A stretch of DNA of 64,000 nucleotides from Vicinamibacteria bacterium (GTDB taxonomy: Bacteria > Acidobacteriota > Vicinamibacteria > Vicinamibacterales > JAENWD01): the NCBI GenBank assembly GCA_963787035.1, contig CAWBBN010000009.1, positions 28,830 to 92,829 of the forward strand, written 5' to 3'. A program made the translations under genes and the position numbers. This document shows positions 1 through 64,000 of the stretch, piece by piece (within the stretch, counting starts at the first letter, position 1; every line of letters begins with the position of its first letter). Under the pieces are notes generated by a model that saw only the letters and a program-made list of their open reading frames with translations, searched no databases and was not told where the DNA came from.

Positions 1-1547
1 CCGATCGAGAGCGACGCGATGCCAAGATGCTGGATGAACGGCGTGTAGTCGGAGCCCGATCCAAGGGCGCCGATCGCGATGCCCGGCCGATCGCGCGCCT
101 CCTTGCGGTCGTCCGCGGTGCGCGCCCGGGAGATCGCCAGCGCCCGCGCGCGCTCGCCGACGCTCACGCTGGTCTGCGGGTCGGTCACCGCCGACGCGAC
201 TTCGTTCACGAACCGTTCGAGCCCATGCGATCCGCCGACCCCGAGGAACCCGCGGCCGTTGCCGTCGGAGTTGATGTACGCGACCGCCTTCTGCTGCAGC
301 TCCGTGGCGTGCGTCTCGACCCACTCGGTCGATCCCAGCAGGCCCGGCTCCTCGCCGTCCCACGCGGCGTAGACGATCGTCCGGCGCGGCGTCCAGCCGC
401 TCTTCGCGAGCGCGCCGACGGCTTCCGCTTCAGCCAGCATCGCGACCAGGCCGCTCACCGGATCCTCGGCGCCGTTGACCCACGCGTCGTGGTGATTGCC
501 GCGGATGACCCACTCGTCGGGCCGTTCGCGGCCCTTCAGCGTCGCGATGACGTCGTAGATCGGCTTCTGCGAGAAGTCGAAATCCAGCTTCAGGTGCACC
601 GTGGCCGGCCCGACGCCGAGGTGATACGTAATCGGCAGCGCGCCGCGCCAGGCCGTCGGCGCCATCGGGCCGCCGAGCGCCTCGAGCAGCGGCCTCGCGT
701 CGCCATACGAGATCGGCAGCACCGGAATCTTCGTCAGCGTCGTCGCCGGATCCGTCAGCGCGAGGCGCTTGGCCTCGGGCGTCGCGCCGACGCCCGGAGT
801 CAGCGGGTCACCCGGATAGACGGGCATGTCGGCCACAGAGCCGCGCTGCGCGCCCCACTCGCCGCGGTACGCGCCCTTCGGATACGCCTCGCCCTCGAAG
901 TACCCGTCGTCGCGCGGATCCGAGTAGATGAGGCAACCGATCGCGCCGTGCTCGGCGGCGACCTTCGGCTTGATGCCGCGCCACGAGCCGCCATAGCGCG
1001 CGATGACGATCCGCCCCTTGACGTCGATGCCGTGCCGCGCGAGCTCTTCGTAGTCGTCCGGGACGCCGTAGTTGACGTAGACGAGCTGACCGGTGACGTC
1101 GCCCGCCGCCGAGTACGCGTTGTAGGTCGGCAGCTGCTCGGCGGTCTGCGACGACGTGGGGTCGTCGGCGAGCGGCGGCTCTGCCAGCTTCGCCGTGTAC
1201 TTCGTCGGCGCCGTCAGCTCGAGCACGCGAACGCGCGGCGTCGGAAAGAGGACGTCGAACCGTTCGATGCGTGTGTCGTAGCCCCACGACTTGAACAGGT
1301 CGGCCAGGTACTCCGCGTTGGCCTTGTCGTACGGCGAGCCGACGTGATGAGGCCGGGCGGCGAGGTGCTCGAGCCATCCCTTCACGTGTGCCGGCTGGAT
1401 GGCCGCGTCGAAGCGCGACTCGAGGTCGCGCTGGGCTGAACTTCCCTGGACGTCGAAGCCAAGCATCCGCTCCGGCGTCTCCGCGCGCCCGCCCACCTGC
1501 CCCGCGCACAGCATCACCGCCACCACGATCCACCACGCACGCCGCAT
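1..1547 (-). CDS. M28 family peptidase (glutamate carboxypeptidase II / transferrin-receptor-like, PA domain), runs off the left edge
   Basis: Manual translation from ATG 1547 (AGGAGG RBS upstream): signal peptide MRRAWWIVVAVMLCAG, then RPHHVGS, VYVNYG, GNHHDAW..GAEDP, WDGEEPGLLGSTEW, GSGSDYTPF. Absent from the ORF track because no stop lies inside the window. Confidence 0.92.
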   Translation of the reverse strand, partial: MRRAWWIVVAVMLCAGQVGGRAETPERMLGFDVQGSSAQRDLESRFDAAIQPAHVKGWLEHLAARPHHVGSPYDKANAEYLADLFKSWGYDTRIERFDVLFPTPRVRVLELTAPTKYTAKLAEPPLADDPTSSQTAEQLPTYNAYSAAGDVTGQLVYVNYGVPDDYEELARHGIDVKGRIVIARYGGSWRGIKPKVAAEHGAIGCLIYSDPRDDGYFEGEAYPKGAYRGEWGAQRGSVADMPVYPGDPLTPGVGATPEAKRLALTDPATTLTKIPVLPISYGDARPLLEALGGPMAPTAWRGALPITYHLGVGPATVHLKLDFDFSQKPIYDVIATLKGRERPDEWVIRGNHHDAWVNGAEDPVSGLVAMLAEAEAVGALAKSGWTPRRTIVYAAWDGEEPGLLGSTEWVETHATELQQKAVAYINSDGNGRGFLGVGGSHGLERFVNEVASAVTDPQTSVSVGERARALAISRARTADDRKEARDRPGIAIGALGSGSDYTPFIQHLGIASLSI

Positions 1548-1598
1548 TCGTCCTCCTGAGTCGCCCGATCAATGTCGCGAAGCTGACGTCACGTCGAT

Positions 1599-1622
1599 GC
1601 AGGGCTGAAGCCCTGCCCCACA
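1599..1622. repeat. REP-like palindrome GCAGGGC-TGAA-GCCCTGC-CCCACA
   Basis: Identical 24-mer at 23066; variants at 13980, 23090, 23123, 28736, 28766, 35092. Confidence 0.85.
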
Positions 1623-1773
1623 GATCGACGGAGCCCTGCCCACGTCGACAGCACCGTGGAAGCCCTTCCCACGCGTCGACAGCGTCGTGGAAGTATAAGC
1701 GGCGGGGTTGAGGCCTGCGCGAGGTTGGCACAGAATGACCCGGCATGCGCCAGACTGACCCGCTCACGGCCTG

Positions 1774-4180
1774 ATGCTGCCTGCCAGGGACGCATCGGCC
1801 GACAGCCGTCTGCCTGACGCGCTCGATGCGGGCGCCGCCGTCGCCTTCCTCGTCGTCGCCGCGCTGTCGTGGACGGCGCTGACGCTGGCCGAATTCGGCG
1901 CCTTCACGCGCCCGGTCTTCGGCGTCTGCGCGACCCTGGTCGCCGCAGGTCTTGTCGTCTGGCTGCGTCCGATAGTCGGCTGGATTCGACGGAAGCCGGA
2001 CCTCTGGTCCTGTGCGTGGCTTGCGGTGCTCTTGCTCGCGAGCGCGGCGATGCTGCGCCAACCGCCGGACCCGGCCGTCGGCGGGGCCGACGAGAACATC
2101 TACTTCCACCTCGGAGCGATCATCGACAGCCGCGGCGGGCTCCTCGTCACGGATCCTGTCCTCGCCGAGACGCCGCCGGCCGAGTGGCCTGCGCTGTTTT
2201 CGCGCGACAAATACTGGCCACGGCTGCTGAATCGATTCGAAGGCGGCCTGCAGGCGCGGGACGGCGATCCGCGGCTGCGCCCGAACTTCTTTCATCTCAC
2301 GCCGGCGTGGATCGCGGCGGTCACGGCAATCGCCGGCCCGCCGGCCGCCGTTTACGCCGTTCCGCTCGTCGCATGGCTCGTTCCCGTCGTCCTGTTCCTG
2401 CTGGCGCGGCGCCTGATCTCCGTGCCGGCTGGCATGGCCGCCTCGGCGCTTCTCGCGGTGAATCCAGGGCACGTGTGGGCCGGACGGCTGCCGCTGAGTG
2501 AAACGCTCGCGGCGTATCTGATCGTGAGCGGCCTGGCCTTCGCGGTGCTCTGGCTGTCCTCGAACGATCGCGCCGCTGGAGGCGTGGCCGGCATGGCGAT
2601 CGGGCTGGCCGCGCTGGATCGAATCGACGCGCTGCTCCTGGTCGTTCCGGTGGTCGTGGTCCTGCTGCTGGTCGAGTGGCGCCGCGCTGGAAGACGTCTC
2701 GCACCGGTGGCGGTGCCGCTTGCGCTGCTCACGGCGCAGTGCATCGCGCACGCGCTGACAGTCTCGAAGCCCTACACGCAGCGAATTTTCCGACATCTTG
2801 CTCCACGATCGGCACCTCGCCTCGATCGTGGGGGTGGCGATCGTCTGTGTGCTGATCGCTGCGGCGCTGGTTGTCGTGCGCAGAATCCAGTGGCGGCCAC
2901 CCGCCGCCTGGCTGGCGAACGCCGGCCCCGTCGTGGTGCTCGCCGTCACCGGATGGCTGGCGATCCGGCTGGGAGCGAGCGCGGGCACGAACCATTTGAC
3001 CGTTCTGCTGACGGCGCCCGGCCTGGTCCTCGCAGTCGCCGGACTCCTCGTGGCGTCCCGGTCGGCCGACCGCGCCATGTGGCTGGCGATCGCCGTCGTG
3101 GCCCTCTCGGCCGTAGTGTTCGTGGAGGCCCCCCGCGACGTCGCAGGCTTTCCGCGCGTGTTCCGCCGCGACGTTCCGGTGTTGCTGCCGCTGATGACCC
3201 TCTTCCAGGCGCGAGTACTGTTTCCCGGCTGGGCCGCGCGGCTGCATCGGCTGGCGGCCGGGGTGCTCCTTCTGGCTCTCGTTGGCGTCCAGGCCAATCG
3301 ATTGCAGACGATTTATCGCGGCGGCACGGAGTCCGCCGGCGGGCGCGAGGCCGTCGAATCCGTCGCCGCTCTGCTCCCCGTCGACGCGCTCGTGATCGCC
3401 GACAGCCGCGAGGCCAACCATCTGGATCTGGCGCTGGACGCGACCGGCGGCCGCTCGACGGTGGGGCCTCGACGCTCGGGCGACGCCGCGCCGGCCCTGC
3501 GGGCGCTTGCCGATCGCGCGCTTGCGGCCAATCACGCGGTCGCCTTCCTTACGACGGCAGTGGACCAACCCCTCCGCGTGGGCACGCTCGCGGGCTTGCA
3601 CTTCGTGCCGGCGGGCCGCGCGTCGTTTCGAGTCGCCCGCGAGGGCACGACCTGGCCGGCGCCCGCCGAGACGCGCCGTGTAGATCTTTCCATCTACCGG
3701 TTGTCGGCTCGCGCGCCGCTGCCCTGGCGACCGCAGCTGGGGGCGGACGATCTGGGCACGGTGCTCGAAGGGTGGCACGCGCCGGAAGTGCTCATGCGCG
3801 AGCGGGGGCGGTGGACGGGACCTGTCGCGCGCCTGCAGTTGCCTGCGTTCGAGTGCTCCGCTGGCGCCACGCCGTCGATCGGCGCCATCCGTTTCGCGTC
3901 GATCCGGCCGTCAACCGTGGCTCAACCACTGGTGACCGTATCAATTGAGCGACAGGAAGTGCTCCGGATGGCTCCACAGGACTCGGGCTTTCATGTATAT
4001 CTCTTTCGCCTGCCTGACAGATTGACACACGACCTTTGCGGCTCCCCGGCCACCGTGACCATTTCTGCGGATTCCTTTGTGCCGCGGCGGGACGCGGGCC
4101 TGCGCGACGAACGGGAGTTAGGCATCGCCGTGGCCTGGCTGGAGCTCGGACCGCTGCCTTCCACCGTGCCGCATGAGTGA
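1774..4180 (+). CDS. Polytopic membrane glycosyltransferase (GT-C / PMT-ArnT-like) with C-terminal extracytoplasmic domain; frame change near 2800
   Basis: ORF 1774 (TM helices, GADENIY acidic loop, LSETL) continues in ORF 2798..4180 (more TMs, EGWHAPE..RWTG domain). Confidence 0.7.
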
Positions 4181-5176
4181 GCTCTCCGTCTCGATCGTCG
4201 TGCCCGTGGCCAACGGCGGCACGACGTTCGCCGACTGCCTGGCCGCGCTGTCCCGCCTCGCCCCTCCGCCGCAAGAGCTCATCGTCGTCGACGACGGCTC
4301 GACGGATGGATCGGCAGAGCGCGCGAGCGCGGCTGGCGCGCATGTGATCCGCATGGCGCGGCGTGCCGGACCCGCGGCGGCACGCAATCGCGGGGCGGCG
4401 GCCGCAGCGGGCGACGCGATCCTGTTCGTGGACGCCGACGTCCTCGTCGCAGCCAGACACCGTCGCGCGCGTGCGGGACGTCATGACCGACGGCTCGCTG
4501 ACCGCGGTGATCGGTTCGTACGACAGCCGGCCGACGGCGCCCGGGCTCGTCTCGCAATACAAGAACCTGGTCCATCGCTTCGTGCATCAGACGTCTGGCC
4601 CGGACGCGTTCACGTTCTGGGGCGCCTGCGGCGCCATCCGTCGCGAGGCGTTCCTCTCCGTCGGCGGCTTCGACGAGCGCTACGTCGATCCGAGCATCGA
4701 GGACATCGAGCTTGGCTACCGCCTGTGCCGCGCGGGATATCGCATCCGTCTGGAGCGCACGTCTCGAGGTGACTCACGCCAAGCGGTGGACGCTGATGTC
4801 GTGGCTGCGCACCGACATCGTCGCGCGGGCCGTGCCGTGGACCGACCTGCTGCTTCGCGAGGGACGCCTGCACGACGGGCTGAACCTGCGAATGGCGACA
4901 CGGGTGTGTGTCGTGCTGGCGTGGACGGTGCTCGTGGCTGCCATCGCCAGCGTCGCCGTCGACGGCGCCTGGGCCGTGGCAGTTGTCGGCGCGATCCTGC
5001 TGACGCTCGCCGACCTGCGGCTCTGGCGATACTTCATCCGACTTCGTGGCGTGTGGTTCACGCTGCGCGCGGCGCCGCTGCACTGGCTCTACTACCTGTA
5101 TTCAGGCGCGGCGTTTGCGTTTGCGGCGATGCGGCACGTGGCGTCCGGCCGGGCGCGTCGCGTGGAACCCGCCTGA
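4173..5176 (+). CDS. Glycosyltransferase family 2 with C-terminal TM segments; frame changes near 4450 and 4770
   Basis: SIVVPVAN, IVVDDGSTDGS, GPAAARNRG, FVDAD, GGFDERY..IEDIELGYRL across three ORF pieces. Confidence 0.85.
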
Positions 5177-6596
5177 TGTCGGGGCTGCCCATCGCGGTCC
5201 TCGGCGCCGGACCCGCTGGCCTCACGGCCGCCTACGCGCTGACGAAGGCCGGCGTGCCGGTCACCGTCCTCGAAGCGGGGCCAGAGGTCGGCGGCATCGC
5301 GCGCACCGAGACGTACAAGGGATTCCGCTTCGACATCGGCGGCCACCGCTTCCTCACGAAGATCCCCGAAGTGCAGGCGCTCTGGGAAGAGTGGCTCGGC
5401 GACGACTTGCTGCGCGTTCGGCGCCTCTCGCGCATCAACTACCGCGGGCGCTTCTTCGACTACCCGTTGCGGCTGCCCAACGTGCTGGGTCACCTCGGCG
5501 TCGCCGAGAGCCTGCGCATCGGCCTCAGCTACCTGCGCGCCCAGATCGCGCCGATCGCGCCCGAGGAGAGCTTCGAGGACTGGGTCACCAATCGCTTCGG
5601 CGATCGTCTGTATCGCACGTTCTTCAAGGCGTATACGGAGAAGGTCTGGGGCGTGCCCTGCACGGTGATTCGCGCCGAATGGGCGGCGCAGCGGATCAAG
5701 GGGCTGTCGCTGACGCGAGCGCTGCGGCACACGCTGCACCGTCAGCGGCCACCGACCTCGCTCGCCGACGCGTTCTACTACCCGCGCCTCGGTCCAGGTC
5801 AGATGTGGGAGCGCGCGGCCGACCTGGTGAAAGCGGCCGGTGGCGAAGTCCGCATGAACACTGTCGTGGACAGCCTGCATCACGAGCACGGGCAGATCAC
5901 GTCGGTCACGCGTGGCGCAGCGGCGGCGACCGCGTGCGCGTTCCCGTCAGGGGCGTCGTCTCCAGCATCCCGCTGCCGTCGCTCGTCCAGCGGCTCGATC
6001 CGGCGCTGCCGTCGGCGGCGCTCGAGGCGGCCGGGCAACTCAAGTTCCGCGACTTCCTCATCGTCGTGCTGATCTTGAAGAAGCCCGAGGTCTTCCCCGA
6101 CCAGTGGATCTACGTGCACTCGCCCGAGGTGAAGGTCGGCCGGATTCAGAACTTCAAGAACTGGAGCCCGGCGCTCGTGCCCGATGCGTCGAAGACCAGT
6201 CTCGGGATGGAGTACTTCTGCGACGTCGGCGACTCGGTCTGGACGATGTCGGACGAGGCATTGGGGTCACTGGCCGCATCGGAGCTGGAACGGATTGGCC
6301 TGGCGCCGGCGTCGCTCGTCGAGGACACCTGCGTGATCCGACAGCGGCGCGCGTATCCCGTCTACGACGTCGACTACCGCGGCCACGTCGACGCGCTGCG
6401 CCGGGTGCTGGGTGGGTTCAGGAACCTCCAGACCATCGGCCGCAACGGCATGCATCGCTACAACAACCAGGACCATTCGATGCTGACTGGCCTGCTCGCG
6501 GCCGAAAACGTGCTCGGGGCCGACCACGATCTGTGGAACGTCAACACCGAGCGCTCGTACTACGAAGAGCAGCAGGTCGAGCGGCGGGTGAGCTGA
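5176..6596 (+). CDS. FAD-dependent oxidoreductase (UDP-galactopyranose-mutase/protoporphyrinogen-oxidase-like fold); frame change near 5915
   Basis: GAGPAGLTAA, VGGIART, FDIGGHRF, YTEKVWG, YPRLGPGQMW, GRNGMHRYNNQDHSM; start overlaps the upstream TGA. Confidence 0.85.
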
Positions 6597-6601
6597 CGGC
6601 G

Positions 6602-7755
6602 ATGCCGTCGGCGTTGAGAGTTGCGCTGGCCGGCTGCGGCCGTCTGGGCGCCGAGGTCTTCTCTCCCCTGCTCCGCGCGATTCCCGGCGTTGCGCTCGTC
6701 GCGGTGGCCGATGCCGATCCTGCGGTCCTCGCGAAACTCCGGACGCTCGACCCCGGGCTCGCGTGCTGTGATGACTGGCGGAGTCTCTTCGGTCTCGCCC
6801 GCTTCGACGCGGCGATCATCGCGCTGCCATCGGCGCCAGCACGCCGACGCCGCGGTCGAGTGCCTCGCGCGTGGGATCGGCGCCTACATCGAGAAGCCGA
6901 TGGCGACCACCATCGCGCGGCGGCGAGGCCATCGTCGAGGCGCAGCGGCGATCGGGCGCGACCGCGATGGTCGGGTTCAACTACCGTGCGAACCCCTTGT
7001 ACGAGGCGCTTCGGGCGCGGATTCAGCAGGCGCCCGGTCCAATCCGGCTGGTTCGCACCGTCTTCACCACGCCGCGTCATTACAGCGCCGGCTGGCGCCT
7101 CTCGCACGAGACCGGCGGCGGCGTCCTGTTCGATCTGGCGAGCCATCATTTCGACCTCGTGCGCTTCCTGACGGGCATGGAGATTCGTGACGCCGCGGCG
7201 ACGAGCGACGGCGGGCGCGACGGCGGCGAGCGCGTGTCGGCGTCGTTGACGCTCGAGTCTGGCGTGCCGGTGAACACGACGTTCGCAACCGGCGCGGTCG
7301 ATCAGGATGAGATCGACGTGATCGGCGACGGCTGGTCCCTGAGCGCGGACCGATACCGGTCGCTGGCGCCGGAGCATCGAGGGGCGGCAGTGCCGGGCCG
7401 CCTGTCTTCCGCGATGAGCACCCTCGCGTCTGTTCGTCACGCGCCGTACGTCCTTCGCAAGCTGCGCGAGCCGTGGCACGAGCCGTCGTTTCGCATCGCG
7501 CTCGGACGCTTCTTCGCTGCGGTGCGCGAGCGGCGGCGCGTGAGCCCCGGGCCCGAGGACGGCCTCGCGAGCCTGGCCGCTGTCCTCGCGGCGCGAGAGT
7601 CGATTGACACCGGACGACGCGTCGCGATTGCAACGACGCGACCCGCTCGACCTGACGGACCTGACGGACCCGACCGACCCGACCGACCTGATCGACCTGA
7701 TCGACCCGATCGACCCGATCGACCTGATCGACCCGAAGAGATCCTCCATCCATGA
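6602..7755 (+). CDS. Gfo/Idh/MocA family oxidoreductase with C-terminal (RPD)n tail; frame changes near 6835 and 6920
   Basis: LAGCGRLG, YIEKPMA, MVGFNYR, GGGVLFDLASHHFDL. Confidence 0.85.
7639..7737 (+). repeat. 9-bp tandem repeat (C/G)GACC(C/T)GAN, about 11 units
   Basis: Read directly; encodes RPA-RPD-GPD-GPD-(RPD)6-RPE in frame. Confidence 0.95.
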
Positions 7756-8735
7756 CTGACCCTTCCGCCTCGCGGCAGTCATCTCCGTCGCTCTCCGCCA
7801 TCGTGCTGGTGCCGGAGCGCGTCGCGACCGTGCGACGCAGCCTGGACGCCCTGGCCGCCCAGGACGTCCGCGATCGCGTCGAGCTCGTGTTCGTGTCGCC
7901 GGCCGGGACACTCGAGCTGCCGGAGTACATCGGTGAGTTCTGGGGCTGGCAGCACGTGCGCATTGCAAGGCTCGACTCGACGTCCGAGGCACGAGCGGCC
8001 GGCATCAGGCACGCGCGCGCGCCGGTCGTCGTGCTCACGGAGGATCATTCGTTCGCGACGCCGGGATGGGCCGCGGCGCTCATCGACGCGCACCACGATG
8101 ACTGGGCCGCGGTCGGACCGGCGATGCTCAACGCGAACCCGGCCACGGCGGTGAGCTGGTCGAACCTGGCGATCGAGTACGGGCCCTGGCTCCATCCCGC
8201 GCCGGGCGGCGCCGCGACGCACGTCGCGGGACACAACGCGTCCTACAAGCGCGCCGTGCTGATCGAATACGGCGACGCGCTCGGCTCGATGATGGAGGCC
8301 GAGAGCGTCCTGCACTGGGACCTGCGGCGCAGGGGTCACCGCGTCGCCGTCGCGCCAGCGGCGCGAATCCGCCACGAGAACTTCTCTCGCCTGCTGCCGG
8401 CGCTCGTGGTGAAGTTCAATCTCGGGCGGATGTTTGCCGGCAACCGCGCCATGGGCTGGCCGATCTGGAAGCGCGCGATCTACACGGCGGGCTCACCGGC
8501 GCTTCCGTTCATCCGTACCAGACGTGCGCTCGGCGACCTGCGGCGCGCCCGGTCGCCACGATCGATGCCGGTTCTCGCGGCGACGCTCTTCTCGCTGCTG
8601 GCGGCCAACGCGGCCGGAGAGCTCGTCGGATACGCGCTGGGCGCGGGGCGCGCGATGCAGCGGCTCACGCGTCACGAGTTCGACCGCAAGATTTTCCTGA
8701 CACCGCGCGACCAGGGGCTCATGTACCCGTCATGA
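7752..8735 (+). CDS. Glycosyltransferase family 2
   Basis: Intact 327 aa ORF: ARAAGIRHARAPVVVLTEDH, GHNASYKR; ATGA overlap with the upstream gene. Confidence 0.8.
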   Translation: MTDPSASRQSSPSLSAIVLVPERVATVRRSLDALAAQDVRDRVELVFVSPAGTLELPEYIGEFWGWQHVRIARLDSTSEARAAGIRHARAPVVVLTEDHSFATPGWAAALIDAHHDDWAAVGPAMLNANPATAVSWSNLAIEYGPWLHPAPGGAATHVAGHNASYKRAVLIEYGDALGSMMEAESVLHWDLRRRGHRVAVAPAARIRHENFSRLLPALVVKFNLGRMFAGNRAMGWPIWKRAIYTAGSPALPFIRTRRALGDLRRARSPRSMPVLAATLFSLLAANAAGELVGYALGAGRAMQRLTRHEFDRKIFLTPRDQGLMYPS

Positions 8736-10280
8736 CGGCGGCGACAGCTGCGATGAATGCTCGTGCGAGCTTTCATTGCGACCGCTTCGCCGGCCTTCCG
8801 ACGGCGGTGGTGTCGTGACGGTCCTCCGCGCGCGGCATGCGGCTCACCTCGCTGCTGGCGGGTGTTCGTCGTGGCAGCGGAAGCGATGGCGCTGCCCGTC
8901 GCCTTCGTGCTCGCCGCGTTTCTCACGCGAGAGCTCGGCCCGTCCGGCTACGGGCTCTTCGCGCTGGCCAGCGCCCTGGTGGCGTGGATCGAGTGGACGG
9001 TCGGATCGATGCTGTCGCGAGCGATCGTGCGCGAGGCCAGCGTGGCTGGACACGACACGCGCGTGGCCTCTGCCGCGCTTCAGCTCAACCTGCTCGTCGG
9101 CGGCGGCGCGGCGTCAATCCTCTGGCTCGGGGCGCCGTCGGTCGGCTGGCTGGTGGGCGAGCCCGCGCTCGTCTCGCCGCTGCGCCTTCTTTCGCTCGAT
9201 ATCCCGATTTTCGCCGCGACGATGGCGCACCGATCGCTGCTGATCGGGGCCGGCGAGTACCGCTCGCGCGCGGTGCTTCCCGTGGTGCGCTGGCTCGCGC
9301 GCCTCGCGCTCGTCGTGGCCTTCGTCGCGAGTGGATGGTCGCTGAACGGCGCCATCGCCGGCTGCCTGCTGGCGTCGCTTGGCGAGCTGATCGCGGCGCG
9401 GATCGCGATTCGTCCGCGGCTCTTCAACCGGCCGGGCGCCATGCTCGGCCGCCTGCTCGGCGACGCGCTGCCATTCCTCGCGCTCGGTCTCACGCTGCGG
9501 CTGTTCGACCGGATCGACCTGCTGATGTTCAAGGCGCTCGGCGGCTCGATCGCCGAGGCCGGCGTCTACGGCGCCGCGCAGAACGTCGCCATGAGCCTCA
9601 GCGTGATCTCGGTCGCGGTTCCTCCGCTGCTGCTCGCGACGCTCACGCGCCTGAACGCCTCAGGCGACCGGCGGGCCGCGGCCGCCATCGCGTCGGACGC
9701 GCTTCGCGTCGTGGCGTGGCTGCTGCCGCTGGCCGGGATCGCGTACGGCGCCGGTCCCCAGATCGCGACATGGCTCTTCGGGCCGGCCTTCGAGAGCGGC
9801 GGTTCGCTGCTCGGCCCGCTGATTGTCACGGCCATCGCGCAGATCGCAGTGGCGGTCGTCATCATGACGTTGAGCGCGGCCGGAACGCCGAATGCCTTTC
9901 TCGGCCCCGCCGTCGCAATGCTGGGATGCGCGGTGGCCGCCGGCGCGACGCTCATCCCGCGCTACGGCGCCGCCGGCGCCGCCGGTGGGACGTGCGCGGT
10001 GGCGCTGGTCGGCGCCGCCTGGGCGTTGCGGCTCGCCTGGAGCCGCGCGTCGGTCTCCCCTCCCCTGACGGCCGTCGTTCGCAGCGTCCTCGCCGCGGTC
10101 GCGGCCGCCGGGGTCTGCCGCATCGCCGCACCCGCGCTGCCGCTCGCCGTCTCGCTGGGAATGGGGGCGGCCGCCGCCGCGCTCGTGCTGCAGATCACCG
10201 GCGAGTTGCGCGTGTCCGATCTGCGGCGCCTGCCGATGTGGACGGGTGTGCCGGCGCCGCTCGGCGAGGTCGAGAGTTGA
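8732..10280 (+). CDS. Oligosaccharide flippase (Wzx/MOP superfamily); N-terminus frame-disturbed
   Basis: LTRELGPSGYGLFAL, RIDLLM..AGVYGAAQ, LIPRYGAAGAA and many TM helices. Confidence 0.85.
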
Positions 10281-11183
10281 GGGCCGTGCCCGTCGCGTCG
10301 GTGATCGTGCCGTCCTACAACCGGCCTGACACGCTCATGCGCTGCCTGGAGTCGCTCGCGCGCCAGTCGTTCCCGGCCGACCGCTTCGAGGTCATCGTGA
10401 TCGACGACGGGAGCCCGCAGCCGCTGAGCGCCCCGGCAACGCTGGCCCCTGGCGGCACCCCCGTCATTTTGGTCCGTCAGGCCAACACTGGGCCGGCGGG
10501 CGCCAGGAACCGCGGGCTGGCCGAGGCCAGCGGCGAGTTCGTGGCGTTCATCGACGACGACTGCCAGGCCGACGTGCGATGGCTCGAGACCCTGATCGCG
10601 GCGCTGCAGTCGCGGCCAGGCGCCGCGGTCGGCGGCACCGTCGTCAACGCGCTCGATCGAAACCCGTTCGCCGAAGCGAGCCAGATCCTGGTGTCGTTCG
10701 TGCGTGACTACTACAACAGGGAGACTGCGCGCACGCGGTTCTTCACCACGAACAATCTCGCGTTTCCCCGCGAGGCCCTCTCGGCCTCCGGGGGCTTCGC
10801 CGAGGAGTACGTCCGCGCGGCCGCCGAGGACCGCGAGTTGTGCGATCGGTGGCATGCGCAGGGACGGCCAATGCTGACCGCCTCGGATGCGCTGGTCCAT
10901 CACCGGCACGACCTGACGCTCGGCACGTTCGTCCGGCAGCACTACAACTACGGAGTGGGGGCGCGGCAGTTCCGCGCGGCGATCGCGGCGCGCAACGGCG
11001 ATCGCGTGCGCGTGGAGCCTCCGCGGTTCTACCTGGGACTGCTGATGGCGCCACTCCGCGCGGCACGGTGCTGCCGGGCTCGTGCACCTGGCGCTGATTG
11101 CCGTGGCGCAGGTGGCCAACGCGATCGGGTTCCTGCGCACGCCGCCGCTCACCGGACCGGCGATGACGAAGGCGCTCCAATGA
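10277..11183 (+). CDS. Glycosyltransferase family 2; frame change near 11070
   Basis: SVIVPSYNR, EVIVIDDGS, NTGPAGARNRG, FIDDD, GGF..AAEDRELC inside ORF 8837..11218. Confidence 0.87.
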
Positions 11184-12443
11184 GCCGCAGGCACTCGAGC
11201 AGCGCGCGGCCGTCGTGATAGCCGGCCTTCCAGCGATGGCCCTTGTCGCCGGCAACCGGGCCGTCGGGTCCGACCGATTCGAACCACTCGCCTGACGTCC
11301 AGTCCGTCTGCCGCTCGTTCACGAACGACCACGTCTTCCGGAACACGTCGGCGTACGTCGCGTCGCCGGTCAGCCGAAACATCGTGAGCGCGCTGACGAG
11401 CGCCTCGGCCTGCACCCACCAGGTCTTCGTCCGGCGATCGGCGTCCTTGCCGAGTGGACCGCTGTCGAAGAACCCGCCGCCCGTCTCGTCGTAGCCGTGC
11501 GCCAGCGCGTTGGCGAAGAGCGTCTTGAACAGATCGAGGTGCACGGCCACCGGCGCTCCGAGCGCGTCCTCGGCGTCCACGATCAGCCAGATGTTCTCGA
11601 GGTCGTGCCCGTACGACGCGCGCGCCGTGGACGGCTCCAGCCGCGGCGTCCAGTCGCGCTCGTACTGATCCGTGCAGGCGCCGACCGACTTGCGCACGAC
11701 GGTGTTGCTCTGAATGGTCACCAGCTCCGCCAGCCGCGTCGCGGCCAGCGGCAGATGACTCGCGCGATAGAACGCCGCCACGCGCTTCCATCAGATGGAG
11801 GTGCGTGTTCATCGTCTTCACGCCCGTCGGGACGCCCAGGTACGGCTGGACGTCCGGGGGCGCCGGCCCCCAATCCGACGCGAAGAACTCGACGTAGCCG
11901 CCATACGTCGCGTCGTGCGCCTTCGACTCCATGCAGATCGAAGAGACGACGCGCGTCGGCCAGCGCCTGCGCATCGCCCGTGGCGCGCGCGTACTCGGAA
12001 AGCGCGTAGAGGCCGAACGCCTGGCCGTAGAGATGCTTGTGCGGCGCCACCACGCGACGTCCCGCGCGATCCACCTCCCAGTAGAAGCCGCCGTGCTCCC
12101 GGTCCCACATGTGATCCATCAGGAACCGGTAGCCCTGCCGCGCCGCCTCGCGCATCTGGTCGCCGCCTCGCCCCTCGCGAATCAGCCGCGACGAGAGCCA
12201 CAGCATCCGCGCCTGCGTGACGATCATCTTCGGGCCTTCGCCCTTGAAGGCGCCGTGCGCGTCGAAGTCGATCAGGTAGCCGCCGTCTTCGCGGTCGATG
12301 CTCTTCGGATACCAGAACGCGATCACCGCCTGCGACAGGTTCTTCTCGATCGACGGCGCGAGATCGGCGAACGGGCTGTCGGCGGCACGTGCGGGCGCCT
12401 GGAGCAGGAGCGCCGACGCCAGGAGCGCGACGAGGATGCGCAT
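11149..12443 (-). CDS. AGE family epimerase (cellobiose 2-epimerase / N-acylglucosamine 2-epimerase) with N-terminal signal peptide; frame changes near 11935 and 11785
   Basis: [83 protein letters not shown]. Confidence 0.88.
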
Positions 12444-12445
12444 GC

Positions 12446-13433
12446 CTAGTGAGAGCGAGAGATGACCCAGTGGGCGATGTCGAGCAACCGACCGCCTGAC
12501 AGATCGGCGTCGGCCAGCGTCTGCGCGGCGCGCGCGATGCCTTCGGCGGCGAGCTCGCGGGATCGTTCGAGGCCATACAGCGCCGGGTAGGTCAGCTTGC
12601 CCGACGCGGCGTCCTTCCCCGCCGTCTTGCCGAGCGCGGCCGAGTCGCCCTCGACGTCGAGGATGTCGTCCACGATCTGGAACACGAGCCCGAGGTCCGC
12701 CGCGAACCGGTCGACGGCATCCACGGCATGGTCGCTGCCGCCAGCCATGATCGCGCCCGACACTGCGGCCGCCCGGATCAACGCGCCGGTCTTTCTCGCG
12801 TGCATGTCGGCGAGCCCCGCGGCGTCCAGCGTCGTGGCCGCACGTCCCGGAATCTGGACCGTCCCCGTGCTCTCGAGGTCGATGGCCTGGCCGCCCACCA
12901 TCCCGATGACGCCGGCGGCCTCCGCGATCCGGGCAATCACGCGGAGTCGTCGCGCGGCGATCGCGGGCGAGCTCGCCAGGCTCACCGCGCGCGAGCAGCC
13001 CGAACGCTTCCGTCAACAGGCCATCGCCCGCCAGGATCGCGATCCCGTCGCCGTAGACGACATGCAGCGTCGGCCGACCGCGCCGGAGCGTGTCGTTGTC
13101 CATGGCAGGCAAATCGTCGTGCACGAGCGAATAGGTGTGGATGAACTCGAGCGCGCACGCGGCCGGCATCGCCAGGCGTCGCGCGTCGTCTGCCGAGCGG
13201 GTGCGTTCGTCACCGCCGCGCGGCGACTGGGCCACCGCCTCGGCGGCTGCGAGCGCGAGGATCGGGCGCACGCGCTTGCCGCCGGCCTCGAGGCTGTAGC
13301 GCATCGCCTCCGAGACCAGCGCCGGGCACGCCGGCGGGCGTGGCAGCGCCTGCTCGAGCGCGGCCTCGATTTCGGTGCGGCGCTCGCGCACGTAGTCGGC
13401 AAAACCGGACACTGACGAACCCGCTGAGCTCAC
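12446..13433 (-). CDS. ispA: Polyprenyl diphosphate synthase (FPP/GGPP synthase); frame change near 12985
   Basis: [59 protein letters not shown]. Confidence 0.9.
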
Positions 13434-13522
13434 GGCGCCATCATGCCACAGGAACTTCAGCCGGACGGATACGGGCGGCGTATGATGGCGGAGTTTCGAC
13501 CATCCCGTCATCGGGAGGACAC

Positions 13523-13921
13523 ATGTCCGTGCATGCACCGGCCAGCCCTGGCCTCGCTCAGATCGGTCAGATCGCCATTGCCATGAAAGACCTCCCGCGC
13601 GCGGTCGCGTTCTATCGCGACGTGCTCGGTTTGCCGTTTCTCTTCGAAGCCCCGCCCAAGCTCGCGTTCTTCGACTGCGCCGGCGTGCGCTTGATGCTGT
13701 CGGAGCCCGAGAAGCCCGAGTTCGATCACCCCGCGTCGATCATCTACTACCGCGTGATGAACATGCAGGAGACCGTCGCCGTGTTGAAGTCGCGCGGCGC
13801 GGTGTTCGAAAGCGAGCCGCATCTCATCGCGAAGATGCCGAATCACGATCTCTGGATGGCGTTTCTGCGCGATCCCGAGCGGAATCTGATCGGGCTGATG
13901 AGCGAGGTCGCGCGAGGCTAG
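13523..13921 (+). CDS. VOC/glyoxalase family protein
   Basis: GGAGG RBS; [35 protein letters not shown]. Confidence 0.9.
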
Positions 13922-13928
13922 AACGAAA

Positions 13929-14085
13929 GGAACCGCAGATTACGGACACGGCCTGACGGACTACGCTGATCAGCGATGACGCGGCTGAAGCCGCGCCTAC
14001 TGCATGCGGCGTGACGCTGCCGTTCGAGGTCTGCAGTCCGAAGTCTGTAGTCTGACAGTCCGTGATCGGCGCAATCTGCGGTTCC
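13929..14085. repeat. Composite intergenic element: 13-bp terminal inverted repeats enclosing a REP hairpin and a heptamer array
   Basis: GGAACCGCAGATT (13929-13941) / AATCTGCGGTTCC (14073-14085); CGCGGC-TGAA-GCCGCG-CCTAC at 13980; AGTC(C/T)G heptamers at ~14030-14063. Confidence 0.75.
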
Positions 14086-14106
14086 AGCGCTCTTGGACCC
14101 CGCGCG

Positions 14107-14685
14107 TCAGACGACGACCGCGCGGACGCGTTCGGCCTGCCACAAGTGCCGCCGCTGGTGCGCCGTGAGGACGCAGAACGCCGCGTAGAGGTTGTAGCGA
14201 AGGCGCGCGTTGAACGGCGACACGACGGGCTGCCGGTCGAGCGCGAGGCCGGCGCCGCGCTCCAGCCGGACGAGCAACTCCCCCTGCAGGTAATCAAATC
14301 GTTCGAGCACTTCGTGCAGGGGATCGATCTGCCCCGGCTTGAATGGCGGTGCGGTCGCGATCTTCAGCCGGACCGGCGGCTCGAGGAACCGGCTGAGCAT
14401 GTACCCGACGAAGTCACGGTGGAGCGTGCCGTCGGCCAGCAGCCCTCGTGTCCGGAGCGATCGCAGCGCTTCGTCGAGCAGCGGCACATAGCGCTCGCTG
14501 GTGATGTTCAGGTGCATCAGGCACTCGGCGATCGACCAGCTGCCCGAGGGCGGCCGTGTGCCCCACGCCGCCGCCGGCAATCCTTCGGTCACTTTCCGCG
14601 CACGCTCGCGCGCGTCCAGCAGCTCCTGTTTCAGACGCACCAGCTCCGGCTGCAGGTCGATCGTGCGAACGGTCGTGACAGTCAT
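14107..14685 (-). CDS. DinB family protein
   Basis: WSIAECLMHL and C-terminal HQRRHLWQA (His triad). Confidence 0.85.
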   Translation of the reverse strand: MTVTTVRTIDLQPELVRLKQELLDARERARKVTEGLPAAAWGTRPPSGSWSIAECLMHLNITSERYVPLLDEALRSLRTRGLLADGTLHRDFVGYMLSRFLEPPVRLKIATAPPFKPGQIDPLHEVLERFDYLQGELLVRLERGAGLALDRQPVVSPFNARLRYNLYAAFCVLTAHQRRHLWQAERVRAVVV

Positions 14686-14693
14686 GACTCGCG

Positions 14694-16832
14694 CTAGAGC
14701 TCGTCCTGGGCGTAGTGCTCCAGGAGCAGCGCCTGCGAGCTGACCGGCGCGTCGCCCGGCGCGGGCGCGCAGCGGACGTATTCGCCATCCGGCAGCAGGC
14801 GCGTGGCGCGGTCGGTCTCGCGCAGGAGCGCGTCGAGCACCACGTGACGCAGGTGGTGACGGATGTCGGGGTCGCGGACCGGGCACAGCACTTCGACGCG
14901 CCGATCCAGGTTGCGCTCCATGAGATCGGCGCTGCCGATGAACGCCTCCGGCTCGCCGCCGTTCTCGAAGTAGTAGATGCGCGAGTGCTCGAGGAAGCGC
15001 CCGACGACCGATCGCACGTTGATCGTCGCGCTCACGCCGGGCACGCCCGGCCGCAGGCAGCACACGCCGCGCGTGATGAGGTCGATTGGCACGCCGGCCT
15101 GCGACGCCGCATACAGCGCGCGAATCATCCCCGTGTCGGTCACCGCGTTGTTCTTGAAGATCAGCCGCGCGGGGCGTCCGGCTTTCGCGTGCGCGATCTC
15201 GCGCTCGATGAGCGCGCGCATGCCCGTCCTCAAGCTCACCGGCGCCACGAGCAGCTCGCGATACGTCTTCCGGTTCGAGTAGCCCGTCAGGTAGTTGAAG
15301 ACCTCCGAGACGTCATCCAGCACGGCACCGGACGAGGTGAACAACCCGACGTCGGTGTAGATCTTCGACGTGCCCGCGTTGTAGTTGCCCGTCGCGATGT
15401 GCGCGTATCGCCGGATGCCGTCGGCCTCCTGCCGCACCACCAGACACAGCTTGCAGTGCGTCTTCAGGTTCACCAGCCCGTAGACGACATGAATGCCCGC
15501 TTCTTCGAGGCGGTTGGCCCAGATGATGTTGTTGCGCTCGTCGAAGCGCGCCTTCAGCTCCACGAGCACCGCCACCTGCTTGCCCGCCTCCGCGGCTTCG
15601 ATGAGCAGATCGATCAGCGGCGAGTTCGCGCCGATGCGATAGAGCGTCATCTTGATCGCGACGACGTGCGGGTCCTTGACCGCGGCGCGGAGGAAGAGCT
15701 CCACGGACCCGAACGACTCGAACGGGTGGTGCACCAGGTAGTCCTGGTAGCGGATCTCGTCGAAGATCGCCTCGGTGTCCTGCCCGGCCCAGAGCTGCCG
15801 TGCGACAAACGGCGCGTCCTTCAGCGCGGGACGATGGAGAGCGGTGAGCTCGAACCAGTCGGCGATGCCCAGCCGATCCGACGTCCGCAGGATCACGTCG
15901 TCGTCCACTTCGAAGTTCTCGGCCAGGATGTCGAGCACGCGCCGGGGCATGCTCGCCTCGACCTGCAGCAGCGACAGCGCGCCGTAGCGCAGCTTGCGCA
16001 GGCTGCGATCGACGGACTCGAGCAGGTCGTCGGCCTCGTCTTCCTGGATCACGATGTCCGTGTCGCGGACGATCCGGAACAGGTGCGCGCTCTTGACCTG
16101 CGTGCCGGGGAACAGCTCCTGGATGTTCGCCTTGATGACGTCCTCGATGAAGACGAACGCGAGCCTCGGCTTGTCGGGATGCGCCGGCCCCGAGAGCCGA
16201 TCGGGCAGCTGGATGAAACGCGGCAGCTTGTCGGGCACCTTGACGCGGGCGAACTTCGTGCGTCCGTTGTGGCGCACGACCACGGCAAAGCTGTGACTGA
16301 GGTTCGAGATGTACGGGAACGGGTGGCCGGGATCGAACGCCAGCGGCGTGAGCACCGGCCAGATGTCCGTCTTGAAGTGGTGCGCGAGGTGCGCACGGAT
16401 TTCCGGCGTGTAGTCCGACGGCTCGAGGAAGCGGATGCCTTCGGCCTCGAGCAGCGGGCGCAGCAGCTCCTGCCAGGACGTCGCCATGTCGTCGAGCATC
16501 TGCGACGCGCGTTGGCGGATCGCCACGAGCTGCTGCTCGGTGTGCAGGCCGTCCGGCGACACGTCGTCCATGCCGGCGCGGAATTTCTTCAGCAGCGTGG
16601 CGACCCGCACCATGAAGAACTCGTCGAGGTTGCTGCCCGCGATGCCGAGGAACTTCACGCGTTCGAGCAGCGGGTGCGTCGGGTCGGTCGCCTGATCCAG
16701 GACGCGCTGGTTGAACGCCAGCCAGCTCAGCTCACGATTGATGTAGAGCGACGGATCGTTGAGGTCGGGCGGCGCGGCCGGCGGCGCGGCGAGTGTCTCG
16801 GGTTCCGGAGCGGCGGCGGTTCGGGTGGGCAT
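14694..16832 (-). CDS. ppk1: Polyphosphate kinase 1
   Basis: Intact 712 aa: NRELSWLAFN, SNLDEFFMVRVA, HPFPYISN, VELKARFDE, KTHCK, GRFLEHSR, SADLMERNLDRRVE. Confidence 0.97.
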   Translation of the reverse strand: MPTRTAAAPEPETLAAPPAAPPDLNDPSLYINRELSWLAFNQRVLDQATDPTHPLLERVKFLGIAGSNLDEFFMVRVATLLKKFRAGMDDVSPDGLHTEQQLVAIRQRASQMLDDMATSWQELLRPLLEAEGIRFLEPSDYTPEIRAHLAHHFKTDIWPVLTPLAFDPGHPFPYISNLSHSFAVVVRHNGRTKFARVKVPDKLPRFIQLPDRLSGPAHPDKPRLAFVFIEDVIKANIQELFPGTQVKSAHLFRIVRDTDIVIQEDEADDLLESVDRSLRKLRYGALSLLQVEASMPRRVLDILAENFEVDDDVILRTSDRLGIADWFELTALHRPALKDAPFVARQLWAGQDTEAIFDEIRYQDYLVHHPFESFGSVELFLRAAVKDPHVVAIKMTLYRIGANSPLIDLLIEAAEAGKQVAVLVELKARFDERNNIIWANRLEEAGIHVVYGLVNLKTHCKLCLVVRQEADGIRRYAHIATGNYNAGTSKIYTDVGLFTSSGAVLDDVSEVFNYLTGYSNRKTYRELLVAPVSLRTGMRALIEREIAHAKAGRPARLIFKNNAVTDTGMIRALYAASQAGVPIDLITRGVCCLRPGVPGVSATINVRSVVGRFLEHSRIYYFENGGEPEAFIGSADLMERNLDRRVEVLCPVRDPDIRHHLRHVVLDALLRETDRATRLLPDGEYVRCAPAPGDAPVSSQALLLEHYAQDEL

Positions 16833-16905
16833 TGGGTTTACGCGACGCGAAGGGGGCTCGGTTCAATTATCGTCGCAACCCCGGTCCGCGGTAGCCGTCT
16901 CGCCC

Positions 16906-17755
16906 CTACGGCGGAAACCCGAAGCCCAGCTTTACGGCCGAATACTCGGGGTGGATCTGTCCCGATGCGGTGCGAATGGTCAGGGACGGCTCGGTCCACG
17001 TGCATTCCCTGAACGATTCCGGCAGGTCCTCGGCCCGCATCATCCCGAACAGTCCGATCAGCGGGGCGGCGCCTTCGCGAAACACGACCGGCCGCTCGCG
17101 CACCAGCGACAGCCCCGCCGCGCGCGCGGCCTCGACCATCCGCGCGCGCTGGCCGTCGGGCAGAGGAAAGACGCACGCGAAGAATCCGCCGGGCGCGAGG
17201 CGCCCGGCCGCCACACGGCAGTAGTCGCCGACGTCGCCGCGCAGCTCGAACCGGCACGCGACCTTCTGCGGATGATCGCCTTCGACGCCGGTGCCGAGCG
17301 GAAAGTACGGGGGGCTGCCGAGGACGAGATCGAATCGCTCGTCAGGCGAGAAGACGCGCGCGTCGCGAAAATCGCCGAGCCTGACGTCCGTGCGATCGTC
17401 CAGCCCGTTGAAGCGCATGGAGCGGCGCGCCAGAGCGACGCTTTCCTCTTGCGCCTCGATCGTCACGAGGCGTGCGCCCGTCAGGCGCCAGGCGGCCACG
17501 GTCGCGACGCTGCCGATGCCGCTGCCAAGATCGAGGACGGTCCTCGCGGAGGGACACCAGCTCGTCCCGTACCACGCCGTCAGGACGTCGTCGGTCGAGA
17601 AGCGATGGCCATCCCGCAGCTGGAACAGCCGGAAGTGCCCGGAAATGTAGTCCAGCGTCTCGCGCGTCGCCGACCAGCGGCGTGCCGTCTGCGCCCGGCG
17701 GCACGGGCCCGGGCCGCGTCCAGCCCCGGAATGCGGAGGAAGTCTCGTCGGACAT
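16906..17755 (-). CDS. SAM-dependent methyltransferase (TrmN6/YfiC-like); frame change near 17675
   Basis: GHRFSTDDVL, VLDLGSGIGSV, LVLGSPPYF motif IV. Confidence 0.8.
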
Positions 17756-17782
17756 CGCCCTCATTGTGATACGACTCTTGTC

Positions 17783-18270
17783 GTGATCATCATCGTCATG
17801 GGCGTCACGGGATCCGGGAAGACGACCGTCGGCGAACGGCTGGCCGCCGATCTCGGCTGGCGCTTTCACGACGCCGACGACTTTCACTCGCCGGCCAACA
17901 AGGCCAAGATGCACGCGGGCCTCCCGCTCACCGACGAGGACCGCTGGCCGTGGCTGGACGCCATTCACGCCGCGCTCGAGCGCGACGTCGCCGACCATGT
18001 CAGCGCGGTCGTCGCGTGCTCGGCGTTGCGAGAGGTGTACCGCCAGCGCCTCGAGACGGGGACTCCCGGATGTGGGGCTGGTGCTGCTCGACGGCGACCC
18101 GGCCATCCTGGCGAGCCGGCTGTCGCATCGGACCGATCACTTCATGAACCCGGCCCTCTTGCAGAGCCAGATCGACACGCTGGAGCGTCCGTCCCACGCA
18201 GTCGATCGTCGACGTCGCGAAACCTGTCGGCGTGCAGGTCTCCCTGATCCGCGAGGCGTTCGGGATCTGA
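17783..18270 (+). CDS. gntK: Gluconokinase (GntK/IdnK type); frame changes near 18060 and 18200
   Basis: MGVTGSGKTT, DADDFHSPANKAKM..G.PLTDEDRWPWL, ACSALR..YR, HFMNPALLQSQ. Confidence 0.88.
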
Positions 18271-18302
18271 CGCCAACTCGCTGAGGTAAGATACGCGCGC
18301 GC

Positions 18303-18671
18303 ATGATCAACACCCCGGGCTCGGAGTGGATCGTCGACGCGTACGGCTGTCGTCCTGAGGCGCTGCGCTCGCAAGCCGCGCTCGAGGCCGTCTTCGCCCG
18401 CGCCATCGCCGACCTCGGGCTGAGTCCGGTCGCGCCCGCTGTGTGGCACGCCTTCCCTGGCGCGGGCGGAATCACAGGCGTGGTGCTGCTCCGCGAGTCG
18501 CACCTCGCGTGTCACACGTTTCCCGAGACCGGGTTTGCCGCGTTCAATCTGTACTGCTGCCGTCCGCGCGATCGCTGGACGTGGGAGACCGTGCTGGCCG
18601 ACCTTCTCGGGGCCGACGACGTGCATGTGCGGTGCGAGGCACGCGGGGTCGGCGCGTCGGTGGCTCGATGA
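18303..18671 (+). CDS. Pyruvoyl-dependent S-adenosylmethionine decarboxylase proenzyme family (SpeD/SpeH type)
   Basis: Intact 122 aa with GGITGVVLLRESHLACHTFPE self-cleavage motif. Confidence 0.88.
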   Translation: MINTPGSEWIVDAYGCRPEALRSQAALEAVFARAIADLGLSPVAPAVWHAFPGAGGITGVVLLRESHLACHTFPETGFAAFNLYCCRPRDRWTWETVLADLLGADDVHVRCEARGVGASVAR

Positions 18672-19753
18672 CGGCGCCGGCGGCGCGCTCGTCGCCGTTC
18701 CGGTTTCTCGCTCTCGCGTCGCTCTGGGCCGCGTCGTTGCTCTGGCTGATCCGGCTGCCGGCTATCGAGCGAGCCTCATCGAACCGCTGACGGCCCTGCA
18801 GGGACGCATCGCGCTCGAGGCTCGCGAACGGCTAGACTACGCGCGGTATGGTGACGCTGGGGCACCGGCCTCTCGCGTCCCGGACGGATCGTCGCCGCGT
18901 CAGCCGCGGCGCTCGGCGCTCTACGTCGCTGCCGGGCCGTGGCTCGAGTCGAGCGGGCTCCTGCTGTCGGCGGCCTTCGGCGCGGCGCGCGCGAGCGGAT
19001 GGCTGCTGAACGCGATCGGCATCCCGTGCACGGTCGGCCGGCAACCTGCTGCACACGCCGCGCGCCGACGTCATCGTCACGACCGAATGCGTGGTGACGC
19101 CGCTCATGCCGGTCTACCTTGCCGTCGCGCTGACGGTCCCGACGACGTGGAGGCGACGGTGTGCTCGCGGTCGCGGGGTTCGTGCCGCTCTTCAGCCTGC
19201 TGATCGTCGTGCGGCTGCTGACCGTCGCGCTGCCGCCGGTCGTCGGCGGCACGCCGCTCCTGTTGACGCATGCGTTTCATCAGATCGTGCTCGGCCTGGT
19301 GACCGTCGTGCTGATGCGCTGGTGGGCCGCTGGCTCGCCTGGACGCGCCGACGTCGCGCGCATCGCGCTGGCCTGCGCCGCCGAGAGGACTCACCTTCTT
19401 TCTGCTTCGCGAGATCGCGCCGGCCGCGGCGTTGATCCTGGTCGGATGGCTGCATCCGGTTGCCGCGCACGTGCCGCGGACGCTGCTCGTGGCGGGCGAC
19501 ATACAGGGCGCGCTGTATCTGTTGCCGTCGTTCGCGTGCGCGCTGCTGGTGGCGTTGTGGATCGTCGCGCCGCCGCGCTGGACTGGCGCGGCGTTCTCTC
19601 CGCGCTCGTAGCGGTCGTCATCGTGATCGGCTGGATCGCCGCGCAGGCGGAGATCGCCTCGCACTTCGGCGTCGTCTTCCCCGTCGTCTGGACGCGCGCA
19701 GCCGGCGTCGCCGCCCCGCTGCTTGCCCTGCTTGGCGCACGGGCCCTGCATGA
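18668..19753 (+). CDS. Exosortase/archaeosortase-like polytopic membrane protein; several frame changes
   Basis: Stitched translation GNLLHTPRADVIVTTEC..TWRRR..IVVRLL..LTHAFHQ gives Cys (19088), Arg (19212), His (19269) in exosortase-like order and TM spacing. Confidence 0.6.
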
Positions 19754-21600
19754 TGCTTCGCCGCTTCGCCCTGGTGTTCGCCGCCAGCGCCGCGCTCACG
19801 CTCCTGGTGGCGTGGCCGGTCGTTGAGCGACCGACAGAGCGCATCTACGGCACCGAGATCGCCGGACGCCATCCCGATCCGTTCGCCGCGATGCGGCGGC
19901 TCGACATCTCGATCCGGGATGCGTTCACGCAGCCGGCGACCGACTGGACGGGCGCGGCCATCGCGCGTCTGGCCGGTCCAGTTGGGGCCTACAACGTCAT
20001 CATCCTGCTGTCGTTCCCGCTAGCCGCGGCGGCGACCGACCTCTTCGTCTTCCTGCTCACTGGCTCGGCGATCGCGTCTCTTACGGCCGGGCTCCTGGTG
20101 ATGTTCGCGCCGTATCACCTCGCGCACGCGGCCTATCACCCGCACGTGGCGCAGATCGGATGGCAGGCGCTCGCCTTCGCCGCGGTTGTCGCGTTCGTCG
20201 ATCGGCCGAGCGTCGTTCGCGCCGTCGCGCTGGGCGCGTCGCTGCTCTGGCTCGGGGCCGCTGACTTCTATGGCGGCTTCATAGGACTGACGTTGGCGCC
20301 CGTCGTGGCGCTCGCGCGGGCCGCAACCACTCGTCCCCGCGGATCGCGTGCGCGGCCGCCGCGTCTCGTGGCGGCAGGCGGCGTGGCCACCTGGCAGGTG
20401 TGAGCTGGTGGCTGCACGCGCGAGCCGCGGCGCCGCTCTTCAACGACGCGCAGGTGTTGATGTTTCGCGCGCGCTGGTGGGCGTACTTCCTGCCGCCCGT
20501 CGATCAGCCGATCTGGGGCGCGCACTCCGTGCAGACGATCGGAGAGGCCGGGGCAACGCCAGCGATCGTGGAGCTTCAGCTGACCCCGGGCATCGCCGTG
20601 CTGGCGCTGGCTGCGTGCGGCGCATGGTTCGCGGCGTCCGGCCCGCGCGACCGCGAGCACGGCAGGCCGCGGCCCTCGCGCTGGCGCTGATCTCGGCGGC
20701 CGCCGTCGCGTCGCTGGCACCCGTCGCCATCTGGCTTCACGATGCGCTCCCCGCGTTTCGATCGATGGCGCGCTTCGGCGGCGCGGCGGAGATAAGGCGT
20801 CGAGCGCGCTCGCCGGCCTGGGCCTGGCCGCGCTCTGCGAGCGCTATGCCATCCCGTCGGACGGCAATTCTTGCCGTGGCGGCGCTGGCGGTGTTCATCG
20901 AGTACGCGCCGCTGCCGTGGCGGTGGCGCGATGTTTTGCCGACCGAGGCGCATCGCTGGCTCGCCGGCTTGCCGGCGTCGGCGACGGTGCTCGACTGCTC
21001 GGCGCCGCTCGGAGGCGATGCCGCCGTCGAAATGGCCTTCGAATCGCGCGTCAGCGAGGCCGGCGGTCCGCTGTTCCCGGACTGCGGCGACTCGGACATG
21101 GTGGCGCGGGCGGCCGCCAATCGCATCGCGTTCGTCCTCGTACGGACCGGCAGCGACCTTGCGCTGGCGTGGACGAACGATCTGCCGGCGAGGTGCGCGT
21201 GATGCGACGCTTTCCTGGCGCATCGGTCTACGCCGTGACGTCGGCGAGCCCCTCCGGTGTTCGTCGATCGAGGTCTCGGGATGCGGCGTTCGCGAGTGGC
21301 GCAACGACAGAAGCTTCTGCTGGGCGCGGCAGCACGTCGACCTGGTCATGCGCAACACCGGCCCGACCGCCGTGCGAGTGAGGCTGGCGCTGGCGAATGC
21401 AGACAATGTCGGGCGGGGGTGCCGTGCGCGTGAGCGCGCCTGGAGTGCCCGCGCAGTCGATCGACGCGATCGGGCCGTTCAAGCCTTACACCATCGGGCC
21501 ATTCACGCTGCCGCCCGGCGTGACGACCCTGGCGCTCGACGCCGTCGATCGCAACCCGTTCGCGATCGGGCCATGGCGCTGGATCGTGGACCCGTCGTGA
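19750..21600 (+). CDS. Polytopic membrane protein, GT-C/YfhO-like putative glycosyltransferase; several frame changes
   Basis: AYNVIILLSFPLAA, FAPYHLAH..HPHVAQ, FRSMARFG, then extracytoplasmic domain; ATGA overlap with the upstream gene. Confidence 0.6.
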
Positions 21601-21909
21601 CCGCGCCTCGAGCCACTCGCCAGGGCGATCCCGGAATACCACCGGTTCTGGCAGAACGTCGGCGACGAGTTTCCCGATCTCGGCGGCGCGCCCTCGACGC
21701 TCTTCTATCGCGAGAACGAGATCCGTCTGCTCGAGCAGACGTTGCCGCGGCTGGCCGGGCTGCGGATTCTGAAGACCGATCTGTGGGACGAAGCCAGGAA
21801 CACTCGCATCCTGCAGTGGGCGGCCGGGCGCGGCGCGACGGCGTTCGGCATTGACCTGTCGCCGCCGATCGCGCGGGATGCCCGTCGCAACTTCGGCGAG
21901 CTGGCCTGA
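21597..21909 (+). pseudogene. N-terminal fragment of a class I SAM-dependent methyltransferase
   Basis: EYHRFWQNVGDEFPDLGGAPSTLFYRENEIRLL..LRILKTDLWDEARNTRILQWAAGRGATAFGIDLS; no room for the C-terminal half before the convergent gene at 21969. Confidence 0.6.
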
Positions 21910-21936
21910 AGCCCCGCCTCACGTGCGCCCGTTTCC

Positions 21937-21969
21937 GTAGTCTGAAGTCCGTAGTCTGAAGTCCGTCGT
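21937..21969. repeat. Heptamer tandem repeat G(T/A)AGTC(C/T)
   Basis: GTAGTCT GAAGTCC GTAGTCT GAAGTCC GTCGT; same family at ~14030 and ~36130. Confidence 0.85.
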
Positions 21970-23051
21970 CAGGGCTTCCACAAATCAATCGGCTTGGCCA
22001 CCTTCTCGTGAATCGGGAGCGGCACTTTCGCTCCCGATCGCGCGGAGGCGTACGCCGCGTAGATGATCTCCAGCACCGCGCGGCCGTCCTCGCCGGTCAC
22101 GAGCGGCGTCTTGTCGTTCCGCACGCAGTCGATGAAGTGATGCAGCTCGTGCGGGTAGCCCTGGTTGAAGGCCTCCTCGAAGACCGTGAACGTCCAGCCC
22201 GCGGTTGAACCGGCTTTCTCCGCCGCGTAGTTGTAGCCGTCCTCGCTGTACGTCGACGACGAGTTCCCGCGGAACAGATCGGCGAACGTCACGCCCTTCG
22301 TGCCGTAGACCTCGACCCGATCGTCCATGCCGCCAGGCTTGGCCCAGCCGTCCTCGGCCAGGCCGATGACGCCACCCTCGAACTCGACGACGACGATCGA
22401 GTTGTCTTCGCCCTTCGTGCGCGCCTTGTGCCGCACGGTGTCCATCGTCGCCCACACGCTCTTGACCGTCGGGTTGCCGCCGAGCATCCACCGGAACCAG
22501 CCGAATGCGTGACACCCCATGTCCATCAGCACGCCGCCGCCCGACTGCTCGACGTCCCAGAACCAGTCGCTGTGCGGGCCCGAGTGCTTCTCGAGCTGCT
22601 TCAGCATGTAGATGTCGCCGACGGCGCCCTCCTTCACGAGCGCGCGGACGCGCTCGTACTTCGGCGCGAAGCACAGCTCCTCGGCGTACATCAGCTTCCG
22701 CCCGTGCTCGCGGCACACGGCGATCATCTCGTCGGCCTCTTCGAGCGTCATGCAGAGCGGCTTCTCGATGATGACGTGGCGTCCCGAGCGCGCGGCGGCG
22801 AGCGTGGCGCGGTGATGCAGGAAGTTCGGCAGGCAGATGTCGATGACGTCGCAGTCGGCTTCGCGGATCAGCGTGTCGAGATCGCTGAACCATCGCGGGA
22901 TCTTCCAGTGCGTCGCAAACGCCTCGGCCCGCGCGGCGCTGCGCGAGAAGACGGCCGTCACCTGCGCATCGGGCACGAAGCGGGTGTAGGACTCGAGGTG
23001 GATGTCGGCGATGAAACCGGCGCCGAGGATGGCGACTTTGGTCGGGGCCAC
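21969..23051 (-). CDS. Gfo/Idh/MocA family oxidoreductase
   Basis: Intact: ILGAGFIA, HVIIEKP, GGGVLMDMGCH. Confidence 0.92.
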   Translation of the reverse strand: MAPTKVAILGAGFIADIHLESYTRFVPDAQVTAVFSRSAARAEAFATHWKIPRWFSDLDTLIREADCDVIDICLPNFLHHRATLAAARSGRHVIIEKPLCMTLEEADEMIAVCREHGRKLMYAEELCFAPKYERVRALVKEGAVGDIYMLKQLEKHSGPHSDWFWDVEQSGGGVLMDMGCHAFGWFRWMLGGNPTVKSVWATMDTVRHKARTKGEDNSIVVVEFEGGVIGLAEDGWAKPGGMDDRVEVYGTKGVTFADLFRGNSSSTYSEDGYNYAAEKAGSTAGWTFTVFEEAFNQGYPHELHHFIDCVRNDKTPLVTGEDGRAVLEIIYAAYASARSGAKVPLPIHEKVAKPIDLWKP

Positions 23052-23065
23052 GAGTTTCTCCACTG

Positions 23066-23147
23066 GCAGGGCTGAAGCCCTGCCCCACAGCAGGCCTGAA
23101 GGCCTGCGCTACATTCGAGACGGCAGGCCTGTAAGGCCTGCGCTCCA
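23066..23147. repeat. Three tandem REP-like palindromes
   Basis: GCAGGGCTGAAGCCCTGCCCCACA, GCAGGCCTGAAGGCCTGCGCTACA, GCAGGCCTGTAAGGCCTGCGCTCCA. Confidence 0.9.
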
Positions 23148-23154
23148 TTCGAAA

Positions 23155-23599
23155 TCAGCGACCCGGTCGGCCGGCGACCGTGCAGTCGAGCGCGGTCAGC
23201 GGGCCGTTGGTGTTCATGCGATCGACGGCCGGATCGAGGTCTGGCTCGATGTTCACTTCGAGTCCGTGGTCCACGTAGACATCCAGCCGCGCGTGGTCGC
23301 TCGCGACGTCGAGGCGTGACCTGTCGACCGCCGTTGGCGTTCTTATAGCGCACCGACGCCGCGCCGTCAGCAATGGCCGGCGCCGCGCCTGGCAGGGCGA
23401 GGCGAATCCACTTCGCGCCGGACTCGCGATCCTGCATCGACAGCCGCCAGGTGTTCGGCCCGGCAGCGGCCTGCTCCAGCACGAACGTCCGGCCCTGCGC
23501 GTCGTCGCGCACATGGCATGTCACCGAGGGCGAATCGCCGGGCGCGCCGCCAACGAGGAGTCCGCGCCAGCACGGCCGCCTGCAGCAACATTCCGACAT
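23155..23599 (-). CDS. Hypothetical exported protein; frame changes
   Basis: Hydrophobic N-terminus, then SVTCHVRDD..NANGGRQV joined to LDVYVDHGLEVNIEPDLDP..LDCTV; no family recognised. Confidence 0.5.
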
Positions 23600-23674
23600 C
23601 CTGCCACAGTCCCTTGCCCGCTCGTCACCGCGATGCTACAGTCCGTACCGCCAACGCCTCGATATGACCCTCTC

Positions 23675-25544
23675 ATGCGCCTTCGTCCCGCTCAGCTCGC
23701 CGCCACCGTCGTCCTAGCCCTCACCGCGTCCGTTCAGGGGCAGCAGCCCACGTTCCGCAGCGGTGTCGACCTCATCCGGCTCGACGTCCAGGTGGTGTCC
23801 GACGACGGAACACCGGTGGCGGACCTGACGGAGGACGACTTCGACATCCGCGTCAACGGGAAGCCGTGCCCGATTCGTACGCTGAGATTCCTCGATCTGA
23901 CGGCGACCGAGAGGCCGTCGATCGAGTTGACTCCGGCGGACGTCTCGACGAATGCCGGCTCGATGCGGGGCCGGCTCACGGTGATTGTCCTCGACGAGAA
24001 CAGCCTGCCGGAAGACTCGCGGCCGTTGATGAACGGGCTGTCGGACTACATCAAGAATCTCGGTCCCGACGACAGGACGGCGCTGGTCGCCCTGCCGCGC
24101 CCTGGCGTCTGGATCGATTTCACGAACGACGGCGGTGAACTTCGGGGAGTGTTGCTCCGTTCGTCGACGCGCGCCACCAACGACATCGCCCCGCCGCTGC
24201 CGCTCCAGACGACCAACGTCAACGGCGATGGCACGGTGACGTCGGCGTTCGGCTCCGTTCAGACCGATCGCGGCGAGACCGCGGCCGATCTCTTTCCAAG
24301 GGGCGGCGTCACCGATCCGAACCGCGACATCTTCTACGCCCTCAACGAGCTCGCGCGGCGGCTCAAGAGCGTCGAAGGGCCGAAGACGATGATCCTGGTC
24401 AGCTCGAAGCTGCCGGACTCGATCGGCCTCGACGACTACCACGCGTTCGCGCAGAGCGCGGCGGAAGCACACCTGACCGTGTACGTGCTGAAGCCGGCCG
24501 ATCTTCAACGCCTCGGCCAGCGGCGACACGAGCGCGCTCGAGGCGCAGTTCCAGCCGCAGAACGGCCTCGACTTCCTCGCCGGCATGACCGGCGGCGTCG
24601 TCCTGAACGCGATTGGCGGAGCGCGTGGCGTCCTCGACCGCATCGCGCGAGAAACGAGCGCCTCGTACGTCATCGGCGTCGAGCCGCCGCCCGGCGCGCC
24701 GCGCAACAAGCCGCTGGCGGTCACGGTGAAGGTCAAGCGGCCCGGATTCACGACGCGGAGTCCGAAACAGGTCGCGACGGCAGCCTCTGGCTCGAGGAAG
24801 CTCGCGGGGACGCCGAAGGAGGCGCTCGGCAGTCTTCTGCACGACCCCCGCCTCGCGACGGATCTGCCGCTGCGCGTGACGTCGTACACGGCGCAGGGCG
24901 TGGACTTCGATCGCGTCAAGACGCTGATCGTCGCGGAGCTCGACTCGCCGGGCAGCAGCGAGGCGGTCTGGGGCTTCGAGGTACACGACGGCCCGCGCGT
25001 GATCTCCGACGCGTTCGACAAGGTGACGCTGAAGACGCTCGCCGGCGAGCCGGTCGTGACGTCGGCAAGTCTGCCGCCCGGGAAGTACACGATGCGCTTC
25101 GGCATGGTGGACGATCAGGGCCGGCGCGCCAGCGTCGATCGTCCGCTCACGCTCGGCCTGCATCTGGCCAGCGCCGGCGATCTGGAGTTCAGCGACGTCT
25201 TCGCCGGCGTCGCGACGGGCGGGCACTTCAAGCCGCGCATCACCGTCGACCCCGCCGCCGGTCAGGTCGTCGCGCTGCTCGAAGTCTACGGCGCGTCGAA
25301 AGAGGCGCTCGACAACGTCGCCGTCGAGTTCGCGCTGCACGGCGAGGACGGCGCGAACCGCGCCGCGACGCGCGCACGCGTGCAGCCGGCCGCCAACAGC
25401 GGCGTGCCAAAAGGCGTCGCGCAAGGCGCGCTGCAGCTCGGTCACGCCGGTCCGGGACGATACACCGTGACGGCCGCTCTGCTCGTCAACGGCAAGCCGG
25501 CGGGGTTCACGAAGCGGGAACTGGTGGTCGGTCCGGCGCACTGA
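23675..25544 (+). CDS. Acidobacterial VWA-domain protein, copy 1; frame change near 24500
   Basis: Signal peptide, QQPTFRSGVDLIRLDVQVV..G.PV.DL...DF, VEGPKTMILVS, LAGMTGG, SYVIGVEP. Confidence 0.85.
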
Positions 25545-25546
25545 CC

Positions 25547-27391
25547 ATGCGCCCGTCGTCTCGCCTCGTCACCGTCGCCTGGCTGTTCAGCCTCGCGGCG
25601 CTGGCCGCGCAGGGCCCCACGTTCCACGGCAGCATCAACCTTCTCCGTCTCGACGTCACGGTCGTCACCGACGACGGGACGCCGGTGACGGATCTCAAGC
25701 CCGAGGAATTCGTCGTCACCGTCGACGGGCGTCCGAGGCCGGTGCGCTCGGCGGAGTTCGTCGACCTGCGCTCGTCCGGCGGCGACAGCACAACGGATAC
25801 GCGAGATCCGGCGCGGAGCTTCTCCACCAACTCAGCCGCAGGGCACCGGACGCATCACGGTGCTGGCCGTCGACGAGGCAGACCCTTTACGAGGGCCAGG
25901 AAATGGCTCTGCTCGACTACCTCGGGCGGTTCCTGGACGTGATGGGTCCGGCCGATCGCACCGGGACTGCTGGTGCTGCCTCACCCAAGCGGCAAGGGCC
26001 GGCACGTCGAGATGACCAGCGACGTCACCGAAATCCGCGAGGTGCTCTCGCGCGTCCACGCCTGACCCGCGCGGACTCCCGGACCTCAGTCCGTCCGCAA
26101 GCATCGGCGCAAACACGTTCATCCGCACAGACCCCTTCACGAATACCGCTCGAAGAAGACGTGATGAGCATCGTCCGCAACGAGCTCACGAATCTCGCGA
26201 GGTGCTGGCGAACGTCGAGGGCCCGAAGACGCTGGTCCTCGTGTCTCGGGACGTGCCGGGCGGTGCGGCGAATATGCCTGACCTCCAGGCCTTCGCCGAG
26301 AAGGCTGCCCGCGCGCGGATCAAGTCTGTACGTCGTCCGCCAGATCCCGGTCCCAGGCGTTCGGCGGACGGGGCGCCCGGCGACGGCAGGACCGGCGAAG
26401 GGCTGTTCGATCTCGCAGGCCTGACTGGCGGTGTGGTGCTCGACGCCGTCGGCCGCGGCAAGGGCGCGTTCGATCGCATCGCGCGCGAGACGAGCGGTTC
26501 TTACCTGATCGGCGTCGAGCCTGATCAGTCCGCGCCGTTCAGCAAGCCGCTCAAGGTCAGCGTGAAAGTGACGCGGCCTGGCCTCACCGTGCGCAGCCCG
26601 AAACAGATCGTCCCGCCGCTTACGCGAAAGACACCCGACGCCAGGCAGAACTCGGGACGATGATGATGCAGCCGCGACTGTCGACGGAGATCCCGATGCG
26701 CATCGCGGCGTTCACGGCGCGCTCGGGCGAGAAGAACAAGCTGAAGTCGGTGCTCGTCGTCGAGATGGAGAACGCGGAGAGCCCGATCGCGTGGGGCTTC
26801 CAGGCGCGGCAGGACAACAAGGTGCGCGCGGACGCATTCGAACCGGCGGCCCCGGGCGAACTGGTCACCGAGAACCTGCGCAGCGTCTCGACGTCGGCGG
26901 TGCTTTCGCCAGGACAATACCGGTTGATCTTCGGCGCAATTGGCGCCGACGGCCGGCGCGGCACGGTGCAGCATCCGCTGGACGTCACGTTGCACAAGGC
27001 CGGCGATCTCGAGTTCAGCGACGTCTTCGTCGGCGCGGCGGTCGGCGGGCACTTCCGCCCGCGGATTGTCTTCGGCCCGGACAATCGCTCGCTCGCGGCG
27101 TTCGTGGAGCTCTATCCGGCGCCGAGGACCAGCCTGGCGCGGCTCAAGACCACGTTCACGCTGACGTGCGAAAGCTCCGCCGGCGGCAGCGCGGCGCCCT
27201 TCGTCACGCGCGGCAACGGACGGCTCTCGCCCGCGGCCGACAAGGTCAGGGCCGAGGTCGCGATCGAGCTTCCGGCCGAGGCACACGGCAACTGCACGAT
27301 GGCCGCCTCGGTCGAGAACGGCAGCGCGAGCGGAACCGCCGAACGCGGGATCGTGATTGCGGCCGAGGCCGGGCCTGCTATCCTGCCGTAA
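25547..27391 (+). CDS. Acidobacterial VWA-domain protein, copy 2; several frame changes
   Basis: PTFHGSINLLRLDVTVV, VEGPKTLVLVS, LAGLTGG, SYLIGVEP, AGDLEFSDVF shared with copy 1. Confidence 0.8.
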
Positions 27392-27894
27392 TGAGGTACG
27401 CGGGAAGCATCGCGATCGCACTGCTCGTCATCGTGGCTGCGCCGGTGCGCGCGCAGCTGGGACTCAAGGCGCCGCAACGGCTGTCCGTCGCGGCAGACGC
27501 CCCGGCGAAACCGGTGGCCGCCGGAGAACGCTTCGCGCTCTCGGTGCGCATCGTCCCCAACCCGGGCATTCACGTCTACGCGCCCGGCAATCCCGAAAAC
27601 ATTCCGGTGTCCGTCACGGTGACGCCGCAGGCGGGCCTGACGGCCGACGCGCCGAAGTTTCCCAAGGCCGAGGATTTCTTCTTCGGTCCGACGGCCGAGA
27701 ACCTGAAGGTCTACACGAAGCCGTTCGTCGTGACGGTGTCGATGAAGGTGGATGGCGCCGCGGCCGGCAAGTCAGCGCGCGAGGTGACCGTGGCCGGCGC
27801 GGTCCGCTATCAGGCGTGCGACGATCGCATCTGCTTCCCGCCGCAGTCAGCGCCCTTCGAGGCGCGCGTGGCTCTGGCTGGCGAGCGGCGCTGA
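27391..27894 (+). CDS. Stand-alone DsbD N-terminal (Ig-like) disulfide-interchange domain protein
   Basis: Signal peptide, PGIHVYAP, YQACDDRICFPP; TAATG overlap with VWA copy 2. Confidence 0.85.
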   Translation: MRYAGSIAIALLVIVAAPVRAQLGLKAPQRLSVAADAPAKPVAAGERFALSVRIVPNPGIHVYAPGNPENIPVSVTVTPQAGLTADAPKFPKAEDFFFGPTAENLKVYTKPFVVTVSMKVDGAAAGKSAREVTVAGAVRYQACDDRICFPPQSAPFEARVALAGERR

Positions 27895-28633
27895 GGCGGC
27901 GCCGACGATCGCGCCGTCCTTGCGCGACTGCAGGAACGTCACGACGCGCATGTGATCGGCGGTCCAGCCGCTCTTCAGGGTGATCGTCGAGTCGAACCCG
28001 TTCGAGGCCGCGCCGCGTTTCGTGCGGCCCGCGGTCGAGAGCACGCGCGTCACGCCCGTGTGATCGATGCGGCGCCCCTTGTTCTCTCCGCCCGTCACGG
28101 CCGTGCTCAGTGCGTCCTCCGTCAACGCGACCACCACGTCTGCGTCCGGCGTCGCGTCGGTTGCCGTCACGTCGACGTGCACCGCGAGACGCGAGCCGTC
28201 CAGCCGCGCGCTGACGGTCATCGCGGTCTTCGGCGCGTGCGTGGCGTCGCGAAGCGCCGCGACCGCCGCGTCACGATCGCTCCCGATGAACTGCCGGCGC
28301 CCGTCCACGACCATCTGGGGCGTGTAGACCTCGGAGGCGAGTCGCTGCGCGTACTGCTGCTGCCGCTCGGTGAAGGACGCCGACGAGAACGGATCCGTCC
28401 AGCCCTCGCGGTTCCAGTAGTCGACGTGCTCGCTGAGCACGATCACGCCATGGATTGCGGCCAGCTCCTTCAGGAAGGCGTCAGCCGGCGGACAGCTCGA
28501 GCAGCCTTCGGAGGTGAACAACTCCACCACGACCGGCGGCTCGTCCGCCGCAGAGGCCGCGGCCGCAGGTGAGCCGAAGGCCTCGAGAGCCAGAAGACCG
28601 ATCAGCGCCGAGCAGAGAGAAACGTCGAGACAT
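27847..28633 (-). CDS. DUF1223 thioredoxin-like exported protein; frame change in the signal peptide
   Basis: VVELFTSEGCSSCPPAD, HVDYWN..GW.DPFS, YTPQMVVDG, GENKGR. Confidence 0.9.
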
Positions 28634-28669
28634 GGTGAGCCTGACCACAATGCTACACACCGCATGGCG

Positions 28670-28685
28670 CTGGCCCTAGGGCCAG
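28670..28685. promoter_or_regulatory. Perfect 16-bp palindrome CTGGCCCTAGGGCCAG, possible operator
   Basis: Lies between divergent DUF1223 and APC permease genes; function unproven. Confidence 0.35.
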
Positions 28686-28735
28686 TTTCGCCGACCGCAG
28701 CGCGTCGGAGTCGTGCCAGCCTGCTGCTGCACCTT

Positions 28736-28789
28736 GCAGGCCTGAAGGCCTGCCCCACAGGTTCAGCAGGCCTGAAGGCCTGCGCTACA
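28736..28789. repeat. Two tandem REP-like palindromes
   Basis: GCAGGCCTGAAGGCCTGCCCCACA and GCAGGCCTGAAGGCCTGCGCTACA. Confidence 0.9.
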
Positions 28790-28800
28790 GGTGCGGCAGT

Positions 28801-28858
28801 CCCTGCAGCCCCTGCACCCTGCATTCTGCACTTCTCTCATTCTTCATTCTTGCATTCG
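28801..28858. repeat. Degenerate 7-8 bp tandem repeat (CCTGCA grading into TTCT.CA)
   Basis: CCCTGCAG CCCCTGCA CCCTGCA TTCTGCA CTTCTCTCA TTCTTCA TTCTTGCA TTC. Confidence 0.7.
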
Positions 28859-28873
28859 TTGTAGTCTCTCCCC

Positions 28874-30215
28874 GTGACCTCGCCTCCGACCCTCGAGCGC
28901 CGCCTCGGGCTGCTGCCCGCGACGGCGCTGAACATGTCGAACATGATCGGAGTCGGGCCGTTCATCACGATCCCGCTCCTGATGTCGGCGCTCGGCGGTC
29001 CGCAGGCGCTGGCGGGCTGGCTCGTCGCGCTGGTGATCGTCGCGGCCGACGGCCTGGTCTGGAGCGAGCTCGGCGCGATGTACCCGGGCTCCGGCGGCAC
29101 GTATCGCTACCTGCGAGAGGGCCTCGGCGCGACGTACGCCGGGCGCCTCCTGTCCTTCCTGTTCATCTGGCAGTTCCTGCTCAGCGGACCCCTCGAAATC
29201 GCGTCGGGCTACATCGGGTTCGCGAACTACTCGAGGTACCTCTGGCCCGGACTGCCTGCCGGCGGGTCGATTGGCATCGCGGTGGTGATCGGTCTTCTGA
29301 ACATCGCGCTGCTCTACCGCCGCATCGAATCGGTCGGACGGCTGACCGTGGTGCTGTGGGTCGGCACGATGGCGACGACGCTCGCGGTGATCGCGACCGG
29401 CGCCGTCCACTTCGATCCCGCGAAGGCGTTCGACATCGACCCGGGCGCCTTCAAGTTCTCGACGGGCCTCCTCATCGGCCTCGGCGCGGCCACGCGCATC
29501 GGCATCTACGACTACCTCGGGTACTACGACATCTGCTATCTGGGTGACGAGGTCCGGGATCCGGGCCGCGTCATCCCGCGTTCGGTGCTCCTGAGCGTCG
29601 GCGCGGTCGCGCTGCTCTACATCGCGATCAACCTGTCGGTGATCGGCACGGTCTCGTGGCGCACGTTCGTGCCGGCGTCGGCGCATCCCGAGTCCGATTT
29701 CATCATCTCGATCGTGATGGAGCGCATCTACGGGCGGCCGGTGGCGATGGTCTTCACGGCGTTCGTGCTGTGGACGGCGTTCGGATCGGTCTTCGCGCTG
29801 CTGCTCGGCTACTCGCGGATTCCGTATGCGGCGGCACTCGACGGCACGTTCTTCCGCGCGTTCGCACGGCTCCATCCGACGAAAGCCTTCCCGCACGTCT
29901 CGCTGCTCGTGATGGGCGTCGTCGCCATCCTGGCGAGCGCGCTGTCGCTGGGCACGGTGATCGACGCGCTGGTGACGACGAGAATCCTGGTGCAGTTCAT
30001 CGGGCAGACGGTGGTGCTCGTCTACCTGCGGCGCACGAAGCCCGACGTGCCGCGGCCGTTCCGGATGTGGCTGTACCCATGGCCGGCCGTCATCGCGATC
30101 GGCGGGCTGGACGTTCGTCTACGCGACGTCCGGGTTCGAGCTGCTCGCCTTCGGCGCCGCGCTGCTCGTCGCCGGCGTCGTCGTGTTCGAGGTGTGGTCG
30201 AGAACGCGCACGTGA
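28874..30215 (+). CDS. APC family amino acid/polyamine permease; frame change near 30105
   Basis: NMIGVGPF, WSELGAMYPGSGGTY.YL, GDEVRDPGRVIPRS, SRIPYAAA, RPFRMWLYP. Confidence 0.92.
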
Positions 30216-31181
30216 CGGCCGTCGCGCGCCGACTGCAGCAGGGCCGCGAGCGTCGCGACCGAGGCGCGGCTCTCGCCGAGCGAGACGCGGCACGGCGCGC
30301 CGTCGAGCGCCGCGCGCTCGATGTCCGCGATCTCGCCTGAATAGAGCGCCCCGCCGTCGACGGCGATCGACGGTCTCGTGTCCCTCGCGCTGCAGGCGCA
30401 GCGTCTCGCGCGGGCCCGGCTTGAACGGGTTGTCGACGTGCAGCACGCCGTCGGTCCCGACGATCTCCATGCCGGTCCGGAACGCCGAGGCGAACCCGCA
30501 ATCGAACGCGCCGAGCATGCCGTCAGCAAACTCCAGCACACCGGCAAACGTGAGATCGATGCCGGTTGGCCCGTACTCCGCTCGACCGGAGACCGTCGCG
30601 GGCGCTCCGCCGGCCAGCAGCATCGCGTACGTCACCGGATAGCAGCCGACGTCCCAGAGCGCGCCGCCACCCCACTCGGGCGTCAGGCGCACGTCTCCTT
30701 CACGCGTCAGCGGGAACGAGAACGAGCCGCGCACGAAGCGCAGGCGGCCAATCGCGCCTTCAGCCACGAGAGCCAGAACGCGATCGGTCTGTGCCTGATG
30801 GCGATACATGAACGCCTCGGCGATCGCCACCTTGTGCGCGCGCGCCGCTTCCGCGATGCGATCGACGCCGGCCGCGTCGAGCGCCAGCGGCTTCTCGCAC
30901 AGCACGTGCTTGCCCGCCCGGGCGGCCGCGACCGTCCACTCGACGTGCAGGTGATTCGGGAGCGGCACGTAGACGGCGTCGATGCCCGGATCGGCGACGA
31001 GCGCTTCGTAGCTGCCGAAGGCGCGCGGGATCTTCCACTCGCGCGCATAGTCGTCGGCGCGCGCCTGATCGCGGCTGGCGACGGCGACAAGGGTGCTGCG
31101 CTCGCCGGCACGAATGGCCGGAATGAGCGAGCGGTTGATTCGGGCGGTCCCGAGCAATCCCCAGCGCAGCGACGTCGGCAT
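30119..31181 (-). CDS. Gfo/Idh/MocA oxidoreductase (D-xylose dehydrogenase-like); frame change near 30370
   Basis: LRWGLLGTARI, VYVPLPNHLH, KHVLCEKP, EAFMYRH, GGGALWDVGCY. Confidence 0.9.
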
Positions 31182-31187
31182 GGCAGC

Positions 31188-31771
31188 TCAGCTCACGGTC
31201 AGGGCGAGCGCGACGACCTGCTCGGCCGGCAGGCTCGACGTGAGGACGTCCACGCGCGAGCCGTCCTGCCAGAAGACGAGGGCGTTTGTGGCCTTGCGAT
31301 GAACGAAGTAGCGGCGCCCGTGCTGCTCGCGCACGTCGTTCGTATCGGGCAGGTCTGCCGTGGTTCCCACGAACTGATGCCAGACGACGAGATCCTGAAG
31401 TGCCGTTGCGGTAAATCGCGACGATGCCGGGGCGTCCCACGAGCGGGATGCACGGAGCCGCCCTCGAGCACGAACCCGGCCGCGGACAGATCGGGAACGC
31501 CGACGTCGAGCCCCGGCTGACGTCGCGCCAGCGCGGCCTGCAACGCGCGCGCGTCCGTCTGGCGTTCTTCCGCGACGAGCACGCTGCCGGCGACCTTCGT
31601 GTAGTCGAGCGAGACGATCGCGGGAATCTGCGGCGTGCGCACCATCGTGTAGACGAGGATCGCGATCGCCATCGCCCCGAAGATCGCCATGCCCACGAAG
31701 AGCCCGGGCGCATTGAGCGGACGCTTCTCGTGCAGCTCCGGCGCCGCGCTCCCCTGCGCGTCAGTTGTCAT
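31188..31771 (-). CDS. Single-TM membrane protein resembling the extracytoplasmic part of anti-sigma factors; frame changes near 31400-31450
   Basis: TM GLFVGMAIFGAMAIAILVY, VPDLSAAGFVLEGG, LVFWQDG..VLTSSLP. Confidence 0.55.
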
Positions 31772-31792
31772 TGGGGCGAATTGTACGTCGTC

Positions 31793-31885
31793 GCCGTGAG
31801 CGAAGCGAACGGCCCCGCCGCGCGAAGCGCGGCCCTGCCGCGAGCGAAGCGAGCGGCCCTCGCCGGCGAAGCGAAGTGAGCCGGC
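31793..31885. repeat. Array of four GCGAAGC-capped hairpins
   Basis: GCCGTGAGCGAAGCGAACGGC, GCCGCGCGAAGCGCGGC, GCCGCGAGCGAAGCGAGCGGC, GCCGGCGAAGCGAAGTGAGCCGGC separated by 3-4 nt pyrimidine spacers. Confidence 0.8.
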
Positions 31886-31890
31886 CCTGT

Positions 31891-32957
31891 TCAGCGCCGC
31901 GTGATCGTCTGGGAGATCGCCTGCGAACGGCTCCCGAGAAATCCATGGGAGCCGTGGAACTCGGCGGCGATCTGATGATCGCCGATGGCGAGATCGAGCG
32001 TCGCGAGGACGGCCGTCACGCTCGGGCCAGGCCCGTGCACGCGCCGCCGTGCCGATGGCGCGATCGCCATCGAAGAACACGACGACGCCGGTCGGGACGC
32101 CGCTGCCGTCCGCCGTGACGGTTGCCGTGAAGCGCACCGACGTGCCCACCGCCGACGCCGAGTGCGACGACGCCAGCGTGGTCGACGTGCCCGTGGATGC
32201 GGCCTCGACAGCAGGTTGAGTGACGGGCTCGGACACCGGAGGTGGCGACGCGGCTTCCTGCGTCGGCGTATCGGTGCCGCCGCCTGACGGCTCCGGCGAT
32301 CGCCTCGCTGACGAACCCGACGGCGACGCCGTGGCAGCCTCGGCTTCACCGCCGCTGGCCTGCGAGGCAGGCTTCCGCCCGCGCGACGACGACTCCGAGC
32401 CAGATGCGCGAGACGCTGGCGCGGACGGCGACTCCGGCTCGGCCCGTGGCGACACCGCGCCGCCCGAAGGCGCGGATGCCGACTGCGGCACCGCCGACGT
32501 TCCCGGTGTTGACGGCGCAGTGGGGCTGCCACCGCCACCGAGCAGCACACGTTGTCCCCAGCCGTGCGCCTCGAACCAATCCGATACCGCCAGCACTGGC
32601 GGCGGCAGTCCGCGTTCGAGCGCGCCGGTCGTCATGTCGCGCGACCCGAACAGCCAGAAGCCGACCAGCACAGTGCCGAACAGGCCCGCGAAGACGGCGG
32701 CCAGCGCCCAGGCCGACACCGACTCGCCTTCCGTCAGCCAGTCGCTGACAGCGCGAATGGAAAATCCAACGAGGATGATCAGGAAAGACGACGCCGAGGA
32801 GATCGATCGCGTACCGCAGCAACGCGACGAGCAGCGTGCACGCCGCCGCCATGCCCAGAACGACGAGCCAGCGCGGCACGTCCTCGGAAGACTGTGTCCG
32901 AGGCAGGCCGGTGTCGAACGGCGGGGGCGCACTGCCCTTATCCTGTTGCAGGACCAT
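31891..32957 (-). CDS. Membrane protein: N-terminal TM helices, Ser/Pro/Ala linker, C-terminal bacterial Ig-like (group 3) domain; frame changes
   Basis: TSTTLASS..VGTSVRFTATVT..PTGVVVFFDG..LAIGDHQIAAEF.G is a typical Big_3 pattern. Confidence 0.7.
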
Positions 32958-33088
32958 TGGTTGAGGTCGGGTAGCGCGCTTCAATCATCCGCTCGGCCAC
33001 CCCAGCCTTTCAAGCCGGACGTCCCATTTCGCCCGTAATTTTGTATCGATTTGGATACGGTCCGCCAGCTGGTAATACGGGAGATCGC

Positions 33089-34128
33089 TTATCGCCACCG
33101 GAACAGCCAGAGCGCGGCAGGGAACGTGATCGCCCCCCAGGCGGCGAGCACAGCCCATGCCCCGGCCAGGCCGGACGGCCCGGTGCCTTCGAGCATCACG
33201 GCCCGCAGCCCGTCGTTCAGGGCCGTCAGTGGCAGCAGATGGATGGCCGGCTGCATCGCCTCGGGAAAGTTCGAGGACGCGAAGAACACCCCGGACAGCA
33301 GCCACATCGGCAGCATGACCAGGTTCAGCAGACCCGAGACCGCTTCGACCGTCCGCGCGCGGCTGGCGACGAGCAGGCCGATGCCGCCGAACGACAGGCC
33401 GCCGATGAGACAGGTCGCGGCCAGCATCAGCCACGAACCGCGCATCGGCACGCCGAAGACCAGTCGGCTGAAGCCAACGAGCGCGCCTACTTCGATAACG
33501 AGGAACACCAGCCGTCCGAACAAATGGCCGAGCAGGTAGTCGCGCTTGCGCATCGGCGACGCGACGAGCCGCTTGAGCAGCTTGCGCGTGCGCGCCGTCA
33601 CCACGGAGAAGCCGATGCCCCAGAGACCGGTGCTCATGATGTTCATGCCGAGCAGGCCGGGCACGAGCCAGTCGACGTAGCGCGATCCGACGACTTCGAC
33701 CGGCTGGTCGCGCGCGGCGACCGGATCCACGCGGCCTCCTGCGCGTTGCAGCGCGTCGTCGACGATGCGGCGCGCGAGCCGGCTTTCGGCGCGCGCGGGA
33801 TCGAATCGGTAGGTGATCGGTGAGCCCGGCACCACGACGAGCTGCACGTCGGATCTCGCGAGCGCCCGGTCGAGATCGGCCGGCGCAAAGCGCTTGATGT
33901 CGACGCCGCCGGACTTCGTGAGCGTCGCGGCAATCGCGTCCCCGTCGGCTCCGGAGGCGATTCCGACGACGGCAGGCGGTTCGGATCGCGATCGAAACGC
34001 GAGGCCCAGGGCGCATGTCATCAGGATCGGGAACACGAAGACCCAGAAGACCGCTTCCGGCTCGCGGACGAACTCGCGCAGCCGCACGAGCGTCAGCTCG
34101 ACGAGGGCGGGCCGCGGACGGCTACTGG

Positions 34129-34132
<4 letters not shown>
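33089..34132 (-). CDS. ABC-2 type transporter permease
   Basis: REPEAVFWVFVFP, YVDWLVPGLLGM, LKRLVASP, LSGVFF, LPLTALNDGLR. Confidence 0.92.
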
Positions 34133-35058
<926 letters not shown>

Positions 35059-35091
35059 GACCCGGGGATCGTCAGCAGGAACGCGACTCCA

Positions 35092-35115
35092 GTAGGCCGG
35101 GGCTTCAGCCCCGGC
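35092..35115. repeat. REP-like palindrome GTAG-GCCGGGGC-TTCA-GCCCCGGC
   Basis: Same loop and GTAG tag as other copies, opposite orientation; degenerate relatives at 36869-36950. Confidence 0.8.
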
Positions 35116-35180
35116 ACCTCGACGCGCGCATGTGAGCGGCGGCATCCGAACGTTGCGGCGGTGTGATAGATCGATCGGAC

Positions 35181-36147
35181 ATGCATCGACTCGTCGTCGC
35201 GGCCGTGGGGCTGCTTTCGATCTCTGCCGTCGCGCCGGGTGAGCCGCCTGGCGCAGCCGCCGGGCCGGCGCGTGCTGCTCGACGCGCACAACGCGTATCC
35301 GTACGAGGGCCGCTTCGACGACCGCGTGCCGCGCGCGCTGGCGACGGGCACGCCGCTCGCGATCGAGCAGGACGTCGCATGGTGCGCCACCTCGCCCGGG
35401 CACATGGAGCCTGTCGTCGCGCACGACACGGCGTGCCGCGGCGACGAGCCCACGCTGCAGCATTACTTCTTCGATCGCGTGGGGCCGCTCCTCGATCAGG
35501 CCGTCGAACATCCGCGGCCGGAGACCTGGCCGCTGATCACGCTGAACCTCGACTTCAAGATGGAGCCGCCTGAACTGCTACGCGCAGTGGGGGCACTTGT
35601 CGCAGCGCATCCCGCCTGGCTGACGACCGCCCCGCGCGCCACGGACGACTCGACGCCCGCGGAGATGACACTGGGGCCGCTGCTCGTGCTCACCGGCGAG
35701 TCGGACGCGCAGGAACGCGTGTTCCACGACGAGGTGCCTGCCGGAGGACGCCTGCTGATCTTCGGCGCGGCGCACAACCGCCCTGGCGTGGCCGAGGGCG
35801 AAGTGCCGCAGCCGACGCCGGCCACCAACTACCGGCGCTGGTGGAATCACCCGTGGAAAGTGGTCGAGCCGCGCGGACAACGAGACGCCGGCGCGTGGAC
35901 GCCCGAGAGCGCCGCGCGCCTCCAGACCGTCGTGTCGCGCGCCCACGCGGCCGGTCTCTGGATTCGGTTCTACACCCTCGATGGGTTCCCCGCGGCCGAC
36001 GGGGATCGTTTCGGCTGGTTCGCGTCGTACAACTTCGGCAGCCTGGACGCCGCGGAGACGCGCTGGCGCGCCGCCATCGCCGCGCGTGTCGACTTCATCG
36101 CCACGGATCAATACGAGGCGCTGGCCTCCGTCGTCCGTAGTCCGTAG
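35181..36147 (+). CDS. Exported PLC/GDPD-like phosphodiesterase TIM-barrel protein; frame change near 35235
   Basis: Signal peptide, DAHNAYPY, AIEQDV, VVAHD, LNLDFK, IRFYT, VDFIATDQ. Confidence 0.65.
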
Positions 36148-36160
36148 TCCGTAGTCCGAA
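36131..36160. repeat. Heptamer tandem repeat GTAGTCC
   Basis: TCGTCC GTAGTCC GTAGTCC GTAGTCC GAA; supplies the TAG stop of the upstream gene. Confidence 0.85.
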
Positions 36161-36185
36161 GATCCGTTTGATATGCTGAGTGGTC

Positions 36186-36872
36186 ATGACAACCGAGTGC
36201 ACGGTGGTGATCGCGCCCGCCGATTTGATGGGCGCGCTCACCGAGCGGCTCCGGGCGACGTCCGGGGAACTCATCACGTGCCCCGACAGCGACATCGCGC
36301 GCGCCATTGAAACGGTCGTCGAGCGCAAGCCCACGCGCGTCGCGCTCGAGCGGCTCTTCGCGGCGACCTCGCGCGGCGCGGCCCTTCTGACGCGGCTCAA
36401 GGCCGACCCTGCGCTCGTGGACATCGAGATCCGCATCGTCTCGCACGACAGCGACTACTCGCGCGTGTCGGTTCGGCGACCGATTGGCGGCGCGCCCGGG
36501 TCGACGACTCCCGCCGTGCCGCAGCCGCCGGCGCCGCTCGACCAGGTGGGCACGCGGCGCGCGCCACGGGCGACGATGGCCGAGGGCGTCGACGTCCTGG
36601 TGGATGGCACGCAGTCGCGGCTGATCGACCTGTCGCAGTTCGGCGCGCAGGTGCTCTCGCCCACCGTGCTCAGGCCGAATCAGCGCGTGCGAATTTCGAT
36701 GGTGGACGAACGACAGACGCTGCGCGCGCAGGCGCTGGTGGTCTGGGCGAGGTTCGAGCTGCCGAAGGGCAACCCGACGCCGCACTATCGGGCCGGTCTG
36801 GAGTTCTCAGGCGCGGACGCCGAGGAGGTCGCGGAATACCTCGCGCGCCACAAGCGTCCCGGCGAGCAGTAG
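36186..36872 (+). CDS. PilZ domain protein with N-terminal receiver-like domain
   Basis: RRAPR and DLSQFG c-di-GMP motifs, YRAGLEF terminus. Confidence 0.85.
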   Translation: MTTECTVVIAPADLMGALTERLRATSGELITCPDSDIARAIETVVERKPTRVALERLFAATSRGAALLTRLKADPALVDIEIRIVSHDSDYSRVSVRRPIGGAPGSTTPAVPQPPAPLDQVGTRRAPRATMAEGVDVLVDGTQSRLIDLSQFGAQVLSPTVLRPNQRVRISMVDERQTLRAQALVVWARFELPKGNPTPHYRAGLEFSGADAEEVAEYLARHKRPGEQ

Positions 36873-36953
36873 GCCGGGGCTCCGGGATCCGGGGCTACGC
36901 CCGGGGCTTCAGCGGACCGCTGTAGCCTTGGCGGAGGCTGTCAGCCCCGATCC

Positions 36954-38315
<1,362 letters not shown>

Positions 38316-38317
38316 TC

Positions 38318-39835
38318 ATGCTGTTCATCGACGGATCGTCGCTGACGCTCGACGCCATCGGCGCGGTGGCTCGCGGGGGAACGGCCGACGTCGCGCTGGC
38401 TGACGCGGCGCGCGACCGCATCGACCGCGCCCGTGCCGTCGTCGATCGCAAGGCCGCCGGCAGCGAGGCCGTCTACGGCATCAACACCGGGTTCGGCTCG
38501 TTCGCGGAGGTCCGCATCGAGCCCGACGCGCTCGACCGGCTGCAGGCCAACCTGCTGCGCAGTCACGCGGCCGGCGTCGGCGAGCCCCTCGCGGCGGATG
38601 CCGTGCGCGCGATGATGCTGCTCCGCGCCAACGTGCTCGCGCGCGGCCACTCGGGCATCCGGCTGGCGACCGTCGACGCGCTCCTCGCGCTGCTCAACCC
38701 GCACGTGCATCCCGTCGTGCCGCGCCGAGGCTCGGTCGGCGCCAGCGGAGACCTCGCGCCGCTGGCGCATCTGGCGCTCGTCCTGATCGGCGAAGGCGAG
38801 GTGCTGACGCCGCTCGGCCGCGTGACGGGCGCCGAGGCGCTGCAGCGCGCGGGGCTCACGCCGGTCGCGCTCGGCCCGAAAGAAGGGCTCGCGCTCATCA
38901 ACGGGACGCAGGCGTCCACGGCGGTCCTGGCGCTGGCCCTTGTCGACGCGTGGCGGCTGGCGCGCGCCGCCGACGTCGCCGCCGCCCTTTCGATCGACGC
39001 CCTGCGCGGGTCGACCGTGCCGTTCGATCCGCGGATCCACGCCGCGCGGCCGCATGCCGGGCAGGCCGTGTCGGCCGCCAACATCGTCCGGCTGATGGCC
39101 GGAAGCGCCATCAACGCGTCGCATGCCGACTGCGGGCGCGTGCAGGACGCCTACTCGGAGCGGTGTGCCCCGCAAGTGCATGGCGCAGCACGAGATGCGC
39201 TCGCTCATGCCACGCGGGCGGTCGAAGTCGAAGCCAACGCCTCGACCGACAACCCCATGGTCTTCGCCGAGACCGGCGACATCGTCTCTGGCGGCAACTT
39301 CCACGGCGCTCCGGTCGCCATCGCCGCGGATCTGACGGCGATCGCCATGGCGCACCTGACGACCATCAGCGAGCGGCGGGTCGAACGACTCGTCAATCCC
39401 GCGCTCAGCGGGCTGCCCGCGTTCCTGACCGAGCACGGCGGGCTGGAGTCGGGGCTGATGCTGGCGCAGGTGACCGCGGCGGCCCTGACGTCGGAGGTGA
39501 AGACGCTCTCGCACCCGGCCTCGGTCGACACCATTCCGACGTCGGCGAACAAGGAAGACCACGTGAGCATGAGCATGGGCGCGGCGCTCAAGGCCGCCGA
39601 CGTGGTCGGGCTCGCCACGCGCGTCGTCGCGGTGGAGCTGCTGTGCGCGGCGCGCGCGATCGATCTGCTCGCGCCGCTCACGACGTCGCCGGCGCTGCAG
39701 GCCGCGCACGCGCGGCTGCGCGAGTCTGCGCCGCGTCGCGATCACGACCATCCGCCGTCGGCCGACATCGAGGCCATTGCCGAGGCGATTGCGGGCGGCG
39801 CGTTTGATCACGTCCACGGCTGCGACGTCAACTGA
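38318..39835 (+). CDS. hutH: Histidine ammonia-lyase
   Basis: VYGINTGFG, GSVGASGDLAPLAH (MIO), QDAYS.RC.PQVHG, SGGNFHG; adjacent to hutU. Confidence 0.95.
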   Translation: MLFIDGSSLTLDAIGAVARGGTADVALADAARDRIDRARAVVDRKAAGSEAVYGINTGFGSFAEVRIEPDALDRLQANLLRSHAAGVGEPLAADAVRAMMLLRANVLARGHSGIRLATVDALLALLNPHVHPVVPRRGSVGASGDLAPLAHLALVLIGEGEVLTPLGRVTGAEALQRAGLTPVALGPKEGLALINGTQASTAVLALALVDAWRLARAADVAAALSIDALRGSTVPFDPRIHAARPHAGQAVSAANIVRLMAGSAINASHADCGRVQDAYSERCAPQVHGAARDALAHATRAVEVEANASTDNPMVFAETGDIVSGGNFHGAPVAIAADLTAIAMAHLTTISERRVERLVNPALSGLPAFLTEHGGLESGLMLAQVTAAALTSEVKTLSHPASVDTIPTSANKEDHVSMSMGAALKAADVVGLATRVVAVELLCAARAIDLLAPLTTSPALQAAHARLRESAPRRDHDHPPSADIEAIAEAIAGGAFDHVHGCDVN

Positions 39836-39854
39836 AAAATCTTTTGATGCGTGG

Positions 39855-39883
39855 TTGACAACGCGTCCGACGCTACATACCTT
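39855..39883 (+). promoter_or_regulatory. Sigma70-type promoter upstream of hutU
   Basis: TTGACA-17 bp-TACCTT. Confidence 0.6.
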
Positions 39884-39916
39884 CATACTCTTCCGCCCGA
39901 ACTCACCAGACGAGCG

Positions 39917-41586
<1,670 letters not shown>

Positions 41587-41590
<4 letters not shown>

Positions 41591-42696
41591 CGCCTGCCCG
41601 TCCGGCCTTCGAACGGCGCGTGCTCTCCGCGCTCGACGCGCGGCCCGCGCGCATTCCCGTGCTCGTCGGCAGCTGCGGCACCGGACGCACGTATCTTCTG
41701 CGCAGCATCCGCGAGCGGCTCGGCGAGTCGGGGTGCCAGTACATCGACGTCGAGCGCTCGGCGACGACGCCGGAGCGGCTGCTGCGGACCGTGCTGGCGG
41801 CCTCGCCGTTCAGCGCGGCCGATGTCGGCCCGGACGCGCGATCGCCGCGCGAGGCCTTCGACACGCTCATCGCGTTCTTCCAGGGCGCGCGCGGCCGTAC
41901 CGGCGGGCCGGTGACGTTCCTCCTGGACGAAGCACTCGAGTTCCGGACGTTCGAGAACTTCCCGGGCCTGCGGCACGTGTTCCACGACCTGCTGGCGGGT
42001 CTCGCGGGCTCGACGAACCACTTCGTCCTGACGACGCGCTACATCACGCGCGCGCTTCGCCTGCTGCGCGACCAGGCGCCCGGCATCGAGGTCGTCCCGC
42101 TCACGCCGCTCTCCGCCGACGAGCTCCGCGAGGTCATGGGCCAGGGCTGGGGCGGCGACGACGAAGTCCTGCATGCCGTGCACGCGCTGACCAACGGGCA
42201 CGCCGGGTACGCGCAGGCGATTGCCGACGCGATGCGCGTCATCGGCGCCGACCCGATCAGCGCGCTGTCGTCGCTGCTGTCGCCCGATGGCCAGCTCGCG
42301 CGGGAGCTCACCTACTCGTACGAGCTGCGCCTGCATCGCGCGCGCGGCTACGGCGCGCTCAAGGCCATCCTCGACATCCTCGCCGAGCAGGAACCGCTGA
42401 CGCTCACCGAGATCGCGATTCGCCTGCGGCGCACGCCGGGCTCGACGAAGGACTACCTGTCGTGGCTCGAGGACGTCGATCTGGTCAGCGTGCGGCAGAA
42501 GCGGTACTCAATCGCCGATCCGATGCTGCGCCTGTGGGTGCGCCTGCACTGCCGGCCCGAGCCGCCGAGCGAGGATCTCGTCGCAAAGGAAGTGCAGCAG
42601 TACGCGCTCGCGCGCCTGCCGCTGGCCGCCGAGCCGGCGCTGGTCGGCGCGCGCCTCGACGGCGACCGCAAGTGGGGCATCATCGAGATCGACTAG
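41587..42696 (+). CDS. P-loop ATPase-like domain fused to C-terminal winged-helix (archaeal-ATPase-like architecture)
   Basis: [55 protein letters not shown]; ATGA overlap with hutU. Confidence 0.75.
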
Positions 42697-42710
42697 CGGT
42701 ACCGAAAGAA

Positions 42711-42900
42711 ACCACAGATTACACAGATCACACAGATTTCCTTCTTCCAGACCTCTCGATCCTTCTGACGTTCACCGCGACCCGGGCCGCGATCTCACGC
42801 CGCAGACCTCTGCGTGATCGTTCGCCACTGCTCTGTGCTCTTCGTGTCTCTGTGGCTCCCCGAAAAGAAGAATCTCTGTGCTCTCTGTGCCTCTGTGGCG
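42711..42900. repeat. CACAGA / TCTGTG ~9-10 bp period repeats in inverted arrangement
   Basis: ACCACAGATTTACACAGATCACACAGATT at left; CTCTGTGCTCTTCGTGTCTCTGTGG and TCTCTGTGCTCTCTGTGCCTCTGTGG at right. Confidence 0.75.
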
Positions 42901-42947
42901 GGCCCCTTTCTCTGCGTCTCCGCAGCAGCCCACTGAGGCGGGGTTGA

Positions 42948-42976
42948 TTGACAGCGTCAGCCCTGCGATGTAAAAC
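42948..42976 (+). promoter_or_regulatory. Sigma70-type promoter upstream of the GH51 gene
   Basis: TTGACA-17 bp-TAAAAC, then GGAG RBS before ATG 43010. Confidence 0.55.
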
Positions 42977-43009
42977 GCGTTCCGTCTTAACCCCAAACGG
43001 AGTGACGCC

Positions 43010-44654
43010 ATGGGCTCGACACTGAACCGCCGACGGTTTCTGACGGAGCTCGGACGATCCGGCGCCTTCGTGGCGGCGGGATCCTGGTTGAGCGCGATCG
43101 GCTACACGCAGACGACGAAAGCCGCCGCCCGCGCCGTCATCAACCGTGGACGCTATCGATCGGAGCTCGATCGCCGGGTGCTTGGCGCCTTCCTCGAGCA
43201 CCTGGGACGCGCGATCTACACGGGCGTGTACGAGCCCGATTCGTCGCTGGCCGACAAGAACGGCTTCAGGACGGACGTGATCGGCGAGATCAAGGGCCTG
43301 GGAGTGCCGATCACGCGGTACCCCGGCGGGAACTTCGTCTCCGGCTACAACTGGCTCGACGGCGTCGGCCCGAAGGACAAGCGGCCGACGGTGCTCGAGC
43401 GCGCCTGGAACTCGATCGAGCCGAACCAGTTCGGCACCAACGAGTTCATCGACTGGTGCAAGCTGGTCGGCACCGAGCCGCTGCTCGGCATGAACTTCGG
43501 CACCGGCAGCGCCGAGATGGCCATGGCGTACGTCGAGTACTGCAACGTCGACAAGGGCACGAAATGGAGCGAGCTGCGGCGGTCGCACGGCTACGACGCG
43601 CCGCACAACGTTCGCGTCTGGTGCCTCGGCAACGAGATGGACGGGCCGTGGCAGATCGGCCACATGTCCGCCCGCGAATACGGGCAGAAGGCGCGCGACG
43701 TCGGCCGCGAGATGCGCGAGCATCGATCCCGGGCTCAAGCTGATCGCGTGCGGGTCGAGCAATCGCGCGATGCCGACCTACCTGGTGTGGGACCGTGAAG
43801 TGCTGGAGGAGTGCTACGACCAGGTCGACGCGATCTCGCTGCATTGCTACTACGGCAACACGCCGGAGCTGAGCGGGAACAGCACGGCGAGGTTCCTCGC
43901 GATGAACCTCGACATGGAGCTGCAGATTCACGAGATCGCGGCCGTCTGCGACTACGTGCAGGGGCTGCGGAAATCGCCCAAGCGCCTCTGGCTCTCGTTC
44001 GACGAGTGGAACGTCTGGTATCGCCAGCGCGCAGGCGACGCCACCAACGGCCATCGAACCTTCGCTCCGAAGCTGCTCGAGGAGGTGTACAACCTCGAGG
44101 ACGCGCTGCTCGTCGGCGGGTTCGTGAACTCGCTGCTCAGGCAGTCCGATCGCGTGCGGCTCGCCTGCCTGGCGCAGATCCTCAACGTCATCGCGCCGCT
44201 GGTGACGAACAAGACGTCGGTGCTGCGCCAGAGCATCTACTACCCGTACGCGTGGGCGCTGCAGTATGCGAAGGGGCGCGTCCTCGATCTGGCGGTGGAA
44301 TGCGACACCTATCCCATCACCGGCGCGGGGCTCCGGCCGGACATGGCCCGCGACGACAAGGTGCCCTTCGTGGACGTCGCGGCGACCTTCGACCCGCAGA
44401 CCGGCCAGACCGCGGTGCTGATGCTGAACCGCGACCTGGACTCGGAGCGAGAGCTGATCCTCGAGTGGCAGGATCCGGTGCCGAAGAAAGTGCTCGCCTG
44501 CGAGACGCTGACAGGACCGGACCTCAAGGCGTTCAACACGTTCGAGGACCCGAAGCGCGTGATCCCGAAGCCGCTGGATGCGCCGGCGGCAAGCGCGCGC
44601 ATGACGTTCAAGCTGCCGCCTCGCTCGTACACGGTGGCGCACATCGCGTCGTAG
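43010..44654 (+). CDS. abfA: GH51 alpha-L-arabinofuranosidase, Tat-exported; frame change near 43720
   Basis: NRRRFL Tat motif, FLEHLGRAIYTG, RYPGGNFVSGYNW, LGNEMDGPWQ, SFDEWNVWY. Confidence 0.93.
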
Positions 44655-44706
44655 CTAGCGCCTCTCGGGGATCCGGGCGCGCTCGCGGCCGCCGCGCCCT
44701 TTTTCG

Positions 44707-45864
44707 TCAATGCGCGCCGGATGCGCGCGGCGACGCACGCCGCGCGCTCGTCCGGTCCTCAGGGGCGTCGCCGGGAGCCGCTTCGAGGTCGAGCGGCAGC
44801 CGCTCGAGAAACAATTCGAGGTTGCTGCGCATCACCACGTGCGGCACCACGCGCAGGCGCGAAGGCGGGCGAACGCCGTTGACGAGAAACTGGTAGAGGG
44901 CCTGCAGCGCCATGCGGCCCTGGCTCACTGGCCGCTGATACACCGTCGCGGCGACCTTGCCGGCGCGGATCCACTCGACCAGCTCCGGAAAGAGGTCCGT
45001 GGTGACGACGGTGAGCCCTTTGAGGCGCCCCGCCTCCTCTGCCGCGCGCAGCACCGGCAGCGAGTTCACGGTGCTGACATAGAGACCGCGCAGTTGCGGA
45101 TGCGCGCGCAGCACGCTCAGCATCCGCCGGTGTCCCTCGCGCTCGTCGTCGTGCGCCTCGACGATGGGGCCGAGGCGAATGCGCGCGCCGGTCGCCGCAA
45201 GGCTCGATTCGAAGCCACGCAGCTTGTCGGCGTGCTCCTGCATCTCCAGCCAGCCGGTGAAGAACGCCACCTCGCCTTCGCCGGGAAGGAATCGCGCGAG
45301 GAGCTCGCCTCCGACGGCGCCGACGGTGAACGGGTCGGCCGAGACCGACGTCAGGCGGAGATCTTCGAGCGCGTCGGTCACCACGCAAACGACCGGAATC
45401 TTCCGCTTCTCGGCCTTGCGGAGATACGGCGCGAGCGCAGCCGGGTTGCCCGGCGCGATGATCAGCCCGTCGGTGCCATCGCGCAGCGCGTCGTCGAAGA
45501 GCGAGATGTCGCCTTCGCCGAGACGAGGGTAGACGCGGAAGTCGACGTGCAGGGCGGGGCCGAACGGCGCGGCTGCCTCGCGGATGCCGTCGCGGAGGAA
45601 GTCCCAGAAGAGCGCGATGCGCTTGGGCAGCTGCACCGAGATGCGCACCTGCTTTTGCGACTGGAGATATCGGGCCGCGAGATTGGGACGATACCCGAGC
45701 GACTGGGCCGTGCTCAGCACGAGCGCGCGCGTGGTGGGACTGACGTCGGGCTTGCCGTGCAGCGCGCGATCCACCGTGCCGGTCGAGATGCCGAGCGCGC
45801 GCGCGATGTCCTTGATGCCGACCGGCTTTGGCGTTGGAGCGTGGTGCCTCGAGTCAGCCGGCAT
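44707..45864 (-). CDS. LacI family transcriptional regulator
   Basis: IKDIARALGISTGTVDRALH..LGYRPNLAAR plus periplasmic-binding-protein-like domain. Confidence 0.95.
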   Translation of the reverse strand: MPADSRHHAPTPKPVGIKDIARALGISTGTVDRALHGKPDVSPTTRALVLSTAQSLGYRPNLAARYLQSQKQVRISVQLPKRIALFWDFLRDGIREAAAPFGPALHVDFRVYPRLGEGDISLFDDALRDGTDGLIIAPGNPAALAPYLRKAEKRKIPVVCVVTDALEDLRLTSVSADPFTVGAVGGELLARFLPGEGEVAFFTGWLEMQEHADKLRGFESSLAATGARIRLGPIVEAHDDEREGHRRMLSVLRAHPQLRGLYVSTVNSLPVLRAAEEAGRLKGLTVVTTDLFPELVEWIRAGKVAATVYQRPVSQGRMALQALYQFLVNGVRPPSRLRVVPHVVMRSNLELFLERLPLDLEAAPGDAPEDRTSARRASPRASGAH

Positions 45865-46092
45865 GCGACGCCATCTTAGACGAAGTTCGACCATAGCAGA
45901 GCCGGCGACAGATCGCCGGCGGCGCCCGAGTCTCGGCGCGGGCGACCACCGCCCGGGCCGTCGCGCGGCGACCTCGAGCGACAGGATGAGCTGCCTGCAT
46001 TTCGTCCGTGTGACGAACCTGTCGGCGGCGGTGACGAACGTTGTGGAGAGGTAACCTCAACAGGCTAGCCGCTACATCCAGAAAGATTATTC

Positions 46093-46122
46093 TTGACAGC
46101 CCGAACAGATTGGCGCTAGTTT
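46093..46122 (+). promoter_or_regulatory. Sigma70-type promoter of the TBDR operon
   Basis: TTGACA-18 bp-TAGTTT. Confidence 0.6.
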
Positions 46123-46127
46123 GCCCA

Positions 46128-46143
46128 CCGTGAACGTTCACGG
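46128..46143. promoter_or_regulatory. LacI-type operator CCGTGAACGTTCACGG
   Basis: Perfect 16-bp palindrome with central CG, directly after the -10 box, divergent from a LacI gene. Confidence 0.8.
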
Positions 46144-46267
46144 CGCGTCCCCCCGCCGGGAGGGAACCCTCTAGCTCTACCCTCCGAACGCTCTCCGTGT
46201 CATCGCACGCTCGTGCCTGATCGCTCCGTGTTGGGTCGCACCGGCCGACCCTCGTCGGGAGGTTGAG

Positions 46268-49200
46268 ATGGCGAGGTCCCACCAGGTTCTGCTTCGGGTC
46301 GCAACAACCTAGTTGTCATTGTGTGTGCTCGGCGCGCCCGCGCTGGCCCAGCGCTCCGACCGCGCCACGATCAGCGGCGTGGTCACCGACGCGCAGGGCT
46401 CCGCCGTGCCCGGCGCGACCGTCACCATCCACAACGACGACACGAACGTGAACACCGTCGTCGTCACCAACACGTCGGGGGCGTACACCTCTCCGCCGTT
46501 GGTGCTCGGGCGGTACTCCGTGACGGTGGATCTCACCGGGTTCAAGAAGGGCGTGACGACGGGCATCGTGCTCGGAGGCGGCGACGCCATGCGTCACGAC
46601 GTGACGCTCGAGGTCGGTCAGCTCACCGAAGCGGTCGAAGTGAAGGCCACGACGGGCGGCCTGGACGACACGAAGCCGGACGTCAGCCATACGGTCGACG
46701 AGAAGTACTACAAAGACCTGCCGATGGTGACGGCCGCCGACGTGCGCCTGGCGGAATCGGCGCTGCTGATGCAGCCGGGCTACCTGCCGATGAAGCCGAA
46801 CGGCGACCCGATGTTCCGCGGCAGCCAGTTCAACTCACGCATCAACGGCGGCCAGACCATGGCCAGCGAAAACTTCTTCGATGGCGCCGCGTTCGGCTAC
46901 GCCCTGGGCCACCAGCAGAGCCACGAGAGCACGATGCCGGTCGAGTCGGTCAAGGAGATGAAGATCATCACCACGACCTACGACGCCCAATACGGCCACA
47001 CCAGCGGCGGCTTCATCGAGTACACCGCCAAGTCGGGCACCAACGCGATGCACGGCAGCGGCTACGGCTACTTCGCGGACGACTCGATGAACGCCAAGGG
47101 CTTCTTCGCCGTGGGCAAGACGCCGCTCAGCAACAACAACTACGGGTTCACCCTGGGCGGTCCGGTCGCGATTCCGAAGCTGTACGACGGCCACGACAAG
47201 ACGTTCTTCTTCGTGAACGTCGACTACACCAGGCTTCGCAGCGGCGTGCTCCCCGGCTTCGGCAACACGACGCCCACCGACGCCTTCAAGAACGGCGACT
47301 TCAGCGCCCTGCTCGGCGGCCAGATTGGCGTGGACGTCCTCGGCCGCCCGATCCTCGCGGGCCAGATCTTCAACCCGGCCACGACGCGCACGGTCAACGG
47401 CGTGCTGGTGCGCGATCCCTATCCGGGCAACATCATCCCCGGCAACGATCCGCTGAGAAGCGCGGTCGCGGCCAAGGTCGCGGCGTTGATGGTGCACCCC
47501 GATCGGCCCGGCACGGCGTTCAACGTCGCCGGCAACCCCGCGGGAGACCAGACGTGGAACCTCGATGCGCGCAACATCATGTTCCGCATCGACCACGGGT
47601 TCAACCCGAACTTCCGAATGAGCTTCAGCTTCTACTGGAACCACCGGCCGTCGATTCGAAACTGCGGCGAAGTCGCCGGGTGCACGACTCAGTTCGACGG
47701 AGAAACCACGCCAGAGAAGAACACCAGCTATTACGGCAACGGGTTCTACCAGCGCATCTCCACCCATCATGCGCATCAGCAGTTCGACTGGATCGTCAAG
47801 CCCACGCTGCTGAACCACACGACCGTCGCCTTCGACCGGTGGTTCATGGGCGGCAACTCCCTTTCCGCCGGAGCGGGCTGGCCGACGTTGCTGTTTGGGG
47901 CGAACCAGGGCGGGATCCTCCAGAACGACGCCGGCCCACCCGAGCTCGATTTCGCGGGCAACATCCCGTACAACAGCCTCGGCCAGTACCGGCTGGCCTC
48001 GATTCGGCTCCCTGGTGGCGAACCGCTGGCAGTTCTCCGACGACCTCACGTGGGTCAAGGGCCGTCACACGTTGAAGACCGGCTTCGAGTACCGCCATCA
48101 TCAGTTCCCGTTCACCGGCTGGGCGGTCGGCGCCGTCGGCGGCCAGTTCGCGTTCAACCGCCTGAACACCGGCGGCTACGACGCCAGCGGCAACAACCGC
48201 AGTGAGACGGGCGATCCGTTCGCGTCGTTCCTGCTCGGCCAGACGTTCTCGTCGAGCCAGACGATCCCCGTGGAGCCGACATTCAACGAGGCGTACACGG
48301 CGGGCTGGGTGAACGACGAGTTCAAGGTCAGCGACAAGCTGACGCTGACGATGGGCCTCCGCCTCGACTACCAGAAGGCGCGCACGGAGAGCAACAACCA
48401 GTACTCGACGTTCGACCCCAGCACGCCGAACCCCGGCGCGGGCGGGATCCCCGGAGCGCTCATCTTCGCCGGCGACGGGCAGGGCCGGTCGGGGCGCACG
48501 ACGTTCGAGAATCCGAATGTCGATTCGTGGGGCCCGCGCGTCGGCTTCGCGTATCGGGCCAACGACAAGAACGTCGTCCGCGGCGGCTACGGCATCTACT
48601 ACGCCGGCGTCGCGTTCGATCAGTTCATCGGCCAGCCGACACTCGGCTTCCAGGCGAACCTGCTCGCGCCGAACCTCACGAACGGTCGCGACCCGGCGTT
48701 CTATCTCGACAACGGCTTCCCGGCGAATCGCGTCGTCAAGCCGCCGTTCATCGACCCGTCGTTCGCCAACGGCGGAAACGTCGTCGCGGTGGCGCCCGAC
48801 GGCATCACGCTGCCGCGGTTCCAGAACTGGTCCGTCACGTGGCAGCATCAGCTCAACGAGAACATGATGCTGGACGTCTCCTACATCGGGAACCGCGGGA
48901 GCCGGCTGGATCATCACTTCCAGTCGCTCGGCGTCGACGCCAACATGAACGACCCGAGCGTGCTCGGGCTCGGCGCCAACGTGCTGAATGCCGACATCAA
49001 TTCAGCAGTGGCCCAGGCTGCGGGGATCAAGTCGCCGTATCCGGGGTTCGTCGGCAACGTCGCGCAGGCGCTGCGGAAGTACCCGCAGTACCAGCAGATC
49101 CAGTGGCGCGGTGTGCCCACCGGCGAGAGCCAGTATCACGCGCTCGAACTGGTCCTCGAGCGGCGCTTCTCGCGCGGCCTTCAGTTCCGCGTCGGGTACA

Positions 49201-49863
49201 CGTACTCCCGCCTGCGGAACAACGGCGCCGAGAGCGCGCAGGGCGACAACGGCATCAACGCGCGCGTGCAGAATCCGGGCAATCCGCTCGAGTGGTCGCT
49301 GAGCGCCGACGACACGCCGCACGTGTTCCTGACGGGCTTCACGTGGGAGATTCCCGGACTCGCAGAAATTCACGTCGGGCGCAGCCAAGGCGATTCTCGG
49401 AGGCTGGAACCTTGCCGGCGTCCTGAGATACGAAAGCGGCCGGCCGATGAACATCACGATGGCCAACGATCTCGGCGGCTTCCTGTTCAACGATCAGAAG
49501 CGCCCGAATCGCGCGTCCGGCGATGCCGTCGCGTCGATCAGCGGCAACTTCGATCCGAACGCCGACAACTACTTCAACAAGAACGCGTGGACCGATCCCG
49601 GGCCGCTGCAGTTCGGCAACGCGCCACGCAACGATGGCACGGTCCGATCGTTCCCGGTCTACAGCGAGGACCTGAACCTCTTCAAGGTCTTCACGATCAA
49701 GGATCAGAAGCGCATTCGATTCGAGGCGATGTTCGGGAACATCTTCAACCGGACGCTGTTCTGCGATCCGAACACGAACTGGAGCGCCGGCAGCTTCGGC
49801 ACGGTCAACACGCAGTGCAACCAGCCGCGGTCGATTCAGCTCGCGATCAGGTACGACTTCTAG
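46268..49863 (+). CDS. TonB-dependent receptor (Oar-like, N-terminal carboxypeptidase-regulatory-like domain); frame changes near 46305, 47990 and 49360
   Basis: TISGVVTDAQGSAVPGATVT, SVKEMKI.T..YDAQYG, KSGTN.HGS, WGPRVGFAY, C-terminal PRSIQLAIRYDF. Confidence 0.93.
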
Positions 49864-49894
49864 ACGGGCTGGGCCGAATCGGCACCCGGGGGGA

Positions 49895-49930
49895 TACAGC
49901 CCTGGCCTGAAAGGAGATATAAGGGCTGTA
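49895..49930 (+). promoter_or_regulatory. Intercistronic stem-loop TACAGCCCT / AGGGCTGTA
   Basis: 9-bp perfect inverted repeat between the TBDR stop and TPR start; loop contains AAAGGAG. Confidence 0.45.
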
Positions 49931-49938
49931 GGTGGCGG

Positions 49939-51494
49939 ATGCGGAGATACGGTCGAGTCGCCGGGCGCACTGCTTCTTTGCTGCGTCCTGGCGACCACGG
50001 CAACTTTCGGCGCCGATGCGCGCGACGCACTTCAGAAGGCGGCCTTGCTCGTTCAGCAGGGCCGCCTGGACGAAGCGGATCAGCAGGCCCGCCTCGCGCT
50101 TGCTGACCCCGACACTCGAGCGGCCGCGTACTCGGTGCTGGGCACCATTCGGTTCCAGCAGCAGCGCCTCCCCGAGAGCGTCGGCTTCCTGCAGAAGGCC
50201 ATCGACCTGGGGCCGCGACTTCTCGGCGCCCGCCTGACTCTCGCGCAGGTCTACACACTCCAGGGCCGGCAGGACAAAGCGCTGCCACTGCTTCGGCAAG
50301 CCATCGCCATCGATCCCTCCAATGCGGCTCCACGGCTTGCGCTCGCACGTGCCGAGACGGAAAGAGGCCACTACTCCGCCTCCCTGGAGCTGGCGGCGCC
50401 TGTGCTCCCGGCGTTCCAGCAATCGCCCGACGGCCTCGTCGTGCTCGCGACGAACTACCTGAAGACCAACCACAAGAAATCGGCGGCGGCGCTGGCGGCC
50501 AGGTGGAATGACCTGCCGAACGCTCCGCAGGACTGGTCAGTGAAGTTTGCGATCGTCTTGCTGGAGGGTGGCGTCGTCTCCGAGGCGATCGGCGTCCTCG
50601 AGCGAGCAAAACAGGCGGGACCGCCGTCGTTCGAGCTGGACTTCAACCTCGCCGGCGCGTATCTGCTGAACGGCGATGCTGCCCGCGCGCTCGAGACGTA
50701 CGACGAAGCGCTGGCCGTCAAGCCGGATTCGGTCGCGGCGCTGCAACAGGCCGCCGTCACCGCCGAGCGCACGGGCCAGCTCGAACGGTCGCTGTCGTAC
50801 TGGATTCGCGCGAAGAAACTCGCGCCCGACACGCCTGAAGTCCTTCTCGGCTTCGGGCGGGTCTGCCTGAAGATGGATCTCCTGGACGATGCGGAGCCGG
50901 CTCTGGCCAGAGCGGCGACTCCTGAAGCCGAACGAGCTGACGTATCAGTACACGCTGGCCGTCGCGAAAGTGGGCAAGCGGGAATTCGAAGCCGCCCAGC
51001 AGTTGCTCGAACCGCTTGCCGCGGCACGGCCGGACGATTCCGGCCTGCAGTACGGCCTTGGAGCCGTCCTCTACGTGCAGGGACATCTTGCGGAGGCATC
51101 CGCCCGCCTGAAGGACAGCGTTCGCCTGCAGCCAGACCAGCTCGCGGCGCCTTACTATCTCGCGCTCGCCGAGCGCGATCAGGGGCACGACGCCGACGCC
51201 ATCGACATCCTGCGTGCGCTGCTGCAGCGCCATCCCGATCACGCCGCGTCTTACGAAGCGCTTGGCGGACTGCTGATGACCGCCCAGAAGTACGAGGAGG
51301 CCGAGGTCAACCTGCAGAAGGCCGTGCAGTTGAACCCGAAGTCGGTGAAGGCCAACTACCAGCTCGGCCTGTTGCTCGCTCGCCTCGGCCGCAAGGAAGA
51401 GGCCGACAAGCAGCTCGCCCTTGCCAAGACGCTTCGCCAGGACGACGAGGCCACCTCGCGGCTGCAGTTGCGGCTGATGGAGCCGACGCCATGA
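49939..51494 (+). CDS. Exported tetratricopeptide repeat protein 1; frame changes near 49965 and 50920
   Basis: Signal peptide, then repeated A..LG..A...KA..L.P units in ORFs 50045 and 50889. Confidence 0.87.
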
Positions 51495-54400
51495 GAACGC
51501 CAGGCGTGGTGCTCATCGCCTGCGCGCTGGCGCTGCCGGCGTCCGCGTCCCAGGCGCCCGCGCGGCAGCCCGCGCCGGCGCGCAAGGCTGCCCCGTCACC
51601 GCCCGCGTCGGTCGGCGACCTTGAAGCGGCCGTCAAGCGCGACCCCGGCAACGCGAAGCTGCTGGTCGCGCTCGGCCTCGCCTACTGGGATCGGAACGAG
51701 GAAGACAAGGCGCTGGAGACGTTTCGGACGGCGGTCAAGGTGGCGCCGCGTTCGGCGGAAGCGCACAACTGGCTCGGCGTCGCGCTGTCCGGGAAGGCGG
51801 ATCTGCCCGGCGCGATCGCCGAGTTGAAGAAGGCGGTCGAGCTCGACCCGAAGTACGGCCGCGCGTACACCAACCTGGGCGCCGCGCTGGCGCAAGAGCG
51901 GCGACTTCACGGCCGCGGTCGGCGCATTTCAGAAGGCGCTGGCCCTCGAGCCGAACAACCTGGCGGCCCACACGAACCTCGGGCTCGCGCTGCGCGAGAA
52001 GGGCGATCTCGACGCCGCCCTGGTCCACCTTCGTCGTGTCGCCGATCGCGATCCCGAGAACGCCGCCATCCAGTACGAGCTCGGCCTGACGCTCCGGCAG
52101 AAAGGCGACCTTGCCGAAGCCGTGACGACGCTGGAGCGGGCGCTCGAGCTCGACCCCGAGATGCGCGAGGGCTACTACGCGCTGGGCATGGCGTTGAAGC
52201 AGCAGGCCGCGGCCACGCGGAAAGCGGCGCCCCCGTCGAGCAGTCCGGCGGACGCGCACGTCGCGCGTGGGCAGGAGGCGTTGACGCGCGGAGACTTCGA
52301 TGGCGCGCGCGACGAGCTCGCCGCGGCCGTGTCGGCCGACGACACGAACGCCGAGGCGCACAACCTTCTCGGATACGTGCTCGGGCAGCGCCGCGAGCTG
52401 GCCGTGGCGATCGACCAGCTTCAGCGGGCGATCGCGCTCCGGCCTGAGTACCCCGACGCGCACTACAACCTGGGAGTCGCGTTGTGGTACAGCGGCAGGA
52501 AGGACGACGCGATCCGCGAGCTGCGCGTCAGCCTGCAGCAGGATCCGTCGCTCGGCGCGAGCTGCGCGTTTCTCGGATCGGCGCTCAAAGACCAGGGCGA
52601 CCTTCCCGGCGCCCGGCGCAGCCTGCAGCACGCGATCGCGCTGTTGCCTCCGACGCCAGCCATTTACGTCGACCTCGGCATCGTGTTCTTGCGCGGCAAC
52701 GATCTCGCTCGCGGAGCCGGGCAGCTCGAAGCCGCGCTCAACATGACGGGCGACGGCCCTGCCGGCGCCGGACTGGGACGCCGCCGTCGCCAGCCTGCGG
52801 CCGCTGCTCGCCGCCAACCCGAACTCCGCCGAGGGCCACAACGTGCTCGGCCTCCTCCTCGGCCGCAGGGGAGCGAGCGCTGAGGACGTCGCGGCGCAGT
52901 TCCGCGAAGCGATCCGTCTGCGCCCGGACTACGCGGCGGCGCACAACAACCTTGGTCTGGTGCTGCTGCAATCGGGTGACGACGCGGCAGGCAATCGCGG
53001 AGCTGCGCGAGGCCGTCCGCTTGAGGCCGGACTACGCCGACGCGCACGACAATCTCGGCGCGGCGCTCACGCCGACGGACGTCAACGAAGCGATTCGAGA
53101 GCTGGAGCTCGCGCTGAAGCTGGCGCCGAACTCGGTCAAGGCGATGTACAACCTCGCGATCGCCTACGGCGCCAGCCCCGACCGTGGGCCGGCCGCGGAG
53201 ATCGAGCAACTGCGGAAGGTGATCTCGCTCGAGCCGTCGTTCGCCCGGGCCCATCTCGCGCTCGGCAAGGCGCTGCTGCAGGACGGCAAGGTTCCCGAGG
53301 CCATCGACGCGCTTCAACAGGCCGCGCGGCTCGATCCGGAGAACGGCGAGGCTCACTACCAGCTTGGCCTCGCGCTGGCGCGCAGCGGACGAAAGGACGA
53401 GGCGTCAGCCGAGCTCCAGAAGGGACGTGAGCTCGTGGCTGCCAGCGACCGCGCACAGAACGCGGGCCTGGACCTCGCCGAGGGACGCGTTGCGCTGCAG
53501 AAAGGCGATCTGGAGCAGGCCGTCTCGAAGTTTCGCCGCGCCCTTCAGGCGCAGCCCGACTCCGTGGAAGCGAAGCAGCTGCTCGACGAAGCGCTCGCGA
53601 AGCAGCGGAAGCCAGACACCGGGTCCGCCGCTGACGACGCCACTCGTGAGGCGGACATCGAGAATTACATTCGCCAGGAGCGATACGTGGAGGTCGAACC
53701 GCTGCTCGCCGAGTACGTCACCGCGCATCCCGCGTCATCGTGGGGCTGGTACGCGCTCGGCTACAGCCAGTTCGCGCAGAAGAAGATCGGCGAATCCATC
53801 AAGTCACTCGCGAAGTCGTTGCAGCTCGACATCAAGAACGCCGAGGCGCACAAGATTCTCGGCCGCAGCCTGATGACGATCGGCCGCTTCGACGCCGCGC
53901 AGCTCGAGTTCGAACAGGGCATCCGCTACAAGCCCGACTCGGCCGAGATTCACTACAATCTCGGCAAGCTGCTCTCCATCCAGGACAACTGGGAGCCGGC
54001 GCGCAAGCACTTCGAGGCGGCGCTCGCGATCGACCCGTCCTACCTCGAGGCGCTGGACGCGCTGGGCCTCACGCAGGAGGCGCTCGGAGACGATGCCGGC
54101 GCGGTGGCGAGCTACGAGAAAGCCATCGCGCTGAACCAGCAGCGGAGTGGCCACTTCGCATCGGCGCACGTGAACCTGAGCGCCTACTACAATCGCACCG
54201 GCGACGCGGTGAAGGCGCTCGAGTACGCGAAGAAGGCCGTGGAGCTCGACCCGCAATCCGACCGCGCGTATTTCCAGCAGGGACGCGCCGAGGAGCGGCA
54301 GGGCCAACTGGACGCCGCCGTCGCGGCGCTGAACCAGGCCATCGTCCTCAACCCGCGTGCGTCGTCCTATTACTATGTGCTCTCCGGCGTCTACCGGCGG

Positions 54401-54530
54401 CTCGGCATGATGGACGAAAGCAAGAAGGCCCTCGACATGTTCACGCGCCTCGACAAGGAGACCACCGCGATGGACCAGATGCGGCGGCGCGGGGCCGAGG
54501 CCGCCGCGCCTCGCGGCGACGCCGAGATAG
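51491..54530 (+). CDS. Large exported tetratricopeptide repeat protein 2 (~1000 aa); several frame changes
   Basis: MRTPGVVLIACALALPASASQA signal; many AH.NLG.AL TPR units across ORFs 50045, 52122 and 52484. Confidence 0.85.
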
Positions 54531-54534
54531 CCGC

Positions 54535-56342
54535 GTGCGCCTCGGAGATCTGCGCAGGCCTTCGCGCCGGGACGTGCTGCGGTTGCTGGGCGGGGCGAGC
54601 GCGACGTCGCTCATGCCGTTCGGCCAATCGACGGGCCGGCGTGGGCCGGCGGCCGCGCGCGAGCCGGCGTCGTCTTCACCGACGTCACCGACGCCTGCTG
54701 GACTCCAGAAGGCCGTCAATATCTCGGGCAGCCGGACCGACAAGCAGTTCCTGCTCGAGGAAATGGGCGGCGGCGCGGCGTTCTTCGACTACGACAACGA
54801 CGGCTGGCTCGACATCTTCCTCGTGAACGGCACGAGCCTCGACCCGGTGGTCCGCGATCGGAAGCCGACAAGCTATCTGTTCAAGAACAACCGAGACGGC
54901 ACGTTCACCGACGTGACCGCGAAGGCCGGCCTGACGCGTTCGGGCTGGGGCCAGGGGTGCTGCGTCGGCGACTACGACAACGACGGGTTCGACGATCTGT
55001 TCGTCTCGTACTTCGGCCACAACGTGCTGTACCACAACAACGGCGACGGCACGTTCACGGACGTCTCGGCGCAGGCGGGCGTCTCGGGATCCGGCACGGC
55101 GTGGGGCGCGGGCTGCGCGTTTCTCGACTACGACCGCGACGGCCATCTCGATCTCTTCGTCGCGAACTACGTGAACTTCGACCCGGAGAAGGCGCCGCAT
55201 CCGGGCGACTCGGCGTATTGCCGCTACAACGAGATTCCGGTGCCCTGCGGCGTCGCTCGGCTTCGCGGGCGGCACGAACCTCCTCTACCGCAATCGCGGC
55301 GACGGGACCTTCGCGGACGTCTCGGCCGAGTCCGGCATCGCCAGACCGCGGGGGCCATCGTCGATGGTGTTCGTCCCGACGCGGGTGGCAGGCGATCGGA
55401 TCGTACGGAATGGGCGCCGCCGTCGCGGACTTCGACAACGACGGCTGGCCCGACATCTACGTCGCCTGCGACAGCGCTCCCAGCCTGCTCTATCGCAACA
55501 ACCACGACGGGACGTTCCGCGAAGTCGCCGTCCCTGCGGGCTGCGCGCTCGACGAGAGCGGGGTCGCGCTGGCCGGCATGGGCGTCGGCGTGGCCGACTA
55601 CGACGGCGACGGCGCGCTCGACATCGTGCGGACGAATTTCTCGGAGCAGGTGACGACGCTCTACCGGAACATCGGATCGGGCTTCGGCGACGCGAGCATC
55701 AGCGCGGGCCTCGGCGTGAACCGCAAGTACGTCGGCTTCGGCGTCGGGTTCCTCGACGTCGACAACGACGGGTGGAAGGACATCTTCGTCGCCAACGGCC
55801 ACGTGTACTCGCAGCTCGAGGGACGGCAGCTTCACGTCACGTATCGACAGCCCAGGCTCGTGTATCGCAATCTCGGAACCGGGCGCTTCGAGGACGTCTC
55901 GGCGAAGATGGGTCCGGCCCTCCGCGCCGAGAACGTCGGCCGCGGCTGCGCCTTCGGCGACTTCGACAACGACGGCGACGTGGACGTCCTCGTCAACAAC
56001 CTGGATGGCCCGCCGACACTGCTGCGCAACGACGGCGGCAACAGGAGCAACTGGATTCTGATCAAGTGCGTGGGGACGAAATCGAATCGATCGGCGATCG
56101 GCGCGCGCGTCCGCGTGACGAGCGGCGGCCGGACGCAGATCGACGAAGTCCGGAGCGGATCGAGCTACTACTCGCAGCACGATCTCCGGCTGCATTTCGG
56201 TCTCGGCCGCGCGGAGAAGGTGGACGCAGTGGACATCACGTGGCCCTCGGGCGAGAAGGAAGCCCTTCGCGACCTGCCGGCCAATCGCCTCATCGTCGTC
56301 CAGGAGACCAAGGGTGTCGTCGAGACCCGTGCATTCCGGTAG
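54535..56342 (+). CDS. CRTAC1 / ASPIC-UnbV family FG-GAP beta-propeller protein 1, Tat signal; frame changes
   Basis: SRRDVL, EEMGGGAAFFDYDNDGWLDIF, repeated DxDxDG, SNRSAIGARV, SYYSQHDLRLHFGLG. Confidence 0.9.
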
Positions 56343-58097
56343 CGGGCGCACCGTCCTCACGCGCCGTGCGCTCCTCGGTTTGATGGCGTACCCGGCGGGG
56401 GTCGCGTTCGGCCAGGGGATCTCGTCGCGCGGCGTCAGGCCACAGCCGCGCGGCAAGCCGTCGGGCCGGCCATTCCTGGCACGGTTCACCGACGTCGCGC
56501 CGCAGGCGGGACTCACCCATCCGGTTGTCTACGGCGGCGTCGACGCCAAGAGCTACATCGTCGAGGTCGTCGGGTGCGGCGTCGCGTTTCTCGACTACGA
56601 CAACGACGGCTGGCTCGACGTCTTCCTGCTGAGCGGGACGAGGCTGGATGGCGCACCGGCGGGCACGACGAACCGGCTCTACAAGAACAACCGCAACGGC
56701 ACGTTCACCGACGTCACCGAGAAGGCCGGCCTCACGTTCGCTGGTTGGGGCTCGGCGGTCACCGTCGGCGACTACGACAACGACGGCTTCGACGATCTCT
56801 TCATCACGTGCTACGGGCACAACCTGCTGTATCACAACAACGGCGACGGCACGTTCACCGACGTGACCGAGAAGGCGGGCCTGCGCGATGCCACGGCGCG
56901 CTACGGCTCGGGCTGCACGTGGGTCGACTACGACCGCGACGGCCGGCTGGACCTCTTCGTCGCGACGTACCTCGACACGACCATCGAGAAGCTGCCGAAG
57001 CCCGGAGAGAACCCTGATTGCCGCTGGAAGGGCGTGCCCGTGAACTGTGGTCCACGAGGGCTGCCGACGGGTCACGTGCAGCTGTTCCACAACAACGGAG
57101 ACGGCACGTTCACGGACGTCAGCCGCCAGTCCGGCGTGGCCGCCGCCTCTGGCGCCTATCCGATGACGGCCGTCGCGGCCGACTACGACAACGACGGCTG
57201 GCCCGACATCTACGTCGCGTGCGACTCCACGCCGAGCTGGCTGTTTCGCAACCAGCGCGACGGCACGTTCCGCGAGGAAGGCCTCGAGCGCGGCGTGGCG
57301 CTGAGCGAGGACGGCCTTGAACAGGCGGGCATGGGGATTGGCGTCGGCGACTACGATCTCGACGGCAACCTCGACATCTTCAAGACGCATTTCTCCGACG
57401 ACACCAACGTCCTGTACCGGAACGACGGCAAGGGCTACTTCAACGACTCGACGATCCGCGCGGGCATCGGCGTCGAGACGCGCTACGTTGGCTGGGGCGC
57501 GGGCGTCGTCGATCTGGACAACGACGGCCTCCCGGATCTGTTCGTGGCGACCGGCGGCGTCTACCCGGAGGTCGAGCGGCAGGTGCCGGCCTATCCGTTC
57601 CGCACGCCGCGCCTCGTCTTCCGGAACCTGGGCGACGGGAGGTTCGAGGAGTTGATCGAGGAGGCCGGGCCCGGCATCGCCGCGACGCACGCCAGCCGCG
57701 GCTGCGCGTTCGGCGACTTCGACAACGACGGCGACGTCGATGTGCTCGTGGTCAACCTGAACGAGCCGCCGTCGCTCCTCAGGAACGACGTCACGAGCGG
57801 CGGCCATTGGCTGAAGGTGCTGCTGGTCGGCGTCACGTCGAACCGGAGCGCGATCGGCGCGCGCGTGACGGCCCGGTACGGCGATCGCCTCCAGGCGCAG
57901 GAGGTCACGGCGCAATCGAGCTTCTACTCGGCCAACGACCGGCGCCTGCATTTCGGCCTCGGTCCGGTCGACGGGCGCGGATCTTGACGATCCGATGGCC
58001 CAACGGCGCGACGGAACAAGTCGCCAACGTCGCAGCCAATCAACTCGTCGTCATTCGCGAAGGCGCAGGCGTGATCCGCAAGGAGACATTCGCATGA
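56329..58097 (+). CDS. CRTAC1 / ASPIC-UnbV family protein 2, Tat signal; frame change near 57975
   Basis: TRRALL, GVAFLDYDNDGWLD, SNRSAIGARV, SFYSANDRRLHFGLG. Confidence 0.92.
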
Positions 58098-60105
58098 GGC
58101 CAGGGGCATTCGGCGTCTCGCTCGGGCTGGTGCTGGCGCTGCTCGCGTCCCCCCGTGCCGCCGAGCGCCAGGCGCAACCGACGGCGACCGTTCGCATCGA
58201 CATCGACGCCGGCCAGGTCGAAGGCCGGATCAGCCCGCTGCTCTACGGCCAGTTCATGGAGTTCATGTTCGAGGGCGTCAAGGGCGGGCTGCACGCGGAG
58301 CTGCTGCGCAACCGCAGCTTCGAGGAGGACGCGAACGTCATCGGGCTCTCACGCCGCTGGGAACGCTATCCGGACGACCGAGACGACGACTACGGCTTGA
58401 CGTTCGCAACGGGTTGACGACGTCGTCGTATCCGGCGCGCCCGGACGCGGACGGGACCGTCGGCGGGCACTCGCTGAAGGTGCAGATTCGTCCAGCCGTC
58501 ATCGAGCGTCACGGCGTGTATCAGGCGCCAATCCCTGTCAGGCAAGGCATTGAGTACCGCGGCTATTTGTGGATGAAGACGGAGGGCTTCAAGGGCGACG
58601 TACGCGTCGCGCTCGAGTCCGCGACGAGCGGCGGCCGGATCTACGCCGAGGCAGCGCTCGCGAACGTGTCGGGCGACTGGAAGCAATATCCGTTCGCGCT
58701 CAGCGCCGACGGCGACCGATCCGCAGGCGCGCTTCGCGATTCTGTTTTCCGGCGAAGGCACGGTCTGGGTCGACCAGGCCTCGCTGATGCCGGGCGACGC
58801 CGTGGACGGCGTCCGCGGCGACGTCCTCTCGAAGGTCAAGGCGCTGTCGCCGCGATTCCTCCGCTGGCCTGGCGGGAACGTCGCGCAGGACTACCACTGG
58901 CGCTGGGGCGTCGGGCCGCGCGATGAGCGGCCGCTCTGGGTCAACCTCTCGTGGAAGAACGAGCTCGAACCGGGCGACTTCGGCACCGACGAGTTCATCC
59001 GATTCGCCAGAAACGTCGGCGCCGAGCCGACGCTGACGGTCAACGTCGAGGGACGCGGCGCCACGGTGGAGGAAGCCGCGGCGTGGGTCGAGTACTGCAA
59101 CGGCCCGGCGACCTCGACCTACGGCGCGATGCGCGCGCGCAACGGGCATCCGGAGCCTTACCACGTCAAGTACTGGGAGATCGGCAACGAGATCTGGGGC
59201 GACTGGGTCCGCGCGCACTCGGACGCCGCGACCTACGCGCGCAACCTGACGCGCTACGCTGCCGCCATGCGGGCGGTCGATCCCTCCATCACGCTGATCG
59301 CGGTGGGCGACAACGACATGGCCTGGAATCGCACCGTGCTTGGATCGGGCGAGCGCTTCGACTACCTCGCGATCCATCACTACTACGGTCAGCGCGACAT
59401 GGCCGGCGATCCGCGCAACCTGATGGCCCGCCCGCTCCACTACGATCGGTTCTACGGCGAGGTGGACGCGATGCTGCGCGAGCAGCCGGCCGACCGTCGG
59501 CCACAGCTCGCGATCAACGAATGGGGGCTGGATCTCCCCGAGTCGCAGCAGTATTCGATGCTCGGCGCGCTCTACGCCGCGCGGCTGATGAACGTCTTCG
59601 AACGCCGCGGCGATCTCGTCGGGATGAGTGCCGTCTCCGACCTCGTCAACGGCTGGCCCGGCGGGATCATCCAGGCGGCTCGCGACGCCGTGTTCGTCAC
59701 GCCCGCGTACCTGGTGAACCGCCTGTACGCCACGCGCGTCGGCGCGGAACGCATCGCCACGCGAGTGGCCGGACCGACGTTCTCCAGTACCCGCGAGGGC
59801 GACGGCGTGCCCGCGGTTGACGTCGTCACGACACGTTCGGCCGACGGACGGCACCTGTTCATCAAGGCCGTCAACACCGACCTCGAACACCCGGTCTCGG
59901 CCCTCATCAGCGTGCAGCGGCGCACGGGTCGCCTCGAAGGGAACGCTCGAGCGCGTGCACGCGGACTCCCTGACCGCGGTCAACAGCTTCCGAACTCCGG
60001 ACGCCGTCGAGCATCACCACGCAGCCCCTGGCCGGCTCGAGTGCGCTGACGCTCGTCCTCCCGAGCCACTCGGTGTCGGTCATCACGCTCGACCTCCTGC
60101 ACTGA
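58094..60105 (+). CDS. GH51-like glycoside hydrolase with inserted CBM-like domain; several frame changes
   Basis: ISPLLYGQFMEF, LRWPGGN, FGTDEF, WEIGNE (acid/base), INEWG (nucleophile). Confidence 0.85.
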
Positions 60106-60118
60106 GGCCGCGATTCCG

Positions 60119-61788
60119 ATGTCACGCCTGCTCGCGGCGCTCATCTCCATCGGGCTTCTCGCTCGAGCGGACGCGCCGCGGGTCGAATTCGCCGACGTCA
60201 CGAAGGCCGTCGGCGTCGCCTTCACGCACGCGAACTCCGCGACGTCCAGCAAATATCTGGTCGAGACGATGGGCGGCGGCGTGGCGCTCGTCGACTACGA
60301 CAACGACGGACGGCTGGACATCTTCTTCACGAACGGCGCCCGCATCGACGACCCGATGCCCGAGGGCAAGCGGCCGGACAAGACGGACCAGAAGTTCTGG
60401 AACCGCCTCTATCACCAGTCCAGCGACGGCACGTTCGTCGACGTCACCGAGCGGGCCGGGCTCTCCGGCATGCCGCAGAACCTCTACGGCATGGGCGTCG
60501 CCGTCGGCGACTACGACAACGACGGCTTCGAGGATCTCTACGTCACGAGCTACGGCGGCAACACGCTGTATCACAACAACGGCAACGGGACCTTCACGGA
60601 CGTGACGACGCGTGCGGGCGTGGGCGCCGGGGGATGGAGCGCGAGCGCCGGCTTCTTCGACTACGACAACGACGGCAAGCTCGATCTGTTCGTGACGCGG
60701 TACGTGGACTGGTCGTTCCAGAACAATCGCTACTGCGGCGAGAAGGCGCCGGGCCTGCGCGCGTACTGCCATCCCGACAACTACAACGGCGTCGCGAACC
60801 TCCTGTTCCACAACAACGGCGACGGCACGTTCACCGACGTCTCGGCGAAGGCAGGCATCGCCGATCCGCAGGGCAAGGGGCTCGGTGTGTCATTTGCCGA
60901 CTACGACCGCGATGGCTGGATGGACGTCTACGTGGCGAACGACTCCGTCCAGTCGTTCCTGTACCGCAACAACGGCAACGGCACGTTCTCCGAGACGGGG
61001 CTCCTGGCCGGCGTCGGCTTCAACGAGGACGGCAAGACGTTCGCCGGGATGGGCGTCGACTTCGCCGACTACGACAACGACGGGCGTCCCGATCTGGTCG
61101 TCACCGACCTCTCAAACGAGCGATACCGCCTCTTCCGACACAACGGCGACGGCACGTTCAGGGACGTCACGCACAGCTCGGGCGTCGGCGCGGCCACCCT
61201 GCCCTTCTCGGGCTGGAGCACGGGGTTCCTCGACTACGACAACGACGGCTGGAAGGACATCTTCGTCGCGCAGGGGCACGTCATGGACACGATCGAGAAG
61301 ACGTCGCCCAACCTGCGGTACGAGCAGCCGCCCCTGCTGCTCCGGAACGACGCCGGCCGCTTCACCCGGGTCGTCGCCGGCGAGGCCTTCGAGCATCCGT
61401 GGGCGGGCCGCGGCGCCGCCTTCGGCGATCTCGACAACGACGGCGACGTCGACATCGTCGTCAGCAACGTCGGTCAACCGGCGATGGTGCTCAGGAACGA
61501 TGGCGGCAACAGGAACAACTGGCTCGCGATCACGACTGTCGGGACGCGCTCGAACCGGGACGGCCTTGGATGCCAGGTCAAGGTCGTCTCAGGGACCGGC
61601 CTGACCCAGTACTTCAGCGTCGGGACGGCAGTCGGCTATCTCTCGGCGAGCGACAAGCGACTTCTGGTGGGCCTTGGCAGCGAGACCACCGCCGCGCTGG
61701 TCGAGATTCGATGGCCGTCGGGGATTGTCCAGACGTTCGAGAAAGTCCCGGCGCGTCAGACGCTGGTCGCGACGAGCCGGCGAAGTAG
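60119..61788 (+). CDS. CRTAC1 / ASPIC-UnbV family protein 3, Sec signal; frame change at the extreme C-terminus
   Basis: ETMGGGVALVDYDNDGRLD, SNRDGLG, GYLSASDKRLLVGLG, IRWPSG. Confidence 0.92.
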
Positions 61789-61794
61789 CCGCCG

Positions 61795-62732
61795 CTACCG
61801 AATCGACCTTGTCGAGCGCCTAGGCGCGCGGCAGCACTGCTCGGCTTCCTTCTTGGTGCGTCCCTTCCGAGCTTGCGAGCACTTCGCCCTGCACGCGCAC
61901 GGTGACGTGAAAGCGCTTGTCGTGATCGGGCCCCTGCTCCGAGGTGACCTCGTAGTCGGGCAGCGGACGCCCTGATGCCTGGAGCCGCTCCTGCAGCGCC
62001 GACTTGAAGTCGCGCAGGAAGTCGGGCGACCGCACGTGCTCGATCTCTTCGGCGAGCTCCTGCAGGATGAAATCGCGGGCCGCATCGATGCCGCCATCGA
62101 GGTAGATCGCGGCGATCACCGCTTCGCAGCCGTCGGCCAGCAGCGCCTGCTTCTGTCGTCCGCCCGTCTTCTCTTCCCCGCGTCCGAGGAGCAGGTAGGC
62201 GCCGAGCCCGATCTTCTGCGCCAGCTCCGCGAGCGCCGTCGTCGAGACGAGCGCCGCTTTCGCCTTGGACTTCTGCCCTTCGTCGAAGTGCGGGAACTCG
62301 CGATACAGCAGATCCGCGACGACGAAGCCGAGCACGGCGTCGCCGAGGAACTCCAGCGACTCGTTGTCGACGACGCCGCCGGTGGCGTCTTCGTGCGCCT
62401 TGGACTTGTGCGTCAGCGCGTGCTCGAGCAGCCCGACATCCCGGAAGCGATAGCCCAGCCGCCGCTCGAGGGCGCGCACGGATCGCTCGAGCGGCACGAC
62501 GACGCCGCCGGGCATGTGGTCCTGGTGCTCCGCGATGATGCGCAGCGCAGTCGTCCGCCTGATCCGGCGGCACGGCGACGCTCACTGCGACCAGCCCCTC
62601 GACGTTGAACGGAAACACGGACGGCCCCGGCCCGGTCGACGGAATCGAGCGGATGCCGTGCGTCTCGAGCAGGCCCCGCACCACCGAGGCCTCAATCTCC
62701 GAGTGCGTCCGAAAGACGATAGGCCAGTCCAT
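61795..62732 (-). CDS. rnc: Ribonuclease III with an apparent N-terminal DUF2007-like domain; frame changes near 62548 and 61870
   Basis: ALTHKS, NESLEFLGDAVL, DEGQKS, LADGCEAVIAAIYLDGG, DFKSALQE, GPDHDKRF, GRTKKEAEQ. Confidence 0.92.
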
Positions 62733-62844
62733 AGGTGAAACTTGAAATAGGGAATAGGGAATAGGAAATAGGACAGAAAGATGCACCCTTCGGCGAGGCT
62801 CTGGCTCTTTTCCTATTTGCTATTTCCTATTTGCTATTTCACCT
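62733..62844 (-). repeat. Inverted pair of heptamer arrays forming a long hairpin in the rnc leader
   Basis: (A/G)AATAGG x4 at 62745-62772 versus (C/G)CTATTT x4 at 62812-62839; also AGGTGAAA 62733-62740 versus TTTCACCT 62837-62844. Confidence 0.85.
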
Positions 62845-64000
62845 CATACACCACCTTTCCGCCGACGACCGTCATCACCGGGTGTGTCTCGAGAATCTCC
62901 CTGGGCGGCACGTCGAAGATCGGCTTCGAGAGGACGACGAAGTCCGCGAGGTAGCCGGGCTGCAGGCGGCCCTTCCGGTCGTCGGTGAACTCCGCATACG
63001 CCGACCCGGCCGTGTAGTACTCGACGGCCTGCGCCAGCGTGATGCGCTCCTCGGGGAACCAGCCGTCCGGCGGCGTGCCGTCGGGGAACTGCCGCGTGAC
63101 CGCCGCGTAAAGGCCGATCATCGGGTTCAGCGGCTCGACGAACCAGTCGGTGCCGAATGACAGGCGCACCCCGGCGTCCACGAACGACTTGAAGTTGTAG
63201 GCGAACCGCGAGCGCTCGCGGCCGATGCGCTTCTCGGCCCAGTGCATGTCGTCGATGCAGTGGCTCGGCTGAATCGACGCGATCACGCCGAGCGACGCGA
63301 ATCGCGCCTTGTCCTGGGGCAGCACGACCTGCGCGTGCTCGATGCGCGGGCGCCGGTCCCGGAGGCCGCGCTCCTTCTCGAGCTTCGCGATGATGTCGAG
63401 GACCATCGCGTTCGCGCGGTCGCCGATCGCGTGCACCACGAGCTGGAAGCCGGCGGCGTCGGCGTCGAACATCGCCTTCTCGAGCTCGTCGGGCGCATGA
63501 ATCAGCAGGCCTGACGTCGATGGGTCGTCCGCGTACGGCGCGTAGAAGGCCGCCGTGCCCGACCCCATGGCGCCGTCCGCGAAGAACTTCCGCCCGCCGA
63601 TGCGCAGCCAGTCGTCCCCGAACCCGGTCGTCACGCCGGCGGCGACAGCCCGTCGATGTTGTGGTTCTGAATGGACGTGATGCGCACTGGCAGCTCGCCC
63701 CGCGCGCGCAGCGTCTGGTACGCGCGCAGCTCGGTGCCGCTCGCCGTCATGTCCTGCACGGTCGTCACGCCGACCGAGGCCGCGTGCTTCAGCGCGGCAC
63801 GCGCCCGCTCCATCGTCTCTTCGAGCGTCGCCGGCGGCATGACCTTCGTGATCAGGTCGTTGGCGTTGTCCTTGAGGATGCCGGTCGGCTCCCCTGCGGC
63901 GTCCTTCACGATCGCGCCGCCGCTCGGGACGGGCGTATCGCGCGTGATGCCGGCCAGCTTCAGCGCCAGGCTGTTGGCCAGCCCCATGTGCCCGTCGAGG
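62834..64000 (-). CDS. Amidohydrolase 3 (YtcJ-like), 5' end outside the window; frame change near 63640
   Basis: DGHMGLANS.AL, GEPTGILKD, KFFADGAMGS, HAIGDRA, RIEHAQ, FGTDW, G.LADFVVL. Confidence 0.92.
   Translation of the reverse strand, partial: PRRAHGAGQQPGAEAGRHHARYARPERRRDREGRRRGADRHPQGQRQRPDHEGHAAGDARRDDGAGACRAEARGLGRRDDRAGHDGERHRAARVPDAARAGRAASAHHVHSEPQHRRAVAAGVTTGFGDDWLRIGGRKFFADGAMGSGTAAFYAPYADDPSTSGLLIHAPDELEKAMFDADAAGFQLVVHAIGDRANAMVLDIIAKLEKERGLRDRRPRIEHAQVVLPQDKARFASLGVIASIQPSHCIDDMHWAEKRIGRERSRFAYNFKSFVDAGVRLSFGTDWFVEPLNPMIGLYAAVTRQFPDGTPPDGWFPEERITLAQAVEYYTAGSAYAEFTDDRKGRLQPGYLADFVVLSKPIFDVPPREILETHPVMTVVGGKVVYEVK

Follow-up and report, generated by a model that had tools for sequence, protein, structure and literature searches.

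A putative arabinofuranosyl-glycan locus of the partial CUT type, with TPR and CRTAC1-propeller accessory proteins, in an acidobacterium

Carbohydrate utilisation loci containing TonB-dependent receptors (CUT loci) have been described in Xanthomonas and Caulobacter. In the available text of PMC1790865, they combine a TonB-dependent receptor with carbohydrate-degrading enzymes, a sugar-type repressor and a palindromic operator upstream of the receptor, and they have no SusD; the locus analysed here is alike in all of these respects. It differs in having no inner-membrane transporter, which makes it a 'partial' CUT locus in the terms of that text, in its Oar-class barrel with a CarboxypepD_reg extension, and in that five of its nine genes encode TPR and CRTAC1 proteins, which are absent from the CUT description in the same text. 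The Oar protein of Myxococcus xanthus, reported in the available part of PMC6434023 to export the protease PopC, also has a PF13620 N-terminal extension ahead of a large barrel, but our barrel lies in a sugar-regulated, glycosidase-rich context and its Plug domain is below the Pfam cut-off. Bacteroidota PULs share with the locus a regulated operon, a TonB-dependent barrel with a CarboxypepD_reg-type N-terminal domain, glycosidases, and non-catalytic accessory proteins whose clades follow the enzyme family. Unlike in PULs, SusD_RagB has no match anywhere in the genome, the barrel has no SusC-family NCBIfam match, and the accessory proteins carry Sec or Tat signals and are not lipoproteins. The initial annotation's description of a SusD-less, regulator-controlled outer-membrane uptake locus is thus upheld.

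In the propellers, as in the CRTAC1/ASPIC/UnbV family, FG-GAP blades bearing Dx[DN]xDG loops are followed by a UnbV_ASPIC domain. The closest fold to these propellers in Foldseek is murine CRTAC1 (PDB 9etn; E 1.4e-24, TM 0.70 over 548 columns), which is also matched by sequence (E 2.6e-22). Identity to the murine protein is only about 20%, and the locus proteins are bacterial, Tat- or Sec-signalled and encoded in an operon with TPR partners. Animal CRTAC1 carries an EGF-type tail, whereas Pfam finds no EGF-type domain in the locus propellers. The integrin-like lectins PVL, PAL and AAL2 (2bwr, 5mb4, 4tqj) are likewise calcium-loop, FG-GAP-type seven-bladed propellers, and themselves bind sugars; they match the locus propeller with Foldseek E values of about 1e-8 to 1e-9, but with TM of just 0.36-0.42 relative to the query, and they have no UnbV_ASPIC domain.

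The features of the locus, within the 64,000-nucleotide stretch of DNA analysed (the window), are collected in Table 1. The host is a soil acidobacterium. Gene content, gene order and the LacI-type operator were all confirmed by Pfam and by reading the sequence of the window. Every gene type that had been named was found in its place by Pfam: GH51 pieces at 42974-44654, an intact LacI gene on the minus strand at 44707-45894, the CarboxypepD_reg and OMP_b-brl_4 barrel at 46313-49910, TPR at 50045-54826, FG-GAP/UnbV_ASPIC at 53740-57987 and 60119-61975, and the downstream GH51 at 58787-60049. The end assigned to the locus, 61788, fits the point near 61790 where the homology of CRT3 stops.

Table 1. 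Features of the locus, in window coordinates
Feature	Position	Strand	Remarks
GH51 alpha-L-arabinofuranosidase no. 1	43010..44654	+	twin-arginine-type signal NRRRFL; split over two frames
Terminator-like hairpin and T-run	44684..44706	+	consensus scan only; between convergent GH51 no. 1 and LacI
LacI-family regulator	44707..45894	-	sole unbroken gene of the locus
Promoter-like TTGACA-N18-TAGTTT	46093..46122	+	read by eye
16-bp perfect palindrome CCGTGAACGTTCACGG	46128..46143	+	LacI-type putative operator, central CG
Oar-class TonB-dependent outer-membrane barrel	46268..49863	+	CarboxypepD_reg N-terminal extension and OMP_b-brl_4
TPR1, exported TPR protein, ~520 aa	~49900..51494	+	boundaries from G011; start uncertain; frame change near 50918
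TPR2, exported TPR protein, ~1000 aa	~51533..54535	+	boundaries from G011; three frame changes
CRT1, CRTAC1-type propeller	54535..56342	+	FG-GAP x7 and UnbV_ASPIC; two frame changes
CRT2, CRTAC1-type propeller	56329..58097	+	Tat-like TRRALL signal; final ~36 aa in a different frame
GH51 no. 2, long form	58094..60100	+	~230-aa N-terminal beta-sandwich region; Sec-type signal; four frame changes
CRT3, CRTAC1-type propeller	60119..61975	+	Sec-type signal; homology stops near 61790

An intact version of the operon is present in the same-genus genome G011, where the barrel, TPR1, TPR2, three CRTAC1 propellers and the long GH51 are preceded by a divergent LacI gene, with additional GH51 genes past LacI. 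The proposed overlapping or near-abutting arrangement is clearest there, since the genes from TPR1 to GH51 overlap by 4 or 8 nt or are separated by gaps of 8-26 nt; TPR, CRTAC1 and GH51 genes do lie in one tight operon. The TPR boundaries taken from raw open reading frames had to be revised against this operon. Synteny is kept in five of 12 same-genus genomes (G001, G004, G005, G006 and G011). In G003, the closest relative, the operon has been deleted and GH51 no. 1 retained, so the operon is dispensable. The N-termini read in the window and in G011 show export signals on all products, as had been proposed for the TPR and CRTAC1 proteins, and none has a lipobox; a surface, SusD-like position is therefore not indicated. 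The locus includes neither a sugar carrier of the inner membrane nor a gene for arabinose catabolism, and AraA was not found in the 88%-complete genome.

The LacI protein is recognised by Pfam (LacI HTH, E 2.5e-10; Peripla_BP_4, E 3.2e-44), with no NCBIfam equivalog above cut-off. The palindrome CCGTGAACGTTCACGG begins 5 nt behind TAGTTT (46117-46122) and overlaps the site where transcription is expected to begin. Across the 5.07-Mb genome its 12-mer core is found a single time. The identical palindrome precedes the barrel gene in G001, G004, G005 and G011, where the flanks diverge. The operator part of the earlier proposal, a promoter with a LacI-type operator, is thus well borne out by a unique site conserved in four congeners. 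The promoter part is less secure: TTGACA (46093-46098) is also found in G011 and the spacing is similar in G004, but a sigma-70 consensus scan scored no promoter at 46093..46122.

Both GH51 enzymes have solved relatives (E 1.5e-141 and 1.7e-74), the former value being that of the G011 ortholog of GH51 no. 1 against 1pz3. GH51 no. 1 is 78% identical over two frames to G011 GH51a and has one extra base near 43721 relative to G003; GH51 no. 2 retains both Glu motifs in the window (EIGNEIWGDW and LAINEWGL). The further GH51 past LacI, GH51 no. 1, is present as annotated, but it has no conserved operator and survives the loss of the operon in G003; it is tied to the operon by adjacency only.

We consider that this is probably a LacI-repressed operon for the uptake and debranching of arabinofuranosyl-decorated plant glycan fragments, via an Oar-class barrel instead of SusC/SusD. 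The window barrel gene is spread over three frames, with an in-frame TAG at 46310-46312. The G011 ortholog is intact (1228 aa) and matches PF25183 over positions 2-838 of 838. Its Plug domain is sub-threshold (19.8 bits, cut-off 23.9), and the window piece shows none with E<=1; no solved transporter was matched by sequence. Since PF13620 is the defining feature of the Oar subclass, the barrel might instead work in secretion, exporting Tat- or Sec-delivered CRTAC1 propellers, and perhaps GH51, to the surface or medium, with the TPR proteins as periplasmic chaperones or adaptors. That the CRT proteins are exported yet have no lipobox, that a complex model supports TPR-CRT contact, and that T9SS tails and surface-type domains occur in longer, distant homologs would all suit export. 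LacI control and the enrichment of exo-acting glycosidases fit sugar import, and a single Oar-type exporter is documented in the available part of PMC6434023; we regard secretion as unlikely.

What is the function of the propellers? The CRTAC1-type model (pLDDT 84.9) matches, after CRTAC1 itself, aldos-2-ulose dehydratase (4a7k, E 3e-9), the GlcNAc lectins PVL and AAL2, integrin alpha and the PL11 rhamnogalacturonan lyase YesW (E 1.6e-7), but what it shares with lectins and enzymes goes no further than the propeller itself (TM 0.36-0.51). The nearest folds are compatible with the earlier suggestion of lectins or unclassified CAZymes. If the propellers were unclassified lyases, dehydratases or hydrolases acting on the imported glycan and positioned by TPR, this would accord with the enzyme matches, with an FG-GAP protein near the anchor of locus L040 that matches RGL11_C, with CRT clades that track the GH family of their loci, and with three paralogs in each operon. 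However, no catalytic motif was identified in the propellers, their invariant columns being mostly calcium-loop and structural Gly/Asp residues (CRT2 and CRT3 have seven Dx[DN]xDG loops each), and PVL and AAL2 score equal to the enzymes. Animal CRTAC1 is not known to have enzyme activity. A catalytic role is accordingly doubtful.

The TPR2 tail, roughly its last 300 aa, is its best-conserved portion and resembles short TPR partners at other loci. Complex prediction covered one pair, the TPR2 tail with CRT1, and gave a score of 0.76, while the best of three controls gave 0.00. Among solved complexes, 58 of 80 reach this mark, and among mismatched pairs, two of 110; these rates apply only roughly here because custom alignments were used as input. 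Contacts agree between runs to at least 90%, with partner pLDDT of at least 86. The model supports binding of CRT1 by the TPR2 tail, the kind of contact anticipated for these proteins. The CRT1 ortholog in G011 has a canonical SRRDFL Tat motif.

Among 80 CRTAC1 loci from other genomes, a TPR gene lies within three genes in 60 and is adjacent in 46; a barrel lies within three genes in 48, and both are near in 38. TPR and UnbV_ASPIC are fused in 11 of 120 longer homologs among the matches listed, and five fused TPR-CRTAC1 ORFs occur in four of the 80 loci. GH genes account for 44 of 249 ORFs near the anchor (17.7%) and four of 105 farther ones (3.8%; odds ratio 5.4, Fisher p 2.7e-4, the related loci being non-independent). 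Genes for TPR proteins, Oar-type barrels and GHs are thus much commoner beside CRTAC1 genes than farther out, and the link to carbohydrate use that had been drawn from the interleaved GH51 is strengthened. A LacI homolog lies within four genes in 14 of the 80 loci. The CRT3 clade includes GH51 loci (the window and L022) and a GH54 locus (L032). GH54 is a different arabinofuranosidase family from GH51. The module accompanies many GH families across loci, which makes it an accessory of general use and not one specific to arabinose; of the glycan capture and processing module proposed for an arabinose-containing substrate, the glycan part is favoured by the GH enrichment and by GH51 in the operon.

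It could be argued that TPR-CRTAC1 has an envelope role unrelated to glycans (barrel assembly, adhesion or matrix) and travels with the Oar-type barrels that are very numerous in Acidobacteriota. In 48 of the 80 loci there is no GH within four genes. In L034 and L036 the module is accompanied by a nucleoside hydrolase in place of a GH and by queuosine salvage, and the genome itself has 13 UnbV_ASPIC copies. Against this are the GH enrichment near the anchor, the LacI, ROK, AraC and SorC-type sugar regulators in many loci, and GH51 within the operon in the window, L022 and L025. We judge such a role to be quite improbable.

Every gene but LacI is broken in the window, with about 15 frame changes and the in-frame TAG. 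Sequence comparison identifies these breaks as assembly errors: rpoB in the same assembly is likewise spread across three frames, and independent short-read contigs omit one base at 11 of 12 listed indel places, which match the break sites: in the barrel at 46328, 47989 and 49351/49358, in TPR1 at 49958 and 50920, in TPR2 at 52753, in CRT2 at 57970 and 57986, and in GH51 no. 2 at 58406 and 58426. The CRT3 tail to 61975 is probably also an indel artefact. That so many breaks fall within 19 kb, that several housekeeping genes in the window are unbroken, and that G003 has lost the operon might suggest a decaying pseudogene set, but this is hardly credible, being contradicted by the short-read contigs, by the splitting of rpoB and of CRTAC1 paralogs elsewhere in the genome, by a 98% identical 556-aa CRT3 protein of normal length in metagenomes (P0001), and by high GC3 throughout the ORF pieces.

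Returning to uptake and debranching, we infer the substrate, the inducer, and the place and biochemical role of the TPR-propeller complex as follows. In the absence of inducer, LacI would occupy the palindrome, and a sugar, presumably arabinose or an arabino-oligosaccharide, would free it. Oligosaccharides would then be imported through the barrel. The two Sec-exported TPR scaffolds may hold the three propellers, which have seven blades with calcium loops and are exported by Tat or Sec, in an envelope complex that captures or passes on the glycan beside the barrel. The exported GH51 exo-arabinofuranosidases would release arabinose, and an inner-membrane carrier encoded elsewhere would complete the uptake. 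We found no published description of a barrel-TPR-CRTAC1 module in the literature. Our preferred reading is a partial CUT-type locus that serves arabinofuranosyl glycans and includes a previously undescribed accessory complex of TPR proteins and propellers; the TPR and CRTAC1 helper pair is widespread.

Pfam searches placed in the window all of the gene types that the initial annotation had named for this locus: two GH51 genes, a LacI-family regulator, a barrel, two exported TPR proteins (TPR1 and TPR2) and three CRTAC1-type propellers (CRT1–CRT3). The G+C content of the window is about 69%. The locus lies between unrelated flanks, with hutH and hutU upstream and genes for RNase III and an amidohydrolase downstream, and Pfam found no inner-membrane transporter gene between 42974 and 61975. 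A polysaccharide biosynthesis cluster, with GT2 genes, a Polysacc_synt flippase and a GFO/IDH/MocA oxidoreductase, is found at 4348–10277, and it too has apparent frame breaks.

Features of the locus placed by Pfam, with positions in the window
Feature	Position	Strand	Source
GH51 fragments	42974–44654		Pfam
LacI-family gene, intact	44707–45894	minus	Pfam
CarboxypepD_reg + OMP_b-brl_4 barrel	46313–49910		Pfam
TPR repeats	50045–54826		Pfam
FG-GAP/UnbV_ASPIC proteins	53740–57987 and 60119–61975		Pfam
Second GH51	58787–60049		Pfam

The LacI gene is the sole unbroken gene of the locus. GC3 phase tracking and tblastn with intact orthologs revealed about 15 frame changes between 42974 and 61975, together with an in-frame TAG at 46310–46312. 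Are these genes pseudogenes? The rpoB gene of the same genome (contig C16, 129580–133778) spans three reading frames, and on other contigs several CRTAC1 paralogs are likewise split. Compared with G003, a 93%-identical relative, there is an extra base at 43721. Contigs assembled from short reads, from two independent metagenome runs and two metatranscriptome runs, omit one base at 46328, 47989, 49351/49358, 49958, 50920, 52753, 57970, 57986, 58406 and 58426. Such single-base omissions account for 11 of the 12 indels listed, and their places match the frame changes. These four observations show that the frame breaks are errors of assembly and, together with a metagenomic CRT3 that is 98% identical and has the normal length (556 aa), they led us to reject the pseudogene reading. 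Removal of base 46328 alone leaves the barrel without a clean signal peptide, so there must be more indels there. The assembly has frequent single-base insertions, which may have lowered its completeness estimate of 88% and which matter for any gene call on this genome.

Among 20 relatives searched at the DNA level, five of 12 same-genus genomes (G001, G004, G005, G006 and G011) showed long synteny with the window. In G011, the operon genes are unbroken, encoding a barrel of 1228 aa, TPR1 (a 557-aa ORF), TPR2 of 1036 aa, three CRTAC1 proteins and a GH51 of 670 aa. The junctions from TPR1 to GH51 are a 4-nt overlap, an 8-nt overlap or gaps of 8–26 nt, and the LacI gene is divergent, upstream of the operon, with two GH51 genes beyond it. 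Directly beyond the GH51 of this operon is an rve-type integrase gene of an IS element (17556–18464 of locus L020). All five genomes have the order CRT1-CRT3-CRT2-GH51, and the window has CRT1-CRT2-GH51-CRT3 (56329–61975). The alignment with G003, the closest relative, at 93% nucleotide identity (locus L005, contig C262), jumps from window position 44841 to 61712. G003 thus lacks the 16.9-kb stretch 44842–61711. What it retains is GH51 no. 1 and the 3′-terminal ~135 nt of LacI and ~260 nt of CRT3; the operon, from LacI through most of CRT3, has therefore been cleanly deleted in this sister species. The remnant also indicates the window-type position of CRT3, since the CRT3 tail adjoins RNase III in both.

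The barrel strongly matches PF25183, a newer model, over positions 2–838 of 838 in the intact G011 ortholog and with E = 9.6e-44 and 3.2e-92 for the window pieces. PF00593, the 22-strand TonB-dependent barrel, scored 26.1 bits on the window barrel against a cut-off of 27, and in G011 the Plug domain reached 19.8 bits, where the cut-off is 23.9, with no match in the window piece. Sequence searches gave no matches to solved structures. The barrel carries a PF13620 (CarboxypepD_reg) extension (window E = 1.7e-17, G011 E = 8.4e-17), followed by a stretch, TEAVEVKA, that by eye resembles a TonB box. The barrel shares this extension with the Oar subclass, of which N-terminal PF13620 is the defining mark according to PMC6434023. 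The locus had been called SusD-less from its sequence, and this holds: SusD_RagB (PF07980) has no matches in the 88% complete genome, matches being seen only in the control, B. thetaiotaomicron, and an NCBIfam scan gave no SusC model on the intact barrel at E ≤ 1e-5, only a weak TonB-hemin match. Unlike a Bacteroidota PUL, then, the locus lacks a lipoprotein gene of the SusD/RagB type beside its barrel, and by NCBIfam the barrel is not of the SusC/RagA family.

The LacI-type operator that had been noted ahead of the barrel is likewise supported. The palindrome CCGTGAACGTTCACGG, with a central CG, is located at 46128–46143, 5 nt behind TTGACA-N18-TAGTTT. The same 16-mer is found 5′ of the barrel gene in G001, G004, G005 and G011, where the flanks differ, and its 12-mer core occurs once in the 5.07-Mb genome. 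The regulator has an N-terminal LacI HTH and a periplasmic-binding-protein-like sensor domain (Peripla_BP_4) by Pfam, which, with the palindromic operator, are the features of the LacI/GalR family; the protein did not reach any NCBIfam equivalog. Thus, CCGTGAACGTTCACGG is a predicted LacI-type operator, positioned such that it would block initiation. A sigma-70 consensus scan scored no promoter, and an automated repeat search did not report the palindrome. A possible second operator 5′ of GH51 no. 1, at 42813–42826, was rejected; it has 2–3 mismatches, the window contains nine sites of this quality where chance alone would give 6.5, and no counterpart was found in G011, G004 or G003. Contigs from two soil metatranscriptome studies (X15 and X16) cover LacI, the barrel, TPR1, TPR2, CRT2 and CRT3. 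These are only a hint of expression, because the contigs show no start, level or single transcript, and such libraries may contain DNA. One soil metatranscriptome contig starts at 46141, inside the operator and behind adapter-like letters, near the start expected from the TAGTTT box.

Both GH51 genes of the locus are predicted to encode α-L-arabinofuranosidases. The G011 orthologs match the solved GH51 arabinofuranosidases 1pz3 (E = 1.5e-141) and 3ug3 (E = 1.7e-74), and the Alpha-L-AF_C domain is present. GH51 no. 2 of the window retains EIGNEIWGDW and LAINEWGL, aligned with the 3ug3 motifs, whose two glutamates we take to be the acid/base (GNE motif) and the nucleophile. Its N-terminus is also extended by about 230 aa, a region alignable with the fungal long-form MgGH51. 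By eye, the signal of GH51 no. 1 is Tat-like (NRRRFL) and that of GH51 no. 2 is Sec-like. AraA was not found in the 88% complete genome. The TonB-dependent receptor, the two GH51 carbohydrate-degrading enzymes and the sugar-related LacI regulator are like those of a CUT locus as described in PMC1790865, whereas the inner-membrane transporter gene is missing here, so the locus counts as a partial CUT locus. We read the regulator, barrel and GH51 genes as a partial locus of this type aimed at arabinofuranosyl glycans.

Are the TPR and CRTAC1 genes regular companions of such barrels and enzymes? We surveyed the best 80 of 618 CRT relatives in species-representative genomes, ranked by alignment of the CRT proteins, and used phmmer and our own simple gene caller to classify the neighboring genes. 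Nearly all of the loci are from Acidobacteriota, and two are from Poribacteria. The co-occurrence expected from the window was found: a TPR gene is within three genes of the CRT anchor in 60 of 80 loci (adjacent in 46), an Oar-type barrel in 48, and both in 38, and a LacI homolog is within four genes in 14. Within four genes of the anchors there were 341 unclassified ORFs, of which the 249 of at least 280 aa were scanned (E ≤ 1e-10 for one near batch, 1e-12 for the others). Glycoside hydrolases make up 44 of these 249 ORFs, spread over 30 loci (32 of 80 once two GH51 loci are added), compared with only 4 of the 105 scanned among 147 ORFs more than four genes away (odds ratio 5.4, Fisher p = 2.7e-4, kin loci not being independent). 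The near families are GH2, GH3, GH29, GH30, GH31, GH36, GH27, GH92, GH63-like, GH38, GH28, GH1, GH54, GH15 and glycoamylase. In a FastTree phylogeny of 80 CRT sequences (78 anchors, leaving out the long L025 and L057, with CRT2 and CRT3 of the window), CRT3 belongs to a well-supported clade of six members, among them loci with GH51 (L022) and with GH54 (L032), a different arabinofuranosidase family. Other CRT clades accompany GH29, GH30/GH3, GH92, GH31 or GH2. In two Acidobacteriota loci (L034 and L036), the barrel–CRTAC1 pair is accompanied not by a glycosidase but by genes for an inosine-uridine nucleoside hydrolase and for queuosine salvage, a context that hints at cargo other than plant glycans.

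In Pfam, the CRT proteins consist of a propeller (FG-GAP_3, E up to 1.3e-61) and then an UnbV_ASPIC domain (E = 3.3e-23 to 2.6e-10), and CRT2 and CRT3 each have seven Dx[DN]xDG loops. No NCBIfam family was found for the three proteins. The family is very large, with at least 8000 relatives at E ≤ 1e-10 (all 8000 of the candidates scored), and we know of no assigned function for its bacterial propellers. There are 13 UnbV_ASPIC copies in the source genome, which also has two further barrel–TPR–CRTAC1 runs (C22, 94598–103993, and C26, 82267–88770). The signals, read by eye, are Tat-like for the CRT1 ortholog and CRT2 (SRRDFLR in the CRTa protein of G011 and TRRALL in CRT2, compared with S/T-R-R-x-F-L-K before a hydrophobic stretch) and Sec-like for CRT3 and TPR2, and none of these four proteins has a lipobox. 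Some long CRTAC1 homologs (P0225, P0130, P0177 and others) are fused to an acetyl-xylan-esterase domain, malectin domains, PKD/Ig repeats, T9SS tails or peptidases; most of these partners are of a surface type or related to sugars. The AlphaFold model of CRT2 (pLDDT 84.9, pTM 0.88) has murine CRTAC1 as its best fold match (9etn, E = 1.4e-24, TM 0.70), followed by aldos-2-ulose dehydratase, the GlcNAc lectins PVL/PAL/AAL2, integrin alpha and the PL11 lyase YesW. With enzymes as well as lectins among these relatives, catalysis by the CRTAC1 propellers is a rival to a role in glycan capture.

What, then, do the TPR proteins do beside the propellers? TPR and UnbV_ASPIC domains are combined in 11 of the 120 longer homologs listed, and five fused TPR–CRTAC1 ORFs, with both domain orders among them, occur in 4 of the 80 survey loci. 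The fused TPR2+CRT1 ORFs of L024 and L025 were set aside, since the CRT signal peptide is kept and the assembly naming is suggestive of long-read origin; each such ORF may be two overlapping genes run together by an indel. Conservation within TPR2 is highest over its final ~300 residues, which resemble short TPR partners at other loci. As had been suggested for a TPR/CRTAC1 pair, we modeled this tail with the G011 ortholog of CRT1, and the complex scored 0.76, while the best of three controls scored 0.00. Among solved complexes, 58 of 80 attained 0.76, and among mismatched pairs 2 of 110 did so, counts that are only rough, own alignments having been used. The model runs agreed in at least 90% of contacts, with a partner pLDDT of at least 86. 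The tail corresponds to residues ~735–1036 of the G011 TPR2, and the predicted interface involves TPR2 residues 855–859, 924–929 and 981–1008 and CRT1 residues 318–329 and 365–383. The modeling thus supports binding of the TPR2 tail to CRT1.

A literature search for ASPIC/UnbV, CRTAC1 and FG-GAP with TonB-dependent, SusC/SusD and Acidobacteria PUL, covering the main text of openly accessible papers, found no description of such a module, and the TPR–CRTAC1 complex would be a previously undescribed accessory. From the gene context, the fusions, the complex model and the fold relatives, we infer that it is a capture or hand-over device. In a second rival, the Oar-type barrel would serve for secretion. 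A broader proposal, which we consider possible but rather doubtful, is that TPR–CRTAC1 complexes are the Acidobacteriota counterpart of SusD and surface-glycan-binding proteins. They would be a novel type of partner that captures glycans for Oar-type TonB-dependent transporters, each propeller subfamily being adapted to certain glycans (arabinofuranosyl side chains in this locus), and the animal CRTAC1 fold would be derived from bacterial sugar-binding propellers.

The locus is a compact testable case, with one repressor, its defined operator and one barrel. The modeled TPR–propeller contact, with named interface residues, and the enzymes, from a family of known specificity, which suggest glycans to try, would provide further handles. 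Acidobacteriota belong to the most abundant bacteria of soils. They have many Oar-type barrels, which are presumed to serve for feeding on plant polymers. The locus bears on how substrates are captured in Acidobacteriota without SusD.
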